Positions 1 through 64,000 of a stretch of 64,000 nt of DNA are shown here, piece by piece (position 1 is the stretch's first letter; each line of letters begins with the position of its first letter). Origin of the DNA: a virus. The notes under the pieces are model-generated. The model ran no database searches. It had not been told where the DNA came from and saw only the letters and a program-made list of their open reading frames with translations. The position numbers and the translations under genes are program-made. The DNA is taken from positions 1 through 64,000 of IMG/VR virus record IMGVR_UViG_3300048590_000661; one strand, written 5' to 3'.

Positions 1-210
1 TTTATCTAAAAAGTTTATAAAATAATAATTCTCTTTAGGGTATATATTACCTACTAATATTAAATCTGTGTTATCTAACTTATCTATTAATACGAATATA
101 TTATCGCCTATTAGTTCAAAAAGAACTACGTATGTTTTATTAGGGATCGTTACTTCACAATATTCTTTATTAATAAAAGTAGCGTATGCAATATCTACAT
201 AGCTATTCAT
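1..210 (-). CDS. hypothetical protein, 3'-truncated by window edge
   Basis: Manual translation from ATG at 210: MNSYVDIAYATFINKEYCEVTIPNKTYVVLFELIGDN..., open to position 1; not in ORF track. Confidence 0.55.
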   Translation of the reverse strand, partial: MNSYVDIAYATFINKEYCEVTIPNKTYVVLFELIGDNIFVLIDKLDNTDLILVGNIYPKENYYFINFLDK

Positions 211-247
211 AGTAGATAAGGAAGGAGAAGATATGCCTAATAGTCTT

Positions 248-517
248 TTAAGTACTTCTATGATTATCATTAGTAAACTTTCTTTCTACATTATCTACTT
301 CTAAATATGCTTCGTCAATACCTCTTAAGGCACATACTTCTATTAATAAACCTTCAAAGTCTAATACTAATACATCATTATCTTCATTTAACACTATATT
401 AGTTAGCCTACTATTCCCTACTTTATCAAGTATATCAGTTAATTCTATATAGCTATTGCCTTCACTATCTTCTGCATAATAGTCATTAACTATTATTTCA
501 TCTATCTTACTAGCCAT
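248..517 (-). CDS. hypothetical phage protein
   Basis: 89-aa acidic ORF, co-directional with its neighbours. Confidence 0.65.
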   Translation of the reverse strand: MASKIDEIIVNDYYAEDSEGNSYIELTDILDKVGNSRLTNIVLNEDNDVLVLDFEGLLIEVCALRGIDEAYLEVDNVERKFTNDNHRST

Positions 518-520
518 TAG

Positions 521-688
521 TTATACTATTCTTTCTATTTCTATCTTTAGTTTTGAGTCAGAAGATATCTTTAATATCTTTCCAGATCCAAAGTCAAGTA
601 TTACTACCTTCTCTTCTTCATAATACTTTATACTCTTAATAGTTTCATTACCTATCCTTCCCCTTAGTTCTTCTTCTTTACTTACCAT
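521..688 (-). CDS. small hypothetical protein (55 aa)
   Basis: Manual translation MVSKEEELRGRIGNETIKSIKYYEEEKVVILDFGSGKILKISSDSKLKIEIERIV*; abuts the 248..517 start; VVILDF resembles VLVLDF in that ORF. Confidence 0.6.
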   Translation of the reverse strand: MVSKEEELRGRIGNETIKSIKYYEEEKVVILDFGSGKILKISSDSKLKIEIERIV

Positions 689-799
689 TCTTATTCTTCT
701 CTCTTCCTAATTAGGTCAGTTAGGTTATTATATTACTTTATTCTTCTATTTTATTTACTTCTTATTTCTTTATTATTAACTTATTTAACTAACTAAGCT

Positions 800-1232
800 T
801 GTATGTTCAAGGTTAAAGAACCAAGGAACCAACTGCCTAGAAAGACCCCCAAACCCCCAAAATTAGAGGGTTTCCAGCGCCGTTATCGGGAGTTCATCGA
901 ACCGACTAAGCTAACCGGAAGAAAGAGAAGTAAGAAAGAAGAAGAAAGCACATCGGTTGATGAACTTTTAATTCTTGTACTTCACCCTACCAGAGCCATC
1001 CGTTTCAGAAAACTTGTCCTTAAGTGCTTGTGGCAACTTCTAGGCCGGTTAGCTACACTGTAACAAGTTCGGTATTTCTGTTCAACTACTCTAGACTGGT
1101 TGAGTGACCACTATAGTTCTGAAGGGTGCTTTTAAATATCTAGCTTTATAGTGAAGTCGTAGTATCTTAAGAGTAATATTTAGTCTGACTATTTCAATTC
1201 AGACACGGCTTGTATATTCTTTTTATTTTCTG
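800..1232 (-). ncRNA. putative large structured non-coding RNA / origin-associated transcript
   Basis: Lies downstream of a minus-strand sigma70-type promoter; at least 8 complementary segment pairs, including a loop-loop pairing 909-918/1045-1054; G5T3G5 tract at 846-858. Confidence 0.5.
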
Positions 1233-1238
1233 TTTTAT

Positions 1239-1268
1239 ATTGTACCACAGGTCATGCTGGTTTGTCAA
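1239..1268 (-). promoter_or_regulatory. sigma70-like promoter
   Basis: TTGACA-18nt-TACAAT with extended -10 TG on the minus strand. Confidence 0.7.
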
Positions 1269-1375
1269 CTTAAAGACTAGCTGGATCGATAGTTCTTTCC
1301 TATCAATCGTATCACCATTCATAGGCACAGACGATAGTAGAAAAATTCATTTATTTTCAACCAAACTATAGCTTA

Positions 1376-1384
1376 TGGTACAAT
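1376..1384 (+). promoter_or_regulatory. extended -10 promoter upstream of the HTH gene (divergent from 1239-1268)
   Basis: TGGTACAAT; weak -35. Confidence 0.45.
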
Positions 1385-1436
1385 GATAACTAAGAGTATA
1401 AAGCTCTTAAGTAACTAATTAGCAAAGGAAAAATCA

Positions 1437-1688
1437 ATGAGCAGACGAATAACAGAAACAGAATTGTTGACCGATAAAGAAAAAGTCTTTCAAGAACTAG
1501 GCTATGATGTTTTATATACTAGGGAAGAGGTTTGTAATGCAGCGAATGTATCTAGGATTTATTTGAAGCGGCTAATCGATAAGGGTACTTTACCTGGGCA
1601 TGTTGCAGTAGTAGGTAGGTACAAGTTGTTTACTAGTGAGGCGTTAGAAAATATTAAAGAACATTTTAAGCATCGTATCAATAAATAA
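1437..1688 (+). CDS. helix-turn-helix DNA-binding protein (excisionase/MerR-like HTH)
   Basis: LYTREEVCNAANVSRIYLKRLIDKGTLP...GRYKLF pattern; RBS AAGGA. Confidence 0.75.
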   Translation: MSRRITETELLTDKEKVFQELGYDVLYTREEVCNAANVSRIYLKRLIDKGTLPGHVAVVGRYKLFTSEALENIKEHFKHRINK

Positions 1689-1690
1689 AA

Positions 1691-1723
1691 ATACCCAAAC
1701 TAATAGCGAGTTAGTTTGGGTAT
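1691..1723 (-). terminator. intrinsic terminator hairpin (T-tail on minus strand)
   Basis: Perfect 13-bp inverted repeat ATACCCAAACTAA / TTAGTTTGGGTAT; A-run on its left gives a U-tail on the minus strand. Confidence 0.7.
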
Positions 1724-1747
1724 CAAGGTATAGGGGTACTAGCCTCG

Positions 1748-1776
1748 ATTATACTACATAAGTTAAATAAATACAA
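1748..1776 (-). promoter_or_regulatory. antisense sigma70-like promoter
   Basis: TTGTAT-17nt-TATAAT on the minus strand, pointing at the 1691-1723 hairpin. Confidence 0.6.
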
Positions 1777-1785
1777 AAGGTATAG

Positions 1786-2580
1786 GTGGTGATTATGCGT
1801 AAACGAGCGGAGTATTCAGAGGGTTATGTGTTTCCAAATAAACATTGGAAAATTATTAGAGAAATTGAAAAAAGAGGTAAACAACGATGTTTTCGATGTG
1901 CCTGTATGTTATGCAACATGGAATATGATGTGGTATTAGCAAGTTTAAGAAAAGAAAATGGTTGTTTCTGTTGTAAATCTTGTGCTATGTCTAAAGATTT
2001 AGTTGGTCAAAAATTTGGGAGATTATTAGTATTAGAAAAACATTCAATAAGTAAGAATAGAACCAATAAATATTTATGCTTATGCGACTGTCAAAATACA
2101 TGTGTTGTTTTTAGTACTGATTTACGCAGCAAAAAGATAATTTCATGTGGGTGTTACAGAAATGAATTGCTTATTCACAATAATAAATTAAACTGCGGCG
2201 AATTAGCGCCCAATTGGAAGGGTGGCGTAACGCCTCAAAATAAAATCGATAGAGATAAGATTACGCAACAGTTGAACCCATTAGTCCGCGAAAGAGATGG
2301 TGAAACTTGCCAAAAGTGTAGCCAGCACAAAGGATGGTTAGAAGTACACCACATATTCGATTTTGGGACTTATCAAGAATTACGATTTGAAATAAATAAC
2401 CTCATCACGTTATGCAAAAATTGTCATGATGATTTTCATTCTGTTTATTCAAGATACGGCAGCAACACCCTATCCGACTTAGAAGCATGGTTATCTCACG
2501 ATTACAAATATAGAACTGAGCTACTAGCGGCTTACTCAACTGTCATAGCGGCACCTACGTTAAGCGATAGCGTTAGTTAG
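1786..2580 (+). CDS. HNH homing endonuclease (HNH1) with N-terminal Cys/Zn-ribbon modules
   Basis: DLVGQKFGRLLVL, CxCxC, SCGC, RDGETCQKC...LEVHHI...NLITLCKNCHDDFH; start may be ATG 1795. Confidence 0.9.
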   Translation: MVIMRKRAEYSEGYVFPNKHWKIIREIEKRGKQRCFRCACMLCNMEYDVVLASLRKENGCFCCKSCAMSKDLVGQKFGRLLVLEKHSISKNRTNKYLCLCDCQNTCVVFSTDLRSKKIISCGCYRNELLIHNNKLNCGELAPNWKGGVTPQNKIDRDKITQQLNPLVRERDGETCQKCSQHKGWLEVHHIFDFGTYQELRFEINNLITLCKNCHDDFHSVYSRYGSNTLSDLEAWLSHDYKYRTELLAAYSTVIAAPTLSDSVS

Positions 2581-2824
2581 GTAGATTATGACCTTGACGG
2601 ATTTTTAGACACCTCTACGCCCTAGTTTTCTAAATTAGATTATAGGGCTAGAATTTTTCACTCTACCACCCACAGTCTAGCAATCAAAAAACGAGGCTAA
2701 ATCAATCGAAAAAACTTCAGCAATAGTATTTGACCTAAGTAAGAATATCATTCAATCTAGCCCTAATTTTCTACAGTTAATAGGTAAGCCGCATTTATGA
2801 AAATATTACTAGCTAAGTGGCGGC

Positions 2825-2853
2825 TTGACAAAAATAGATAACTGTAGTATACT
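2825..2853 (+). promoter_or_regulatory. strong sigma70-like early promoter
   Basis: TTGACA-17nt-TATACT upstream of the 2898 gene. Confidence 0.8.
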
Positions 2854-2897
2854 AGTTGGAGTTAATGATATTTTTATTTTAGAAAGGTAAGTTACTT

Positions 2898-3176
2898 ATG
2901 GCAAAGCAAGCAAGTGTCTCAATAGAGGAACAGGAAACCACATTCACGGTAGAAGCAACCGACCGAAATACTTTATATGTATTTTCAAATGACCCTACTT
3001 GGATTCGTCGGCTAGATGGTATTACAGAATCATATCGGGAAGATTCATATGGCAAATTTTACAAATTGGATTTATCAGAATTTACTTTCACGTTACGCCC
3101 AAAGCGTAAGATGACAGAGGAACAAAAGCGTGCTAGTGCAGAGCGTTTACAGACGGCACGTTTAGCCACAAAATAA
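2898..3176 (+). CDS. conserved phage hypothetical protein
   Basis: EEQET...YVFSNDPTWIRRL...RKMTEEQKRASAERL pattern; RBS GAAAGG. Confidence 0.75.
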   Translation: MAKQASVSIEEQETTFTVEATDRNTLYVFSNDPTWIRRLDGITESYREDSYGKFYKLDLSEFTFTLRPKRKMTEEQKRASAERLQTARLATK

Positions 3177-3293
3177 GCCCTAGATTCAACGAAAAAGTTC
3201 AAATGGCATCAATGTACCAAATGAACTATTAAGAAGCCATATAGCCCTAGAAAAAGACCTAACAACAGAGGATTATAGACAGGAAAATAAAAG

Positions 3294-3596
3294 ATGACAA
3301 CCAAGATTAATTATACACCAGAGCTAAAAGAGTTTTTCAAGACTTTTACCGATAAAAAATTAGACCGTCGCTGGTATTTGGTAGTAGAGAAAGATGGTGT
3401 TAACAAGCTAACATATAGCCTATGTCAGAAGTTGATTAATGTAACTGATGAGGATATTGAGGAAATGATTAAAGAAGAATCAAAAAATATGTATGATAAT
3501 GAAGATTTTGAAGAAGAACAAGTAATAAACCTGATGCGGGAATTACGCCAACGATATGAGATATTTATTAAAGAGATTATGGATGACCAGTCATGA
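3294..3596 (+). CDS. hypothetical protein
   Basis: 100-aa ORF, ATGA overlap with the next gene. Confidence 0.7.
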   Translation: MTTKINYTPELKEFFKTFTDKKLDRRWYLVVEKDGVNKLTYSLCQKLINVTDEDIEEMIKEESKNMYDNEDFEEEQVINLMRELRQRYEIFIKEIMDDQS

Positions 3597-3778
3597 TAAT
3601 CACCATCATTTCAACATTATCTAAAGAAGAATTAGAATTAATTCGTAACTATTATAACCGCAATAAAACAATTACGTTATTTACGAAAAATTTCAAGGTG
3701 GCAGAATTTATTCCTATGGAAGATTTAGAAGGAAAGTATTCTGTAGAGCTAACCTTAACGGAGATAACAAACGAATAA
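3593..3778 (+). CDS. small hypothetical protein (paralog of 3866..4252 units)
   Basis: LSKEELELI...ITLFTKNFKV...YSVELTLTEI. Confidence 0.65.
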   Translation: MIITIISTLSKEELELIRNYYNRNKTITLFTKNFKVAEFIPMEDLEGKYSVELTLTEITNE

Positions 3779-3791
3779 ACGCCGCCCGTTG

Positions 3792-3855
3792 ATCGGGAAA
3801 AATACGGCAAAACACGCAAATTAATGTCTTTGTAGTAAATCTTACATTAACAGAA
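3792..3855 (+). repeat. 64-bp intergenic direct repeat, copy 1
   Basis: 48/64 identical, ungapped, to 5140-5203. Confidence 0.7.
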
Positions 3856-3865
3856 AAGAGGGTAT

Positions 3866-4252
3866 ATGAAGTTTTATGTGATGGGCGAATTAACAAAGGA
3901 AGAGGCTAACAAACTAATAGTTACGAATTATTTATCATTAGATAAAATTGAATTATTTGGTAGAGAATTTAAACTAACGGTTAAGTCAATGGATTCAGAT
4001 GTACCATTTAATTATTACGACATTCAATTTGAGTTAGAAGAGATACCGCAAGAATATGTAGTAATTAGTAATATTGTTGAGTATAAAGAGTTTATGCCTA
4101 TTTATTTAGAGGTTATGAGTAAAGAGTATTTATATAAAGACAATAAATATTTAATAGACTATTTTGAATATTCTATACATGGCAAATCTGATGGTAAAAT
4201 TTATTATAATTATTCGTTAGGGTTAAAGTTAAAAAAGGAAGATATATGTTAG
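3866..4252 (+). CDS. hypothetical protein with two internal ~60-aa units
   Basis: LTKEEANKLI...IELFGREFKL...YDIQFELEEI, followed by a second similar unit. Confidence 0.7.
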   Translation: MKFYVMGELTKEEANKLIVTNYLSLDKIELFGREFKLTVKSMDSDVPFNYYDIQFELEEIPQEYVVISNIVEYKEFMPIYLEVMSKEYLYKDNKYLIDYFEYSIHGKSDGKIYYNYSLGLKLKKEDIC

Positions 4253-4578
4253 TAAATATTTCAGCAGGGAATAGCGATAATAAAGTAACCCAACAAGAGT
4301 GGAAAGGCGAAACTGTAGTATACATTTGGATAGGCACATGGTTAGTTGATGCAAATGGCTATATGATTACGTATAAGCAATTGGGATTTAATCATCCGCA
4401 AAAGGAGCATCCTATATTGCCATTTAAAGATTATATAGAAACATTAGATGGTATTAAAAGACTTGGATACAAACAACCATCACTAATAAATAGTGTAATG
4501 ACTTATTATGATGTAATGACAACCGAGCAATTTCATAATTTAAAATTAGATATAGAAGGGGCAATGACTAGTGAGTAA
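4246..4578 (+). CDS. hypothetical protein
   Basis: RBS AAGGA; overlaps neighbours. Confidence 0.65.
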   Translation: MLVNISAGNSDNKVTQQEWKGETVVYIWIGTWLVDANGYMITYKQLGFNHPQKEHPILPFKDYIETLDGIKRLGYKQPSLINSVMTYYDVMTTEQFHNLKLDIEGAMTSE

Positions 4579-4804
4579 ACAAGGGAAGTTATATAATTTT
4601 ATCCAGTGGCTAAATAGTGTAATGCAGCCTATTGGGTTTGTGGAAATAAAACTTACCACCGTATCGCATGACGAATATTGGAAACACTATTTAGTTATGG
4701 TAGGGTCAAAAACTTTTAGAGGTAATGAAGAAGAAATTATGGCTAAGTTAACGAAACTAGTTATTGAAGAGATGAGCGAAAGAATTAAGGAGTTAAGTTT
4801 ATGA
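4571..4804 (+). CDS. hypothetical protein
   Basis: GTG start, coupled to flanking ORFs. Confidence 0.65.
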   Translation: MSKQGKLYNFIQWLNSVMQPIGFVEIKLTTVSHDEYWKHYLVMVGSKTFRGNEEEIMAKLTKLVIEEMSERIKELSL

Positions 4805-5130
4805 GGGCATTAGTTTATGTATTCGCTATTGTTTTATTATATTTAGTAGCTTCATTATTTCTAGATATGATTGATAAAAAGATTACAATAGTAGATGAGG
4901 ATGTTAGTGTACCAAGTATCGTCGCTAATCCTAATGAGGTAGTGCCAGCTATTGAGACGATTCCAAATTGGGAAAATAGCTTTTCGCCGCCGAGTAGATT
5001 TTACCAAGATAATGGACAGATTTTCGACAGGTGTCCTAATCCAGAAGCATTACAGCAATGCGATCTCATTTTGAGACAACTTGGTTTGCCATTTGAACCG
5101 GAACAAGATAAATTGGACTACAGTAAATAA
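4801..5130 (+). CDS. membrane-anchored hypothetical protein
   Basis: N-terminal hydrophobic helix ALVYVFAIVLLYLVASLFL; RBS AAGGAG. Confidence 0.7.
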   Translation: MRALVYVFAIVLLYLVASLFLDMIDKKITIVDEDVSVPSIVANPNEVVPAIETIPNWENSFSPPSRFYQDNGQIFDRCPNPEALQQCDLILRQLGLPFEPEQDKLDYSK

Positions 5131-5139
5131 AGGTCACTC

Positions 5140-5203
5140 ATCGGAGAGAATACGGCAATAATTGTAAATTAGCGGTTTTGTAGTGAAGCTTACAGTAATA
5201 GAA
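5140..5203 (+). repeat. 64-bp intergenic direct repeat, copy 2
   Basis: 48/64 identical to 3792-3855. Confidence 0.7.
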
Positions 5204-5215
5204 TGGAGCGAATAA

Positions 5216-5665
5216 ATGAGCGAAGCAATAGGATTGCGGCTACATGCCGACCATTTAATGCGTGTGCAATTGCACATGAATAAAATCATAAATAACTTAC
5301 TTAGTAGGCTTGTATGCCATGATAGTAGCAAATATAATACTGAAGAAATATCATTAATTATTGGAAAGGCAATGTTAAATAATACTACTTACGGAAGTGC
5401 CGAATATAACATTGCGTTAAAATCTGTTCAAGACGGAGTGTTAAGCCACTACAGTAAAAATACACACCATCCTGAACATTATGTTAATGGTATTGTTGGT
5501 ATGTCATTATTTGATTTGTTAGAAATGTTGGCGGATTGGAAGTCTGCTGGTGAGCAAAATGGAGGTGATATTCTTTCATCATTGACGATTAATATTGATA
5601 GATATAATATTCCAGAGCCTATTGCTAAGATTATATCTAATACAATACAAGAATTAAACTGGTAA
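5216..5665 (+). CDS. HD-like protein (DUF5662-type)
   Basis: HDSSK...HYSKNTHHPEHY...DLLEMLADW. Confidence 0.75.
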   Translation: MSEAIGLRLHADHLMRVQLHMNKIINNLLSRLVCHDSSKYNTEEISLIIGKAMLNNTTYGSAEYNIALKSVQDGVLSHYSKNTHHPEHYVNGIVGMSLFDLLEMLADWKSAGEQNGGDILSSLTINIDRYNIPEPIAKIISNTIQELNW

Positions 5666-5715
5666 AAATATCCCACATGAAAGCGATTGATAACGTCTTT
5701 ATGTGGGATATTTTT
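5664..5715. terminator. bidirectional terminator between convergent genes
   Basis: AAAAATATCCCACAT / ATGTGGGATATTTTT inverted repeat. Confidence 0.8.
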
Positions 5716-5718
5716 ATT

Positions 5719-6297
5719 CTATCCCCATTGACTAGCCATTGCATTAGCGATAGATTTAAAACTTTTGCTTCTAGTTTTACCACCACGAGTAGCGTCAGTA
5801 AAGTGACGGTTCTTACCATTGCTATCTACATAATAAGGTTCTGGTTTATTCTTTTTATTGGCGATATCATAAGTTAGTAATGGTAGATTCTTTAGCCATA
5901 AACAAGTACGTTTCATTTCTGGCTCACCAAAATAATAAGGGTGAATTATCTGGTCAGGTTTTCGGTATACTGTATTAGGGTAGCCTACTGGGTTTTCTAC
6001 ACAAATTTTTTCAATGGGTGCATTAATGAATAATATAAAAAACTCTAAAGCCTGTTCTCTTAGTTCTGCTCTACCTGGATTATTCCATGAACTAGTGGCT
6101 GCATAACTAAGGTAAGTACATGGTGGATGAGCTATTAATAAGTCCCACCCATCATAAAGTATATCAAGTACATTACCTTGATAATGTGGACCTTCTGATT
6201 CTGTTGGCAAAAGATCACAAGACATTGCGTCATGCCCTAATTTTAGAAACGCATCGCGAGTTGTACCACTATATTCACATGCCACTAATACTTTCAT
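5719..6297 (-). CDS. phage-type DNA (cytosine-5) methyltransferase
   Basis: MKVLVACEYSGTTRDAF, IAHPPCTYLS (catalytic PC), ENPVG, RSKSFKSIANAMASQWG. Confidence 0.85.
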   Translation of the reverse strand: MKVLVACEYSGTTRDAFLKLGHDAMSCDLLPTESEGPHYQGNVLDILYDGWDLLIAHPPCTYLSYAATSSWNNPGRAELREQALEFFILFINAPIEKICVENPVGYPNTVYRKPDQIIHPYYFGEPEMKRTCLWLKNLPLLTYDIANKKNKPEPYYVDSNGKNRHFTDATRGGKTRSKSFKSIANAMASQWG

Positions 6298-6299
6298 TT

Positions 6300-6797
6300 T
6301 TACCCCTTATATGATTTAATAATCTGACCATCTACTTTAACAATTTTTCTATCTTCTAACATCCTCATATGGTTTTCATAATTAGTTTTTCGTTTCTTAT
6401 AGATATAAAATTTGAAAACAAGAAACAAACCACCAACAATTAACCCAATAGAAGAGATAAGAGTTAGAGTAACTAATACTGGCGATCTAATATATTGTGT
6501 ATTAGGCACTGAGTTAATAACATGTATTTCTTTAACAATCGTTATTACTTTAGTTTCTACAATAGTTAATGGTTTATTAGCTAATTCTTTACTTAAGTCT
6601 TGGTTAAGTATTGCTAATTCTCTATTTGTTTTCTCTAGTTGAGTAATAGTATTATTTCTGTCTTCTAATCTAATCTTTTTTAATTCATCATTTTCATTAT
6701 ACAAAGCCAATAATAAAATAATCAATATAATAGAGATTACTGCGGTTCCGTTAATTAATGGTGACATTCGATGCAACCTCCCAAGCAAACTTCTCAA
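6300..6797 (-). CDS. membrane protein (TM - coiled coil - TM)
   Basis: Two hydrophobic segments flank a heptad region; likely start ATG 6767. Confidence 0.7.
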   Translation of the reverse strand: MRSLLGRLHRMSPLINGTAVISIILIILLLALYNENDELKKIRLEDRNNTITQLEKTNRELAILNQDLSKELANKPLTIVETKVITIVKEIHVINSVPNTQYIRSPVLVTLTLISSIGLIVGGLFLVFKFYIYKKRKTNYENHMRMLEDRKIVKVDGQIIKSYKG

Positions 6798-7047
6798 AAG
6801 TATCTACGTTAGTATACCACCGCATATTATTACCATTAAATATAATCTTATTATCTACTAATAGTTTAAAGATATATTCTTTTTCTACGTTTGCTAATTC
6901 CTTATTGCGTGCTGACCATAAAAGAAACTTACGTGGTGTATTTTTAAAGTAATATTTTTCTACATTTGGGTCATATACCAATTCATTCGCGAATCGCACT
7001 TCCATATCTTTTAATAATAGTTCAATTAATTCTAAATTATTTTTCAT
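6751..7047 (-). CDS. hypothetical protein
   Basis: 98-aa ORF overlapping both neighbours, RBS GAGG. Confidence 0.65.
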   Translation of the reverse strand: MKNNLELIELLLKDMEVRFANELVYDPNVEKYYFKNTPRKFLLWSARNKELANVEKEYIFKLLVDNKIIFNGNNMRWYTNVDTFEKFAWEVASNVTIN

Positions 7048-7315
7048 GGTTTAGTTCCTCTTTCTTTGCTTTAATGATTCCTAAGATTAATAATGTAATA
7101 ATAAGTAATGGGCCTAGTGTTCCGTAAATAATATATGGTGTATATGGTAGATAGGTTAATATTAATTTAATCATAATAACGGCTAATAAAAGTATATTAA
7201 TAAATCCTTCTTTTGTATCCATAAACCAGAATAGTTTCTGTGATTCTGCGAACGATATAATATTAAGCCCTAATAGGATAAAGAATATTACATTAAGCAC
7301 TAATGGTTCTAACAT
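7037..7315 (-). CDS. small 3-TM membrane protein
   Basis: Three hydrophobic stretches and a basic C-terminus. Confidence 0.7.
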   Translation of the reverse strand: MLEPLVLNVIFFILLGLNIISFAESQKLFWFMDTKEGFINILLLAVIMIKLILTYLPYTPYIIYGTLGPLLIITLLILGIIKAKKEELNHEK

Positions 7316-7316
7316 T

Positions 7317-7910
7317 TTATTTCCTCTTAAATTCTTTAAAGATAATTAATGCTTTATTTTGGTTTTCGGCATTAAGGGTATTTGATTTAGTTGACTTCAA
7401 TAGCCCACAGTTAACAAGTAACTGTTTAGCTTCCTCAAATTCATTGCGTGTTAATCGTAAATGTGCTTTAGCTAGCTCCGCGGTTATCTTCATGTTCTTT
7501 TCGTAGTGTGCCACGATTAGACGCAAGGCATTAGTTTCGGCACCGCTGTTAACTAGGCTAGACTTATTGATGACGGTAGCAATTTCTTTCGTAGCTTTTT
7601 CGTTACATAATAGCTTGCCGCTTTGCACCCCTAACCAGAAGATTGCTGCACTAAGCCCAATTTCATCACCAAAGAAACGGTAGATATTAAATAGTGCAGC
7701 AATAACTAGCCCAACTACTAATACGGTCCCTGTGAATGGTGCATTAATCAAGAATGTCCAGCCACTTAAGTAAAAGTACAGGATTATGGATACACTAAGC
7801 CCACCGACCATATTTTGCATTAGGGGTACTAAAATGCTGCTATGGGCAGTTTGGGTTGCTCGTTTATTTTTAATTATTTCGCTTCTTAGTGTATCCATGT
7901 TACTAGTCAT
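7317..7910 (-). CDS. membrane protein with putative C-terminal winged-helix
   Basis: 2-3 TM helices, then ITAELAKAHLRLTRNEFEEAKQLLVNCGLL. Confidence 0.65.
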   Translation of the reverse strand: MTSNMDTLRSEIIKNKRATQTAHSSILVPLMQNMVGGLSVSIILYFYLSGWTFLINAPFTGTVLVVGLVIAALFNIYRFFGDEIGLSAAIFWLGVQSGKLLCNEKATKEIATVINKSSLVNSGAETNALRLIVAHYEKNMKITAELAKAHLRLTRNEFEEAKQLLVNCGLLKSTKSNTLNAENQNKALIIFKEFKRK

Positions 7911-7911
7911 A

Positions 7912-9225
7912 TTACTTAATATATTCCTCTTGCACTCCAGTGTCTAAAAATGCTACCTGTAATCTTTTCCCGTTTAGTAATGCATCCCCACTACCTAATA
8001 ACTTCGTTGCATCACTGTTGCCAATAATCAATTGGCTATCTACATCTGCAATTACCTTTAATGCTAACCTGCCTGGGATGTTGGTTTTAATTAGCCCAGT
8101 AATTACTTTCTTATTAGGCTTCTGAGTGGTAATGACGATATGAATACCAGTTGCCCTACACTTAGAAGCCAATACACTTAACTTGTTTTCTAGCTCTGAT
8201 TTTAATTTGCTATCGTCAATTAACATAATGCTAGATAGTTCTTCAATGACGAATAAGATAAAGGGTAATTTTTCTTTACTACTTGCGTTATACTCCTGAA
8301 TGTTTTTAGCCCCTATCTTTTGCATCTTCTCTAACCTTTGTTGCATTACTTTTAATAGGTATTCTAACTGGGCATGGAACTCATCTACCTCATATGCAAT
8401 ATTTCCAATTAGGTGTTCACTATTCTTAAACGCTACTAGCTCTACTAATTTAAAATCTGCCAACACTAGTTTTAACTCATTAACCTTCTTATTCATCAAC
8501 ATTGAAGTCATGAATACTTGTAGTGCATTACTCTTCCCACTATTCGTTTCACCAGCAATTAAAAGGTGTGGAAAATTAGTAGCATCACCACATACCACAT
8601 TATCGTTTAAATCATACCCTAGACAGAATGGCAAACCATCAGCATATTTCTTTACTATTTGTTTATAATTTTTCTCATTAACCATTTCTTTAAAACTAAG
8701 GCTCTTAAATTCAGGGTTAATAATCGCTATGCCTAATTTGTTCTTTTCAGGAATTAAGCGAATACTTTCACCTAACGCTAATTCTATTTCAGGCTTAATG
8801 TTTTCTACTTGTGAAATCTTGGTAAATTTCTTTCTGTTATTAACTATTGTAAACCCTAACCCGTAGTAGAAAATCACTTGATTACTTGTTACCTTAGTCT
8901 CTAAAAATGTCATAGGTATATCGTAATTCTCTAAGACGTTATCAATCTTTATTCTTGTACTACTATAATCGTTATTTTCTACTCGAATCCCTCGCACTTC
9001 CTCACGAATATTTGATAATAGATCTTCATACTCTTCATCAAACACTACATATGCCAATTTATCCGCATATTTTTTGCCTTCATACAACAGTATTAATAAA
9101 GAAATAGTGGCACTAACTATTAGGGCAATACTATTTCCTATTAATATCAAAAGTATAATGGCTAACTTTAAAAAAACCACCGTAGTATCTACAGTGCCGT
9201 GAAACGCAAAATTTTCTTTTTTCAT
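7912..9225 (-). CDS. FtsK/SpoIIIE-family DNA translocase ATPase, membrane-anchored, no gamma domain
   Basis: PHLLIAGETNSGKS (Walker A), DFKLVEL, FVIEELS (Walker B), RATGIHIVITTQKP, LLGSGDAL; N-terminal TM. Confidence 0.92.
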   Translation of the reverse strand: MKKENFAFHGTVDTTVVFLKLAIILLILIGNSIALIVSATISLLILLYEGKKYADKLAYVVFDEEYEDLLSNIREEVRGIRVENNDYSSTRIKIDNVLENYDIPMTFLETKVTSNQVIFYYGLGFTIVNNRKKFTKISQVENIKPEIELALGESIRLIPEKNKLGIAIINPEFKSLSFKEMVNEKNYKQIVKKYADGLPFCLGYDLNDNVVCGDATNFPHLLIAGETNSGKSNALQVFMTSMLMNKKVNELKLVLADFKLVELVAFKNSEHLIGNIAYEVDEFHAQLEYLLKVMQQRLEKMQKIGAKNIQEYNASSKEKLPFILFVIEELSSIMLIDDSKLKSELENKLSVLASKCRATGIHIVITTQKPNKKVITGLIKTNIPGRLALKVIADVDSQLIIGNSDATKLLGSGDALLNGKRLQVAFLDTGVQEEYIK

Positions 9226-9344
9226 AATTTTTCCGGTTCTGTGTTATTCTTTTTTTACACATGCGCAATATTTCTTGCACAAGCTAAAGTTTTTCACACA
9301 GGCGATAGTGATAGGAGCAATGATGTGTTGAACTTACGTAATGT

Positions 9345-9373
9345 ATTATACCATAACTTAAGAAATATGTCAA
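9345..9373 (-). promoter_or_regulatory. consensus sigma70 promoter for the FtsK operon
   Basis: TTGACA-17nt-TATAAT with extended TG. Confidence 0.85.
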
Positions 9374-9413
9374 GACGTTATGGCGTATAATTAAGACGAG
9401 TTAAGGGGCAATA

Positions 9414-9974
9414 ATGTTCAAACAGCTAAAGAATGAAAGTGATGATGCATACCTAGCCTTTATATCATACGTAAATGCAGATGGTGTATCGTTGGACGCA
9501 GCCTATAAAATGTTCTGTGAAGAAGTAGGTATTGAAAATGAGCCTATCCCTGACATTTGGTATGTATGGTCAAGTAAATATAATTGGGACCATAGACTGC
9601 AAGCCGAAAAAGACCTAACGGATGACGTGGAAGTAATTTCGCCTACGGATTATAATAGACGAATCCAAGCTTTCCAACAACGCCAAACTAGGCTTAATGA
9701 GGAATTATTTAAAACTACTCGTTTGGCATTAAAGCGGATTAAGTCGCGTCTTGTTACTTTAGACCCTGATGAGATTCCAGCGGGTGCTATTCCAAATTAT
9801 ATTAATAGTGTAGCAAAAATTGTAGAACTATTCACTAAAAACGAAGCTGATCAATTGGCACTAGAAGAAATAATGGAAGCATTAGACAAGCTTAAGGGTG
9901 AAGAGTCTGGTACGAAAAAGGTAGCGATTAAACCTGTACCATTTAACTTTGAAAGATTAGCGAATGGCAATTAA
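9414..9974 (+). CDS. terS: terminase small subunit (putative)
   Basis: ESDDAYLAF...WSSKYNWDHR motif; directly upstream of and overlapping TerL. Confidence 0.65.
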   Translation: MFKQLKNESDDAYLAFISYVNADGVSLDAAYKMFCEEVGIENEPIPDIWYVWSSKYNWDHRLQAEKDLTDDVEVISPTDYNRRIQAFQQRQTRLNEELFKTTRLALKRIKSRLVTLDPDEIPAGAIPNYINSVAKIVELFTKNEADQLALEEIMEALDKLKGEESGTKKVAIKPVPFNFERLANGN

Positions 9975-11526
9975 TAACGTTAAGCGCATTAAAGAAAAAA
10001 TGCGGGATGAAAACCCATACCTTCGTCAACTAGAAAACCTTAATAAGCAAGAAGAGATAGATTATTCTATTTATAAGGGCTACCCATGTGAGTTTGCTAG
10101 AGATATATTAGGGGTAGATTGGTGGGAAAAACAATGCTATATTGCACACCTAGCAGAAACGCAACAAAAAGTATTAGTGCGTGCTTCTCATATGGTAGGC
10201 AAAAGCTATATGTTATCTGGTTATTGTATTTATAATTGGCGTACAGAACCAGTATTACGGGGTAGCGTTCTTAGCCCAACTTTAACACTCACTAAAGATG
10301 TAATTTTTTCTCAAATTAGAAAATTCATGGGTGAAGATGCTGATATTGTTGGTACTGCTAGCCCAACACTATATAACCCAAAAACACCAGATAAAGTATT
10401 GAAAGGACTATCTGTTAGCGAAGCTGTAGCTTTGCAAGGTAGGCATACTTCTGGTATGGCACTTATTATTATTGACGAAGCAACGGGTATTTCACCAGAG
10501 TATTTTGAAGCATTAGAAAGTATTTCTCATGGTGGAACAGGTAGTAGATGGATTTGCGCCTATAATCCAATTGACCCTAGTTCTATGGTGGCACAATTAG
10601 AAAATGACCCTGATTGGTCTATTATTGTTATTTCTGCATTAGAACATCCTAATGTTCGATATTATGATAACGATCCAGAAGACCCATTTGTTCCAATCCC
10701 AGGTGCTATTACTGGTAAGCGGTTTAATGAATTAATGCGAGGGTGGTCTACTCCAATTGAAGAAAAAGATAAAAAAAATACAGATATTAGACTTCCTGGT
10801 ACTGATCAATGGGTTAGACCGAGTTCAATTGGTGAAGCTAGGTTATTAGGTAGATGGCCTACTATTGGGTATGAAAGTATTTGGACGGATGCTATATTTC
10901 AAGTAGTAGAATCGACTATATTATCTTATGATTATAAAAACCACTTACCAGAAGTAGGTGTAGATGTTGCTAGATATGGCAATGACCATAGTGCCATTGC
11001 CATTCGTCAAGGTGGAAAATTAATAGACGTTGAAGAATACTATGGATTATCAGTAATAGAATTAAGTAATTTAGTAGGGCAAAAAATTAAAGAGGTTGCT
11101 AGTTCTAATAATGTAGATGCAGAGCATATTCCTATTAAGATTGATGCGAATGGTGTAGGTGCAGGGGTAGTCGATATTCTTGATGATTTAGACTACAATA
11201 CAGTAGAGATTCAAGTGTCAGAACGAGCGTATGAGTCTGAAAAATATGTCGATAAGCGTAGTGAATTATGGATGACATTGCGTGATAAGGCATTGGCAAG
11301 TGAAATATCTTTTGCGGGTTTGAATAGGTATATTGGGAATAAATTACGAATAGAACTATTAGCACCTAAATATTCTTATAATAGTCGTGGACAAATCGTA
11401 GTAGAATCTAAAAAAGATACAAAGAAACGTACAAAACTTAATAGCCCTAATTTAGCCGATGCTGTTAATTTAGCTTTTTATGAGGCAGAGCCAAGTATTA
11501 CAACAACAGTTCGTAGAACTAATTAG
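9964..11526 (+). CDS. terL: terminase large subunit
   Basis: ASHMVGKS Walker A, IIIDEA Walker B, GVDVARYGND nuclease, SPNLADA. Confidence 0.95.
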   Translation: MAINNVKRIKEKMRDENPYLRQLENLNKQEEIDYSIYKGYPCEFARDILGVDWWEKQCYIAHLAETQQKVLVRASHMVGKSYMLSGYCIYNWRTEPVLRGSVLSPTLTLTKDVIFSQIRKFMGEDADIVGTASPTLYNPKTPDKVLKGLSVSEAVALQGRHTSGMALIIIDEATGISPEYFEALESISHGGTGSRWICAYNPIDPSSMVAQLENDPDWSIIVISALEHPNVRYYDNDPEDPFVPIPGAITGKRFNELMRGWSTPIEEKDKKNTDIRLPGTDQWVRPSSIGEARLLGRWPTIGYESIWTDAIFQVVESTILSYDYKNHLPEVGVDVARYGNDHSAIAIRQGGKLIDVEEYYGLSVIELSNLVGQKIKEVASSNNVDAEHIPIKIDANGVGAGVVDILDDLDYNTVEIQVSERAYESEKYVDKRSELWMTLRDKALASEISFAGLNRYIGNKLRIELLAPKYSYNSRGQIVVESKKDTKKRTKLNSPNLADAVNLAFYEAEPSITTTVRRTN

Positions 11527-11538
11527 AAAGAAATATTT

Positions 11539-11748
11539 ATGAAAGCAACAGTAGTTCTTATAAAAGACAGTTATCTTATTAGTTTTAAAGAAGCTGTATA
11601 TCAATATCATAATATTACATTTAATGAGTTTGCCAAACATATACAATTTATTTTGCCCATAAATTGTGTGCTTGCTATATGTGGTAGTGATGAAAATATA
11701 GAAATATATAAATGTTATTTAGAAACAATTGGGTATAGTTTATTATGA
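11539..11748 (+). CDS. hypothetical protein
   Basis: 69-aa ORF, ATGA overlap with the next gene. Confidence 0.6.
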   Translation: MKATVVLIKDSYLISFKEAVYQYHNITFNEFAKHIQFILPINCVLAICGSDENIEIYKCYLETIGYSLL

Positions 11749-12266
11749 ATATATACCTTGATACAGAATTTACAGGATTGCATAGTAAGGCGGAATTAAT
11801 CTCTATAGGATTATATGCCGATGATGGCAGTTCTTTCTATGCAGAATTTGAGGGATATAAAGCACCAACTGATTGGGTATTAGTAAATGTAATTCCACAT
11901 CTAACTAAAAAAAACTATATGACATTAGCTACTGCTGATGAGTATATTAGGTTTGAATCTGATAGACAAGAAATTGTTAATAACTTATTTATATGGTTAT
12001 CACAATGGAACAAATGCCAAATAATTGGCGATACTATATCGCAAGATTGGATTTTATTTTTAGATTTATTTAATCATAAATTACCTCATAATGTTCATTA
12101 TCAACCAATTGATATTACTACATTATTTTATATCGCTGGTATTGATATGAATATTACTAGATTAGATTTCGTAGAGATGGATGATATAGCAAAACATCAT
12201 GCCCTAACTGATGCTATGATTATTCATTTATGTTATAAAAAATTAATGGAGAAACTTAACATATGA
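11745..12266 (+). CDS. DEDDh 3'-5' exonuclease (Rv2179c/DUF5051-like)
   Basis: YLDTEF...LISIG...FYAE...QDW...HHALTDA. Confidence 0.85.
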   Translation: MNIYLDTEFTGLHSKAELISIGLYADDGSSFYAEFEGYKAPTDWVLVNVIPHLTKKNYMTLATADEYIRFESDRQEIVNNLFIWLSQWNKCQIIGDTISQDWILFLDLFNHKLPHNVHYQPIDITTLFYIAGIDMNITRLDFVEMDDIAKHHALTDAMIIHLCYKKLMEKLNI

Positions 12267-14206
12267 TTCCATATGATGACCAACTAACTAATAGTCCTGC
12301 TGAAATGCCGATGTTTACGTCTGTGTTGCAGGTTCTTAATCGTACTGCTAATGGGCTACCTAGTTGGTGGTCACATGATAGAGACAAATATTTAAGAGAT
12401 ACTGCAATTAAAATTGATTTCTTAGAAAGTGCCGTTAATACAATTGTACTTAAATTATTTTCGATTCCTTTTTCAGTTGTATCGAAAAATAATAGTTCTT
12501 TATTGATGCAGAAATACGCAGAGCAGTACCAATTACTAACAAATGATTTATTATTAAGAAACCAAACCTTAGAAAAATTTATTCGTAGCTTTCTTATTTC
12601 AGATAATGGGGCATTTCTTTATGTAGATGATGGCGTAACACCAAATAATGAACCATTACAAAGTTTACCTACAGATTTACGATGGCTAGACCCCACTAGA
12701 TGTCAAAGAACTGGAAATATAGAATACCCAGTTATTTATTGGCATAGTGATAGTAATCGCCAATTCCCACTTCACAATTCTAGAGTTATATCATTAGTCC
12801 AATCACCATCTACTGATGCTACTATGCATAATGTCGGGTTATGTTTCGTTAGCCGAGCTATTATGCTAGCTCAACACCTTTCAGATATTTATATTTATGA
12901 AGGCGAAGTTATGGGTAGTCGGTCTAGCGAAGAAATTATTTATGCGACTGGTGCAAAGTCTAAGGAAATTGATGAAGCTTTTCAAATTGCTGATATGGAT
13001 TCTAATAACTCTGGACTTACTAGAGTAGGGAAACGTGTTTATTTAGGTTTACGTGACCCTAATGCCAAGTTAGGTAAATTAGCTCTTAAAAACTTACCAG
13101 ACCGATATGATAAGCGTAATGATATTGAGATAACATTAACCCTATTAGCTATGGCTAGTGGTGGTTCTCCAAACTGGTTTTTTGATTCTGTAAAATCTGG
13201 TAGCACAAAAGCATCTGCTAGCGAAAGCACTAAAATGGGTGAAAGCAAGATCGAAACTTGGTTCATCCGACATTTAACACATGAGATTGAGCAAAAGGTA
13301 TTGCCAGATTTCCTTAAAATGATTAACCGCAATGCCGATATAGATAGTACTGGTGTTCGTGCTCGTATCCAATTAAATTTAGCTCAAAAAAGTAAACTTA
13401 ATATTGAAAGTGGCGTAACAAATAAACGAGTTGAACGGCAGCGAATGTTAGAGCGCGAAGAAATAGACTTAATTACTTTTGAAGATTTAGAATTAGCTGA
13501 TGGTAGAACCCCTAATGGATTACCCATATACAGTTTTTTTGAGACTGATAATGAGTATTTGCGAGATTTATTATATTTTACAGATAACCCATTAGATTTT
13601 GTTAATAATGATGCTGAAGAAATGATAGATTTATCAGAAAATTATCTAAAGCAAGCGCAGAATTTAGCCCTTAATAGCCTAAATCCAGAAGAACAACGTC
13701 TTGGTGTATATGCTATGTATACTTTAGATTATGTTCGTGATGAATACCGTCAACAAATTACTCGCGAAGAAATTGAATTAAATGAACCTGTTAAAGCATT
13801 AGTAGAAGAAAATATTAATGAGCAATTAGATGGCGAAACTACTGGTGAAGTATTAAATGGTATGAATGATGACGATGAACTTAATAATAGTGAAGACCCT
13901 ACCGAAACCGCTTTACGAAAAGCAATAACGGTAGACCAAAAAGTATTTTCTACTAGAGAGCTAAGAAATACCCAAAATAAGGTACGTAGTTTATGTAGAG
14001 AATATTGGAATAACAATATCAACCAACAAACTTTTTATGAAAGAATGTACTTGCTTTTTGATGATAAACCAAATTATGATAAACAAATGATTGCTAACCA
14101 TACAAAAACACTTAATGATTTTATTAAATCACACCCTAGAAATAATAAGGGTAAATTACAAAATATTTACAAATTAGCCGATCAATTTATTATGTATCGT
14201 ATATAG
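12263..14206 (+). CDS. portal protein
   Basis: 647 aa after TerL; FLISDNGAF..LRWLDP pattern; position. Confidence 0.75.
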   Translation: MIPYDDQLTNSPAEMPMFTSVLQVLNRTANGLPSWWSHDRDKYLRDTAIKIDFLESAVNTIVLKLFSIPFSVVSKNNSSLLMQKYAEQYQLLTNDLLLRNQTLEKFIRSFLISDNGAFLYVDDGVTPNNEPLQSLPTDLRWLDPTRCQRTGNIEYPVIYWHSDSNRQFPLHNSRVISLVQSPSTDATMHNVGLCFVSRAIMLAQHLSDIYIYEGEVMGSRSSEEIIYATGAKSKEIDEAFQIADMDSNNSGLTRVGKRVYLGLRDPNAKLGKLALKNLPDRYDKRNDIEITLTLLAMASGGSPNWFFDSVKSGSTKASASESTKMGESKIETWFIRHLTHEIEQKVLPDFLKMINRNADIDSTGVRARIQLNLAQKSKLNIESGVTNKRVERQRMLEREEIDLITFEDLELADGRTPNGLPIYSFFETDNEYLRDLLYFTDNPLDFVNNDAEEMIDLSENYLKQAQNLALNSLNPEEQRLGVYAMYTLDYVRDEYRQQITREEIELNEPVKALVEENINEQLDGETTGEVLNGMNDDDELNNSEDPTETALRKAITVDQKVFSTRELRNTQNKVRSLCREYWNNNINQQTFYERMYLLFDDKPNYDKQMIANHTKTLNDFIKSHPRNNKGKLQNIYKLADQFIMYRI

Positions 14207-14259
14207 TTTTTCATTTATTTGCAAAGCTATTTAATAAAGTAGTATTTTAATAAAGAGGT

Positions 14260-14964
14260 ATGAAATATATGATTTTAACAGTGCAAGATTATTCAGAATT
14301 AATTGCTATTTCACAGATGCGCAATAAACTACTTAATGCATTTTATTTAGTAGAAGATATTGGGCGTAATATTCTTGATATGCCTACTTTTTCGTTAGAA
14401 GATTTAGACTATCAAAAGCAATTAATGCTCAAGCTATTAGCAGATGTAGCTAATGTAATTACTTCTGATAATAACCTATTAAAAGATGCTAGTATTATTG
14501 AGCCAAATGAATCGACTATTTTATTCATTAAGTCGGCAGATGGTCAATTACGCTGGATAGGTAGTCCTACTAACAAATTTGAAGATGTGCATAAACATAT
14601 TCTTATGGAAAAAGCCCATAAGTTATTTGTTGAACGCATTGAAAAAGGTGAAGTGCCATACCCTAAATTATTAGTATGGCATGAACAAGAATGGGAAGTT
14701 GGGTCTACTGATTGGGTAGCATATGATGAACGAGGGTTCTTAGTCGCTGGTGGTATAATCTTTCCTCAACATGAAACATTAATGAAAGAACTTCAAAAAG
14801 ACCAACTTGGTATGTCACATGGTATGCCTATGTCTTCTGTTAAGTTTCAAAAGCTAAATACAGAAAAGGGTGACTATTTGGGTATTTCGGAATATGTATC
14901 TGATGAGTTTACGGTTTTACCAGTTAATGAAGCGGCTAACAAACTAACTAATTGGAGTGCATAA
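14260..14964 (+). CDS. prohead protease-like protein
   Basis: LLVWHE...GMSHG...EFTVLP...AAN resembles HK97-type protease motifs; lies between portal and capsid. Confidence 0.6.
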   Translation: MKYMILTVQDYSELIAISQMRNKLLNAFYLVEDIGRNILDMPTFSLEDLDYQKQLMLKLLADVANVITSDNNLLKDASIIEPNESTILFIKSADGQLRWIGSPTNKFEDVHKHILMEKAHKLFVERIEKGEVPYPKLLVWHEQEWEVGSTDWVAYDERGFLVAGGIIFPQHETLMKELQKDQLGMSHGMPMSSVKFQKLNTEKGDYLGISEYVSDEFTVLPVNEAANKLTNWSA

Positions 14965-15520
14965 CATGGTAACGGATGAGAAAAAACGTGAATGGCTGTT
15001 AAAAACTGGTAATGAGTCAGCTTTAGAATTACTAAATAATAGTATTCAAAAGAATTTAGAAAAAACTGGCGGCTTACTATATAAAGAGGAAAATAAGGAA
15101 ATGAATGAAGAAAATCAAACAGAAGTAACAGAGAAAAAGGCAGTAGAGGAAGAAGTTCCTACCACTGAGCAAGAGGCAGTTACAGAAGAAATTGTAGCTG
15201 AAGAAGTAGCGCCTGTTTTACAAAAGGCAGAAGACATTGTTGATATGCTTGAACCTATGATCGCTGCCATGCAAACACTAACTGAGCGCATGGAAAAACT
15301 AGAAAAAGCAGTAGCGCAAGGTGGAAAGGTAACGGCACAGCTATTACCAGCAGCATCAACAAAAAGTCTATTAAAAGAGCGTTTACAGTTTATTGGTCCC
15401 GCAAATACGTTTTTAGTTGATGCAGACCCTAAACTTGTTAAGCAAAAACCTGCTGAAAATACAGTAGAATCTGAATCAGAAATTCCAGACACATTTGCTG
15501 GATTTCTAAACGGTCAATAA
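14957..15520 (+). CDS. capsid scaffolding protein (putative)
   Basis: Acidic E/A-rich coiled coil immediately before the capsid gene. Confidence 0.6.
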   Translation: MHNMVTDEKKREWLLKTGNESALELLNNSIQKNLEKTGGLLYKEENKEMNEENQTEVTEKKAVEEEVPTTEQEAVTEEIVAEEVAPVLQKAEDIVDMLEPMIAAMQTLTERMEKLEKAVAQGGKVTAQLLPAASTKSLLKERLQFIGPANTFLVDADPKLVKQKPAENTVESESEIPDTFAGFLNGQ

Positions 15521-15522
15521 TT

Positions 15523-17022
15523 TTGGAGAACAATAGAATGAATATTAATGATTTAGTTGAAGCTTATAGTGAACAAACTGCGCAAGCTTTCGGGGCACAA
15601 TCACGCCTATATAAAAGTGAAGGTTTAGGTAGTGGTGTTAACCCTGCTAGTATGGTTCATCTTCCATACGCTACAGGGGGTATTTTTGCGGACTGTGCAT
15701 TAGAAGCTTCAGTCCTTAACCTTCTAATTCAGCCAATTTATAGCATGGCTAACCTAATCCCTGTAGTTCCAGATAATAACGATAAAATTAAGTATGGGTT
15801 CCTTAGCTCAATTAGTAATGCTACTGGCGATTACCCATCTGCTCCTTGTGACCCATCACCAACGGTAGGTGATATTAACGCTGCATACGCTGAATTTTAT
15901 CCTGGTCGTGTAAGCTATAAAACCAAGACTATGGAGCTTGACCAGCTAATTCGACGTGCCCATGCTGGTGTGCGTGAAGACCTTTATTTAGTCGGTTCTG
16001 TTCGTGGTGTTAGTGCTGCACCAACTATGCAACAATTAAGTGACCCACAATTCATTAGCCGTGCTGCGGTACGTCGCCAAATGCAATTAGTTATGCGCCA
16101 AATGCAGATGGATCTGATCCACCAATTTTGGTCGGGTAATCCAACTGATAATGCCGTTAATACTGCGGGCGGTGGGCGTAAGGAATTTTGGGGGCTTAAT
16201 AACCTAATCGCTAATGATTATGGTAGCAAGTCATTTATTACTGGCACTAATAAAACTCTTCTAAATAGTGTCGTACTAGATTTTCAAGAAGGTTCACAAA
16301 CTGGTGTTATTGGTGGTGGTGATTCTATCTTTGCATATCTACAAGAAGCGGAAGATGTAACTTATCAACGTGCGGCTATGATGGGACTATTACCTACTGA
16401 GTGGAATTGGGTAATGCACCCGATTACATGGTCAGAACTAGTTAAATGGCTACCATGTGAAATGCTTACAGATTCTTGTGGGTATCCTGCACAAGCAAAT
16501 AGTTTAGTGGGTGCTGGTATTTCACTAAATGTTGCTGCTGATAATGGTATGGGTATTCAAGCCTTACGTCAACAATTAATGAATAGCATGTCATTAACCC
16601 TCAATGGTCGCACACATCGAGTAATCTTAGATAGTGGCGTTCCTGTTGTTCAAGGTGATGATGGCGAAGTTACACCAACACTTATCGCTGAATATGCGGC
16701 TAGCATCTATCTAGTTCCCGTTAATGTAGCTGGTGAAAGCGTTCTAGAATGGCGTCACCGTGATTATCGCAGTTTTGAGGAAGTACTATCTGCTATTCCT
16801 TCTAGCGCTGATGTTGGGCTAAGGGGTTGGACAGATGGTGGGCGTTTCCACTCTATTGTAGAGCGTCGAATGCGGTGTTTTGAAATTGATACTAAGGCCG
16901 AATTTGGTCTAGTATTTAGGGCACCACATTTAGCTGCACGCATTGATAATGTTGTTGCTGCTCCAAAGGGTTTCCGCCCACGGTTTGATATTGAGGCCAC
17001 TTTACCTCATAACCAAGCATAA
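15523..17022 (+). CDS. major capsid protein
   Basis: 499 aa, position, FWSGNP...EFWGLNNLI, C-terminal LVFRAPHLAARIDNV; highly biased codons. Confidence 0.75.
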   Translation: MENNRMNINDLVEAYSEQTAQAFGAQSRLYKSEGLGSGVNPASMVHLPYATGGIFADCALEASVLNLLIQPIYSMANLIPVVPDNNDKIKYGFLSSISNATGDYPSAPCDPSPTVGDINAAYAEFYPGRVSYKTKTMELDQLIRRAHAGVREDLYLVGSVRGVSAAPTMQQLSDPQFISRAAVRRQMQLVMRQMQMDLIHQFWSGNPTDNAVNTAGGGRKEFWGLNNLIANDYGSKSFITGTNKTLLNSVVLDFQEGSQTGVIGGGDSIFAYLQEAEDVTYQRAAMMGLLPTEWNWVMHPITWSELVKWLPCEMLTDSCGYPAQANSLVGAGISLNVAADNGMGIQALRQQLMNSMSLTLNGRTHRVILDSGVPVVQGDDGEVTPTLIAEYAASIYLVPVNVAGESVLEWRHRDYRSFEEVLSAIPSSADVGLRGWTDGGRFHSIVERRMRCFEIDTKAEFGLVFRAPHLAARIDNVVAAPKGFRPRFDIEATLPHNQA

Positions 17023-17038
17023 GAAAGGATAGTAAATA

Positions 17039-17449
17039 ATGGCAGGGTGCAATAGTTGTGGTAAGGGTTCCAAAAAATTAAATTCTAACATATCTTCAAC
17101 TAGCATTATTAGTGCTATTCCTGAAGTGGATAGAATGGAAGTAATTTATTTAGGTGGTGCATATAGTCATCGAATTATTTCACCACATGGGGCTTTATAC
17201 AAATATGGCATGGCGAATTATGGGACTGGGCAATATGGCAAAAAATTAATTATTCATAAAGATGATTATCCACCTAAAGATGGTGTGAAATTATTTGAAG
17301 AAGTAGTTACTTTAGAGCCAATTATTGTTCAGTCAGTAGAAATAGTAGATGACGATTCAGAATTAGAGCCAGAAAATGATTTTGAACCACAATCAGAAGA
17401 AGTTTCTACACCTACGAAAACTAAGTCATTATTTGGAGTATTAAAATAA
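17039..17449 (+). CDS. CxxC-leader virion-associated protein (paralog of 17789..18040)
   Basis: MAGCNSCGKG...VIYLG...NYG...IHKDDY. Confidence 0.65.
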   Translation: MAGCNSCGKGSKKLNSNISSTSIISAIPEVDRMEVIYLGGAYSHRIISPHGALYKYGMANYGTGQYGKKLIIHKDDYPPKDGVKLFEEVVTLEPIIVQSVEIVDDDSELEPENDFEPQSEEVSTPTKTKSLFGVLK

Positions 17450-17799
17450 TGGATTTCTTAATCAATTTGCTTGCTGTTGCTAGGTTATCGTTTTTACTTG
17501 TAGATGAAGACGGTCCATATAGTATCTTTTCAAAAATTAGAAAATATTTTGGACTAGTTGTTATAATTAATATCGATGGCGAAGAGGAAAAAGTAGCTTT
17601 AGTAGATACAGATGATTCTGAATTTTATACATTAATGCAAGGTATTTTAGATTGCAAATGGTGTACTAGTGTATGGATGTCTATATTAGTATGGGCATTA
17701 AATCTTAGCCCATATACTAAATGGTTAAATTATATCTTAGCCCTATCAATGGCAGCAATATTGATTTTTATAGTAAAGGATAAAGTTCATGGCATGTAG
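17449..17799 (+). CDS. DUF1360-like membrane protein
   Basis: ARLSFLLVDEDGP...LDCKWCTSVW plus TM helices. Confidence 0.75.
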   Translation: MDFLINLLAVARLSFLLVDEDGPYSIFSKIRKYFGLVVIINIDGEEEKVALVDTDDSEFYTLMQGILDCKWCTSVWMSILVWALNLSPYTKWLNYILALSMAAILIFIVKDKVHGM

Positions 17800-18040
17800 C
17801 GCATGTAACAAACGAAAAATTGTTAGAACAAATAGTAATTTATTAAAACTAAGTAATACTGCATATCAGAACGAAGACTTTATGGTTGTATATTATATTG
17901 GGCCATCTTCTACAGTTATTGGTTCTTCTACTAACATAAATTATGGAGTACGTGTTACAGGCGCACAAATGCTTGTACATAAAGACGATTATAATGATGC
18001 GCTTAGTGCTGGACTATATAGTTTAGAGGAAGTAGGGTAA
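17789..18040 (+). CDS. CxxC-leader protein (paralog of 17039..17449)
   Basis: MACSACNKRK...VYYIG...NYG...VHKDDY. Confidence 0.65.
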   Translation: MACSACNKRKIVRTNSNLLKLSNTAYQNEDFMVVYYIGPSSTVIGSSTNINYGVRVTGAQMLVHKDDYNDALSAGLYSLEEVG

Positions 18041-18285
18041 TGAGTAATCAATATATTAAGAAAGATTTACAACTATTTCAAGAAGTGACGGTTGATGGTA
18101 AAACAGAATCGGTAGAAGTACCAGTGTTTGATTTTGTAGACTTAAACTTTGATGAGATAGCTAACAATGCACAAGAACGTTTACTAAATTTAATTGTTAA
18201 ACGTCAAAAAATCAATATCGAATTAGAAGAGATAATGCAGTGCTTTACGATTCCTTTTACGAAAGCACTCAATGGGAGAGTATAA
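18040..18285 (+). CDS. hypothetical structural-region protein
   Basis: Coupled ORF (TAATG overlap). Confidence 0.6.
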   Translation: MSNQYIKKDLQLFQEVTVDGKTESVEVPVFDFVDLNFDEIANNAQERLLNLIVKRQKINIELEEIMQCFTIPFTKALNGRV

Positions 18286-18288
18286 ATA

Positions 18289-19749
18289 ATGGCAAATCGA
18301 CTTTCTGCGCCTGCGCGAAATGATTTTAGTAGACTATTCATTTTCCGTGATGGTGTATTTAAAAACCTACCAGCAGAATATTTAAACTGTGTTGGTATGG
18401 ATGGCTTAAGCCAAGATCGTGGCGATGTAACACCTGTAGAATGCCCATCACCTTATGAATATGGGGCGTTCGTTGAAGTAGGCCAAATTCCTGGTGAATT
18501 AAGCCGTATGACAACTACTGTAACTGGGCAAATGTCCCAATATGAATTAGATATTTTCTACGATCTATTCATTCGTAATTGCCCATTTGATCTGCATTTG
18601 CATTTTGGCAATTGCACATCGCCAGATGCCTTCAATCAGTATGATAAGGCATTTGTGTTTGAAAGTGTACTAGCTAGTTCTTTCAGTACAGACCCACTAA
18701 TTGCTTTAGCTAGTGGTGATCGTGCCGTCATTACTAATAGTATGGATATTAGTATTGGCAAGTTCTATTCTGTATTTAATCCTAAATACACAGTAGCAGC
18801 CAGTACATTAACGGTTGATGAACCACTAGTAGCCGTTTCGGTTTGTGACCAACGCTCTTGCGGTGAATGTAACGACCCTTCAAATGGTTGTGAAAAAATT
18901 ATTGGCGTATCTGCTGATGGTTATGTATATTACAGCCGTGATGGTGGTTCTAACTGGGCTAAATTCTTAATTGATGATGGTGCTGGAACTCCTGCGTCAC
19001 CTGTCGCTGTAGTTGGTGCAAAATGCTATAATAGCTCTTATGTTGTAGTAGAAAGCAATGGCGATGTTTGGTTAGGTAGCTTAGCTAAAATCTTTAATGG
19101 CGAAGACCCAACTTTTAGTAAAATTGATAGTGGCGCAGTTGGTACTTTAGCTGGTATTGACGCAACACGCGATATGGCATTAATGGTTGGTAGTGGTGGT
19201 ACTATTATTGCTCTTACTGGAACACAAACCGTTACTGCTGTTGGCACTGGTGTTACTGCTGCTGCACTATCAAGTGTCCATATTGGTCCTGATGGTACAG
19301 CTTTAGCTGTAGGTGCAAATGGTGTTGTGCTATATTCTAGTGATGGTGAACTATGGTATGTTGCACAATCTGTTCCAGCTAATGTTACCCTAACTGCGGG
19401 TGTAGCAAAATCAGACCGTAACTGGATTGTTGGTACTACTGGCGGCGCACTTTATGCCACAGAAAATGCGGGACGTACTTGGTTCCAAATTTCTTATGAA
19501 CTAGGTGCTTCTGCTACTATTACTGATATTCAACTAGCAACCACGCATGTTCTTTATATGACTGCTGGTGAAGCTCTATATCGTAGTATTGATGGTGGTG
19601 CTACATGGGTTGCAGAACCTAATAGTGCACTATCTATCGCTGCTAACGGTGGACTAAACGCTGTAGCTACTTGTACTTTTAACCCTAATTTCGCTGTAGT
19701 TGGTGGTGAAAGTAGTGGTGCGGCAGGTATTCTAATCTTAGGTAGCTAA
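18289..19749 (+). CDS. putative major tail (tube) protein with C-terminal BNR/Asp-box beta-propeller
   Basis: Asp-box repeats SRDGGSNW, TENAGRTW, SIDGGATW; followed by a terminator; paralog of 21645..23162. Confidence 0.6.
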   Translation: MANRLSAPARNDFSRLFIFRDGVFKNLPAEYLNCVGMDGLSQDRGDVTPVECPSPYEYGAFVEVGQIPGELSRMTTTVTGQMSQYELDIFYDLFIRNCPFDLHLHFGNCTSPDAFNQYDKAFVFESVLASSFSTDPLIALASGDRAVITNSMDISIGKFYSVFNPKYTVAASTLTVDEPLVAVSVCDQRSCGECNDPSNGCEKIIGVSADGYVYYSRDGGSNWAKFLIDDGAGTPASPVAVVGAKCYNSSYVVVESNGDVWLGSLAKIFNGEDPTFSKIDSGAVGTLAGIDATRDMALMVGSGGTIIALTGTQTVTAVGTGVTAAALSSVHIGPDGTALAVGANGVVLYSSDGELWYVAQSVPANVTLTAGVAKSDRNWIVGTTGGALYATENAGRTWFQISYELGASATITDIQLATTHVLYMTAGEALYRSIDGGATWVAEPNSALSIAANGGLNAVATCTFNPNFAVVGGESSGAAGILILGS

Positions 19750-19765
19750 TTTAATATGAATAAGT

Positions 19766-19803
19766 AGGTATCTATTTATGCGTAATTGTATAAATAGATA
19801 CCT
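19766..19803 (+). terminator. hairpin terminator after the putative major tail gene
   Basis: AGGTATCTATTTAT / ATAAATAGATACCT inverted repeat. Confidence 0.7.
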
Positions 19804-19826
19804 CTTGCTATATGAGGGTAAATTAA

Positions 19827-21488
19827 TTGAGTAAATTACACCATAGTTTTACAGGTACATTATCTAATGCAATTGCTAATGACTTATGCGTAGAAAATAT
19901 GGAAATTGGTGGTATTTTAGTTAATGCCACTACTTTTTCTGTATACGTGCGAACAAAAAAGTCTACACCATCTGTCGTTGGTGACTGGTCGTTATTTACA
20001 GGTAGTTCTGGCGGCGTAATTTCCGATAAATTTGTTAATGGCTTATTATTTAGTCCTACCACAAATATTTTATCTGTTTTAAGAAGCGACGGAATTACAT
20101 TTACCACTGATTTATCATCTTTAAAGGTGCCAGTTGCATCAGTGATTACATTTAATAATGCAGGCACTAATTTTATATCTACTACAGTAGATGCAGCAAT
20201 TAAAGAACTTAATACTAGTAGACCGTGGGTAAAAGTTGGTACACTACAATCTAGTGCTACTACTAATAAACCTGTTTTAGTTGGGGATAATATTTATCAT
20301 TTAGGTAAAGTAGTTTTAGGAACTTTTATTTCTGATGCTGCTTCTGCACTATTAGTTAATGGGTCAGTAGTTACAGGCAAAGATAATAGTATTAATACTA
20401 ATGGGTCTGTTACATCTGCAATTATTGGTGGTTATGAAAATACTATTACATATACCAATGATCCTGGGTCTGGTGACGATTTAACATATGGTAGTCAAAT
20501 ATTAGGTGGTCGTGGGGTTGATATTGATGGGCATCGTATATTAGCTTTTGCTAATTCTAATATGGCTATTACTGGTAGTAAGCATTTTGCAATCCAAAAC
20601 GAAACTATGCCTATTACTGGACAAAATAACTTTGTGGCCTATGGTAGTGTTGGTAGAGTAGATGGTAATAATAATACAGTTTTTCGTGTAACTGGTGTAA
20701 ATATTTTAGGCAGCAATAATACTATATTTTATATGCCTAGCACTGTTGAATTTAGTAATTCTAATACAAATGTTATTCTTTATGCACAAAATGTTGAAAA
20801 GATTACTAATGCAAATAAAAATATTATTTTAAAGGCAGTTAACGGTTCGGTAAGAGCCAGTGATAACCTTGTATGGGGTGAAAATTTACATCTATTATCT
20901 GGACTTGATCGGTCTGATAATGTAGTATTAGGGCGCAATATTTATGTTGGTGGTAATAATAACTTTATTTGGTCTGCCACACAAAATGTTATTCCTGGGT
21001 ATATTGGAATAGATCCTGCTGTAGATAATAATGGTGTATTTGCTATTTATGATAGTTCTGCCTATGCAGATTTTAGCAGTGTTGCAAACAATCAATTCAT
21101 GGCTAGATTTGCTGGTGGATACAGATTAAGGACTAATGCTGCTGGCACAGTTGGAGTAGATTTAGCCGCTGGTGGAAGTAGTTGGGCATCAGTTTCATCT
21201 ATTTTAACTAAGGATGTAGTAGATGATACAATTAATGTTGATGAACTAGTATCTAGATTAAATACTGTTAGTTTTAAAATATATAAATTCAAAGATGATG
21301 CTAGCAATACTAATTTTCTATCTACCACTGCTGAAGAGTGGCATACTTTAATGAGTGGGTTCACTACGCCAGAATATGCCGTTAATAATAGTGGCAATAT
21401 TCCTGCAATTCGTACTAATGACCAAATATCATTAGCATTAATGCTAATTCAAGATATATATCGTAAACTAGAAGAAATGAGTAACTAA
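19827..21488 (+). CDS. tail fibre/spike with beta-roll repeats and C-terminal S74-like intramolecular chaperone
   Basis: GxNN repeats; GGSSWASVSSILTK...YKFK...LIQDIYRKLEE. Confidence 0.7.
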   Translation: MSKLHHSFTGTLSNAIANDLCVENMEIGGILVNATTFSVYVRTKKSTPSVVGDWSLFTGSSGGVISDKFVNGLLFSPTTNILSVLRSDGITFTTDLSSLKVPVASVITFNNAGTNFISTTVDAAIKELNTSRPWVKVGTLQSSATTNKPVLVGDNIYHLGKVVLGTFISDAASALLVNGSVVTGKDNSINTNGSVTSAIIGGYENTITYTNDPGSGDDLTYGSQILGGRGVDIDGHRILAFANSNMAITGSKHFAIQNETMPITGQNNFVAYGSVGRVDGNNNTVFRVTGVNILGSNNTIFYMPSTVEFSNSNTNVILYAQNVEKITNANKNIILKAVNGSVRASDNLVWGENLHLLSGLDRSDNVVLGRNIYVGGNNNFIWSATQNVIPGYIGIDPAVDNNGVFAIYDSSAYADFSSVANNQFMARFAGGYRLRTNAAGTVGVDLAAGGSSWASVSSILTKDVVDDTINVDELVSRLNTVSFKIYKFKDDASNTNFLSTTAEEWHTLMSGFTTPEYAVNNSGNIPAIRTNDQISLALMLIQDIYRKLEEMSN

Positions 21489-21658
21489 TGATTAATATAG
21501 ATGAACTAAAAAACAGGGTTACACAATTAACGCAACAACATCAACAACGTATTGAACAATTGCTAATGAATGACCCTGTTGTACAAAATATCAGTGGGCA
21601 ATTAACGATATTAACACAGATTATATCGCAGTTGGAGAAAGATAATGAAAAGAAATAA
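21488..21658 (+). CDS. small coiled-coil protein (56 aa)
   Basis: Manual translation MINIDELKNRVTQLTQQHQQRIEQLLMNDPVV...; TAATG-coupled; not in ORF track. Confidence 0.65.
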   Translation: MINIDELKNRVTQLTQQHQQRIEQLLMNDPVVQNISGQLTILTQIISQLEKDNEKK

Positions 21659-23162
21659 GTTAGCAAGAAATGATATTAGCCGTATTTTCGTTGCGGAAAA
21701 TGGCACTTCTCCAAATGACGAATATAGCTATCATAATTGTATGAAAATGGAAGGGTTAGATAAGTCACTACCAGATGTTACAGTAGCGCAATGTCCACAT
21801 CCTACACAAGCTAAAAAGTTTATTGAAGTGGCAGAAATTGAAAGTGGTGAAGAAAGCAGGTGGTCTACTTCATTAACTGGGCGAATGCCATTGCGTGAAT
21901 CAAGTGTTTTGTTTGATTTATTTAATGCTCGACAATCGTTTGATATGCAAGTTCATTTTGGCGAATGTTATGATGTGTCAGATTTTAATAGTTTTGATTT
22001 AGCAATGATCTTAGAAAACGTTCGGATTAATAATTATAGCACAGACCCACTAGGTTCGTTAGAATCTAGCGAAGTAGCGCTTATTAATGAAACGGTTTCT
22101 GTTAGTATTGGTAATGTTAGTTACGCTTATAAGCCAATTATTAATGAAGTTGGTGAAGAAGTGACTGTTAATGGTGCTATTACTGATTTGGCATTTACGC
22201 AAGGTGATACATGCACTAATGATTATGCTAATTTACTATTTGGCTTAAAAATCCCTTCAGATGGTGTTGGGAATGATGTATATATTGTTTGGTCTGATGA
22301 TAAAGGGGTTACATGGAATGAGGTACTTTTAGATTGTGCAGCTACACTTTCTGGTAGTATTCTTAGATCATATAATATTCAAGCAGATGAAAAAAATGTA
22401 TACGTGACACTTAACGAAGCATCAGGTAATGGTCATATTTATATCGTTAGGATTATTGATATTCTTAATGGTATTGACGGTAGCCCAATTATTTCTGTTT
22501 TAGATAATGTGAATAGTATCTATAACAGTCGAGTATTTGGGAAAACCATTATTACAGTAGGCAACGCTGGCACAATTAACCTTATCAATGCAAACTCATT
22601 AACATATACAACCTTACCATCTGGAACTGTACAAAATTTATATGCCATTGATGGAATATCAGAAGATGAATTTATTATTGGTGGCGCTAGCAATACATTG
22701 CGCTATTATAACTCTTCATCTGGATTTAGAACTATTACTACTAGTGGTGGCGGAACTAGCGCTATTGAAGCAGTAGCAATGCTAAATGAAGATATTTGGT
22801 TAGTTGGAAATTATGACGGATATTTATTAGCCACTACCAATGCTGGTAAAACTTGGAAAGTAAAAGAATTATTTGGTGCTTGTGTATCTTCTATTTCATT
22901 TGTAAACTCTATTGTCGGCTTTTTAGGGCTAAAAACTGGTGAAGTTTACCGCACAATTGATGGCGGAGCAACATGGATACAGATAGAAGACGAATTAGCA
23001 CAATTACCTTCTGGTGCCGAACTATTAGGGTTATACGCTAGTGATGTGAACACTTTCTATGCTTATGGTCGTGTTGCAGGTGGTGCAGTTCCAGACCCTT
23101 GTGACCCATTAAATACATTTATTGTTGGTGATGTCGGTTGGATTTTAAAAGGCGGCGTATAA
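21645..23162 (+). CDS. second tail-tube-like / BNR beta-propeller protein
   Basis: ARNDISRIFV...CMKMEGL...CPHP...FDMQVHFGEC...STDPL aligns with 18289; SDDKGVTW, TIDGGATW. Confidence 0.6.
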   Translation: MKRNKLARNDISRIFVAENGTSPNDEYSYHNCMKMEGLDKSLPDVTVAQCPHPTQAKKFIEVAEIESGEESRWSTSLTGRMPLRESSVLFDLFNARQSFDMQVHFGECYDVSDFNSFDLAMILENVRINNYSTDPLGSLESSEVALINETVSVSIGNVSYAYKPIINEVGEEVTVNGAITDLAFTQGDTCTNDYANLLFGLKIPSDGVGNDVYIVWSDDKGVTWNEVLLDCAATLSGSILRSYNIQADEKNVYVTLNEASGNGHIYIVRIIDILNGIDGSPIISVLDNVNSIYNSRVFGKTIITVGNAGTINLINANSLTYTTLPSGTVQNLYAIDGISEDEFIIGGASNTLRYYNSSSGFRTITTSGGGTSAIEAVAMLNEDIWLVGNYDGYLLATTNAGKTWKVKELFGACVSSISFVNSIVGFLGLKTGEVYRTIDGGATWIQIEDELAQLPSGAELLGLYASDVNTFYAYGRVAGGAVPDPCDPLNTFIVGDVGWILKGGV

Positions 23163-23163
23163 T

Positions 23164-23454
23164 ATGCAAGTTGTATACGATGTTTTACCAACTGGCAAAA
23201 AAATACCATATTTAGTAACTGATGATATAGATATTAATAGTGATGATTTTGACCCTACAATTGGTGTTCCTATTGTATTTACAGATATTAACTTAATTGC
23301 TTGGGATGCTTTATTAGTCAAATTACATAATATATATATGCAAGAAGAGTTTTATACAAAAAATGACCTAGATACACCCGAAAGAATTAAGAGGTTTATT
23401 GAGGTATCTAGGTCAATACTTTTATCTGAACTATTACAACATATGATGGAATAA
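23164..23454 (+). CDS. hypothetical structural-region protein
   Basis: Coupled ORF; weak similarity to 18040..18285. Confidence 0.6.
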   Translation: MQVVYDVLPTGKKIPYLVTDDIDINSDDFDPTIGVPIVFTDINLIAWDALLVKLHNIYMQEEFYTKNDLDTPERIKRFIEVSRSILLSELLQHMME

Positions 23455-23457
23455 TGC

Positions 23458-25017
23458 ATGTCTGATAAATATAGAGTTGCCGGAACAACAGAAATACCAG
23501 AAGTAGTAAATGATATATGTGTGTGCAATGCTCATATTGGCGCAATATTTGTTGGCACTACTAACCGAGTGTTCGTTAGAGTAGATGTAACTATTCCATG
23601 CGATGATTCTGATTGGGTAGAACTTGACCAAAGTGCGGGGTTTACATTTACCTTTATTGGTGATGCTGGTACAAATTTAGATGTAGATAATGCAGATCAA
23701 ATAACATTAGATGGTGTTAATGGGCTAACTGCTAGCATTAGTGGTACAACTATTTCGCTTAATGGGCATTTATATTCTAGTAATCTTGCTCCCAGTGGCA
23801 CACCTACAGACCCTACACAAGTATCTATTCATTTAAATACGGCTAATAATAGTGTTTACGTATGGAACCCTAATACATCTACATGGGTCATTATTAGTAA
23901 AGGTGAAACAGTTACTACCCTTATTAATAATGGTAACGGTACATATACATATACAAATGAGTTAGGCGTTCAAACTACATTTGCTTTTTCTCAAACAGTC
24001 ACTACACTAGTAAATAATAATAATGGTACAGTAACATACACTAATGAAGCTCTTAATACAGTTACACTTGACTTAGTAGCTATTATTAATACATATGGGA
24101 GCGTAGGTAAAACCTTATTATTTAATACAAATACATATAATTTATCGTTACTTAATGGTGCTGGGCAAATTATTAGCACTATTAATTTAACCCCTCAAAT
24201 ATCTGGTGATGTTGATAATATTTTAGAGTTGCGACCCAATGGGTTATATGCTAGCGAAACTATTACTTCATTAGTTGATAATTTAGATGGTACATTTACA
24301 TATACCGGAGAAGATGGTTCACAAACTACTATTAGTGGTGCTAGTGAAACAATAACAACATTAATAGACAACAATAACGGTACATTTACGTATACAAACG
24401 AGTTGGGTGTTGTTACTGTATTAGATGTATCTGGTGCAAACCTTAGTATTAGTAACAGTAGCGTATTTGGTGCTGAGTACTTAGTTAAAAATGCAGAAAT
24501 AACGGCTGGGGAATTACTAATTACTTCTGGTCCAGAACACTTAAGTAGTGGCACAACAGTTTCAAGCCCAATTGTTGAATTAACACCAGTACCATCAGAT
24601 ATTGATAACCAAGCAAGTATTACTATTGATGTGGTTAACCCTTCATTAACTAGAAATGCAAAGGCACAATTTGTATTCACAGGGTACCCTGTTACATTCG
24701 TTTCTTTTCAACCAACATTTTTAACATTAATACTTGAAGAAAATATTACGATCAATGGTGTTAAACCCAGTGATTTTGTGAACCATATTTCACAATTTAA
24801 ACTTGAAGGCAACCAACGGTTTACTGCTCGAACACAAGGATATTCTGGTATATTAGACTTATTACCTGGACAAACACTACAAATTGTAATAAGTTTACGA
24901 GCATACTTTTATGAATTTTCTGATGGAGAGGTAACGTTACCAAACAACTTAAATGATGGTACGTATGGTTTAAACTTCACTTATGGCAAAAATAGTTATC
25001 ACATAGTAGTTATATAG
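23458..25017 (+). CDS. fibre protein with TTLxxNxNGTxTYTNE repeats
   Basis: Four ETxTTLxNNxNGTxTYT repeats; shared N-terminal Cys module. Confidence 0.7.
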   Translation: MSDKYRVAGTTEIPEVVNDICVCNAHIGAIFVGTTNRVFVRVDVTIPCDDSDWVELDQSAGFTFTFIGDAGTNLDVDNADQITLDGVNGLTASISGTTISLNGHLYSSNLAPSGTPTDPTQVSIHLNTANNSVYVWNPNTSTWVIISKGETVTTLINNGNGTYTYTNELGVQTTFAFSQTVTTLVNNNNGTVTYTNEALNTVTLDLVAIINTYGSVGKTLLFNTNTYNLSLLNGAGQIISTINLTPQISGDVDNILELRPNGLYASETITSLVDNLDGTFTYTGEDGSQTTISGASETITTLIDNNNGTFTYTNELGVVTVLDVSGANLSISNSSVFGAEYLVKNAEITAGELLITSGPEHLSSGTTVSSPIVELTPVPSDIDNQASITIDVVNPSLTRNAKAQFVFTGYPVTFVSFQPTFLTLILEENITINGVKPSDFVNHISQFKLEGNQRFTARTQGYSGILDLLPGQTLQIVISLRAYFYEFSDGEVTLPNNLNDGTYGLNFTYGKNSYHIVVI

Positions 25018-25026
25018 GAAAAAATA

Positions 25027-25578
25027 ATGGCAAATATTAATATTTTAGATGCTCTTGGAGCAAGTAAATTTACAAAAAGTTCTGGTGCTGGTAGTAGCGG
25101 TGATCCGTTTATTCCAGAACATTTAGAAAGCAATAGCGCAGCAATGCTAACGGCTTTACAAACAATTGATAATATGATTGCGGGTAACGAGGCGCAGGTA
25201 GATGTTATTACACTACCTGCTTTACCTACGGGCACTAATACGATTGGCAATGTTGGTATAGCCCGTACAGCTAGCACATCATATGTTGGCACTGTAACTG
25301 CTAGTGGTGATACTACTATTATTGCTGCTCCTGGTGTTGGGTTGCGATACCGAGTTCTTAGTTGGTCGTTTTGGAATGAAACGGCTACCGCAACTAAAGC
25401 TACTCTAAAAACTGCCACTATTAACATTGATTCATATTACATGTTATCACAGTCTTTTGGCAAGAATGGACAGCTACAACTAAATGAAGATTTAGTATTA
25501 GGTACGAACCAAGCAATCTTAATGAACTTAAGTGTAGCTACTACTGTTGGTTATAGTATCCGTGTACAGGTGATATAA
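25027..25578 (+). CDS. virion protein (C-domain paralogous to 32923..33336)
   Basis: SGDTTIIAAPG...SWSFWN...LKTA. Confidence 0.65.
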   Translation: MANINILDALGASKFTKSSGAGSSGDPFIPEHLESNSAAMLTALQTIDNMIAGNEAQVDVITLPALPTGTNTIGNVGIARTASTSYVGTVTASGDTTIIAAPGVGLRYRVLSWSFWNETATATKATLKTATINIDSYYMLSQSFGKNGQLQLNEDLVLGTNQAILMNLSVATTVGYSIRVQVI

Positions 25579-26768
25579 TGGTATTAGGTAGTGATTTTTT
25601 AGTTTACCCTAGTGCATCTGTTAGTAGTGCTATAATGGGTGCTGCATCTGTTGTCCAATTAGCATCTGGTGCTTTTTCTATTACCGATGCTAATCTTGGT
25701 GCAACACCTAATGCGGCATTATTAATTGGTGGTAAAGCTGGTGATGTATCATCTTTGAATCTTGGTTTATTTGATGGTACTGGTGTATATTCTGTTTATG
25801 GCCGGACTAGAGATATTACTACACCATCTAATGCTAGGTCCGTTCTTAGCAGCACAAAAATATATAACGCCATAGGGAATACTACCAATACCATAGAATC
25901 ATCAATTAGCACTAGTGGATTTAGCGCAAATACATTGGGTCTGAGTTTTGACGGGGTTTCAGAAGCGGCTACTGGTTTGTTGGGTATTTTATTAAATTTA
26001 CCAAATGCTGTATTGACTATTCATGAATTTTCTGCTGGCACATCTGTATTAAATAAAACTGGGTTAGCATTCACACCCAACTTTTTTATTACATTTGCTC
26101 AGCCTAATACTGAGGTGGCGTCAGGTGTTGTATTGCAACAATACCAAAGTATTGGTTTCGCGACAAGTACTGTTAACCAATACAGTATGAATTATGCATC
26201 ATTCCATAACGCTGCTACGGCTGACGCTAGTGCAATACTTTCTACATCATACCTTGCCTACAATTTTTCAAATGCACAGTCTATTTCATTAACAACTATT
26301 GCTGCTGATGGGTATACACTAACAAGAAGTGCTACTAGCGGAATTAGCAGTGTTGGTGTATTAGCATGTTACTTACCAAATAATGTTGTTTTATCTGTAG
26401 AAGATAGCCCTATCACCACTGGCTTACACACAATTGCTTTAGGTGCAGATACAAAAGAACATATTGTTGTAATATCTACGGTCGAAGCGGTAGATTCTTT
26501 AGTAACTAATAGTACTGCTAATGGCATGGCTATTGGGTATTTTAATGATAATATTACAGCATCATATGGTATTGTTGTTAACGAAGGGTCTAACCCTGTT
26601 AATACCGAGGCGTATTACAATAATGATAAAATACTATTAGAGTCAACCGTAGGTACAACTGTTGCAGATTTTGCATTTAATGCATATACGGGAACCGGAC
26701 CGCAAATGAATTGGGTTACTGCTCCTGGCACTGCAAAAAAGATGATTGTATTGGGGATAGAAAACTAA
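25578..26768 (+). CDS. beta-rich virion/adhesion protein
   Basis: S/T/G/A-rich 396-aa ORF in the fibre cluster. Confidence 0.6.
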   Translation: MVLGSDFLVYPSASVSSAIMGAASVVQLASGAFSITDANLGATPNAALLIGGKAGDVSSLNLGLFDGTGVYSVYGRTRDITTPSNARSVLSSTKIYNAIGNTTNTIESSISTSGFSANTLGLSFDGVSEAATGLLGILLNLPNAVLTIHEFSAGTSVLNKTGLAFTPNFFITFAQPNTEVASGVVLQQYQSIGFATSTVNQYSMNYASFHNAATADASAILSTSYLAYNFSNAQSISLTTIAADGYTLTRSATSGISSVGVLACYLPNNVVLSVEDSPITTGLHTIALGADTKEHIVVISTVEAVDSLVTNSTANGMAIGYFNDNITASYGIVVNEGSNPVNTEAYYNNDKILLESTVGTTVADFAFNAYTGTGPQMNWVTAPGTAKKMIVLGIEN

Positions 26769-29438
26769 ATGGCGATATATTACGTAGATACAGTAGCGGG
26801 CAATAATGCAAATAGCGGCACTACTTTTGCTAATGCTTTTAAGACTATTACTAAAGGTATTTCTGTATTAAATTCTGGTGATGCTCTTAAAATAGGGGCA
26901 GGAATTTATAAAGGCGAAGCTTTAGTAATTAATAAACCTAATGTAGTTGTAGAGCCTTATGGCAACGGAGTAGTGACTATAGATGGTGAATATAAGTATC
27001 CATTGGGTAGTTTGGTCAGAGAAGGTATTGTTCTGCCTGATGGCACAGTTACTACGGGGTATACAAATGCTGCTTTATTAGATATTAATGCTAATGGCGT
27101 CACACTTAGGGGTATTAATGGGCGTAACTCTAGGGGTAGAGGGATGCGTATATATGATTGCGAAAATATATTAGTAGAAGATTGTACTATGGAAGGTGCC
27201 AGAAATAGTGCATTGCTTATTTGGTTTGCTAATGATTTAATAATACGACGGTCTACCTTCTCATATGGGTGCAATTATGCTCCTGCATGGCGCACCCCAC
27301 AAACAGCACTTTTCCCAAAAGGCGCAGATTTTAGTAGGTGTAATAACGGGTTAATTGAAGATTGCGAATTACACCACTTTTATGGTGGCGCATTAGGGTC
27401 TACCCTTAGTACGAACACTATATTTAGAGGGTGTAAAATTCATGATTCTTGGCGTACTGGTATTAATTTAACTGCCTCTACAGATGTCCTTGTAGAAAAT
27501 TGCCATGTGTATCAAGAAGACCCATTATGGGTTAATAGGGCATTTGGTGGTATTATTTTCTTACCAGAAAATGACGCTCCTGGTGGCACTAATGTTAGGT
27601 GCATTTTTCAAAATAACTTAGTAGTAGATTATGATGGGGCATGTAATGTTGGGCATGAAACATTAGTAATTAATGATGATTGCAAAATGATTAACAATAC
27701 TTTTATTAACCGTAAGTCTGGCGAAGCTGTTGCAGATTTAAGAAAAACACACCCAACACTTACTATTGAAAATAATATATTCTATGCTGGTTCTGGCGTA
27801 ACTGCTAACATAACTTCTGAATTTATTAATAGTGACCCTACATTTACTAATAATTTATGGTATGGGTACACTCCTGATGCTGGTATTCAAGGGCCAAACT
27901 ACCTTAATGCTGACCCATTATTTGTAAATATTAATGGTGCAGCGTCTATTAGGGATAATTTTAAACTATTGGTAGGTAGCCCAGCAATAGATAGTGCTAC
28001 TAATAATGCCCCATTAACTGACCTAACTGGTGCTAGTCGTTCTGGCGTTCCAGATAGGGGTGCATTTGAATATGCAAGTGGCGTCACTATACCTGTAGAT
28101 GTACCATGCGATAATTCACAAAATGGTGAATTTATTCGTACTATTCTTAATAGCACTAACGATAGCGCGGTACTTGGTGGGGCTTGGAGTAATAATACCA
28201 CCTTAAGAGTAGGCGATCAAAGTTCAACAATATTTGACGATAGATTCGCAGTTACATTCCATAACATCCCTGTTAATGTAGATAATATAATAGAAAGTGC
28301 AATAGTAACTTTAACAATTAGAGCTACAACAGGTGTTGGTGGTAAAGTATTAATTAGGGGTGAAAAAAGCCTTAACCCAGTACACCCTAGTAGTATTGGA
28401 GATTTTGATGGCAGAACAAAAACCACGGCATCAGTGATCTGGAATGTTGGTACACCAACTTTAGATACTCAAGTTACTACTCCTGATTTATCTGCCATTA
28501 TTCAGGAAATTATAGACCAGCCAGGGTGGGTAAATGGTAATAGAATAACTCTATATTTTACTGATAACCAAGGGGCTGGCTATCAAGGGCAAGCTGGAAC
28601 AGCATTCGATTCTTATGATGAAGGTGAAATTGCTACTGGTCCTAAACTGGAAGTAGAATATTCTTGTTTTGTTAGTGGTGGTGTTTGTGATGGCAATATA
28701 CTTTTAAATTCAGACTTTTCTTCTGGTGAAGATAATTGGACAGCTACTAGTGATGGTGTTAATGAAGTAAGTGGTGGGCAATTCCATATTAGTGGTACTA
28801 TTGCTACGTCACCTTTTAACCAACTATTACAAGGTGGGCTTAATATAGTAGAAGGCACGGCATATACACTATCTGTATTACTTAGGTCTGTAGGTGCAGT
28901 TGGGTCAATTAGGGCACAATTATTACAAGATAATTCGCCATTTGCCAACTTAGGGTTAAATGAGACTTTTTCGGTTAGCACAGAACAAACAGTGTATACG
29001 CTTAACTTTGTTGCTACTGCTGATGAGCTAGACGCAAGACTAAGGTTTACATTTTTTACTGGTGATTTTTATATCGATGATGTATGCCTAACTTCTACTG
29101 GTGCGGCACACATTACCGCCGATTTTTATGCATTAGACCCAACAGTTAATGAAGATGAACCCTTGACTTTCGTAAATAATTCTACTAGCACAAATGGTAT
29201 TACTTCATACTTATGGAACTTTGGGGATGGAAGAACGTCTACAGACTTTGAGCCAATTGGTATATCATACCCTGATGCGGGTGAATATATGGTCACTTTG
29301 ACAGTTAATGGGCCTGATGGCGAGTCTAGCGCGACTACTTTAGTCACGATTAATGAAGTTTTGCCGCCTGAAGTAACTGCAAATAATAGTATTCATATTG
29401 GAAAGGCATATGTGACGGTTTTAGTTGTAACAACATAA
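26769..29438 (+). CDS. right-handed beta-helix (pectate-lyase-like) depolymerase/receptor-binding protein with CBM and PKD domains
   Basis: YYVDTVAGNNANSG..AFKTI, parallel beta-helix repeats, SPAIDS..PDRGAFEY, CBM4/9-like NILLNSDFSSG..W, PKD YLWNFGDG. Confidence 0.8.
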   Translation: MAIYYVDTVAGNNANSGTTFANAFKTITKGISVLNSGDALKIGAGIYKGEALVINKPNVVVEPYGNGVVTIDGEYKYPLGSLVREGIVLPDGTVTTGYTNAALLDINANGVTLRGINGRNSRGRGMRIYDCENILVEDCTMEGARNSALLIWFANDLIIRRSTFSYGCNYAPAWRTPQTALFPKGADFSRCNNGLIEDCELHHFYGGALGSTLSTNTIFRGCKIHDSWRTGINLTASTDVLVENCHVYQEDPLWVNRAFGGIIFLPENDAPGGTNVRCIFQNNLVVDYDGACNVGHETLVINDDCKMINNTFINRKSGEAVADLRKTHPTLTIENNIFYAGSGVTANITSEFINSDPTFTNNLWYGYTPDAGIQGPNYLNADPLFVNINGAASIRDNFKLLVGSPAIDSATNNAPLTDLTGASRSGVPDRGAFEYASGVTIPVDVPCDNSQNGEFIRTILNSTNDSAVLGGAWSNNTTLRVGDQSSTIFDDRFAVTFHNIPVNVDNIIESAIVTLTIRATTGVGGKVLIRGEKSLNPVHPSSIGDFDGRTKTTASVIWNVGTPTLDTQVTTPDLSAIIQEIIDQPGWVNGNRITLYFTDNQGAGYQGQAGTAFDSYDEGEIATGPKLEVEYSCFVSGGVCDGNILLNSDFSSGEDNWTATSDGVNEVSGGQFHISGTIATSPFNQLLQGGLNIVEGTAYTLSVLLRSVGAVGSIRAQLLQDNSPFANLGLNETFSVSTEQTVYTLNFVATADELDARLRFTFFTGDFYIDDVCLTSTGAAHITADFYALDPTVNEDEPLTFVNNSTSTNGITSYLWNFGDGRTSTDFEPIGISYPDAGEYMVTLTVNGPDGESSATTLVTINEVLPPEVTANNSIHIGKAYVTVLVVTT

Positions 29439-29553
29439 TTAATAGGAAAAATAATAATATGTATGATATACTAAAAAATATCTTAGGTATTATTATTTCC
29501 TAAGTTAAATAACTATAAGAAGTATTAATAAATATGACGAGGTATAAAACAAC

Positions 29554-29967
29554 ATGGCAGCAATTTTAGGAACAGCAGACGGGTACGCTAATCAGAACTT
29601 CGTAGATATTGATTGTTCTGAGCATTTAGATGATAAACCAAATATTAATAACCCTTGCATTTGTACAATGGCAGTAGGTGAGGTTTATGTTACTCCTACT
29701 GATCGAGTATTTATGCGTATCAACCGCAACATTGGTGAAATCTGCAACGATAATGATTGGATTGAGCTAAAAGCAGCATTAACTAATGGCACACACACAG
29801 TAGATAAACTAAATATTTCTGCTGGTACGGCCACTAAATCACAGATTAATCTAGTAGATGGCGTTGAACCAACTACTAAAGTTAATGGCGATATTTGGCG
29901 AGAAGGTGCCGCTATTCATGTTTATTTGGGTAGTGCTGAATACACTCTTGATATGACCGCAGTATAA
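29554..29967 (+). CDS. short fibre/decoration protein with shared N-terminal Cys module
   Basis: PNINNPCICTMAVGEVYV..TDRVFMR..C..NDWIEL. Confidence 0.7.
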   Translation: MAAILGTADGYANQNFVDIDCSEHLDDKPNINNPCICTMAVGEVYVTPTDRVFMRINRNIGEICNDNDWIELKAALTNGTHTVDKLNISAGTATKSQINLVDGVEPTTKVNGDIWREGAAIHVYLGSAEYTLDMTAV

Positions 29968-29978
29968 ATATAATATAG

Positions 29979-30021
29979 TTTACGTGTTGTATAGTATTAA
30001 ATTTATTATATGACACGTAAA
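29979..30021 (+). terminator. hairpin
   Basis: TTTACGTGTTGTATA / TATATGACACGTAAA inverted repeat (G-U pairs). Confidence 0.6.
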
Positions 30022-30045
30022 TAAATAAATTTATTATAGGTAAAT

Positions 30046-32232
30046 ATGCCAGTAATTGAAAACCAAGAATATAGAAATTTTATTGACCCTAGATGCTATG
30101 AACATTTAGAGTTTCCTAACATAAATAACCCTTGCATCTGTATGATGTCTGTAGGCAGTATTTATATTGGCACTACTGGTAGGGTATTTGTCCGCCAAAA
30201 GAAACGAAATGAAGAAATTTGTCGCTTTACAGATTGGGGCGAATTAATACCATCTCAGGAAATTGTTGGTGATAATTATCTATTAGGTGCAAGTTATAAT
30301 AGCACGACAAATATCCTCACCTTTACTTTAGTTAATGGTACAATTCTTACTGTTGACATGAATGATTTAGTAGATCCACCATCTATTATGACGGCAGATT
30401 TGCCTAATGCTCTTTGGGTGCATAATAATGGCAGTGGGGTACTTACTGATATCCGTTCTGTATCTGCCAACGAAAACAACATTTTAGATATTGGTACAGA
30501 TGGTGGTGCTTATCTTAACGCAGTATCGCTTTGCGCTCTTATTCAAGACTGCAATTTAGGGGTTGGGTTTAACTATATTTCTGGTACAAATACCCTTCGT
30601 TTACTAGACGCTAATAACGATGTTCTTAGCCAAGTAGCACTAAATAATACTTCATTAGTTAACAACAATAATGGGACATTTACTTTTACTAATGAAGTAG
30701 GAACAACTACTACTATTGATTTTAAGCGTACCATTATTACTAACCCCGAAGCTAATGTATACGTCATTACTGATGATAATGGTAATGTGGTAGAAATTGA
30801 TACAACTAATGTTGTTACTACCCTTACGCTAGTAGATTGCACATTAACCTACACTAATGAAGCTGGTACAGTAGTAGATCTAGATTTAACAACTTGTATT
30901 CAAGACTCTCAAAGTCTTACTACTATAGAATATTCTGGTGGTGTCATTACCTACACTGATGAGGCTGGTAATGAAACTACCCTGAATATTGGTGTTGAAA
31001 ATTTCTTAGCTAATGTAGATTATGATGGCGTACTTAATCAATTAACATTTACTCTTACTAATGGCACAGAATTTATTGTCAGCTTAAATGATTTAGTAGA
31101 CACTTTTGCAGTTAATATATTAGATACTGCTACCATTAATATGTCTATTAGTGGTACTGGGCCTACTATTGATCCTTATATTATTAGTGGGTCTGTAAAG
31201 ATTTCTACTGATGCTAATAATAAATTAGAAGCTAAAGCAGATGGGCTATATGTAGATACTAGAATACAATCTGCTAATGACTTTATCAATAATTCTGGTG
31301 TCGGTACTAATTTATTTCCAATTACCTATGACCATGCTAGTGGTAAATTTACTCTTACACAATTAAGCCATAGTAACTTAGCTAATTTAAATAGTGATGA
31401 CCACACACAGTATCTGCTGGCGGACGGTTCGCGCACGGGTGCGAGTAGTTCGTTGCAGGCGTTCACCAGCGGCGTGATTACCGGAATTGTGCGACCGGCG
31501 ACCGATTCGACTACGGCGTTTCGGATACAGGACGCGGCAGGTAGCACGTCTGTGCTGACGGTGGACACGACGAATGGTCGCATTGGTGTCAATGGCGCTC
31601 CGGGAGCGAACAGATTGTCTGTAAAATCGGCAGGGGGCATTGATGCCCTCCTCGTGCGGGACAGTGACGGAAAAGTATTTTGGGGGTCTACATCAGGATT
31701 CGCGTTGGGTGGGGGCACATATCCACTAGGGATTTTACATGACGGAATATCAGCCGCCATCACAAATAGCATTGGTGACATGCAGATACGCAACACGTCG
31801 GCAGCGGGGCGACTGTTATTCCGCACCATAAATACTAATCGGCTATTGATTGATGCGCTTAGTAATGGAGTGTCTGCCATTACGACAAATGTCATTGTGA
31901 CGCACACCGATTCAGGCACACCGGCGACGGGATTTGGCACAGGTATTAATTTTTTACTCAAGAGTAGCACGACGGCAGACCAAAGTGCGGGGCGTCTCAT
32001 TTTCAAGTGGGACGTTGCCGACCACGCCACCCGCAGCGCGACCGGCCAACTGTCGGCCTATTACACCACCACCGAGCACACGCCTGTCACCTGGGGCGCA
32101 AACAGCGGCGGGGCGTTGCTCTCGTTTTATGATGTCGCCACACCGATTGCCCGCCAAACGCTGCCGCTTGGTGCGAGTAGTGACGATATTGTCAATGCAC
32201 TGGCGAATTTGGGATTAACAAAACTTTCATAG
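30046..32232 (+). CDS. long tail fibre with a GC-rich swapped C-terminal tip
   Basis: Shared Cys module, NNNNGTFTFTNE repeats, HSNLANLNSDDHTQY motif, TNGRIGVNG; abrupt GC rise after ~31402. Confidence 0.8.
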   Translation: MPVIENQEYRNFIDPRCYEHLEFPNINNPCICMMSVGSIYIGTTGRVFVRQKKRNEEICRFTDWGELIPSQEIVGDNYLLGASYNSTTNILTFTLVNGTILTVDMNDLVDPPSIMTADLPNALWVHNNGSGVLTDIRSVSANENNILDIGTDGGAYLNAVSLCALIQDCNLGVGFNYISGTNTLRLLDANNDVLSQVALNNTSLVNNNNGTFTFTNEVGTTTTIDFKRTIITNPEANVYVITDDNGNVVEIDTTNVVTTLTLVDCTLTYTNEAGTVVDLDLTTCIQDSQSLTTIEYSGGVITYTDEAGNETTLNIGVENFLANVDYDGVLNQLTFTLTNGTEFIVSLNDLVDTFAVNILDTATINMSISGTGPTIDPYIISGSVKISTDANNKLEAKADGLYVDTRIQSANDFINNSGVGTNLFPITYDHASGKFTLTQLSHSNLANLNSDDHTQYLLADGSRTGASSSLQAFTSGVITGIVRPATDSTTAFRIQDAAGSTSVLTVDTTNGRIGVNGAPGANRLSVKSAGGIDALLVRDSDGKVFWGSTSGFALGGGTYPLGILHDGISAAITNSIGDMQIRNTSAAGRLLFRTINTNRLLIDALSNGVSAITTNVIVTHTDSGTPATGFGTGINFLLKSSTTADQSAGRLIFKWDVADHATRSATGQLSAYYTTTEHTPVTWGANSGGALLSFYDVATPIARQTLPLGASSDDIVNALANLGLTKLS

Positions 32233-32308
32233 TCGCAGCATCGCACACGCAAACAAGGGGATATGCTAACCATTAGCGAGTATTATGGATTAATTAGAGG
32301 TTTTTATT

Positions 32309-32743
32309 ATGACCACAGTTAATGAATTATTGTACCAAGAAAAGATTGACGATGCATATAAAGAATATCGTAATGAACCACGTAATATTATTAATTATGG
32401 CGTTCGCCCTAATGCCCAAAAGTGTTTAGAGTCATATAATAGATTACAAATAGCCCTAGCTGGTGGTAACGATTCTATTATAGATATTTCATCTAAATCA
32501 GAGGTGTTTTCGATTATTACATCTTCTGTACTACCTTTTATTGCTATATTGCAAAATGCTATGAAATTAATCATTGACACACCGATTTTTATTGACCAAT
32601 TGGCGGCTATGCAAGGTATGGAAGTATTACCATTTTTAGGTGTTGGTTCAGATTCTATGATTACGCCAGAAGAATATGTTATATTGTTGTATGAGGCTAT
32701 GACCTCTATTCAAAATGTGATCAGTATTTTAGAAAGTGAATAA
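32309..32743 (+). CDS. hypothetical protein (fibre-associated)
   Basis: RBS GAGG; follows the fibre gene. Confidence 0.65.
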   Translation: MTTVNELLYQEKIDDAYKEYRNEPRNIINYGVRPNAQKCLESYNRLQIALAGGNDSIIDISSKSEVFSIITSSVLPFIAILQNAMKLIIDTPIFIDQLAAMQGMEVLPFLGVGSDSMITPEEYVILLYEAMTSIQNVISILESE

Positions 32744-32746
32744 TTT

Positions 32747-32923
32747 ATGGCGGACTTGACCAAAGAGCAAATTAAAGAGTACCAACAAAAAATGGCGCAA
32801 GAATTTTTAAAGGAATATAATGATTTATGTGAAAGAACTGGATTTGTATTAATTCCTTATGCCATAATTGATAATGAAGGTAGAATCAGGGCAGAGAACC
32901 AAATTGGAGTGAAACCTAACTAA
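32747..32923 (+). CDS. small protein (58 aa)
   Basis: Manual translation MADLTKEQIKEYQQKMAQEFLKEYNDLCERTGF...; TAATG-coupled to 32923. Confidence 0.65.
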   Translation: MADLTKEQIKEYQQKMAQEFLKEYNDLCERTGFVLIPYAIIDNEGRIRAENQIGVKPN

Positions 32924-33336
32924 TGGCAACAAATATTCGAGACGGACAAAGATTATCAGCTAAAGATGCTACCCCTAAAGGTGGTACAGCTTCTACTAGC
33001 GGTGACAACATCATTATCGCTGCTCCAGGTGAAGGAAAAGCTATTGACTTAATTACATGGTCATGGTGGAATAAAACCAATACAGAAACTTCCGTAATTC
33101 TTAAATCTGCTAGCATTGCTAATATTGATAACTATATTACTGATAAATTAGGTAATGGCAAACTATTTACTATTCCTGGCGGGTTTAAGGTTCAATTAGC
33201 AGAAAATGAGGCACTAGTGCTTAACTTAAGTGCAGCTAATGAGCATGGCTATTTTGTATTGTACCAAATTTATGATATTAGAAATGGGAAAGCAGATGAG
33301 GAAACGCAATACGATTATATTATAATGGCGTATTAA
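32923..33336 (+). CDS. virion protein paralogous to 25027..25578
   Basis: SGDNIIIAAPGEG...TWSWWN...LKSA...LVLNLSAA. Confidence 0.7.
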   Translation: MATNIRDGQRLSAKDATPKGGTASTSGDNIIIAAPGEGKAIDLITWSWWNKTNTETSVILKSASIANIDNYITDKLGNGKLFTIPGGFKVQLAENEALVLNLSAANEHGYFVLYQIYDIRNGKADEETQYDYIIMAY

Positions 33337-33488
33337 TAGGTACAGAGCAAACTGTTAGTAATGTTGAAATAATTAGTAATACACGGCATGGCACTTTTTC
33401 AACTTATGAGCTTAATGAGTTTGATAATTTATTAATTTATGATAGCGGTGTTACTGGTACATACGATTCAATTTTAGATACGATATAA
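33300..33488 (+). pseudogene. start-less remnant of a lectin-like fibre C-terminus
   Basis: Open frame GNAIRLYYNGVLIGTEQTVSN...NTRHGTFSTY...FDNLLIY...* with no start codon. Confidence 0.5.
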
Positions 33489-33566
33489 TACAAATAACTA
33501 TAAATTTGGCATTCTTTACCCATTTTTGATACACTCTCTTTAGTACATATTATTAAAGAAAGGATA

Positions 33567-33788
33567 TTGAAAATGGGTAAAAATTTGGTAGTAATTGACT
33601 TAGAGAATTTACCAGAAGAGTTAGCCGTTGCGCATGACTTTTTTGTAAATAATATTTTAACAGAATATGTAAAATATTATACACATGGTAATAAGGCTGC
33701 TGGCGCACGGTTACGTAAAAATAGTTTAACACTTAAGAAGTTTGCAGAAAATTTACGCAAACAAGTACGTGAAGATTTAAATAAATAA
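33567..33788 (+). CDS. histone H1-like (Hc1-family) nucleoid protein
   Basis: GNKAAGARLRKNSLTLKKFAENLRKQV motif; RBS AAGGA. Confidence 0.7.
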   Translation: MKMGKNLVVIDLENLPEELAVAHDFFVNNILTEYVKYYTHGNKAAGARLRKNSLTLKKFAENLRKQVREDLNK

Positions 33789-33794
33789 CTATAT

Positions 33795-34502
33795 ATGATA
33801 ATTAATGGGTATGACGTATCTATTAATAGAATATCTAATTATCTTTTATATGAAAAAATTATTAAATCTGATAAGTTTAATTCATTAATATATCCAGAAA
33901 TACCAAAAAAATGGGATGAAAAAAGAAAAGGGTGGTTAGAAAACCCAATGCATCCTGATTATTTACGTGATATAGATTTATATGAAATAGCTAAAAATAA
34001 TATTATTATAGATTTACTATTAGATGAAGTAGTTGAAATTAATATAAATTCTATTGACCAAAATGTTATTAATAGGCTTAAAAGAACTAGATTAACAGAT
34101 AATTTGAAATTAGGTATTCTAAAGCATATAATATTACAAAGTCCCAATGATATTAATAAGATAGTATACTCTACATTATTAACTGAAGCATTAGTATACG
34201 AATATATTGGATTAATTTCTATCACACGTAATGGAGTTGATATTTTAACACATGGGTTAAAGAACCCTGCTGATGCTCATATTGAAATATCACCTATTAC
34301 AGTTGGAGCATATGAGTTAGTTAGCCCATTGCATGAATATACAGCATGTATAGAGGCTAAATTAGATTGGAATAGTTGGTTAAATAATGGGTATGAGCTT
34401 AATGTAATGGCGTATACAATCGCTATTCACCGTTTAAATAAGTTAATAGACATCCACTCACAGGATGAAATTCAAAGTCAACAATCGAAAGGCAAGAAAT
34501 AA
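33795..34502 (+). CDS. hypothetical (tail assembly region)
   Basis: Position upstream of the tape measure gene. Confidence 0.55.
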   Translation: MIINGYDVSINRISNYLLYEKIIKSDKFNSLIYPEIPKKWDEKRKGWLENPMHPDYLRDIDLYEIAKNNIIIDLLLDEVVEININSIDQNVINRLKRTRLTDNLKLGILKHIILQSPNDINKIVYSTLLTEALVYEYIGLISITRNGVDILTHGLKNPADAHIEISPITVGAYELVSPLHEYTACIEAKLDWNSWLNNGYELNVMAYTIAIHRLNKLIDIHSQDEIQSQQSKGKK

Positions 34503-34507
34503 TTAAC

Positions 34508-34930
34508 ATGGCAACTAAAACTAATGAAGTAAAGGCTGTAACCCTTAGTACTGGTGTAGAAGTTCGGTTTGAAGACCTTAATCAAAATACAATTCAAGAC
34601 CTAGTACTAACATCTTTTTCTGGTATGAATCTACAAAAAATGGATCAAGATGAAGTTTTGCAACATGGGGATAAATTAGTTAGATATAATACAACCCTTA
34701 TTCAAGAAGGGGTATATTTGGTAGGTAGTTTAGAAGATGCTATTAAAACAATTGGGCTATCTGCTAATTGGATGAAACAGCTACTTCGTAGCGGTAAGGT
34801 AGTAGATGCTCAATACTATGACCTTGACGATGATCGTGACAAGGAAATACTTTTCTTGCGGTATCATGCTTTTAAAACTGAGGAAGATTTTGCTAAACTA
34901 ACAGAGTATACATTAGGTGGTAATCGCTAA
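34508..34930 (+). CDS. tail assembly chaperone (putative)
   Basis: VTLSTGVEVRF N-terminus; position. Confidence 0.5.
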   Translation: MATKTNEVKAVTLSTGVEVRFEDLNQNTIQDLVLTSFSGMNLQKMDQDEVLQHGDKLVRYNTTLIQEGVYLVGSLEDAIKTIGLSANWMKQLLRSGKVVDAQYYDLDDDRDKEILFLRYHAFKTEEDFAKLTEYTLGGNR

Positions 34931-34933
34931 TTA

Positions 34934-35458
34934 ATGGGTTTTTCAAATGGGTTTAAGACACTAGTTAACAAGTTTAGTTGGGTTAAGTCTTTAACTTCTG
35001 GTTTAGATAATGAAGAAAGGGTTATTCGTAACCGCATTATGCCAGAACTTAGAGAGCTAGTGTCTAAATTTGATACTGATATACCCGTTGATTATGAAAA
35101 AATTGAAGATGGTGAATCTACTAGATTTACTATTGGACCAGTAGAAGGGGTATACTTCACTAGAGAAAGTGATGGTGATAGCATACCTACTTCTGCTTTA
35201 TTTAATTGGTTAAATGATGGCACTGATGTTAGACGTGTTATTTTCTTCCCTCCAGGTGAATATAAAAGAGAGTCAGAGCCTAACTCTTTATCAACAAGTA
35301 GTCAAGATAATTCCGGTGTTACAATCTATGCTAGTAAGAACTTTGATTTCCCTGGCATAGAAGCTAGAAATTGGACACGACTTTTAAGAGATAAATACCA
35401 AAGTGAGATTGAAAGAAGTTTTCTAACAGGTATTAAGCAATATCTGAGGGGTAAGTAA
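34934..35458 (+). CDS. tail completion protein (HK97 gp10-like, putative)
   Basis: FNWLNDGT...PGIEARNW motif. Confidence 0.55.
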   Translation: MGFSNGFKTLVNKFSWVKSLTSGLDNEERVIRNRIMPELRELVSKFDTDIPVDYEKIEDGESTRFTIGPVEGVYFTRESDGDSIPTSALFNWLNDGTDVRRVIFFPPGEYKRESEPNSLSTSSQDNSGVTIYASKNFDFPGIEARNWTRLLRDKYQSEIERSFLTGIKQYLRGK

Positions 35459-38400
35459 ATGGCATTAGTTAAGAGTGGTTTAGAAATTGAAATTAAAGGT
35501 ATTAAACAAGCACTAGATGAACTTGGTATGTTAGACCGTATCCAAGATCAATTAGCTCTATCTGCTGATAATGTAATTATTACCATTAGTGGCATGAATA
35601 AATCTATTGGTGCCCTAAATCAAAAAACTGGAACACTTAATAATGCTCTTAATCCAGATAGGTTTACTAACTTTGGTAACGCTGCTAATATAGCAGATAG
35701 TAAATTAGATGGTTTTAGTCAGGCTGTTCAAGCAACAGTCCCACACTTAAGAAATATAGCAACGGCAAGCAATGACCTTAATACTAGTGGGCTTAATACC
35801 TTATCTAACCTACAGATTAAAGATGAATCTATTAGAATTGCTGCAACTAGTGTAGAAAAATTAAAGCAAGAATTTCAAGAGCTAAATGTTATTCTTGACG
35901 GTCCTGTTGTTAAAAATATTCAAGAATTTACGGCTGCATTATCGAAAGCTAATATTGGTAATGGGTCATTTGGTACAGAAATTAACCAATTAGCATTAGG
36001 TTTTAGAAAACTTAATGAAATTAAAGACTTAAGCGCGATATCTGCTAACCTAAATAAGTTCCTAGATGTACTTAGGCGATTATCGGCTATTGAAGTTGGT
36101 GGTGCATTATCTGATTTAGATAGGTTAGCCCCTGCACTTAAGGCTGCTGGTGATGGGTTTAGGGAGTTTAATAAAACCACTAATATAAAAAACACTAGTG
36201 GGTTAGATGGGTTTATTAATGTAGTTAAAGAAATTGCTAAAGTACCACTAACAAAAATTAGTGGTGAATTGCCTATATTTGCAGTAGCTTTAGGTACATT
36301 AGCAGAAGCATTTAAAAAGTTTGCATCTGGTGCTCCTGGTGAAAAATTACCTTCTGCATTAAAAGCTGTTACATTAGCACTATCTGAATTAGTAAAAATA
36401 TCCGCTAAAGATGCAGGTAAAGGGATTGTAGATTTAGGTACAGCATTAGGTAGCGTTGCTACGCCGCTATCTAATTTTGCTAAAGCTATGCGTGATTTTA
36501 CTACTGGTAAAGGTATTACAGATTTACCTGCTAGAGCTAAAGATATTAAGGCTGCAATGCTAGATATTCGCAATGCCTTTAATTTTAAAGACATAGATAC
36601 GTTAGCACCCAAACTTCAACAACTTTCACCAGCACTTAGAGATTTTGCTAATGCATTTAAAGCATTCTCTACTGGTAAAAATACAAACTCTTTACCTGCT
36701 AATATTGCAGCAGTTTCAAAAGCACTGAATGATTTTTCTAAAATAAAGTTAGGTGATTTATCTGCTGATTTAACAACTTTGGGACCAGGAATAGAAAAGT
36801 TAGCTTTAGCATTTAGGGCTTTTACTACTGGCACTAATATTGGTGATTTACCACAACGTATCCAAGCAATTGTTAACGCTATTAATTCACTTAAGAATGT
36901 TAGAATAGAAAGCTTAGGACCAGAGCTACAAAGTGTGGTAAAACCTTTAGGCGAATTTTTTGGTGCCTTTCGCCTATTTTCTGGTAGTGAAAAATTTGCC
37001 GATATTGGTAAGCGATTCGGTGAGCTTCAAAAGGGGCTTAACGATATTAAGAAGCTTAATTTAGGTTCATTTGCTAAAGAACTTAAAGAAGTTTCTGTAG
37101 GCTTAGAATCATTAGTTAAGGCAGCGGCTTTAGTAAATAGTAAAAACCTTAGTAGCATTAGCGCAACGCTTACTGCATTACGAGCAGAATCACAAAAAGC
37201 TACATTAGCTAATCGAGCATTAGCACTTAGTTATACCTATTTAATTAACCCAGTAAAAAATGTAGCAAATGGGCTAGGTGGGTTGGCGGCTGCTATTATT
37301 AGGCTACCAATTAATATTTTTATTAACCAGCTAAAATTCTTACGTGCAGTATTTATTGGTTTCCCAATTGCAGTATTAACTAAGGGATTTCAATTATTTT
37401 TTGGTGCTATTAATTTAGTACAAAAAGCATTCTCTGGTTTTTCTACGTTAGTAGCTAAAGTAGCTAATATATTTAAAGCGTTAAGCCAAACAATGAATAA
37501 CTTAGGTATTATTGTTAAAGCCTTATTATTCCCAATTGTTGCACTTGTTAATGCCTTCAATAGCATTATTAATGTTGGTAGTAAAGTATCCTCTATCTTT
37601 ACTGCATTTAAAGTAAATCAAGTTGCTAATGATACAAAAGTATTATCAGAGAACTTAAAAAATACTAATGTAGAACTAACTAAAACAGCAGCAACTACAA
37701 CTAGAGCTAATGCTGAATTTGTTAAAACCGATGCTGTATTAACACAAGTAGGACAAGAATCCCAACGGGCTACTACTGGTGTACGTGGCATGTCTGGTGC
37801 ATTATCGGCTATTAATGTAGCACAGGTTACACTATTAGGTTTAGGTATTGCTGGTGCTACTAAGAAAATATTAGCATTTGCTGCTGCTGCTAAAAGTTTA
37901 GAAGTCATTAGTAATGTTTTTCAACGCTTAAACATGGTAGTTCGGCAATTTGGTGGGCAAATAATTGGTGGCGCATTTGAGGCAACTAGTACATTTGAAC
38001 AACAAACCCTACAAATCACTTCGCTATTAGCTAAAGAATTTGTCAAGTTAGGTAAAGCTGGCAGTGTGCAAGAAGCTTTACAATTAGATGAGCTTAATGC
38101 GACATTTAATGAATCATTAGCCATTATTAAAAGACTAGCCATTGAAAGTCCTTTTGATAATAAAGATATTATTACAGTTTTTAGAATGGCATCTAGCTTC
38201 GGGTTTATGCGTGAAGAAGCTTTAGATATGACTAGGATCTTAACTGATGCTAGTGCTGCTTTAGGTTTAACAGGTAGTGATGCTTCTGAAATTGCTAAGG
38301 TATTTGGTCAAATTAAATCGTTAGGCAAGCTATTAGCTGGTGATGTTAATCAATTAGCCCAACGTGGTATTAATGTTAAAACCATCCTTAAAGATGTAGG

Positions 38401-41400
38401 CTTGACAATGGCCGATGTGCAAGGTGGTGCATTAGATGCTGATCAAGCTATCCAATTAATTCTTACCAGTTTAGATAGAGATTTTGGTGGAAGTGCTGCT
38501 AGAGCTACAAATACATTAGCTGGTCTAGCTAGTACATTTACTAGTCTTAGAGATGATGTTTTAAGGACTACATTTACCCCATTATTTGATGCACTTAAAC
38601 CATTTGGAGCAGAACTATTAGCACCATTTCAAAATACAGACTTCTTAGAAAAAGTAACACAATTTGGCGAGGTACTTAGAGATAATGTATTAGGGGTAAT
38701 AACGGGTATAGTTCGCCCCATTGTGTTCTTGACTACTGCCTTTATCAATTTACCAAAACCTATCCAACAAGCTATATTCTTTGCTGCTAAGTTTGCCGCT
38801 ACTGCATTAGCAGTATCTACAGCCGTAGCAGTAGTGCAAGCTGGTATAGTGCTTTTTGGTACTACTTTGGCATTTATCTTCAACCCTATTTCCCTTACTG
38901 TTGGTGCATTAATATCGTTAGCAACGGTTGCATATACTGGTCGTGAGGCTATCACTAGTTTTGCCAACGCTATTGGTGGGAGTATTTATGCTCGACTTTT
39001 AGACTTAGCTAAAGTATTCCCCGTTATTGGTAATGCGTTAAATGGGCTACAAAGTGTATTTATTAGGATTAAAACTGGGTTTAATTCGTTATTTGAGCCA
39101 TCCGAAGCTACAAAACTAGCTAGATCAGTTGATACCTTCGTTCAATCTACTAATACATCTTTATCAAGTACAACAGGTTCTTTTAATGAGGTATCTTTTG
39201 CTGCGAATACAACGGCAAAAGCGCTAGGGTTAACGGGCACACTAGCTAAGAATATGGTGGCTTCTTTTATTCCTATGCGTAGAGAGTTGTCATTAGTTGC
39301 CTTAACTGGTGAGCAAGTAACTGAAGCATTAGATATTAAACCAACTGGGTTAGAAAATACTATCTCAACAATTAGCACCAGTATTAATGGGTTTAATAAT
39401 AGTATTAATAATTTATTTAGCGGTATTCAAAACACTATTCAGCCTGGAATAGATGCCGTTAGCGCTGGTGCCAACTCAATAGTGGCTGCATTTAATACTG
39501 CTGGGGTAGAAGTTACAAGCATTGGGCAATCTATACTATTAATATTTGGTGGGATAGGGCAAACTATTCTTGATGAGCTAGGTAAACTAGGCACAGGAAT
39601 ATCAGAAAGGTTAGGCGGGTTAGGTACTTTCTTTGCAGACTTCTTAACTAGCGTAACCGACTTTGGTGGTGGGTTAATTGATGCCTTCTCGCAAGGTATT
39701 TTAACATCCCTTAACTATGTAGCCGATGCCCTATTAGCTATTGCAGAATTAGTAACCTTTTGGCTAGAACCTGGGAGTCCGCCTAGATTACTTCCTGACA
39801 TTGATAAATGGGGTGCTGGATTAATCCTATCATGGATTGATGGTATGACTGCAACTATCGGCCCCGCATTTCAAGGTTTGGGTGGTATTATTGAAAAAGC
39901 GGCTGCTGGTATATTTTCTGTATTTATAGCAATAGGTAAATTCACTTTCGATACCATTATTAATAGCATCATTGCATTTGGTGGAATATTTACCCAAGTA
40001 TTTTCTAGTTTAGTCGCTGTAGGCACTGCTTTTATTGGTCAAATAGCTTTAATATTTAACTTAATCGCTAATAGCTTTCTAGTAGCTATTGACCCTGCGC
40101 TATCTTTTAAAGATAAATTTATTCGTATCCTTAATGAAGTGGGTTATTTCATTAGTGGCACATTCGTAAACGTTGGTGTATTAGTAGCTAGTGTTGCGCA
40201 AGATATTGTTAACTCACTATTAATAGTTAGCCAGTTTGTCATTAATGAGTTTGTTATTGGTTTTAATGCTATTAAAATGATATTCCCACAATTAGATGGG
40301 TTATCAACAAGAATAGCAGATTTTTCTAATAAAAGCTTGGCTAATCTACAAACTTTTGGTAATGGTGCGGCCACATTCTTTGCAGACTTACTAGATACTG
40401 TTACAGACTATGGTAGTGCTTTAATATCAGCTTTTAGCGATGGTATTATTGGTGCGGTTTCTGTAGTATCACAAGCCCTTAGTTATTTAGGTGATCAAAT
40501 AGCATATTGGTTAGCTCCTGGTTCGCCACCTCGCCTATTGCCTGAAATTGATAAATGGGGTACTGCTGCGGCTGGTGAATTTCTTGGTGGGTTTAGTTCT
40601 GCTGATTTCAGCAAAATTGAAGATTTTGGTTCTACCGCTGAAAAACTTTTAGAGAATATTAACTTAGACCCTGGAATAGATATTAATTTTCAAGGCATAT
40701 TTGAGGGGTTTGCTGGCGCATTAGCTCAAGGTAGTTTAGGTGAAGATACCTTTGCCGAAGTTAGCGCAGTAGCCCCACAAGCGGCAGCAGAGCTTCAACT
40801 ATTAGCTAGCACATATTTTTCTGTAGAAGATGCTAGTAAAAAACTAGAAGAAGCTAATGAAAAAGTTGCGGCTAGCCAAGCTAAAGTAACGGAAGAAACT
40901 GAAAAAATAGCTGAAGCTACTAAAACATATGATGACCAAATTGCAGAATTAGAAGGTCGTTTAACTGATATTGATACTGCATCTACTTATGATGCTGAAA
41001 TTAAGAAAATTGCCCAATTACAAGATGTCATTAATTCACGTTATACAAGCGAGTATGAACAAATGCAAGCGCAACGTGAAATTGAAAAGATTCGTAATAC
41101 ACAACAGCTACGGCAACTAAAAGCCGCAAAAGCTGCAAATGAGGCTAATTTACGGGCTGCTGAAGCGGAACTATCTGCCAATGAAAAAATGGCCCAACAA
41201 AGTGAAAGTAATGTAGATAAATCACAAGAAGAATTAGATGCCCTTAAAGCTAGGTTAGACCTTGCTGCTAAATTTGCTAGTGAAAATAGTGGTCTTGGCG
41301 CTGATGGCTCATTAGGTGGTAGCGATGCCGATGAAGATGGCAAGAAGCTTAAAGGTAAAAAGATAAAAATACCTAAAGGTGAAGATTTAGTTGATGCCTT

Positions 41401-44400
41401 CGATTTAGATTCTGCCTTAGCAATAGGTGAAGCTGGGTTTGCTAACTTTAATAATAAAATTCGTACTGCTTTTGATGATTTTAGGGATAAAATTCAAGGG
41501 GTCCGTGATGGCGTTAATGCTTTCTTCGATAATATTAGGGAGAAATTTGGAAGGTTACAAGAAGTATTTAAACCAGTAACGGATGCAGTTTATAAACTAT
41601 TTACAAACACAAACTTCTTAAAGACTGCATTCGTTGCTTTAGGGGTTATTTTAGCTGGGCCATTAATAATTGGTGCATTAACTACATTAGCTACAATTAT
41701 CGGTGGAATTGTAATAGCTTTAGGCCCATTTACAGGAACTTTATTACTATTAACTGGTGCATTAGGTGGTGCTGGGTTTGGCGCATACTTATTAGGTCAA
41801 AATTTAGCAGAAGCTAGTGGGTTATTTGGTGAAAGTTCAGCAATACTAAATGATGTAGTCAATAGCCTATTGACGATAGGATCAACCATTGGTACAGTAC
41901 TGTCTAATTTTGGCAGCGGTTTTATTACTGGGCTATTTGCAGATGGTCAAACTTTCTTATCTGCAATTCTTGGTTTTGATGTAACAGACCTATCTACTAT
42001 TTCTGCTAGTTTAGGGAACCTAGCCGCCGAGCTTGTACAAGAGTTTATTAGGTTTAACTTAATAATATTCAAAAGCTTTACAGGGATACTATTAGGAAAT
42101 AACCCTATTGATACATTCTTAACTGAATTAACAGGCAAGGATTATTCTGGCACTTTTGAGCAATTTGCGACTAAATTAGGTAATGACTTACGTAATTATG
42201 TCATCAAAGCATTTAACCTTTTTGAGTCTAATATAGCTAGTAGTGGAGTATTAGCGGGTGTAACTAAAACTTTAGGAACCCTTATTTCTGAAGCATTTGC
42301 TAATTTAGGCAATGCCGTAGCTGGAGTTGCTAACTTTGATTTGTCTACTATCTCATTTGATTTAGGTGGCATTACCCTTACTGGTGGGCCAGAATTAGGC
42401 ACTAAATTAGCTGGGTTATTAGGCGAAAGTTTTAACTTCTTAACTACTATTGATTTTAGCACACCTGCTACCGTCATTCAAAGTACTTTTGAAACAGCCT
42501 TCAATACTATTCAACCTATCGTTAGCCAAAAATTCTTAGAATTTATGACGCTAGTATTTGGGTCAAATAGTCAAAGCGTTATTGATGGCTTAACTACTAC
42601 CCTAGATAATATTGGGTTAGCTTTTGATCGTCTTTTCAATAATATTAATAAGCAAGGGTTAGCTGGTGGTATTCTTCAAACTATCTTTGGTGATGGTGCA
42701 CAAGCTATCTTAGCTAACTTTAGTATTGCTCTTTCTGGTTTAGAATCTGTATTTGGCTTAGTAGGTAGCGCTTTTAATACATTCTTAGCCAATATTGAAG
42801 CTAGTGGATTAGCAGATAGCCTTATTAACTTAGGCAACCAAATACTATATGCTAGCCAAGAAATACTTAAATTAATTGGACCATTAGTGGCTGGTGCGGT
42901 AGGTGGAGCTTTTGTATTATTATTAGAAGTATTTAAAGAATTACCATTTATCCTAACTAATGTCATAGACTTATTTGCCAACTTATTTGAAAGAATAGGT
43001 AATATTGCGAAAGCTATTACAGATTTGGTATTAGGCAATATTAGTTTCGGACAATTTTTAAGTGAGTTCTTTGGTAATATCTTAGGTATATTCTCTGACA
43101 TTGGAGTCTTTATTGATGGTATTGGAGATAATATTGCTAATGCAGTTAAAGGGTTTATATCTACTATTGGTGATTTAATTGGTATTGATGTACAACCATT
43201 CTTAGATAGTTTTGGCTTTATTATTGACATTATTGCTGATATTACATCTAGCCTTCTATTAGGTTGGGTATTTAAGCTTGCTACCCAATTTAACCGCTTA
43301 ACCAATATTTTTACTAAAACCAGTAAGCCATTAACAGAATTAGATAAAGCATTTATCTTTATTGGGCAAAAGGTGGCAAATTTATTTACTGGTATTAGTA
43401 GATTATTTGGTAGCTTTGGAAAATTGGGCACCAGCATTAAAAATGTTTTACCATCTACTACTAGCTTTACTAATGCCATCAATACAATTGGTGGTTTAGC
43501 TGGAGGTGTATTAAAGGCATTTTTTACATTTGCTACATCTAGTTTTGCTAAGTTTAATGCCACATTATTGGGTGTACTAGGAATAGCACTATTATTAAAG
43601 AATGGCATCATAGAAACTTTCACTGCTATTCGCGATGGTATTTCAGAGAAAATTAATGCTATTAATACATTCTTTAGTGCATTAGAACTAACTAACCCAT
43701 TCGCTTCACTATCAACTGCTATATTTGGTGAAGAAGGGTTTGTTAGTAAAATACAAGCTGTACCTGCTAGTTTTGATGGCTTATTTGCTAGTGTCGTTAT
43801 TGCAAACCCATTAGCTTTCTTTGATGACTTTTTCCCATTATTCAAACTTGCAATAGGTGAAGTTCCTGGGTATTTCACAGGGCTATTAGATACAATAACA
43901 ATAGTTAACCCATTTGACGCACTTAATGACTTCTTATTTAGTGAAACTGGATTTGTGAGTAAAGTATTAGGAATTGGTTCTTCGTTCGTTACAACTGCCG
44001 AAGATATTACTGGGATTAATATTATTGACCCATTTGAAGCGATTAAAATTACGCTAGGGTTAGTAAAAATAGCAGTAGATGAAATTCCTGGGCTAATAAC
44101 TAATTTAAGTAAAGCAATTAATGAGTTAACTGTTACTGATGTATTTGCCGCTATTGCTGAATCTACAAACTTCTTAGTAGAAGGCGCACAAAACCTATTA
44201 GAAATAGATTTAAGCGGCTTTAGTAATGTATTTGCTCCTGTCACTGCTACAATTGATGGTCTAGTAGAGAAATTTAATAACTTAACACAAACCTTTAAAG
44301 ATGCAGCAAACTTAGTTCCTGGTATTAATATTGGTGGTGCAGAATTAAGTGGCGTAGAAGTTATTCAAGAAAAAATCAAGACGGAGTTCGGAAATACACC

Positions 44401-46276
44401 TGTATCCAGTGAACAAAAACTAGATTTAATTTTTGAAGACCCTAATCTAAGCACTAAAGCATCTGCATTATTACAAGAGTTTGAAACTGCCTATGATAAT
44501 GCATCTGGACCATTAGGCACAAACTTTGCTGCTATCAATAAAGAATTAATAGCAAAAGGGTTTAGTGCAGAAGACATAATAGCTGTAGCTAAGGCTGCTG
44601 GGTTATCAATTGAAGAAGGGTTTGCTGAAGGGTTTACATCTGATACTAGCGCTACAACTAGAGAAGCTAGAGCTTTAGCCACTAATACACTGTTAGAGCT
44701 AAAAGACGCATTAGGTATTCAATCACCATCTACCGAAGCAAAAGACCAAATTGGTATTCCTGTAGTGGAGGGTATTATTGAACCTTTCTCAGATACAACA
44801 CTTATTCAACCAGCTATAACGACATTAGTAAATAACTTACTAGCAGAGTTAACCGCACAAGTAGAAAGTAAATCTAACAGTATTAAAGAAGCCATCAACA
44901 ACGCTTTAACACCTAAATTTCAAGAATCTGGTGCGGAATTAGGTACAGCGCTAGCAACATCTACTGCTACAACACTATCTAATGCTGATATTCCAGTAGA
45001 ATTAACAACTGACTTTAATGCTATTGGTACAGAGTATGGTACTGCATTAGGTGGTGGCTTTACAACTGGTTTAGATACAGAGCTATCTAAATCTACTGGC
45101 TTGACTGGTATCACTACATTATTCAAAAATACATTCACTGGTATTACTGCTACACTTAATAAGTTTAAAATATCATTATCAACAAGTCTTAATGGTTTAT
45201 ACTCATCATTTAATCAAATCACAAGCACCTTTTCTACAAATATGATTAGATTATGGTCTGTTATGTTTGATAGTTTAATTGAACTAATGGAAGAATTTGT
45301 AGATGAATTTATAGAGCTATTAGAAGACTTTTTGGAAGCGATTACCACTAATGTAGAAGATATGTTTGATAATATCGTTAGTTTATTTGCATCTTTTATC
45401 AATAGTATTCTAAATAGCTATAGCGTATTTACGACAGAATTAGTACGGCTAACAACAGTAGCAGTTATTAATATTATTAACCAATTTAAGCGGTTAGAAA
45501 CAGAACTAGTACCTATTATAGAACGGGCTATTGATGCTGCTACTGCTGCAATGCGTAAAATAGTAGATGCCTTCCGAACAATTGGTACTGATGCTGTTGA
45601 TGCCTTTATTGAGCAAGTTGACACAATGCTTGATAGAACTGTTGGTGCTATAGACATATTTATTACAGAAATATTGGATCTATATAGTGGAACAGGTAGT
45701 ACAATTTACGCTGCTGGTCGTAGTATTGGTGTAAATTTTATTAATGGTTGGATATTTGGTATTGAAAGTAGATTACCTGCGCTATTAGTTGTAGTTGGTA
45801 ATATGGTTGATTCTATGGTTGCTAAAGTAGAGTCTGAATTGCTGATTGAATCACCATCAAGAGTTATGTTTAGACTAGGTGAGTTTACTGGTGATGGTTT
45901 AGCTATGGGTATCCAAAATAAAATTAGCGCAGTATCTAATAGCATGAAAATGTTAACTGATAGCGTCGTTAATAGTGGGTTTAAAAATAAAGTCACGAAC
46001 TTTATTAATAAAGATATATTTGGTACAATGAATAACATAAAGACGGAAGGGTTATTATCGATTCAAGGGGCTGCGCAACGTCACTTAATTGATATGAATA
46101 CTGGGCAAAATATTACATCATATAGTCCAGACTATCAACGGCTAATAGCTAGTAGCAGCAACGTTAGTAATAGTTATGTAACCAATAATAGTTATGCTAT
46201 GACCGTTAATACAAAGCAGGACCGTGTAGTGCCAATTAGACGAAAGTTCCGCACTATGGAATTTATAGGGGTATAA
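35459..46276 (+). CDS. tape measure protein (3605 aa)
   Basis: Tape-measure domain (AIESPF...GQIKSLGKL..DVNQLAQRGI), long amphipathic repeats, GSPP and SPS motifs. Confidence 0.92.
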   Translation: MALVKSGLEIEIKGIKQALDELGMLDRIQDQLALSADNVIITISGMNKSIGALNQKTGTLNNALNPDRFTNFGNAANIADSKLDGFSQAVQATVPHLRNIATASNDLNTSGLNTLSNLQIKDESIRIAATSVEKLKQEFQELNVILDGPVVKNIQEFTAALSKANIGNGSFGTEINQLALGFRKLNEIKDLSAISANLNKFLDVLRRLSAIEVGGALSDLDRLAPALKAAGDGFREFNKTTNIKNTSGLDGFINVVKEIAKVPLTKISGELPIFAVALGTLAEAFKKFASGAPGEKLPSALKAVTLALSELVKISAKDAGKGIVDLGTALGSVATPLSNFAKAMRDFTTGKGITDLPARAKDIKAAMLDIRNAFNFKDIDTLAPKLQQLSPALRDFANAFKAFSTGKNTNSLPANIAAVSKALNDFSKIKLGDLSADLTTLGPGIEKLALAFRAFTTGTNIGDLPQRIQAIVNAINSLKNVRIESLGPELQSVVKPLGEFFGAFRLFSGSEKFADIGKRFGELQKGLNDIKKLNLGSFAKELKEVSVGLESLVKAAALVNSKNLSSISATLTALRAESQKATLANRALALSYTYLINPVKNVANGLGGLAAAIIRLPINIFINQLKFLRAVFIGFPIAVLTKGFQLFFGAINLVQKAFSGFSTLVAKVANIFKALSQTMNNLGIIVKALLFPIVALVNAFNSIINVGSKVSSIFTAFKVNQVANDTKVLSENLKNTNVELTKTAATTTRANAEFVKTDAVLTQVGQESQRATTGVRGMSGALSAINVAQVTLLGLGIAGATKKILAFAAAAKSLEVISNVFQRLNMVVRQFGGQIIGGAFEATSTFEQQTLQITSLLAKEFVKLGKAGSVQEALQLDELNATFNESLAIIKRLAIESPFDNKDIITVFRMASSFGFMREEALDMTRILTDASAALGLTGSDASEIAKVFGQIKSLGKLLAGDVNQLAQRGINVKTILKDVGLTMADVQGGALDADQAIQLILTSLDRDFGGSAARATNTLAGLASTFTSLRDDVLRTTFTPLFDALKPFGAELLAPFQNTDFLEKVTQFGEVLRDNVLGVITGIVRPIVFLTTAFINLPKPIQQAIFFAAKFAATALAVSTAVAVVQAGIVLFGTTLAFIFNPISLTVGALISLATVAYTGREAITSFANAIGGSIYARLLDLAKVFPVIGNALNGLQSVFIRIKTGFNSLFEPSEATKLARSVDTFVQSTNTSLSSTTGSFNEVSFAANTTAKALGLTGTLAKNMVASFIPMRRELSLVALTGEQVTEALDIKPTGLENTISTISTSINGFNNSINNLFSGIQNTIQPGIDAVSAGANSIVAAFNTAGVEVTSIGQSILLIFGGIGQTILDELGKLGTGISERLGGLGTFFADFLTSVTDFGGGLIDAFSQGILTSLNYVADALLAIAELVTFWLEPGSPPRLLPDIDKWGAGLILSWIDGMTATIGPAFQGLGGIIEKAAAGIFSVFIAIGKFTFDTIINSIIAFGGIFTQVFSSLVAVGTAFIGQIALIFNLIANSFLVAIDPALSFKDKFIRILNEVGYFISGTFVNVGVLVASVAQDIVNSLLIVSQFVINEFVIGFNAIKMIFPQLDGLSTRIADFSNKSLANLQTFGNGAATFFADLLDTVTDYGSALISAFSDGIIGAVSVVSQALSYLGDQIAYWLAPGSPPRLLPEIDKWGTAAAGEFLGGFSSADFSKIEDFGSTAEKLLENINLDPGIDINFQGIFEGFAGALAQGSLGEDTFAEVSAVAPQAAAELQLLASTYFSVEDASKKLEEANEKVAASQAKVTEETEKIAEATKTYDDQIAELEGRLTDIDTASTYDAEIKKIAQLQDVINSRYTSEYEQMQAQREIEKIRNTQQLRQLKAAKAANEANLRAAEAELSANEKMAQQSESNVDKSQEELDALKARLDLAAKFASENSGLGADGSLGGSDADEDGKKLKGKKIKIPKGEDLVDAFDLDSALAIGEAGFANFNNKIRTAFDDFRDKIQGVRDGVNAFFDNIREKFGRLQEVFKPVTDAVYKLFTNTNFLKTAFVALGVILAGPLIIGALTTLATIIGGIVIALGPFTGTLLLLTGALGGAGFGAYLLGQNLAEASGLFGESSAILNDVVNSLLTIGSTIGTVLSNFGSGFITGLFADGQTFLSAILGFDVTDLSTISASLGNLAAELVQEFIRFNLIIFKSFTGILLGNNPIDTFLTELTGKDYSGTFEQFATKLGNDLRNYVIKAFNLFESNIASSGVLAGVTKTLGTLISEAFANLGNAVAGVANFDLSTISFDLGGITLTGGPELGTKLAGLLGESFNFLTTIDFSTPATVIQSTFETAFNTIQPIVSQKFLEFMTLVFGSNSQSVIDGLTTTLDNIGLAFDRLFNNINKQGLAGGILQTIFGDGAQAILANFSIALSGLESVFGLVGSAFNTFLANIEASGLADSLINLGNQILYASQEILKLIGPLVAGAVGGAFVLLLEVFKELPFILTNVIDLFANLFERIGNIAKAITDLVLGNISFGQFLSEFFGNILGIFSDIGVFIDGIGDNIANAVKGFISTIGDLIGIDVQPFLDSFGFIIDIIADITSSLLLGWVFKLATQFNRLTNIFTKTSKPLTELDKAFIFIGQKVANLFTGISRLFGSFGKLGTSIKNVLPSTTSFTNAINTIGGLAGGVLKAFFTFATSSFAKFNATLLGVLGIALLLKNGIIETFTAIRDGISEKINAINTFFSALELTNPFASLSTAIFGEEGFVSKIQAVPASFDGLFASVVIANPLAFFDDFFPLFKLAIGEVPGYFTGLLDTITIVNPFDALNDFLFSETGFVSKVLGIGSSFVTTAEDITGINIIDPFEAIKITLGLVKIAVDEIPGLITNLSKAINELTVTDVFAAIAESTNFLVEGAQNLLEIDLSGFSNVFAPVTATIDGLVEKFNNLTQTFKDAANLVPGINIGGAELSGVEVIQEKIKTEFGNTPVSSEQKLDLIFEDPNLSTKASALLQEFETAYDNASGPLGTNFAAINKELIAKGFSAEDIIAVAKAAGLSIEEGFAEGFTSDTSATTREARALATNTLLELKDALGIQSPSTEAKDQIGIPVVEGIIEPFSDTTLIQPAITTLVNNLLAELTAQVESKSNSIKEAINNALTPKFQESGAELGTALATSTATTLSNADIPVELTTDFNAIGTEYGTALGGGFTTGLDTELSKSTGLTGITTLFKNTFTGITATLNKFKISLSTSLNGLYSSFNQITSTFSTNMIRLWSVMFDSLIELMEEFVDEFIELLEDFLEAITTNVEDMFDNIVSLFASFINSILNSYSVFTTELVRLTTVAVINIINQFKRLETELVPIIERAIDAATAAMRKIVDAFRTIGTDAVDAFIEQVDTMLDRTVGAIDIFITEILDLYSGTGSTIYAAGRSIGVNFINGWIFGIESRLPALLVVVGNMVDSMVAKVESELLIESPSRVMFRLGEFTGDGLAMGIQNKISAVSNSMKMLTDSVVNSGFKNKVTNFINKDIFGTMNNIKTEGLLSIQGAAQRHLIDMNTGQNITSYSPDYQRLIASSSNVSNSYVTNNSYAMTVNTKQDRVVPIRRKFRTMEFIGV

Positions 46277-46278
46277 AA

Positions 46279-49035
46279 TTGCACAGAAATACATTAACTA
46301 AGCACAGACGACCCATAGATATACCAAATGGGTATATTCTTAACGAAAAAAAGAGTTATATATCGTATATTATTCCTGAAGATGGTGTAAATTTATTTTA
46401 CCCTAGTTCGGTTGGGTGGCAGTTTATTGGCACTAGTAATGGTGTACAACCATCCTATGATGACCCAATTTTTAATTTAAATCATTATAGAGTGACACCT
46501 ACCGCTAACCAAGAAATGTATACGGAAATGGGTGAAGAGTTAGAGCAAGGTAAAATATATACATTTTCTTTTTGGGCAAAACGTTTATCAACTGAAAATA
46601 CTATTGAAGCATATATAGGTAGTTATAACTCATTAGGCACACCATTAGGGTTTGGCACACCTTTTGGTGTTCGGTCATTTGAAGTTGATGAGTTTTGGAA
46701 TGCATATGAATTTCAATTTTATACTAGGCAAGTAGACCCAGCAGCTAGATACTTTTTTGTATTTAGATATCCTAATGGTGGTGAATTTTATTTAGATGGG
46801 TTCCAATTAGAACAAAAAGAATATAGAACTACCTATATTAATGGCGAATTAGGGCGCATTACCGGACAAGATTACTATGGTTGGGCGGGTGAGCCATATA
46901 ATAGCCCTAGTATTAGGAATGCTCATATTTCGGGTGGGCGCATTATGAATTTTGCCGATATTGGGTTTGATTTAATTAGCATGGAAGGGTTTGGGTTGCC
47001 AGATTTTAACCATAATATTATAGAGTTACCCGTTAACCCTATAGGACTTTATCAAGGCAGTACACCAGAGCAACGTGATATCACATTAGACTTTGTGTAT
47101 TATGCTACTGATATTGAAGATATGTTAACGGCTAGGCATAAGTTAATACGTCAATTAAAATCAGGTTTATTACATATCTATATTCAACTATTTAATTGTG
47201 AAACGCCAATAACAACAATTTACGAAACTACTTTATTGTATGATGGTGGAGCAGAACTAAATCTAGAAAGTTTATATGGTGAAAAAATAAGCCTAGACTT
47301 TACCACATTTGACCCATATTTATACAGAATAGGCGTTAATAGTAATATTCTTATTCCTACAAAATCTGGTAATGCTCAATTATTAGCCAATGCAAATGGT
47401 AATTGGACATCAATACCAACTGTATCAACTATTACAAATGACTGGATTAAAGCGCTTATTGGTCCAGATAAAAATTTATATTTACTAAAAAATGCTCCTG
47501 GTAATGGTGGTGGGTTCTTATTTAAATATAATGGAACTAATTGGACGGTATTATTGCGGTCTGGTAAAGCTGGGCAAATATTCACTGACATGGTTTTAGC
47601 GCCCGATAATGAAATATTTATTGTAGGTGATTTTGATATTATTGTGAGAGGTATTAATGGTGTAGTTGGCGTTAATGGATCTAATGTAAACTTTATTAAA
47701 TTTAATATCTTTAACCAATTAGTATTACCTGTAGCTGATGGTATGAGCATGGCATCTGGCAATTCTATTATTCATACTATTGTACCAATGGCTAATAATA
47801 AATTTTTTATTGGTGGTAAATTTAGCCAAATACAACCATATACTGATGTAGCACGAAAAATTGTTACAAATCATATGGCATTTTATAATAACAATAATAA
47901 TAGATTTGAAGTAATTACGCCTACTGGTATTACAGACGTTAATGGACAAGTTTTTGCAGCTATGCAGTATGAGGATACATTATATGTAGGTGGGTCATTT
48001 ACAGATAGTGCATTTAGTGCAAGTAACCTAATGAATATTAATAACATTAGTTCTAGTTCTGCAAATAATAGATCGAAATTGCCTGTTGGGAACCCTATTG
48101 GCACAATTTATGTCATTACTAAAACAAGGTATGGTGATATATATATTGGTGGGCAATTTACTGGGCCAAATATTGTTGGTGGGGCTTTTGAGGCAGATGA
48201 GTATATAAATGGCAATCTAGTTGTTAGTTTGGCTAGGGTTAACCATAATAGCCGTACACTTGATGGTATTGTTGGTGGCACAGTACTTAATTTTTCTAGT
48301 GCTACTAATGTGGCTGGTATTATATATGATATGGAAGTTGATGCTAATGACAAGTTATGGATAGTTGGGAATTTTGATTATTATGGAGATTTATTTCTTA
48401 ACGGGTTTAATGACCCTATAGATAATTTATTTGTCAATTTAAAACTAAGCACTAACTTTACAAAAAATACATCTTCTATTGCAACATATGATACAATACA
48501 AAAGAAGTGGCTAGCACCAGAAGTTATATTTGATGATAATAGAATAATTTATGATATACTATTAGCCAATAATGAGCAATACTCATCGAATATAGGTATA
48601 GAAGTTTTATTGGCTACTATTGGTGGTAATTATAAATCAATAAGAGAATTAACACTAGTAATAGATAATAATGCAGTAGCGGTTTATCCTGCCATATTGG
48701 TATTAGGCTCGTTTAACGGCGAATCTGTAGACCTATTAAATATTACGAATACGACGACAGGCAAACAACTATATTTTAATAAACTATTAGCTGGGTCGGA
48801 AGAATATTTAGTTGATTTACGTGGTATTCTTCCTAAAGTAACATCAAATTATTATGGAGTACAAAATGGACAGCTTTTATATGGGTCTAATGCAAAGCAA
48901 TTTTACCTTGTGCCTGGAACTAATAAATTAAAAATAGGCATAGACTTAAAAGATTTAACTACTAGTATAGATCCATTGACGGTATTTTTTATTTATCGAA
49001 ATAAATATCTTAGCATAGATAGTATGGTATCATAG
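46279..49035 (+). CDS. distal tail protein with CBM and beta-propeller insertions
   Basis: Follows TMP; YTFSFWAK..DGFQLEQ CBM, YVGGSFT repeats, C-terminal LVPGTNKLKI. Confidence 0.7.
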   Translation: MHRNTLTKHRRPIDIPNGYILNEKKSYISYIIPEDGVNLFYPSSVGWQFIGTSNGVQPSYDDPIFNLNHYRVTPTANQEMYTEMGEELEQGKIYTFSFWAKRLSTENTIEAYIGSYNSLGTPLGFGTPFGVRSFEVDEFWNAYEFQFYTRQVDPAARYFFVFRYPNGGEFYLDGFQLEQKEYRTTYINGELGRITGQDYYGWAGEPYNSPSIRNAHISGGRIMNFADIGFDLISMEGFGLPDFNHNIIELPVNPIGLYQGSTPEQRDITLDFVYYATDIEDMLTARHKLIRQLKSGLLHIYIQLFNCETPITTIYETTLLYDGGAELNLESLYGEKISLDFTTFDPYLYRIGVNSNILIPTKSGNAQLLANANGNWTSIPTVSTITNDWIKALIGPDKNLYLLKNAPGNGGGFLFKYNGTNWTVLLRSGKAGQIFTDMVLAPDNEIFIVGDFDIIVRGINGVVGVNGSNVNFIKFNIFNQLVLPVADGMSMASGNSIIHTIVPMANNKFFIGGKFSQIQPYTDVARKIVTNHMAFYNNNNNRFEVITPTGITDVNGQVFAAMQYEDTLYVGGSFTDSAFSASNLMNINNISSSSANNRSKLPVGNPIGTIYVITKTRYGDIYIGGQFTGPNIVGGAFEADEYINGNLVVSLARVNHNSRTLDGIVGGTVLNFSSATNVAGIIYDMEVDANDKLWIVGNFDYYGDLFLNGFNDPIDNLFVNLKLSTNFTKNTSSIATYDTIQKKWLAPEVIFDDNRIIYDILLANNEQYSSNIGIEVLLATIGGNYKSIRELTLVIDNNAVAVYPAILVLGSFNGESVDLLNITNTTTGKQLYFNKLLAGSEEYLVDLRGILPKVTSNYYGVQNGQLLYGSNAKQFYLVPGTNKLKIGIDLKDLTTSIDPLTVFFIYRNKYLSIDSMVS

Positions 49036-49038
49036 TAT

Positions 49039-50211
49039 ATGAATATTAATGATTATAGTATTAATTTTTTTTCACCAGAAGGATATAAAATATATACCTT
49101 TAATGCTATTTATGAATTAGAATTTGGGCGTAAAAAGAACGATATTGGTGCATTATCAATCCTAATTCCTAATTTGGAACTATATAATATTAATGATTTT
49201 AAAAGAAATTGCACAGCAGAAATATACCGTGATGGAATTATTATTCCTGTATTATGGTATTTAAAAAAAGTTACAATTACAGAAGATAGTATAGAGCTTG
49301 TATTTTTCGATCATTTAACTCTATTAACCCAAAGGTATGTAACTTGGTACGAAGTAGAGTTTTTTAATTACCCATCACATATGCGATTGCCTAGTGATGA
49401 GCTTATACATGAAGTCATTAGAACAAATTATATTGATGTTCTAGACAATTTAGGATTCTCAGTTGATGCACCAGAGCCTATTAGTGATATGAATACTGAT
49501 GCTAGAGTAATTGACTTTAAATTAGTAGAGCCATTAGGCGTAGGTACTGTTATTGAAGATAGCTTTGCATGGCGTAAAGTTAGTGAAGTAGTTAAAAATA
49601 TCACTGAAACTGCCGAAACAAATGGCGAAAATATATGGTATGATTTTATCTATACCCCTAATGGTGATGGATTCACAATTGGGAATTTATCTTTTAGAAT
49701 ATGGTATAATATTAGAGGTAATGACAGGCGTATTAATAAATCTAATAACCCAGTAGTTTTTTCACCAGAATTGGGTAATTTATCAAACTATTCATTAGAA
49801 TTGGATTATGAAAATTATTATAACCAAGTCTATGTAGTAGCCAAAGAACTACCAGAATTAGATGACGGTGTTAATCTTGTTCGTATTGTGCCGTACCCTC
49901 AAGAGTATGAGTACGAAGGGCAAGAGTTAATTGAGCATGTAGAAATCCTTAATGATGAGGAAATCAACGAAGAGATTATGGAAGCGAAAGCTAAAACATT
50001 ACTAGCACAAGGTAAGCCTATTTCACGTTTAACAGGGGATATTATTCAAACCGACGATTATCAATTTTTTAGAGATTATAATTTCGGTGACAAAGTATCT
50101 GCTTATTGGCAAAATTTATTTTTTGAAACAGAAATAACGACTTATAATGTAACTGTTAGTGATACAGAAGAAATTCGCATTCCATTTGAAAATATAATAG
50201 GTATTAATTAA
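49039..50211 (+). CDS. tail tip/baseplate hub (ReqiPepy6 Gp37-like)
   Basis: VVFSPELGNL...YQFFRDYNFGDKVS. Confidence 0.7.
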   Translation: MNINDYSINFFSPEGYKIYTFNAIYELEFGRKKNDIGALSILIPNLELYNINDFKRNCTAEIYRDGIIIPVLWYLKKVTITEDSIELVFFDHLTLLTQRYVTWYEVEFFNYPSHMRLPSDELIHEVIRTNYIDVLDNLGFSVDAPEPISDMNTDARVIDFKLVEPLGVGTVIEDSFAWRKVSEVVKNITETAETNGENIWYDFIYTPNGDGFTIGNLSFRIWYNIRGNDRRINKSNNPVVFSPELGNLSNYSLELDYENYYNQVYVVAKELPELDDGVNLVRIVPYPQEYEYEGQELIEHVEILNDEEINEEIMEAKAKTLLAQGKPISRLTGDIIQTDDYQFFRDYNFGDKVSAYWQNLFFETEITTYNVTVSDTEEIRIPFENIIGIN

Positions 50212-50213
50212 TA

Positions 50214-51383
50214 ATGGCGATTTCAATCAATTCTAATCAAATAACTAGTAGTATTAATGGGTTTGCTACATTTTTCGGGCTTAACCCGTTTTATTTTAAT
50301 TTTCTAGACCCTAGCTGTCTGTACCCTGTAACAGATATTTGTTTAGAATTTTGGTCACAAAATACCTATAATAGCACCAACGGGCTATCTATAGAACTAT
50401 TAAGCCAATTATTATATGAAGCAGAACTTGAAATTATGACATATTATGGCTTATCATTAGGCGCATGGATTGTTAATGAACGCCATAATTACCCAATAGA
50501 ATTGCGGCATGGGAATTATATTGTGCCTTATATTCATGATGTAGTTTTTAAAACAAAATATAAAATTGATTATTTTGGGCAGCGCAAATTCACACCAGTT
50601 GCCACAACTAATTTAACTTATGTAGATAATGATAGCGATACATATTCTGAAGCGGCAAGAATAACTTATACTATCCCTACAGGTAAATCTATTGAAGATA
50701 TTAAATTTTATTACCCTAACCATTTAGGCGAAAGTAATTATGAAATCAAAGATTATCGGCTTATTTCGCTTACGAATGATGTAGCAGTATTTGAATTTGA
50801 TGCGTGGAATTTGGTATCATTAAGTACGTTAACAAGTACAAAATTTAAAAATACTAAGGCACATAGCTTATGCAACCCTGCAATTTATCTTAGCACAATA
50901 GGGATTGGTTTTGAAGAAAAAGATAGTTGCTTACCTGATATAAAATTATTTTATAAAGAGGATGCATGTATTATTAACTGTGATTACGATAATGTTCCTG
51001 CATGTGGTATTAAAGTTTCAGACAACTTATTTAAACTAGCCTTGCAAAGTTATGATACTGAAACTGGGTGCGTAATTATTGATACTCCTACAGAAATTGA
51101 TTTATGTCAACGAATAGACTATATAGAAGTGAATTATCACACTAGCTCGGATAATAGTTATTTGCTGCAACATGCCATATACTATTTAGCAGCAAGTCGT
51201 TTTCCGTTACAAAATTGCCAATGTGACTGTATAAAAAATATATTTGGCACATTACAAAAAGATACTAGATTTAAAGAAAAAAATGCGGGCAATTACAATA
51301 CTTTTAACACTGACCAACGTAGCCCGTTTGGTACAAGAATAGGCGAATTAAAAGCTTACAACATTTTAGAAAATATTATCTAA
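50214..51383 (+). CDS. putative head-tail adaptor/neck protein, Cys-rich
   Basis: LYEAELEIMTYYG...LQHAIYYLAA...SPFGT pattern. Confidence 0.45.
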   Translation: MAISINSNQITSSINGFATFFGLNPFYFNFLDPSCLYPVTDICLEFWSQNTYNSTNGLSIELLSQLLYEAELEIMTYYGLSLGAWIVNERHNYPIELRHGNYIVPYIHDVVFKTKYKIDYFGQRKFTPVATTNLTYVDNDSDTYSEAARITYTIPTGKSIEDIKFYYPNHLGESNYEIKDYRLISLTNDVAVFEFDAWNLVSLSTLTSTKFKNTKAHSLCNPAIYLSTIGIGFEEKDSCLPDIKLFYKEDACIINCDYDNVPACGIKVSDNLFKLALQSYDTETGCVIIDTPTEIDLCQRIDYIEVNYHTSSDNSYLLQHAIYYLAASRFPLQNCQCDCIKNIFGTLQKDTRFKEKNAGNYNTFNTDQRSPFGTRIGELKAYNILENII

Positions 51384-51436
51384 AGTTTGCTATAATATTG
51401 TAAGGTCGTAAATATTAGCTACTTATAGGTGTTAAA

Positions 51437-51985
51437 ATGAGTGAAACCGAAAATAAAGAAGAAGTAAAGTTAGGTGGGATTTTGCCATCCATCTTTAATA
51501 GTGACAAAATCCCACGATGGTCATTAGGTGTCGCCGCTATCGTTATTGTATTAACGGTGTTATTTAATGGGCTAAATTTGGGCACCATTATTCAAAATAA
51601 ACTAGAAAATGATAACGCATTACAATTACAAATTATTAACCAGAGATATCAATCTGATTTACAAGCAATGAATACTTTGGTTAATCTTAATGAAGAATTG
51701 AATGACAGGCTACAAAACGTTTTAACTGCATACAATGAACAAGCAGTTACAAATAGCCAATTGAGCGATAGCAATTTAAAATTAAATCGTGAAGTAGATG
51801 CACTTAAAATTCAATTGAGTAGCAAGGACTTAGCTATCTCAGCTTTAGAACAGAGCAATAGAGAGCTTAATGATAAAGTATTATTATTAACATCTCAAAA
51901 TGAGGATTTACAGAAACAAATTGATACCCTTAATCGACGAATTGATACGTTATTCTCACAGATTCAGGAAGAACCACTACCATGA
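51437..51985 (+). CDS. membrane-anchored coiled-coil lysis-associated protein (holin/spanin-like)
   Basis: Single TM plus long coiled coil; ATGA overlap with the endolysin. Confidence 0.55.
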   Translation: MSETENKEEVKLGGILPSIFNSDKIPRWSLGVAAIVIVLTVLFNGLNLGTIIQNKLENDNALQLQIINQRYQSDLQAMNTLVNLNEELNDRLQNVLTAYNEQAVTNSQLSDSNLKLNREVDALKIQLSSKDLAISALEQSNRELNDKVLLLTSQNEDLQKQIDTLNRRIDTLFSQIQEEPLP

Positions 51986-54336
51986 TAGGTCCACATATTA
52001 TTAATGATAAGGCAAACTTAAGTTTATTACAAAAGTGGAACCCACCAGTTATTACTTTACTTGACCCTAATCCTGATTACTTGGTTAAAGTAAGAAATGC
52101 TGTGCCTGATGCTAAACTATTAGTTAGAATCTATATTCCTGACAATGAGGTCAGTGATGGAATTAAGACTAACCCAGTAGCATATGCTAAATATAGCCAT
52201 GACCTTACTATTCAAAAATATGGGCACGTTTTAACATCAATTGATTATGTTCAAATAGCTAATGAAGTATTACAACATAATGAAGAGTTAACACTACTAG
52301 CGAATTACGAATTAGAACGCATGAGATTAGCAGATGCATCTAAGCTATATAAGTGCGGTATTTTTGCCTTTTCTGTTGGCAATCCAGATGTGCCTAATTG
52401 GGAGCTTTATTTAAGTGGTGCACTAGAATATGCAGATAAGTATAATCATGTAGTCGTAGTGCATCAATATAGTAAACCACCAAGTATGTGGACACCTGGT
52501 CCTGATTGGCATATTCATAGGTTAGAACATAAAGTATTGCCATTATTGAGTAACTATACGTCATTGAAATATATCGTTGCAGAATATGGACTAGATGATT
52601 TACTTTATGGTAACGGCACAAAAGGCGGATATAAAAAGTTTATTTCGGCTGAAGAATACGCTAATCAACTTATTAATATAGGTTCATATATTTATCAATT
52701 TTCAGATAAGGTATTAGGGTATTGCATTTTCACGTTGGGAACTGGTAGTAGTGATTGGATTACATATGATATTAGTGGTGAAGTGGAAGGTATTTTAGCA
52801 GCATATTATGAGCAGAATAAAGTACTACCAAAATGGAGAAATAATACAACGATGACAAAATATAAAGTGCGAATAACCGCTAATGCTGGGTTAAACGTTA
52901 GGAGTAAACCAAATACTACTGCTCAAATAGTTGAAACTCTACTCAGTAATACAATTGTAGAAGTTACAGATTATAACAGTGAATGGCTAAAATATAATAG
53001 TGGTTATATTTTTAAAGCATATACAAGTTCTAATTTAACAGTGTCTACAAACGATAAATTAGCCGAGTACGCTAAAGCCAACGAGCTAGATAAATACTTA
53101 TTACAAGCTTTGACAAATATAGAGAGCGGAGCAAATGGGTTTCAAAATGGTAGATTACTAATTAGAGTTGAAGCACATTTGCTATTATCGGCTGCACCGG
53201 AACTTAGCCAATTTTTTAGTTACAACCCTAATAACCGATTTTTTGACCACTTTTTTAACGGGCAAAAATATCATGGCAACCAAGATAAAGAATGGCAAGC
53301 GTTTGATTTTGCTAGGCGCAAACATGCATTAGCTACCTATAATTCAACCAGTTATGGAAAATTTCAAATCTTAGGGTCTAATTATGCATCACTTGGGTTT
53401 AATTCTGCTGAAGATATGTTTAACTATTTATCCGCCAACGAAGATAACCACTACACGGTATTCTTTCGTTATTTAGAAAATTTTAATTTACTTCAACCAA
53501 TTCAAAATAAAGATTTTGTTGCAATCACAAGTATTTATAATGGTCCTGGTAATGTGGCACACTATTCTAAATTGTTAGAACAAGAATATAACCGTATTAA
53601 ACCTAAAGGCGATATAATAGAAGTGCCTGTAGAAATTCTAGAACCTATTATTATAGAGGATGAAAAGGAACCGGATGTGACAGAACAGCAATATAACGAA
53701 TTACTAGAACTAGTGATTAATAATTCTAATACCATTAATACTATTCTAGCAGTCATAAATAAGCTCAGTTTGCGCTTAGATAGTTTAGAAGCTTATATAC
53801 TATCAGAACCAGATAAAGAGCCTGTAGAGCCTGAGAAACCACCTATTAAACCTAGTAACGTAGACGTCGGCACTGGGCTAAAAGAGTTCTTTGATAAGGG
53901 TATTTTTAAAGTAAAACAAGGCAATGAATTTAAGTTAGTTGAAGTATTTTCTATTCAAGATGGAAGCTGGGATGTCTCTTCAAAAAGATTTTCAATAGAC
54001 CAACGCTTTAGAGATAAGTGGTTAAGACCAACTAATAGCCCTGAGTATATCGGAAGTGGCGATCACGCATTGAGTGTTTTAGTTGAAGATAAGGATGGTA
54101 ATCGACTTGAAAATGTTCCTATTACATTTAAATCAAATGGCGAACCGCCACTAATTGTTAATAGGGTTACAAAGCAAGGTAGCGGATATGAAAATCTAGA
54201 GCTTTATTCTGGACAGAATTTCAGTGAAACTAGTGGTGGTCCGTGGAGTGTTATTGTAGGTGATTTTGAATTTTCAGGTGGCGGAATGTATTCTAATCAT
54301 CACATTTCAACTATACTTATAATTCAAAAACAATAA
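51982..54336 (+). CDS. multidomain endolysin (glycoside hydrolase-like + SH3b + N-acetylmuramidase DUF3380-like + C-terminal beta domain)
   Basis: NE...HQY...AEYG (GH-A-like), GLNVRSKP (SH3b), IESGANGF..RVEAH..STSYGKFQILGSNY..YNGPG. Confidence 0.85.
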   Translation: MIGPHIINDKANLSLLQKWNPPVITLLDPNPDYLVKVRNAVPDAKLLVRIYIPDNEVSDGIKTNPVAYAKYSHDLTIQKYGHVLTSIDYVQIANEVLQHNEELTLLANYELERMRLADASKLYKCGIFAFSVGNPDVPNWELYLSGALEYADKYNHVVVVHQYSKPPSMWTPGPDWHIHRLEHKVLPLLSNYTSLKYIVAEYGLDDLLYGNGTKGGYKKFISAEEYANQLINIGSYIYQFSDKVLGYCIFTLGTGSSDWITYDISGEVEGILAAYYEQNKVLPKWRNNTTMTKYKVRITANAGLNVRSKPNTTAQIVETLLSNTIVEVTDYNSEWLKYNSGYIFKAYTSSNLTVSTNDKLAEYAKANELDKYLLQALTNIESGANGFQNGRLLIRVEAHLLLSAAPELSQFFSYNPNNRFFDHFFNGQKYHGNQDKEWQAFDFARRKHALATYNSTSYGKFQILGSNYASLGFNSAEDMFNYLSANEDNHYTVFFRYLENFNLLQPIQNKDFVAITSIYNGPGNVAHYSKLLEQEYNRIKPKGDIIEVPVEILEPIIIEDEKEPDVTEQQYNELLELVINNSNTINTILAVINKLSLRLDSLEAYILSEPDKEPVEPEKPPIKPSNVDVGTGLKEFFDKGIFKVKQGNEFKLVEVFSIQDGSWDVSSKRFSIDQRFRDKWLRPTNSPEYIGSGDHALSVLVEDKDGNRLENVPITFKSNGEPPLIVNRVTKQGSGYENLELYSGQNFSETSGGPWSVIVGDFEFSGGGMYSNHHISTILIIQKQ

Positions 54337-54340
54337 ATAT

Positions 54341-54385
54341 AAGCACTAGCGAATAATATACTAAATAAAGTATTCGCTAGTGCTT
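54341..54385. terminator. inverted repeat between convergent endolysin and HNH2
   Basis: AAGCACTAGCGAATA / TATTCGCTAGTGCTT, perfect 15 bp. Confidence 0.7.
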
Positions 54386-55338
54386 TCTATATAATAATGT
54401 TCAAAAGCTTGTATTAATGCGTCCCTGTATTTCCATTCTTCCCCCATCCAAGTTTCTAATTCATTAAGGGTATTAGTCTTTGTTCCGTAAGTAGAATGAA
54501 AATTTTTGTGACACGGTTCGCAAAGCGTAATCAAATTTGAATGTTCATCAAATAATTTTAAATAAGTAGTTAAATCATAAATGTGGTGAACTGCTTTGCG
54601 ATGCTTCTTAGTTCCACAATTTTGACATTGGACATTGTCACGTTGACGAATTAATTTAACAGGCACTCTATCTCTGTAGTCTTTTTTAGTTGCGTTATCT
54701 AGCTTCTCTGCTTTCCAACTAGTACTTTTGCTACCCGAATTACTTTTATTTACATCAATTCGTAAGCATCCACATGATTTTGTCGTATTGCGTGATAGTG
54801 AGTGCCCGCTAACAATGACCTTACTACCACAATCGCATTCGCAATTATATTTCCACCCCTCGTTTTTTGTAATTTCATATCTACTAACTACTAATAATCG
54901 CCCAAATTTTTGCCCTGTTAAATCATTAGAATGAGCGCACTTAACACAAGAATAACTTTTGTTTTTATTTGTTAAACTAGAAATCTCAACTTTGTATAAA
55001 TTATTACACTTTAAGCATTTGCACGAAAAATATCTGCGTGACTTACCATCTTTGCCTACTTTTTTATCTAACTCTTCTATTACTTCCCAATTTTTAAATA
55101 TATCCCCAGGATTAATAACTAATTGCTTAGCTAATCCGTTACATTTTTTGCAGCAAAAATCAACATTAGGATTAACTAAACTACTAAGATAAATTGTATA
55201 ATTAATGCCACATTTCAAACATTTACACAAAAATGACCTAGACTTAACTCCATTTTCTGCACCACGCTTATCTACTTCCTCAATTACTTCCCAACTCTTG
55301 AATATATCTCCAGGTTTAACATCCCATTTTTGGGCCAA
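54361..55338 (-). CDS. HNH homing endonuclease (HNH2) with duplicated N-terminal Zn module
   Basis: Two PGDIFKxWEVIEE..CKCLKC units, DLTGQKFGRL, RDNVQCQNC..AVHHI..NLITLCEPCH; TTG start with RBS AAGGAG. Confidence 0.9.
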   Translation of the reverse strand: MAQKWDVKPGDIFKSWEVIEEVDKRGAENGVKSRSFLCKCLKCGINYTIYLSSLVNPNVDFCCKKCNGLAKQLVINPGDIFKNWEVIEELDKKVGKDGKSRRYFSCKCLKCNNLYKVEISSLTNKNKSYSCVKCAHSNDLTGQKFGRLLVVSRYEITKNEGWKYNCECDCGSKVIVSGHSLSRNTTKSCGCLRIDVNKSNSGSKSTSWKAEKLDNATKKDYRDRVPVKLIRQRDNVQCQNCGTKKHRKAVHHIYDLTTYLKLFDEHSNLITLCEPCHKNFHSTYGTKTNTLNELETWMGEEWKYRDALIQAFEHYYIESTSEYFI

Positions 55339-55363
55339 TACTTAACTCCTTAATAGAAACCAT

Positions 55364-55399
55364 ATAGAGATAATATCTAGTTAAAGATATTATCTCTAT
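55364..55399 (+). terminator. hairpin upstream of HNH2 with a T-tail on the antisense (+) strand
   Basis: ATAGAGATAATATCT / AGATATTATCTCTAT followed by a T-run. Confidence 0.6.
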
Positions 55400-55493
55400 T
55401 TTTTATATCTAATTCTATCACCTCTACTAGCGGCTACACATGCACAATATACTATAATTGTAGCTATAAGTGGTGCTAGTAGGCATAGTAACA

Positions 55494-55853
55494 TTAGCTA
55501 ATATCTCTTTTGCTAACGTTAAAGTATGGATTTAGATATACATCGTCGGTCATTTTAAAACCTGCCGTTAGCATAGCAATAATAGCCTCACCATTATAAA
55601 TATATTCATCAAGTGATTTGGTTAGATGTTTAGCAATAACTTGGCTATTATGGTCACGATTAAAAGACTGAATTTTAGTGAATTTATTGGCGATAAAATT
55701 GGCGGCTTTAACTATTCGTGCCATAGATGTACTATCATAGAACTTTGCACGGTCTGCTTCCCATTCTTGTAAACTAGGGTAAAAACCATGTCCATTCATA
55801 GATACTTCTGGAAAGGTTTTAATTACTTCTTTGATGTCTGCTTCAGTATACAT
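55494..55853 (-). CDS. conserved phage hypothetical protein
   Basis: SQVIAKH...YIYNGEAIIAMLTAGF pattern; RBS AGGAG. Confidence 0.7.
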   Translation of the reverse strand: MYTEADIKEVIKTFPEVSMNGHGFYPSLQEWEADRAKFYDSTSMARIVKAANFIANKFTKIQSFNRDHNSQVIAKHLTKSLDEYIYNGEAIIAMLTAGFKMTDDVYLNPYFNVSKRDIS

Positions 55854-55932
55854 GATATAATTTTTCTCCTGCTAAATAAACAACGTTACCTAATAAATAA
55901 CCTATTATTAATATTAATAATATAGTACTCAT
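55843..55932 (-). CDS. 29-aa hydrophobic peptide
   Basis: Manual translation MSTILLILIIGYLLGNVVYLAGEKLYHVY*; fills the gap between two genes. Confidence 0.45.
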   Translation of the reverse strand: MSTILLILIIGYLLGNVVYLAGEKLYHVY

Positions 55933-55938
55933 AAACTA

Positions 55939-56271
55939 TTATTCCAATAATCTATCTACAAATTCACAATCAAGTACTAATGTATATTTAATAACTTCAT
56001 TCTCACCTGGCGAAACGTTTGTTATTTCTAGCCTATCTGTTTTGCAATTTAAAAACTCATAGACTATATCACCATTATTAACGACAAATAAGTTACTTCC
56101 ATCAATAAAATGTTGCACATAATCTATCATTTCTTTTGTAAATACAGATAGATATACCACAGCATCGCCATCAGAAAATATTGTGATTTTATCAATCTCT
56201 GCTTGCTCTAGCTCTATTTTATCGTGGAATACTTTATTAGCAATATTTTTATAATATAGCATATTCATCAC
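55939..56271 (-). CDS. hypothetical protein
   Basis: Coupled ORF. Confidence 0.6.
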   Translation of the reverse strand: MMNMLYYKNIANKVFHDKIELEQAEIDKITIFSDGDAVVYLSVFTKEMIDYVQHFIDGSNLFVVNNGDIVYEFLNCKTDRLEITNVSPGENEVIKYTLVLDCEFVDRLLE

Positions 56272-56818
56272 CTTTCAGAAAGTCATAGCCTAAGTCAATT
56301 AATAGTTGATATAATTCTTTACGAGTATTATTATGTAAAGATATTTTATTTAGGTTCTTTTGTAACCACTCTGTACTATCCCAATTACCTTGATATGTTC
56401 TATTAGCACCATGCCAATCTGCCACCATTTCTCTGATATACTTACTTGGCATTGCTAGGATGTATTTAGGTGAAATTACCCAATGTTCATGGTGGTGTGG
56501 GTTATGGATTACATGATGGTGCCAAGCATAACCAAACCCTAACTTAATTTCATCAGTTACATTCTCATAAGTAAATCGTTTAATATAATGTGGGAGTTCA
56601 TCATGATTTAATTTACTTAAGTCATGTATTGATAATAGATTTGGTATACCCCCAATTTTATTTCCAAATTCTATCACATATGACACATGCTGTATCAACC
56701 CATCAATATATTTACGAGTTAGATTATAGTCTATTTCAAACATATCTGTATAATATAAGACTGTTTCGTCTGTAATATCTAAAATAGGATTATTAACCAT
56801 TAATAACTTCACTTTCAT
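56249..56818 (-). CDS. HD-like protein (DUF5662-type), second copy
   Basis: HDLSK...AWHHHVIHNPHHHEHW...REMVADWHGA. Confidence 0.8.
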   Translation of the reverse strand: MKVKLLMVNNPILDITDETVLYYTDMFEIDYNLTRKYIDGLIQHVSYVIEFGNKIGGIPNLLSIHDLSKLNHDELPHYIKRFTYENVTDEIKLGFGYAWHHHVIHNPHHHEHWVISPKYILAMPSKYIREMVADWHGANRTYQGNWDSTEWLQKNLNKISLHNNTRKELYQLLIDLGYDFLKGDEYAIL

Positions 56819-57215
56819 TAGTTAGATAATTATAGACATATATCTTTAACTTATGCTTCTTAGTTATTTTTAGCATATCTTTACTACCGCTTGACTTCCC
56901 ATCATAAATAAGAATTAAGGCATCTGCATATTCTGCCATTTGTCGGTTACGAACTGTACCTGCTGCTGCGTTATATTCCTTGCCAAACTTATTAAGTTTA
57001 CGTACAACAATTGGTAAGTCAAAATTATTCCACTCTGCTATGAATGGTTCTATGTGTATATCATTTGCAATGGCAAATTCTTCACCAAAACTATCTATTC
57101 CATCTGCTTTACCTGATACAACTTCTGTAATGTCATCTAAGAATGGACAACTATTCATACCACTTATGAAATCTGCATAAGTTGCATGTCTGCTACCCGC
57201 TATAATTGTTTTCAT
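56793..57215 (-). CDS. YspA/DUF2493-like SLOG-family protein
   Basis: MKTIIAGSR, VVSGKADGID, AAGTVRNRQMAEYADALI..DGKSSGS. Confidence 0.85.
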   Translation of the reverse strand: MKTIIAGSRHATYADFISGMNSCPFLDDITEVVSGKADGIDSFGEEFAIANDIHIEPFIAEWNNFDLPIVVRKLNKFGKEYNAAAGTVRNRQMAEYADALILIYDGKSSGSKDMLKITKKHKLKIYVYNYLTNESEVING

Positions 57216-57447
57216 AAATTTCTATATCTTTCTTTAATAATTGAATAGTAGTATCTTTCGCTGCGACGGTCCTATTAATGTCATTCATAATACTATGCCA
57301 CGTTTCAATTTCACTAATTAAGTCCGCAATAACTTCGTCTACTTCGTGTGCGTCATAATAATCGCCAATGTCATAATAGCTTCTTTCGTATTCGCCAGTC
57401 CATTGATTGTAAGACACATCAAATCGTCGCAAATTGTTCATTAGCAT
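57193..57447 (-). CDS. hypothetical phage protein
   Basis: GDYYDAHEV followed by a coiled coil. Confidence 0.65.
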   Translation of the reverse strand: MLMNNLRRFDVSYNQWTGEYERSYYDIGDYYDAHEVDEVIADLISEIETWHSIMNDINRTVAAKDTTIQLLKKDIEIYENNYSG

Positions 57448-57454
57448 CTGCTTT

Positions 57455-57658
57455 CTAAAGTATCAACCCTAATGCAATATAAAATATAAATACTACAACC
57501 ATAACAATAAAATACACAACCATAAAACATGCAGTTACATTACGTGCCTGTTTATAATGTTCTGCTCTAAAATACAAATGTAAAATTATATTCTGTAGCA
57601 ACATTCCAAGTAATATTAACAATACTACTACTGTCATAACTACTACTAATTCTATCAT
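57455..57658 (-). CDS. small 2-TM membrane protein
   Basis: Two hydrophobic helices. Confidence 0.6.
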   Translation of the reverse strand: MIELVVVMTVVVLLILLGMLLQNIILHLYFRAEHYKQARNVTACFMVVYFIVMVVVFIFYIALGLIL

Positions 57659-57762
57659 AATTTACTCTTACTTACGCCACTGTTACACCATTCCTTATTC
57701 TATCATATAATACTATTTTATGGGAAAATCAACATAAATAGGAGTAGCAATAGTTATATGAA

Positions 57763-57948
57763 TTAACTCATATTTTTGCAAACACCCATTGCTACATATA
57801 GTGTCCATAACCCTAAAGTTAGGAACGCCCATCCAGCACCAAAAAAGTACCAAATAGATGCACTTAATAGTATCATTCCAATCCAAACAAAACACCCAGT
57901 AATAATTATTCTAGTATCTTCTTGTGTTGCTTTAGGCTCATTACTCAT
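57763..57948 (-). CDS. small 2-TM membrane protein
   Basis: Hydrophobic hairpin. Confidence 0.6.
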   Translation of the reverse strand: MSNEPKATQEDTRIIITGCFVWIGMILLSASIWYFFGAGWAFLTLGLWTLYVAMGVCKNMS

Positions 57949-57949
57949 A

Positions 57950-58153
57950 TTATAGATCCTTCCATACTTCTACAAATAAACCTTTAATATCTGACATTAC
58001 CGTGAATAGTGAAATTAGAGCTTTAATGTTCCCATGAATTTCAAATACTTCACTAACTGAAAAACTATTTAAATGGTCCATAAATGCTTGCTCTGCTTCA
58101 TCCGAATAAAACCTATCTTCCCATAATTTTAGTAGCTTAAGAAATCTTTCCAT
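57950..58153 (-). CDS. hypothetical protein
   Basis: Coupled ORF. Confidence 0.6.
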   Translation of the reverse strand: MERFLKLLKLWEDRFYSDEAEQAFMDHLNSFSVSEVFEIHGNIKALISLFTVMSDIKGLFVEVWKDL

Positions 58154-58560
58154 TATCCTAATACCTTTCTAATTATTCCACTTGGTGTTTTATTAATTTT
58201 ACCTGATGGTATTTTTAATTCTTTGATTTTATTTAACCTTGTATTACCATTTATTTTTTCTTCAGTAATTGGTAATATATCTGCATACATTGGTAATGTA
58301 TTTAGATGAACAAACAATATTTCTTCTGCTAATTCTAAATCTTTTTCTAGCACATAAAACCCTAACCCATGCCCATCCATAAAAGTATTATCTATTGTAT
58401 CATAAATTGGTATATCATATTCTAAAAGTAATTGCTCAATATAAAGGCTTTTATATTGTGTTAACATTAAAAACTCTATTTTTTTAGTCTTTTTACCCAG
58501 CCTTTCAAAGAATAAAAGTATTATTAATAATGCAATAACTATACCACCAATAATAATCAT
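58153..58560 (-). CDS. membrane-anchored hypothetical protein
   Basis: N-terminal TM helix. Confidence 0.65.
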   Translation of the reverse strand: MIIIGGIVIALLIILLFFERLGKKTKKIEFLMLTQYKSLYIEQLLLEYDIPIYDTIDNTFMDGHGLGFYVLEKDLELAEEILFVHLNTLPMYADILPITEEKINGNTRLNKIKELKIPSGKINKTPSGIIRKVLG

Positions 58561-58841
58561 ACTATACCAAACGCTTCCTTAATAATACTAGCTGGCTTAT
58601 CTGGAATCATATAACACATATTACCCTTATGTGTAAAATGCTTGCCATGTTTGCGAAACATACTTATTACATTAGTATCTAATATTTTAATATCACTAAA
58701 TTCAAAAAGAACTTCATCTGAGCAAAAATCTACTATATCATTTCTTAGTTTTTCAGTGGCGCATAATAAGATATAGTCATCCGTACTATATTTAAAATAT
58801 ATTAGATATTCTGGCTCAATTTTTTGGCTGAAGAATTTCAC
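58557..58841 (-). CDS. hypothetical protein
   Basis: 4-nt overlaps on both sides. Confidence 0.65.
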   Translation of the reverse strand: MKFFSQKIEPEYLIYFKYSTDDYILLCATEKLRNDIVDFCSDEVLFEFSDIKILDTNVISMFRKHGKHFTHKGNMCYMIPDKPASIIKEAFGIV

Positions 58842-59275
58842 AATATTATCCTAATATCTACTTTATGTTCTTCTGCAAACGTAACAAAACTTTGTTCTAA
58901 CCATTCAAATTCATTATTAATATTATCTAAAATACTACTGTGAAAAATTAAATTATATGGTGTATTATATGAATTAAAAATCATAATAAAATGCTCTAAT
59001 ACAGAAAACAATTCAGTTTCATTAATACGCTTATTTTTAATGCAATCTACAAATAAAATAAAGAAACAATTATCTTTTGGTGGAGCATATTTACATAAGA
59101 TACCATAATCTACTTCCCCCTCAAATTCGCGAATACTTACTGCATTTTCGCCATATAGACTAATTAAAGATTCTGGAATATATGAGGATTTAGGGTTTAA
59201 TCTTGAATACGATATCGGCGCAATAACTGTATCATTTTCTTGCAGTTTGTAATTAGTGCCCATTATTTTTATCAT
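58838..59275 (-). CDS. hypothetical protein, possibly a degenerate macrodomain
   Basis: Length and alpha/beta pattern resemble Poa1p-like macrodomains, but the Gly motifs are absent. Confidence 0.5.
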   Translation of the reverse strand: MIKIMGTNYKLQENDTVIAPISYSRLNPKSSYIPESLISLYGENAVSIREFEGEVDYGILCKYAPPKDNCFFILFVDCIKNKRINETELFSVLEHFIMIFNSYNTPYNLIFHSSILDNINNEFEWLEQSFVTFAEEHKVDIRIIL

Positions 59276-59826
59276 ATTTTATCTAACCTTAGATGATTTG
59301 CATCAATAATACAATTATTAATAAAGAAAAGGATATAACAAATAGTACTAAATACTAGATTATTATATATTGGTAATAATATACTAAAATTAGTAGTAAC
59401 TAATAAATATACACCTATTGTCATAGTTAAGAAATATATATTTCTTAATAAAGTGCTCCATATATAACTATGGCTTAATTTATGTCGGTGTGGTATTAGT
59501 GAATATATTGACCAAAACAACATTGTAGTATATATAATTATTTGTTTAATAAGATTGGCTATCGGGTATGGAACCCTTAGATAATTACGCATAAAATAAT
59601 ATAATCCAATAGCCAATTCTGTTTCATTAATAGTAGCTACTTGTTGTTGGTCTAAATCTGGTCCATATAAATATCCGAATAATAATCCTAATATACAGCT
59701 TAAAAAGAATTGCCAAAAAAGAAAACCAAAAATCAAATAGGAAATTATGAATAATATAGAATAAAGTAATAACAGTTTTTTAATTAACTTTCTATTTGAT
59801 TTTTGGTGTACTTTACCGCTAGCCAT
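59272..59826 (-). CDS. DUF2227-like membrane metal-binding protein
   Basis: MASGKVH...GPDLD...IPHRHKLSH...HLRLD with TM helices. Confidence 0.8.
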   Translation of the reverse strand: MASGKVHQKSNRKLIKKLLLLYSILFIISYLIFGFLFWQFFLSCILGLLFGYLYGPDLDQQQVATINETELAIGLYYFMRNYLRVPYPIANLIKQIIIYTTMLFWSIYSLIPHRHKLSHSYIWSTLLRNIYFLTMTIGVYLLVTTNFSILLPIYNNLVFSTICYILFFINNCIIDANHLRLDKI

Positions 59827-59828
59827 TA

Positions 59829-60038
59829 TTAACCGTCTCTTTCTTTAATCTTAAAATGATCTAATAGATAGCGTCTATCAATCTCTAATGGGATATTTCT
59901 ATCTTCTACTCTATCAGGAATAAACCGAAACCAGAAACCCTTATAATAAAACACTGAAATGCCATCTATAATGACCCCTGGTATTTTATAATCGTTAATA
60001 TATCCATAGATTTTTTTCAGTTTATGTAGCCCAAACAT
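59829..60038 (-). CDS. hypothetical protein
   Basis: Overlaps the primase end. Confidence 0.55.
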   Translation of the reverse strand: MFGLHKLKKIYGYINDYKIPGVIIDGISVFYYKGFWFRFIPDRVEDRNIPLEIDRRYLLDHFKIKERDG

Positions 60039-60844
60039 GCCTTAATACTTTCATCGGACATTTCATCAGGCATAGTTTTATTAATAATAACCCTATGCGC
60101 TTGGTTGTTTGCTTTAATTTTCATACGCTTCTTATTAACCCTATCTAGTAAGTTACCGTGTCTATCAGTGTCATAATCGAGCATCCAAACTACGTTATCT
60201 AACCCACTTAAGTATTCAAACTGAGCATTAGTAGGCCCAAACGATAGCCCAGCAAATAGGTTATAACTAATGCCTACCTCTTTACTTACTTGCCAAAATC
60301 GCATAACTGACCAAGCACCCTCAAAGATAATAGTCTGATGTTCTGGATTAAATTCGTGTATATTCCAAAATGGACACGGTGTTTCTATATAAAGTTTTTT
60401 ATATTTTGGTTTGCGGTTAGCGTACCTAATTAATGAGCCTACTCTAATGTTACTTTCGTTTTTAATAGGGATAATTATGTCATCGTTAATGACTTCTAAA
60501 CCAAAATAACGAGCGGTTTCTTTATTGATATTTCTAGAGTTAATATAGGGCGTATATTTCTGCCGTCCTACTGTTTTCAAAAAGTCGTCATGGTCTAGTC
60601 TTTGGTCATTATTTGTGAATAAAATTGGATCAGCATTCTCTAAGTAAAACTGTTTTTCATCTTCAGAATAGTTATTATAATTTAACCAGTCCCCAATACC
60701 ACCACCAATATGAAGACTATACCACCACCACCTATTTTCTTCGGGCCAGATAATAAGGGAATCGTGTTGACTAGTTGATAAAATACCATTACCAACACGT
60801 ACTATTTGATATTGTTCTGCAATTAGGTTAACAAGATCGCTCAT
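60017..60844 (-). CDS. DNA primase (TOPRIM)
   Basis: HDSLII..WWWYS..GG, YINSRNI, IIIPI, IIFEG, LDYD; near the helicase. Confidence 0.75.
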   Translation of the reverse strand: MSDLVNLIAEQYQIVRVGNGILSTSQHDSLIIWPEENRWWWYSLHIGGGIGDWLNYNNYSEDEKQFYLENADPILFTNNDQRLDHDDFLKTVGRQKYTPYINSRNINKETARYFGLEVINDDIIIPIKNESNIRVGSLIRYANRKPKYKKLYIETPCPFWNIHEFNPEHQTIIFEGAWSVMRFWQVSKEVGISYNLFAGLSFGPTNAQFEYLSGLDNVVWMLDYDTDRHGNLLDRVNKKRMKIKANNQAHRVIINKTMPDEMSDESIKACLGYIN

Positions 60845-60850
60845 ATCAAT

Positions 60851-60879
60851 ATTATACTACACTTTCTATAATTTGTCAA
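60851..60879 (-). promoter_or_regulatory. consensus sigma70 promoter giving a leaderless primase mRNA
   Basis: TTGACA-17nt-TATAAT, 6 nt before the ATG. Confidence 0.8.
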
Positions 60880-61421
60880 GCACCACATTTTACGATGTGA
60901 ATCACCCAAAAGTAGTTGTTATGCCCTTCACTCATACTTATACCTATTTGGTTAGCTTCTTGAAAAAAACTTGTTAATCCTAACAATATATTTTTATGCC
61001 TTTGACTATTCATAAGTGAATTAAATGCTACTGTTGGGTCTTTTGTGCCAATTACTAAAACCTCAACGAAATTACCTTTATCTTCATAAGGAATTTTACA
61101 CCCGAACCTTTTAACAATTTCATTAGGATGCTCGCCTGTAGGACTGATATGCGTATAATAATTTTTAAGAGCCATATCATTAGTTTTATATGATGATGAC
61201 TTATATAAATTTTGGTTACAAGCAAGTACCCTTTTTTGTTCAGGATGCTTAATTACTAAGTTAAAAAACTCTAACTCATTATCAGTAAAATCACATGGGT
61301 TAGTTTTCTCCCTATTAAAAGCTATTGGTATATATGTAGTATATGGTAATGTATCGCCTTGCATATGTACTCCTGGTACTAGTACTATTAAAAATACTAG
61401 TACCGATAAAATATTTGCCAT
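60876..61421 (-). CDS. secreted CAP (SCP/PR-1) domain protein
   Basis: Signal peptide, YIPIA, DMALKNYYTHISPTG, LMNSQRHKNILL, IGIS..YFWV. Confidence 0.8.
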   Translation of the reverse strand: MANILSVLVFLIVLVPGVHMQGDTLPYTTYIPIAFNREKTNPCDFTDNELEFFNLVIKHPEQKRVLACNQNLYKSSSYKTNDMALKNYYTHISPTGEHPNEIVKRFGCKIPYEDKGNFVEVLVIGTKDPTVAFNSLMNSQRHKNILLGLTSFFQEANQIGISMSEGHNNYFWVIHIVKCGA

Positions 61422-61489
61422 TATTTCTGGAAAACTATTACATTAGCAGGTAGCCCATCTAGCAGATATTCTACTTTATCTAATTGTAA
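61421..61489 (-). pseudogene. orphan duplicate of the macrodomain gene 3' end
   Basis: LQLDKVEYLLDGLPANVIVFQK* versus LRIADVEYLLEGLPANVLIFKLK*. Confidence 0.8.
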
Positions 61490-61500
61490 TTTTCAAGTAA

Positions 61501-62286
61501 TTAAATTTGACATGATTTTAAAACTCCCAATAATTCATTGCGATATTTATATTCTTTATTAGTAAATTTTTCTAAATCGTCTAATGTATTAGTTAGTTTT
61601 TTAGGGTATATTTTATGAAAGTCTTCATGGCAAGTTTTGCAAAGTGTGAGTAAATTATATGGCTCAAATTTTAAGTCTGGATAGGTAGCAAAATCAAATA
61701 TATGGTGAACTTCTAAATACCCGCTACATTGGTTACATTTTTGGCATGTATAACCGTCTCTTTCGCGAATTAATGGATTGATTTGTTTTTTTAATATGGC
61801 TCTATCTAATTCGTTTTGAGGGGATATTTTACTATCCCCCTTCCATTTAGGGCTTGCTTCACCAACATTTAACTTATTTCGATTTATTGTTACATCTCTG
61901 TTATAGCATCCGCAAGATTTTGTATCTCCATTTTTCAAACTAAACCCAACAATTACTTTTTCATTTCCGCATGTGCATTTGCATAAATAGTGCCAGTCAC
62001 TACTATTATTTTGTGAATGTTTTGCTATTACTGTCAATCTACCAAATTTTTGCCCTACTAATTCATCAGCTTTAATGGCGTGCCTTTTTGATGTGGCGCA
62101 ACTAGTGCAACAAAAACTATAAATTTTACTTGTTAAACTACTTAATGCAACATCATATTCTCTATTGCACAATAAACATTCACAACGAAAATATCTATTT
62201 TTGCATTTTTTATCTATCTCTTTAATTACTTTCCAATGTTTATTTGGAAGTACTTCACCTGTGGTAATCTCTATAATTCTGCGCAT
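61501..62286 (-). CDS. HNH homing endonuclease (HNH3)
   Basis: PNKHWKVIKEI, ELVGQKFGRL, RERDGYTCQKC..LEVHHIFDF..LCKTCHEDFH; close paralog of HNH1. Confidence 0.9.
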   Translation of the reverse strand: MRRIIEITTGEVLPNKHWKVIKEIDKKCKNRYFRCECLLCNREYDVALSSLTSKIYSFCCTSCATSKRHAIKADELVGQKFGRLTVIAKHSQNNSSDWHYLCKCTCGNEKVIVGFSLKNGDTKSCGCYNRDVTINRNKLNVGEASPKWKGDSKISPQNELDRAILKKQINPLIRERDGYTCQKCNQCSGYLEVHHIFDFATYPDLKFEPYNLLTLCKTCHEDFHKIYPKKLTNTLDDLEKFTNKEYKYRNELLGVLKSCQI

Positions 62287-62290
62287 TTGA

Positions 62291-62740
62291 TTATTTTAAT
62301 TTAAATATTAATACATTAGCCGGCAATCCTTCTAATAAATATTCGACATCGGCAATTCGCAAATTACCAAGCCCAATTCCAGGGTAAACAATGCCAATTA
62401 ATTTACTTCTATTTGCATTAGCAAAAATTGTTAATTTACTTAGTGCAAATTTAATAATTTCTACACTACTATTGTCTTTAAAATGGTATTTAGTTTGTAA
62501 TGCTCCAATTCGATATTCTGAATTAAATATAAACCCATAAGAATATACACCATTAGTTTTCTTATAGTTAGCCATAATATCACTGCCTAAAAGTGATGGT
62601 AAATAGGGGTACATATCCTTGACTATCCTAGCTGTGCCAGCACCCATTACTAAGTGACCATTACTTTTAACAACACCATTACTTGTAAAACACTTTACAT
62701 CCACATTGGATGTATATAGGTCTTCATAGATTATGTTCAT
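62291..62740 (-). CDS. macrodomain (ADP-ribose-binding/processing) protein
   Basis: TSNGVVKSNGHLVMGAGTA, QTKYHFK, PGIGLGNL; start taken as ATG 62740. Confidence 0.85.
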   Translation of the reverse strand: MNIIYEDLYTSNVDVKCFTSNGVVKSNGHLVMGAGTARIVKDMYPYLPSLLGSDIMANYKKTNGVYSYGFIFNSEYRIGALQTKYHFKDNSSVEIIKFALSKLTIFANANRSKLIGIVYPGIGLGNLRIADVEYLLEGLPANVLIFKLK

Positions 62741-62744
62741 AGTT

Positions 62745-62999
62745 TTATTGATGATAGATATTTGGTAAATATAATTGACATACGCCATTAACCATATCTG
62801 TACACCCCTTTTCTGGTGTATTAGTGTTCGTTGGTAACGGTTGCAATGTAATACTAATCTTTGTGTTTGTTGGCGTTGGGGTTAACGTAAATAAACTAAG
62901 TGTAGGAGTAACTTGCACCATAGCCACACTATTTGTAAACCCACTATTCATAATTAATACTACAAACCCAATAGTTAGTAATGCTAAAAACTTATTCAT
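62745..62999 (-). CDS. small secreted Thr/Pro-rich protein with C-terminal YLP motif
   Basis: Signal peptide, TPTPTNT tracts, C..C loop, LYLPNI. Confidence 0.7.
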   Translation of the reverse strand: MNKFLALLTIGFVVLIMNSGFTNSVAMVQVTPTLSLFTLTPTPTNTKISITLQPLPTNTNTPEKGCTDMVNGVCQLYLPNIYHQ

Positions 63000-63014
63000 T
63001 ATATTCCTTTTCTA

Positions 63015-63998
63015 TTAAAAACCAGCTTGCCCTTCAAGCTCAACTAAATTATACCATTCTACTTTCATTTCATCCCAATTAAATTTAGCGTATATTGATG
63101 CCTTGTCACCATTCCTATTTTTACTACTATAATATTTGAAGTAATTTTCTCCATTAATGGTTACAGCACTACTAGCTGTCATATTGACTGCATCTTGCCC
63201 AATACTATATGCTAACCCTAAATCTTCTGGCGTAGGTTCATCCGTTTTTGCTGCCCCACGATTCCCTTGTGTAACTGCAAAAACAGGGATTTCATGGTTA
63301 AGCGTAAATAATCTAACGTCCCTGCTAACTTCACCTAATTGTACCGTTTTTTGTGATTGGTCAATTGCGTTTCCTTTACCCATTAAATGTAACCCATCAA
63401 TAGCAATAACATCAATTGGTGTATCTAAGTTCTCTAAAATAGGCAATAGTTGACTAGGGTGTGAAATTGTGCCAGCTACCTTAATACGTGGTCCGGTGTT
63501 CGTCTCAGAGTTAAGTGCTACTAATTTATTTCGCTGCTCATCTGTAAATTTTAAGTTGCGGAATAGTTTAGGATTAATCCCTAAACGCATAGCATCTAAC
63601 TTTGCAATAAATTCTCTAGGTGCCATTTCATTAGAGAATACTAAGATATTTTGGTTTTGTGTTTTGTGTAATTTATGTAGTAGATATAATAATAGATTAG
63701 TTTTACCATTCCCTAGCGCACCAAAGATAATATTATAATCACTACTGTGTACTCCACCGAATGTATCATCAAACCATTTAATACCAAATGGGATACGAGC
63801 AGATTCGTCTAGATGTAAATTGCGGTCAAAATCATCATAATCAATAATATCAATTCGTATTGGCTGGCATTTTTTTGTAATGTCTAACAAAAATCCAGGT
63901 TCGTAAATATTTTGTCCACTTTGTTGTGCATTGAGTATTTGGCTCTTAATATACCCTTCTTGTCTATCATTTATGATTGTATCTACAGCGTATTCCAT
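63015..63998 (-). CDS. dnaB: DnaB-like replicative helicase (probably 5'-truncated)
   Basis: GALGNGKT, FSNEM, IAIDGLHLM, VTQGNR, AYSIGQDA, KNRNG. Confidence 0.9.
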   Translation of the reverse strand: MEYAVDTIINDRQEGYIKSQILNAQQSGQNIYEPGFLLDITKKCQPIRIDIIDYDDFDRNLHLDESARIPFGIKWFDDTFGGVHSSDYNIIFGALGNGKTNLLLYLLHKLHKTQNQNILVFSNEMAPREFIAKLDAMRLGINPKLFRNLKFTDEQRNKLVALNSETNTGPRIKVAGTISHPSQLLPILENLDTPIDVIAIDGLHLMGKGNAIDQSQKTVQLGEVSRDVRLFTLNHEIPVFAVTQGNRGAAKTDEPTPEDLGLAYSIGQDAVNMTASSAVTINGENYFKYYSSKNRNGDKASIYAKFNWDEMKVEWYNLVELEGQAGF

Positions 63999-64000
63999 TG

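Follow-up and report, generated by a model that had tools for sequence, protein, structure and literature searches.

ColE1 RNA II is transcribed from a promoter but not translated, runs to several hundred nucleotides and contains a G-rich stretch. Primers of this type form a persistent RNA–DNA hybrid at the G-rich stretch, which is cut by RNase H; they end or are processed at the origin, and an antisense regulator RNA is transcribed from an opposing promoter in their 5′ part. The leader of E. coli rpoS is also several hundred nucleotides long, folds back onto the ribosome-binding site and is opened by Hfq-dependent small RNAs. In phage T4, the genes e, soc, 49 and I-TevI are carried on long early transcripts that hide the Shine-Dalgarno sequence/start codon in a helix with upstream sequence, and it is the transcripts from a closer late promoter that are translated (PMC3014915). 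The two arms of the T4 structure lie close together and the late promoter sits inside it, giving a short, translatable mRNA (PMC3014915).

Analysis of the virus record IMGVR_UViG_3300048590_000661 points to an untranslated early-operon leader in which the loop of a hairpin could mask the start site of the first gene by pairing with it. We regard this as the best explanation of the locus, and hold it tentatively; it is drawn from a single genome and from computation. As in T4 genes e, soc, 49 and I-TevI, an upstream part of the transcript is here predicted to form a helix with the Shine-Dalgarno sequence and start codon region of a gene farther downstream. The proposed element would likewise block 30S binding, act in cis and need no protein; the proposed mechanism would be the one described for these four genes (PMC3014915). 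Unlike in T4, the arms lie ~230 nt apart, the duplex is a purine–pyrimidine one of ~35 bp, the upstream arm is placed in a hairpin loop, and no internal promoter was found by consensus scan or k-mer look. The leader and the T4 elements have no sequence relation.

The resemblance to rpoS lies in a long leader that is predicted to fold back onto the ribosome-binding site; rpoS differs in being a host gene opened by Hfq-dependent small RNAs, and there is no homology between it and the phage leader. The phage RNA would also resemble ColE1 RNA II in being promoter-driven, untranslated, several hundred nucleotides long and equipped with a G-rich stretch. Unlike RNA II, it comes with no origin signal, no listed antisense promoter and no Rfam match, and it would run on into genes. 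With phi29 packaging RNA and the other phage non-coding RNAs of Rfam it would share phage encoding and an early host-type promoter, whereas none of the 4227 Rfam families matched at the gathering score anywhere in the genome.

The record comprises 124,598 bp at 33% GC, and the window analysed is its first 64 kb (64,000 nt). Since the record ends overlap by 21 bases, the assembly is taken to be circular, with an arbitrary position 1. The segment 689–1436 is a gap that separates two divergent gene blocks (Table 1). The leftward block has its first start codon at 688 and contains ORFs of 55 aa and 89 aa, followed by one of ~107 aa that spans the record ends; leftward ORFs of 137, 86 and 109 aa farther round the circle form a set of paralogues together with the record-end ORF. 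The exact 55-aa protein is present in a 15-billion-protein collection, with JGI/IMG as its source and on 3 contigs, the longest of 124,704 bases. The rightward block opens with the gene for an 83-aa HTH/excisionase-like protein at 1437; next comes an HNH endonuclease (1786–2580). The neighbourhood further encodes several endonucleases of the HNH type and an anti-restriction protein, ArdA, and, because these are taken as typical early genes, the surroundings of the gap look like an early region. The GC content of 801–1075 is 0.445, against 0.33 genome-wide. A GC peak of 0.64 lies elsewhere in the genome, in 31301–32300, where the phage has clearly acquired high-GC DNA.

Table 1. Features of the divergent gap and its leftward flank; positions are those of the window.
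Feature	Position	Strand	Basis or remark
First leftward ORF, 55 aa	521..688	-	Gene call of the source pipeline
Translation-initiation region (TIR) of the 55-aa ORF, covering a purine-rich ribosome-binding region, the AUG (688-686) and codons 2-8	663..712	-	Inverted repeats, duplex map, accessibility
Putative 5′ untranslated region (leader), ~544 nt, of the leftward early operon	689..1232	-	No ORF, terminator-like site or scan-listed internal promoter
Second purine-rich, TIR-like copy; possible alternative partner of the CU tract	736..777	-	Repeat analysis
Open frame of 86 codons, probably not a gene	803..1063	+	0 homologues, GC3 0.44
GGGGGUUUGGGGG tract on the RNA	846..858	-	Ordinary local hairpin, segment z -0.35
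Hairpin, 14-15-bp stem with one bulge, loop ~47 nt	891..966	-	Fold against shuffles
Pyrimidine (CU) tract in the hairpin loop, proposed anti-TIR element	917..948	-	Purine tract on the plus strand
Leftward sigma-70/sigma-A-type promoter, TTGACA-18-TGgTACAAT	1239..1268	-	Consensus scan
Probable rightward promoter, extended -10 TGGTACAAT with weak -35	1356..1384	+	-35 read by eye

A sequence-only reading of this DNA had placed a minus-strand promoter with an extended TG at 1239–1268, pointing into the gap, and the element is indeed there: the consensus scan found a match at 11 of 12 hexamer positions, with a spacer of 18 and the extended −10 TG. Eight TTGACA-N16-19-TAYAAT sites occur in the 124.6-kb genome, this one included, and seven of the eight read TTGACAA. 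As only ~0.7 such sites per genome would be expected by chance (our estimate from base composition), the site at 1268–1239 is treated as a real host-type promoter. From the usual spacing past the −10 element, transcription would start near 1232. The consensus scan listed no plus-strand promoter-like site in 500–1800 and no other minus-strand site from 1239 to 689. The probable rightward promoter at 1356–1384, which the scan did not list, has a −10 that matches the extended −10 of the leftward promoter; it would probably serve the 83-aa HTH/excisionase-like gene at 1437, and is directed away from the 800–1230 region.

The minus strand of the leader carries stop codons in all three frames and holds no ORF, nor were small leader ORFs with a Shine-Dalgarno sequence detected on this strand. 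Stop-codon recoding was considered and ruled out for the minus strand, TAA, TAG and TGA being mixed in each frame. No terminator-like site was found on the minus strand of 1–1232 or in the following 3.6 kb of the leftward operon, and ARAGORN detected no tRNA or tmRNA in the window. Because no terminator precedes the next ORF, the RNA reads as an mRNA leader and not as a separate RNA of 430 nt. The G5T3G5 tract at which the latter had been supposed to end is present at 846–858 as CCCCCAAACCCCC (C5A3C5 on the plus strand, G5U3G5 in the minus-strand RNA), but nothing marks a 3′ end there, the minus strand of 1–1232 having no terminator.

The most likely and simplest reading of 800–1268 is that of a promoter followed by the first two thirds of a 544-nt leader, and a promoter-driven untranslated RNA across 800–1232 that holds one real hairpin is likely. 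The functional RNA that had been proposed thus survives in a reduced form, as a likely untranslated RNA with one hairpin, and the specific claims made for it fall. The proposal that the region has no credible ORF held for the minus strand, which is shut in every frame; the plus strand is open across 803–1063, probably without being a gene. The 12-mers said to bracket the region, at 797 and 1208, are present as well, but their repetition is at chance level: 23 of 100 shuffled versions of the window contained at least two matches to this 12-mer, with ~0.7 pairs of this kind expected per 800 nt by our own estimate. A mobile insert flanked by these 12-mers was rejected on the same chance-level repeat.

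To assess the structure of the putative RNA, its folding was compared with dinucleotide-shuffled controls. The 441-nt minus-strand RNA (800–1240) has an MFE of −105.3 kcal/mol against −101.6 ± 5.8 for the shuffles (z −0.64, with 29 of 100 shuffles as good), and the plus-strand fold of 800–1240 behaves alike (z −0.35; 42 of 100 as good), so that the whole RNA folds no better than its controls on either strand, an outcome that the sequence-only reading had itself named as refuting. Among 120-nt sliding windows inside 800–1240, the best z was −2.1. The nine complementary pairs on which a pseudoknotted, switching RNA had been built do exist, seven of the nine being perfect; the pair 891–905/953–966 contains one bulged base, and 1082–1088/1097–1103 contains a G-U wobble on the plus strand, which is an A-C mismatch on the proposed minus-strand RNA. 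Perfect inverted repeats at k=7 are in mild excess (15 against 7.8 ± 3.7, a number reached by 15 of 300 mononucleotide shuffles). The perfect 10-bp “kissing” pair was equalled in 28 of 300 shuffles, and the segments carrying the other helices gave z values of −0.35 to +0.35 when folded alone, with −1.9 for 1176–1232. The pseudoknot and the mutually exclusive switch helices are thus at chance level.

A search of Rfam 15 (4227 families) at the gathering score likewise returned no family, either within the window or across the remainder of the genome. A permissive search of 650–1450, with E up to 10, gave five weak matches (E 0.34 to 6.6, 15–23 bits, against gathering scores of 40–122), which fall in families of eukaryotic microRNAs and snoRNAs and in a single family of Epstein-Barr virus RNA. 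The top match scored 23.1 bits against a threshold of 122. These matches are noise, and none of them is credible.

The hairpin at 891–966 was the sole significant fold among the tested segments of the region. On the minus strand it reaches −22.3 kcal/mol against −10.9 ± 2.3 (z −4.94, 0 of 200 shuffles), on the plus strand z is −3.0, and the segment, like the tract in its loop, was chosen post hoc, upon inspecting the sequence. The loop tract at 917–948 consists of 31 purines in 32 positions on the plus strand; it is the genome’s only 32-nt window with at least 30 of 32, and the most extreme purine/pyrimidine tract in the 124.6 kb.

Inverted-repeat analysis and a duplex map revealed that this tract is complementary to 663–712, that is, to the ribosome-binding region, start codon and codons 2–8 of the first leftward ORF. 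The duplex of the tract with its own TIR, at −36.9 kcal/mol, ranked first among 199 candidate TIRs, followed by one at −25.7 (mean −13.9, sd 4.4); the underlying ORF set is our own crude, uncurated list. Conversely, among 22,648 genome windows on both strands, its own antisense excepted, the best partner of the TIR was the tract at 917–948. When each of the 199 ORFs was matched with its own upstream 80–644 nt, ORF 688–521 was again the top outlier, at −41.7 against −29.4 for the next (mean −20.3, sd 3.8). Composition-preserving shuffles of the tract reached the observed energy in 7 of 1000 cases, and in 5 of 1000 for the core. Both pairing partners are low-complexity purine/pyrimidine runs, and shuffled CU-rich 44-mers already average −26.3 kcal/mol against the TIR, so the sequence-specific excess amounts to just ~3 sd.

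The same pairing appeared when the leader and start region were folded together as a 593-nt RNA: the tract is paired with the TIR in the MFE structure and in the centroid alike, the whole fold having a z of −1.28, equalled by 9 of 100 shuffles. For the ribosome-binding region, the predicted probability of being unpaired drops to 0.19 with the tract, against 0.71 in transcripts starting downstream of it; the AUG of the 688 ORF falls inside an internal loop and has an unpaired probability of 0.74. An upstream segment is therefore found in silico to pair with the ribosome-binding and start region of its own transcript. The tract can also form a duplex of −22.4 kcal/mol with the second purine copy at 777–736, and when the TIR is forced open it pairs with that copy instead, at a cost of ~12 kcal/mol. 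A closer promoter that would give a tract-free transcript was sought on the minus strand of 917–712, where no sigma-70-like site was found. A k-mer look at 11 late-gene upstream regions yielded no clear phage-specific promoter motif, and by this approach no late-promoter motif was found inside the leader.

On these grounds, we hypothesize that host RNA polymerase would start near 1232, meet no terminator and continue into the leftward ORFs, the operon from 688 encoding a run of small, mostly paralogous proteins. The hairpin 966–891 would display in its loop the 32-nt pyrimidine tract, ~230 nt upstream of the start region of the first ORF. Pairing of the tract with the TIR in vivo would occlude the latter, and translation of the first gene would be held down. 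Relief could come from a shorter, tract-free transcript, from processing, from pairing of the tract with 777–736, or from a trans factor. The first 260 nt of the leader (1232–970) and the raised GC of 801–1075 fall outside the anti-TIR explanation. A bolder version appears rather doubtful: the locus might represent a new type of riboregulator, in which a 32-nt anti-TIR loop borne by a stable hairpin would clamp, 230 nt further on, the start of the gene that opens a paralogous early-gene family and, with 777–736 as a decoy, form a three-element timing switch; the element might also be processed off as a separate RNA.

The region had further been read as an origin-priming RNA, for which a GC-skew inflection near 1 kb was looked for. 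Cumulative GC skew runs from ~0 to a maximum near 54 kb and then to a minimum near 90–92 kb; after removal of the net drift by our own arithmetic, the minimum lies at ~90–91 kb. Near 1 kb, the skew shows a local sign change only, which tracks the coding strand. A D5-type primase–helicase gene (89.2–90.7 kb) and another strong promoter are located at the skew minimum, and a Pol III alpha-like polymerase gene is found at 64.7–67.7 kb. No iterons were detected in 800–1230. The skew and the replication genes point to ~90 kb for an origin, and the priming role proposed for the region is left with no origin signal in skew or iterons, no listed antisense promoter and no Rfam match.

Relatives of the locus were sought in several collections. 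No match was obtained by blastn of 600–1500 against 50,697 phage records or of 780–1280 against plasmids, and BLAST of 700–1430 against its own genome revealed no second copy. In an IMG/VR seed scan, a 19-mer over the C5A3C5 tract hit five loci, all on contigs of 55–70% GC; one lies within a 246-codon open frame, and the rest share the seed alone, save one locus (L004) that is alike over 53 columns at 83%. When the part that L004 shares was scanned for with a degenerate 21-mer, IMG/VR again gave five loci; read by eye, all five are the beginning of a single conserved coding sequence that lacks the C tract, and the likeness of L004 is therefore put down to chance. Scanning IMG/VR with a 21-mer from the hairpin arm found 0 loci. 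The 83-aa neighbour protein has no IMG/VR relative and found only itself among 5.8 billion clusters.

Deposited phages include no near relative of this one, the listed matches of its large terminase to phage records being at most 29% identical. The terminase search returned no relative in IMG/VR, none in species genomes and one 31% relative in JGI metagenomes. Searches with a terminase alignment retrieved 7 and 15 loci, none of them above 38% identity and all therefore too distant for a comparison of the non-coding region. Terminase relatives of 71–77% identity are represented by five protein clusters, from contigs of up to 50,489 bases, as proteins only.

Several other explanations of the region have to be weighed against the anti-TIR leader. 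A free-standing structured RNA of ~400 nt from the 1268 promoter, either a new phage RNA class or a ColE1 RNA II-like primer held by G tracts, would account for the strong promoter, the 544 nt without a minus-strand ORF, the raised GC, the one significant hairpin and the mild excess of short inverted repeats, and G runs in an RNA over a C-rich template could favour an RNA–DNA hybrid. It nevertheless seems improbable: the folding is no better than that of shuffles, eight of nine helices do not rise above chance, the minus strand of 1–1232 offers neither a terminator nor a defined 3′ end, and Rfam gave no match at the gathering score and none that is credible at E up to 10. A primer is further disfavoured by the skew minimum at ~90–91 kb beside the D5-type primase–helicase gene, by the lack of iterons in 800–1230, and by the presence of two G runs only, too few for an intramolecular quadruplex. 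It is also unlikely that 803–1063 is a gene, and the fuller proposal that it is an orphan gene encoding a basic protein of 86 aa, to which the leftward transcript would be antisense, we regard as quite improbable. This frame is the sole open one of six across 800–1063 and the top of the six by the phage codon table, with a score equalled by 11 of 2000 nucleotide shuffles, and it is purine-rich like the coding strands of this genome; its missing Shine-Dalgarno sequence is weak evidence, because just 15 of 40 long ORFs have a clear one. Against it, searches yielded 0 matches in PHROGs, in 5.8 billion clusters and, with HMMER, in 1.84 billion representatives, so that no conserved protein was found for 803–1063, and its exact sequence is missing from the 15-billion-protein collection that contains both neighbours. 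Its GC3 is 0.44 compared with 0.22 in long genes, its codon score per codon is −0.31, equal to that of the neighbouring 55-aa ORF, the scan listed no plus-strand promoter for it, and it is oriented head-on to a strong promoter. It also bears no likeness to the neighbouring small proteins; an origin as an inverted paralogue of the leftward genes was considered and dropped, with no blastp match at E up to 10.

A plain leader or spacer without a regulatory role, its complementarity and hairpin being a low-complexity by-product, the trace of a small and ancient inverted duplication or the decayed remains of foreign DNA, is unlikely but carries appreciable weight. Whole-RNA folds at chance level would fit it, as would the fairly good binding of any CU-rich 44-mer to the purine-rich TIR (shuffle mean −26.3). 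A foreign source is suggested by the GC3 of 0.44 and GC of 0.445 in a phage of 33% GC and by the uptake of high-GC DNA elsewhere (31301–32300, at 0.64 GC), and the occurrence of just five stops in plus-strand frame 0 across 689–1240 would suit a decayed gene. Such a by-product would, however, have to explain why the tract–TIR complementarity tops all 199 ORFs, more than 3 sd beyond the runner-up, why it is located in the loop of the sole significant hairpin and why it uses the genome’s most extreme tract; three such coincidences within one transcript are unlikely. The hairpin might alternatively act as DNA, with the 15-bp inverted repeat round a homopurine–homopyrimidine tract serving as a cruciform or triplex, a protein-binding site or an origin between divergent promoters. 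The inverted repeat is present equally in DNA and significant on either strand, no other tract in the genome is like the one it encloses, and the divergent control region contains further inverted repeats. Yet the repeat is placed at least 270 bp inside the transcribed leader, away from the promoters, 800–1230 holds no iterons, skew and replication genes indicate another site, and a role in DNA leaves the specific match of the tract to the downstream TIR unexplained; we consider this very improbable.

The replication-primer idea can be dropped whether or not the pairing is real. If the pairing is not real, the region is a mere long leader. If it is real, the locus would clearly exemplify, beyond the T4 group, early-gene translation set by long-range RNA structure in the leader, achieved by a simple element of 32 nt in a 125-kb phage lineage that is otherwise uncharacterised.

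An imperfect inverted repeat, read by eye at 1283–1309, lies between the two divergent promoters (leftward at 1239–1268, probable rightward at 1356–1384) and consists of GGATCGATAG and CTATCAATCG separated by a 7-base spacer. Judged by sequence, it looks like a putative operator. In folding windows over 1200–1400, the z-score fell as low as −2.6. The palindrome CTAATTAG occurs at both ends of this intergenic gap, at 706–713 and 1415–1422, just upstream of both first genes.

A seed scan with a 19-mer over the C5A3C5 tract (846–858) retrieved a 65% GC contig from IMG/VR (L004), in which positions 1498–1549, located in a gap between two genes, align with window 841–890 over 53 columns at 83% identity. 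No more members sharing this likeness were found in the follow-up scan, and the resemblance is therefore probably a chance match.

The leftward early operon comprises 1–688 (−) of the window and 5534–6532 (−) of L008, a further piece of the same genome, and codes for small proteins that form a paralogous family. ORFs of 137, 86 and ~107 aa matched one another at E-values of 1e-5 to 1e-7 and the 109-aa ORF matched the 86-aa ORF at E 0.002, all in searches of a tiny database; a weak mutual match (E about 1e-3) connects the 55- and 89-aa ORFs. These last two were the members covered by the PHROG scan, which assigned neither of them to a family. Paralogy was also detected between two HTH/excisionase-like proteins, which share 30% identity (E 4e-12, tiny database).

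Endonuclease genes are numerous: genome-wide, at least eight ORFs matched HNH endonuclease families; seven of these matches were to Pfam and one, for the ORF at window 1786–2580, was to PHROGs. Two separate ORFs encode the large subunit of ribonucleotide reductase, and an ORF for a LAGLIDADG endonuclease lies between the pair; this arrangement may reflect an intron or an intein, or else a split gene, and Rfam revealed no group I intron at this locus at the gathering score. DNA methylases of both the Dam type and the C5 type are present in the genome, as is an anti-restriction gene (see the table).

Coordinates of selected features of the phage genome (L008–L011, further pieces of this genome)
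Feature	Location	Strand	Remarks
HTH/excisionase-like protein, 83 aa	window 1437–1688	+	strong promoter-like site ahead; HNH endonuclease gene nearby
HTH/excisionase-like protein, 83 aa	L008 4771–5022	−	strong promoter-like site ahead; HNH endonuclease gene nearby
Split ribonucleotide reductase large subunit	L009 13939–16474 = genome 77,939–80,474	−	
tRNA-Ile, anticodon TAT	L010 12051–12124 = genome 96,051–96,124	+	ARAGORN
ArdA anti-restriction gene	L011 11604–12116		
Stretches without an ORF of at least 50 aa	genome 116364–116722, 117606–118114, 121628–122270, 122466–122769		

The early region also contains, a few kb away from the leader, four more ORF-poor stretches of 300–640 bases, none of which had a match in Rfam. 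At the site of the tRNA called by ARAGORN, the Rfam tRNA model scored below its gathering score.

Among the structural genes, a single ORF of 3605 aa extends over window 35459–46276 (+). The 728-aa ORF at 30046–32232 looks like a tail-fibre-type protein, judging from its location amid structural genes and from the repetitive sequence of its N-terminal part. Its last ~300 codons reach a GC content of 0.64 (window 31301–32300) against 33% for the genome, which suggests that the C-terminal domain was recently gained from a high-GC source.

Follow-up and report, generated by a model that had tools for sequence, protein, structure and literature searches.

A membrane-anchored, gamma-less FtsK-type motor is paired with a winged-helix membrane protein in a large uncultured tailed phage

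An uncultured tailed phage with a genome as large as ∼125 kb encodes a membrane-anchored FtsK-type motor without a gamma domain next to a membrane protein, p197, with a C-terminal domain modelled as a winged helix. This pairing is real and previously undescribed. It lies within the window that we analyzed (64,000 nucleotides, positions 1 to 64,000 of IMG/VR record IMGVR_UViG_3300048590_000661) as part of a six-gene cassette, of which the motor gene and the p197 gene alone form the conserved core. By analogy with other phage loci, we read the cassette as a membrane-bound variant of a common phage module, which most likely handles phage DNA at the cell membrane.

The cassette is real by its ORF listing and a promoter motif match, and runs on the minus strand from 9373 to 5719, with a sigma-70 promoter ahead of its genes. 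A preliminary description of this DNA had placed a perfect sigma-70 promoter ahead of a tightly coupled operon, and both elements were borne out. The promoter (9345..9373, minus strand; TTGACA-17 nt-TG-TATAAT, with a TG extension) matches the consensus at 12 of 12 positions. In all, the 124.6-kb genome has seven such perfect sites; the other six lie in the replication and early regions, and the structural module has none. The leader of ∼113 nt ahead of the motor gene had no Rfam match and its fold was not unusual. In gene order, the six ORFs are spaced by 1 nt, 1 nt, an 11-nt overlap, a 17- to 47-nt overlap (between p98 and p165, varying with the start codon chosen), and 2 nt. At the 3' end of the cassette, between the convergent genes 5216..5665 (plus strand) and 5719..6297 (minus strand), there is an inverted repeat (5663..5716) with 19-nt arms (5663-5681 and 5698-5716) that are 95% complementary and 16 nt apart, likely a two-way terminator closing the operon. 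The cassette is a single transcription unit.

The first gene (7912..9225, minus strand) encodes an FtsK-like dsDNA translocase of 437 amino acids. The protein matched PF01580 over residues 197-370 (E 7e-29; 101.2 bits against a gathering cut-off of 24), phrog_1358 (E 8e-67), and, with residues 135-416 aligned, the Pseudomonas aeruginosa FtsK motor (PDB 2IUU; 138 bits). FtsK was the best-scoring family in both NCBIfam and the PDB: the NCBIfam FtsK model gave 132 bits, whereas the plasmid TraB model (NF041214), which has a cut-off of 800, gave 37.8 bits. We rejected an assignment of the motor to plasmid TraB. The Walker A (GETNSGKS) and Walker B (VIEEL) sequences and R357 in the ARAAGIH segment, which we take to be the inter-subunit arginine 'finger', align with the motifs of P. 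aeruginosa FtsK. The motor family has eight members, the window's own protein and seven close relatives with 46-72% identity, and residues K231, E328, E329, R357, and Q368 are invariant in the alignment of all eight. At the N-terminus, 44 hydrophobic residues (8-51) in a single stretch, with room for about two membrane spans, form the membrane anchor, which is followed by a linker, a divergent alpha region, and the beta ATPase. We found no match at E 0.01 or better to PF13491, the 4TM domain of canonical FtsK, and none to PF09397, the gamma winged helix, which was also absent from all seven relatives; the C-terminus lies ∼21 residues beyond the aligned end of the P. aeruginosa FtsK beta domain. 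Judged from its sequence, the protein is an alpha-beta motor of the FtsK type that is anchored in the membrane, has kept its ATPase residues, and lacks a gamma domain, in line with the anchored motor ending right after the ATPase that had been described. In a FastTree phylogeny of 85 rows, which has support values from FastTree only and contains long branches, the motor family formed its own long-stemmed clade outside the cellular FtsK set. It was not nested among the FtsKs of Chloroflexota.

The second gene (7317..7910, minus strand) encodes p197, a membrane protein of 197 amino acids, for which we combined TM prediction, an alignment of a family of 20 representatives, and an AF2 model. Two to three TM segments are predicted. 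The conserved motifs VPLxQNxxGG and RFFGDE are followed by a variable linker and by a C-terminal domain of the winged-helix type (residues ∼123-197). AF2 modelled residues 118-197 as a winged-helix-type fold with a pLDDT of 90.8, and an independent Atlas model gave structure matches to wHTH clusters. The last 75 residues of p197 are thereby confidently modelled as a winged helix, as the preliminary description had suspected, and according to the positive-inside rule this domain is probably cytoplasmic. The structure matches are of middling strength (Z no higher than 7; E 0.41 for the best Foldseek match) and include BusR (Z 7.0, rmsd 3.1, 75 residues) and Rrf2 (Z 6.9). FtsK gamma structures also matched (2j5p, Z 5.3, rmsd 3.2, 67 of 70 residues; 2ve8_C, Z 5.1, rmsd 2.6, 61 residues), but GntR, Rrf2, and IclR winged helices scored higher (Z 6-7). 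No sequence homology to gamma was detected: the domain did not match PF09397, and hhalign against 96 gamma tails gave a probability of 2.2%.

A p197 relative is present on the same contig in six of the eight members of the motor family, counting the window's own protein. These co-located pairs are on the window's record and on contigs of 3514, 3446, 3097, 101521, and 3432 bp, matched by size and source. Adjacency of the two genes in relatives was seen in one public record at NCBI, where the locus tags of MCB1711068.1 and MCB1711069.1, relatives of the motor and p197, follow each other directly on a contig of 24,844 bp. In our phage, the stop codon of the motor gene and the start codon of the p197 gene are 1 nt apart, and the p197 gene is translationally coupled to the motor gene. 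A temperate phage record that lacks an FtsK gene and is only 81% complete has a distant relative of p197 in its accessory region, suggesting that the p197 family can work without a motor.

The other four genes are co-transcribed, lineage-specific additions outside the conserved machine. None of them was present in any of 121 distant loci, and none accompanied any of the relatives; the expected conservation of the neighbours applies to p197 but not to p92, p98, p165, or the methyltransferase. The product of the third gene, p92 (7037..7315, minus strand; 92 amino acids), has three predicted hydrophobic segments and a charged C-terminus; it had no family match in Pfam, PHROGs, NCBIfam, or PADLOC and no tblastn match in the 121 loci. 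The next, p98 (6751..7047, minus strand; 98 amino acids), is a soluble orphan without predicted TM segments, which matched only itself among 5.8 billion clusters and nothing in 50,697 phage records. Both proteins have the number of TM segments ascribed to them before, three and none. The Atlas's own model of p98 (pLDDT 0.63) resembles a Crp-type winged helix with TM-scores of 0.60 and 0.53, which we treat as a lead only. The fifth product, p165 (6300..6797, minus strand; 165 amino acids, or 155 from the ATG at 6767), consists of a TM segment, a heptad-like helical stretch, a second TM segment, and a basic tail; in the TM-coiled-coil-TM layout assigned to it, the two TM segments are supported by prediction and the coiled coil was judged by eye. 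It weakly matched phrog_13, an Rz-like spanin (E 0.0025), and one sequence in the phage records (E 0.2). The last gene (5719..6297, minus strand) encodes a compact DNA methyltransferase-like protein of 192 amino acids, with a match to phrog_757 'DNA methyltransferase' (E 5e-53) and DNA-level matches to phage genes annotated as DNA or cytosine methyltransferases. Its proposed C5 type is suggested by these annotations of phage homologues and by PPC and ENP motifs, which we read by eye against the consensus; there was no match to PF00145 or to other Pfam, NCBIfam, or PDB sequences.

The phage has its own TerL, supported by phrog_2 (E 2e-19) and by matches to annotated terminases, and we agree with the earlier view that the cassette's ATPase is not needed for packaging. 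The accompanying 'portal', a 647-aa ORF, had no family match and is therefore a positional guess only. Scans of the whole genome found no relaxase or T4SS family, as stated before for the window, no other Tcp or conjugation genes, and no sporulation-type genes. The scans also found no integrase, and the phage therefore looks lytic; its genes include a full virion set and a lysis enzyme. We detected no over-represented or polar 7-10-mers (polar 8-mers included) in the genome, no clt-like repeats, with repeat pairs in 5000-10000 at chance level, and recognized no GntR-type kil-kor regulator. Nothing in the analysis pointed to a filamentous or Chloroflexota host.

Cellular FtsK/SpoIIIE proteins (2IUU/2IUT; 2IUS of Escherichia coli) have the alpha-beta motor, the Walker motifs, the arginine, and N-terminal membrane anchoring in common with the phage motor. 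The latter differs from them by its identity of ∼30-34%, the 44-residue hydrophobic stretch in place of the 4TM domain, a short linker, and the missing gamma domain. TcpA of conjugative plasmids of Clostridium perfringens is also a membrane-anchored, gamma-less FtsK-family ATPase; the motor matched it with 86 bits (6O1W), below FtsK, and with ∼100 bits by tblastn on plasmids. In its general layout, p197 may be likened to p16.7 of phi29, a small protein that is anchored in the membrane, has a DNA-binding domain at its C-terminus, and organizes phage DNA at the membrane; p16.7 is not known to work with an FtsK-type motor. The FtsK-like proteins of cluster J mycobacteriophages (Omega gp203; 31% identity) likewise belong to a phage that has a terminase of its own (PMC3706429), but they have no membrane domain and retain a divergent gamma domain, the reverse of the motor in the cassette.

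Among distant phage and prophage FtsK-like loci, the gene directly downstream encodes a Replic_Relax protein (PF13814, ∼200 aa) in 77 of 105 cases. There, as in the cassette, a short gamma-less ATPase is followed by a protein of ∼200 aa, with overlapping or abutting codons; examples are Bacillus phages (pham 370, Cherry gp22) and the RBClin15 operon. Unlike the membrane-bound motor and p197, the Replic_Relax-linked ATPases are mostly soluble, and so is their partner, which is not homologous to p197. Replic_Relax proteins generally begin with a winged helix, unlike p197, in which it is C-terminal and follows the membrane domain. We rejected p197 as a Replic_Relax partner (no PF13814 or other Pfam match; probability <1% when the p197 family was compared with 31 Replic_Relax partners by hhalign), and also a place for the motor among the Replic_Relax-linked ATPases, which form a 15-row clade with a support of 100 that excludes the window's 8-row family in the 85-row tree. 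The operon of the FtsK-like and Replic_Relax genes has been remarked on in RBClin15 (PMC11526630), and the function of the pair is likewise unproven in the passages that deal with it (PMC4464726, PMC11526630).

As the Replic_Relax pair is so frequent, we read the cassette as a membrane-bound variant of this module. In the explanation that we tentatively prefer, the motor and p197 form a two-part DNA pump at the cytoplasmic membrane, which would act on phage DNA inside the infected cell. Host RNA polymerase would read the unit from a promoter type common to replication and early genes, and p197 would serve in trans as the DNA-binding or adaptor element, a part played by gamma in FtsK and perhaps by the Replic_Relax partner in the common pair. 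The notion of a partner in trans draws on conserved adjacency and fold class, as there is no sequence homology to gamma or Replic_Relax. Once the first DNA has entered, the pump could draw the remainder of the 125-kb genome into the cell, or it could hold and move phage DNA at the membrane during replication. For the FtsK-like protein of another phage, an involvement in DNA injection has been floated (PMC3853050). Of the split motor and winged-helix machine envisaged in the preliminary description, a motor with a separate, co-conserved winged-helix membrane partner is retained, and the pumping of DNA through septa from cell to cell is not. Some observations speak against the pump that we prefer: an adaptor that reads sequence might use a repeated or polar DNA motif and none was found, the motor family has only eight members, and the distant p197 relative occurs in a phage without FtsK.

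The motor is closest to cellular FtsK and keeps a membrane anchor as in FtsK/SpoIIIE, and phage FtsK/SpoIIIE genes have been suggested to bear on sporulation or segregation in papers on Bacillus phages (PMC4464726, PMC3601020, PMC11526630). It is conceivable, though unlikely, that the motor and p197 go to division or sporulation septa and clear or move DNA there or compete with host FtsK, with the outcome that infected cells are kept dividing, that division is blocked, or that phage DNA is carried into the daughter compartment or spore. However, the anchor is a single stretch without a PF13491 match, and neither signs of septal targeting nor sporulation-type genes were seen. A role in superinfection exclusion or defence appears improbable. 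An early membrane complex would bind incoming foreign DNA and expel or block it, and the methyltransferase would mark the phage's own DNA. Such a role would fit an island of membrane proteins with a strong host-type promoter apart from the replication and structural modules, and the distant p197 relative in a temperate phage accessory region, where such genes are common. FtsK-type ATPase domains are indeed present in the defence proteins SspH and mad8 (PADLOC), but these matches span the ATPase domain only, the proteins concerned differ considerably in size and composition, none of the partner genes matches a PADLOC defence model, and the lytic appearance of the phage is a further point against it. 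We consider it just as improbable that there is no joint machine and that the FtsK-like protein acts alone, like soluble phage FtsK-likes, with five unrelated genes merely co-transcribed. The lack of conservation of four of the five neighbours and the presence of the p197 family without FtsK agree with this; the retention of p197 relatives with the motor in six of eight members, across 46-72% motor identity, and the 1-nt spacing of the codons do not.

The reading proposed at the outset now seems very unlikely; in it, a system like TraB/Spd would move phage dsDNA across septa, from cell to cell along a multicellular filament. The layout does resemble pSVH1-type transfer operons: in Streptomyces TraB/Spd/clt systems (pSVH1, pIJ101), too, the operon of an FtsK-like ATPase includes several genes for small membrane proteins, which are diverse and have overlapping stop and start codons. 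TerL leaves the ATPase free of packaging. In both cases dsDNA is the likely substrate, and spd genes are known to be too diverse for recognition by sequence (PMC4447253). Spreading requires, together with TraB, several small proteins that are membrane-bound or bind PG. Yet TraB reads sequence with a domain of its own and depends on clt direct repeats of 8 bp, whereas the winged helix of the cassette is on a separate protein and the repeats are missing. Four small genes follow the motor gene, three of them encoding membrane proteins, and only p197 is co-conserved. The motor scores as FtsK and not as TraB, its matches to Streptomyces plasmids are weak, the G+C content of 33% is very different from actinomycete values, the family does not fall within the Chloroflexota FtsKs, and the phage is of a lytic type with a full virion and lysis enzyme. 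The analogy with TraB/Spd and the spread of DNA between cells are therefore not supported. We regard it as equally doubtful that all the membrane proteins of the cassette, the motor and p197 included, build a pump associated with a channel, by which phage dsDNA would cross a membrane barrier with no virion involved. In its boldest form, such a pump would pass replicated phage genomes through septa to neighbouring cells in a filamentous host, in the way that Streptomyces plasmids are passed on by TraB/Spd. In a less bold form, it would be a motor for active import, reeling in what remains of the 125-kb genome once the first part has entered.

FtsK-like genes are present in 352 of the 50,697 phage records, and the role of their products is left open in the passages concerned of the literature on them (PMC4464726, PMC11526630, PMC3706429). 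An FtsK-like ATPase with a coupled partner of ∼200 aa is a recurrent phage module, and the motor/p197 family offers a clean two-part version of it for testing, with an anchored motor lacking a DNA-reading domain and a winged-helix membrane partner. If the pair were shown to pump phage DNA at the membrane, this would explain a common phage gene and could bring to light an active step, either as the genome enters or as phage DNA is handled inside the cell.

The preliminary description had proposed a tightly coupled operon behind one perfect promoter, and this observation was confirmed. Six minus-strand ORFs (9373 to 5719), spaced from 2 nt to overlap, follow a perfect sigma70 promoter (TTGACA-17-TGnTATAAT, 9373..9345 (-), 12/12 matches), and an inverted repeat (5663-5716) lies between the cassette and the convergent gene. 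The promoter is not unique, as the 125-kb genome contains seven perfect 12/12 sigma-70 promoters at genome positions 9373, 60879, 71811, 76882, 78561, 91069 (-) and 102111 (+), the first two in the window and the others in L082-L084, which cover the same genome beyond it. The structural module has none; the other six fall within the replication and early regions. These seven promoters form a clear early/middle class relying on host polymerase, and since this class is common to the replication and early regions, the cassette belongs among the genes that host polymerase transcribes in the early or middle phase of infection. The 113-nt operon leader had no Rfam match and nothing unusual in its fold (z = -0.54). 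A terminator-like hairpin with a T-run is present at window positions 9178-9196 (-), within codons 10-16 of the FtsK-like gene; it may mean nothing, because terminator-like sites are just as numerous in this region as chance predicts.

The virus record (124,598 bp, 33% G+C) has terminal repeats and is rated complete, with the window as its first 64 kb. Family scans of 202 crude ORFs from the whole genome indicate a lytic-type tailed phage. They identified structural, packaging and lysis genes (TerS, TerL, a 3,605-aa tape measure, muramidase), genes for replication and nucleotide metabolism (DnaE-like polymerase, DnaB, primase, ribonucleotide reductase, thymidylate synthase, RNA ligase), many HNH homing endonucleases, three methyltransferases and anti-restriction genes. 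No relaxase or T4SS gene was found in these whole-genome scans, in agreement with what had been noticed for the window, and likewise no integrase. The earlier assignment of TerL also stands (phrog_2 at 2e-19; 26-29% identity to annotated terminases), while that of a portal is a guess from position, the ORF after TerL having no family match.

Several other features of the genome were recorded. The tape measure is a single ORF (window 35459-46276 (+)) matching tape-measure families (phrog_5493 at 7e-33, and others); tail length follows a rule of ~0.15 nm per tape-measure residue, so the tail would measure roughly half a micrometre. Within the structural module, a 73-aa protein (window 33567-33788 (+)) matches the chlamydial histone H1-like Hc1 (PF07432, 8e-12) and may serve to condense DNA and be packaged together with the genome. 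The tail module ends with two overlapping genes (window 51437-54336 (+)), the first for a 182-aa protein that has a single TM segment and a long helical region, the second for an SH3_3 plus N-acetylmuramidase protein of 784 aa; the two are likely a lysis or wall-piercing unit. For replication, the phage encodes a DnaE-like Pol III alpha polymerase (phrog_405, 2e-178; L082 1728-4691 (-)); among isolated phages, its closest relatives are encoded by Streptomyces siphoviruses of 131-136 kb (27% identity). A LAGLIDADG homing-endonuclease gene splits the large subunit of ribonucleotide reductase into two ORFs (L082 14939-17474 (-)), and at least 10 phrog_374-type HNH endonuclease genes are dispersed across the genome. 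Two DUF5662 paralogues (PF18907) are encoded at window 5216-5665 (+) and 56249-56818 (-), with matches of 2e-25 and 6e-31, and one of them adjoins the cassette end.

The first cassette gene encodes the motor (437 aa, 7912..9225 (-)), which matches PF01580 at E 7e-29 and phrog_1358 'FtsK/SpoIIIE-like' at 8e-67, and scores 132 bits on the NCBIfam FtsK model and 79 on EssC. Among solved structures, the P. aeruginosa FtsK motor is the best match (138 bits), followed by a TcpA-type coupling protein (86 bits), with EssC/EccC lower. The motor keeps Walker A (GETNSGKS) and Walker B (VIEEL) as well as an arginine that aligns to the ARAAGIH segment, and all of these are invariant across the motor family. 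The TM anchor described previously corresponds to hydrophobic residues 8-51. The motor also indeed lacks gamma, the C-terminal winged-helix domain of FtsK, because the FtsK alignment stops 21 residues short of the C-terminus and there is no PF09397 match. A search among 5.8 billion protein clusters returned only seven close relatives (46-72% identity, 423-435 aa), in none of which (0/7) Pfam detects gamma, 4TM or alpha; after these, the best matches are cellular FtsKs at ~33% identity. A single-protein scan of viral contigs found no relatives of the motor, and profile scans of viral, metagenome and genome contigs found only relatives of 25-38% identity. In a FastTree phylogeny of 85 rows, with long branches and FastTree's own support values only, all eight motor-family proteins group together (support 100) on a long stem, separate from the cellular FtsKs as well as from the Firmicutes-type phage FtsK-like clade. 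The motor-family clade is not nested among Chloroflexota FtsKs, which are the top named matches. No indication of a Chloroflexota or filamentous host was found. The tree carried no host signal, and no tRNA genes that could serve as a host clue were found in the phage. SD sequences precede 69 of the 202 crude ORFs, against a background of 3%; this SD use and the consensus -35/-10 promoters speak weakly against a Bacteroidota host and are silent on filaments.

The next gene encodes p197, a 197-aa protein (7317..7910 (-)) with 2-3 membrane segments and a C-terminus that had been called winged-helix-like. AlphaFold2 (18 sequences) modelled residues 123-197 at pLDDT 84-94; the domain modelled alone (13 sequences; pLDDT 90.8, pTM 0.78) has three helices, then a long loop and a fourth helix. 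A Foldseek search of the PDB with the full and domain-only models gave nothing at E 0.001 or better (best 0.41), and the list consisted nearly entirely of winged-helix regulators. By VIA-align, the domain matched BusR (Z 7.0, rmsd 3.1, 75 residues), an Rrf2 protein (Z 6.9), GntR and IclR types (~Z 6) and FtsK gamma (2j5p, Z 5.3, 67/70 residues; 2ve8_C, Z 5.1, 61/62 residues). The ESM Atlas has its own model of p197, which is of the winged-helix class as well. As the AlphaFold2 model, the structure matches and the ESM Atlas model agree, the predicted winged-helix class of the C-terminus is supported, with middling scores. A specific tie to FtsK gamma is not supported, as hhalign with 96 gamma tails gave a probability of 2.2%.

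An exhaustive profile search found 20 representatives of p197 relatives, five at E < 1e-30, and in their alignment the membrane domain has two conserved motifs, VPLxQNxxGG and RFFGDE, and is joined through a variable linker to ~75 C-terminal residues that are again conserved. Scans with sub-alignments of this family yielded no locus in one case and one locus in another, and p197 had no match in 50,697 GenBank phage records at E up to 1. Relatives of p197 and the motor are co-located in six of the eight motor-family members (contigs of 3514, 3446, 3097, 101521 and 3432 bp, and the window's record), where same-contig assignment for the seven relatives was inferred from matching contig bp values, sources and locus tags. 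For the other two, on contigs of 8387 and 13012 bp, there was no p197 counterpart among the matches listed. An NCBI MAG record submitted as 'Candidatus Riesia sp.' has the two relatives with consecutive locus tags on a 24,844-bp contig. What is conserved is the motor-p197 pair rather than the six-gene set. Prediction of the motor-p197 complex gave a score of 0.11 (mark 0.32), which says nothing either way about binding. A distant p197 relative (221 aa) is encoded in a 31-kb temperate siphovirus record that is 81% complete (L127 7274-9686), in the order ParA/ParB genes, HTH gene, p197 relative, 133-aa membrane protein and a 190-aa protein with a lipobox, an Ala/Glu-rich helix or coiled coil and a C-terminal TM segment. 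No PF01580 gene was found in this incomplete record, which counts against an obligate tie between p197 and the motor.

The remaining cassette genes encode p92 with three TM segments, the soluble p98, p165 with a helical stretch between two TM segments, and a 192-aa methyltransferase-like protein (phrog_757 at 5e-53) similar to genes annotated as methyltransferase in several phages. The protein-cluster search with p98 returned nothing but p98 itself, and the 50,697 GenBank phage records contained no match to p98 at E up to 1 and one match to p165, at E 0.2. In its ESM Atlas model, p98 is similar to winged helices of the Crp type, which we treat as a lead only. By tblastn, the five neighbour genes, DUF5662 and TerS had no match in 121 loci around distant FtsK relatives. 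We rejected p92 and p165 as a lysis cassette, because the muramidase with its adjacent TM/coiled-coil gene sits at 51437-54336 and the cassette promoter is of the early/middle type.

We tentatively favour a reading in which the motor would pump DNA at the membrane, with the winged helix of p197 acting in trans, and the two would handle phage DNA in the infected cell. A takeover of the septum or of cell division appears unlikely. We consider exclusion or defence improbable; defence models gave matches to the ATPase domain only. Equally improbable is the absence of any joint function of the cassette genes.

Intercellular spread of phage DNA, the TraB/Spd-like role originally proposed, is very improbable. 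TraB is described as depending on a winged helix of its own and on 8-bp clt repeats, and as acting with 3-7 diverse spd genes (PMC4447253). The motor fails by a wide margin on the NCBIfam plasmid TraB model (37.8 bits, cut-off 800), its Streptomyces plasmid matches are weak, and no clt-like repeat array is present in or near the cassette. Genome-wide, no over-represented or polar 7-10-mers (clt- or KOPS-like) exceeded chance (best p ~1e-4 among 2,500-3,400 words).

The membrane pump that we favour can be set beside other phage FtsK-like genes, which occur in 352 of the 50,697 phage records, mostly of Bacillus and Mycobacterium phages. Those in IMG/VR are mostly 380-410 aa and without an N-terminal hydrophobic segment, which is present in ~15 of 121 distant FtsK-likes, five of these being short proteins (table read by eye). 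Directly downstream, 105 of the 121 loci have an ORF of >=60 aa, the other 16 having none, and in 77 of these 105 distant viral or prophage loci it encodes a PF13814 Replic_Relax protein of ~200 aa (75 of the 77 above the Pfam cut-off), L037 (7593-9370), L003 and L011 being examples. Across these 77 loci, the Replic_Relax gene often overlaps the FtsK-like stop codon. Thus, an FtsK-like ATPase with a coupled ~200-aa partner is a recurrent phage module. Replic_Relax proteins begin with a winged helix. By hhalign, p197 has no similarity to Replic_Relax (probability <1%), and the cassette is therefore an analogue of the FtsK-like/Replic_Relax module, not a member.

For Bacillus phage RBClin15, an operon of the FtsK-like/Replic_Relax kind is on record (PMC11526630), and the passages on phage FtsK-likes in several reports leave their role open (PMC3706429, PMC4464726, PMC3601020, PMC3853050, PMC11536984). 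These suggest roles in sporulation or segregation for Bacillus phages (PMC4464726, PMC3601020) and help with DNA injection for phage Pony (PMC3853050), and mention a possible use in replication for a Streptomyces phage (PMC11536984). The proteins of Cluster J mycobacteriophages are described with the reverse architecture, without a membrane domain and with gamma (PMC3706429), whereas the cassette motor is anchored and gamma-less. In the non-subscription literature searched, we saw no account that pairs an anchored gamma-less motor with a membrane protein bearing a winged helix. Overall, the cassette is a variant, not described before in that literature, of an already recognised type of phage module.
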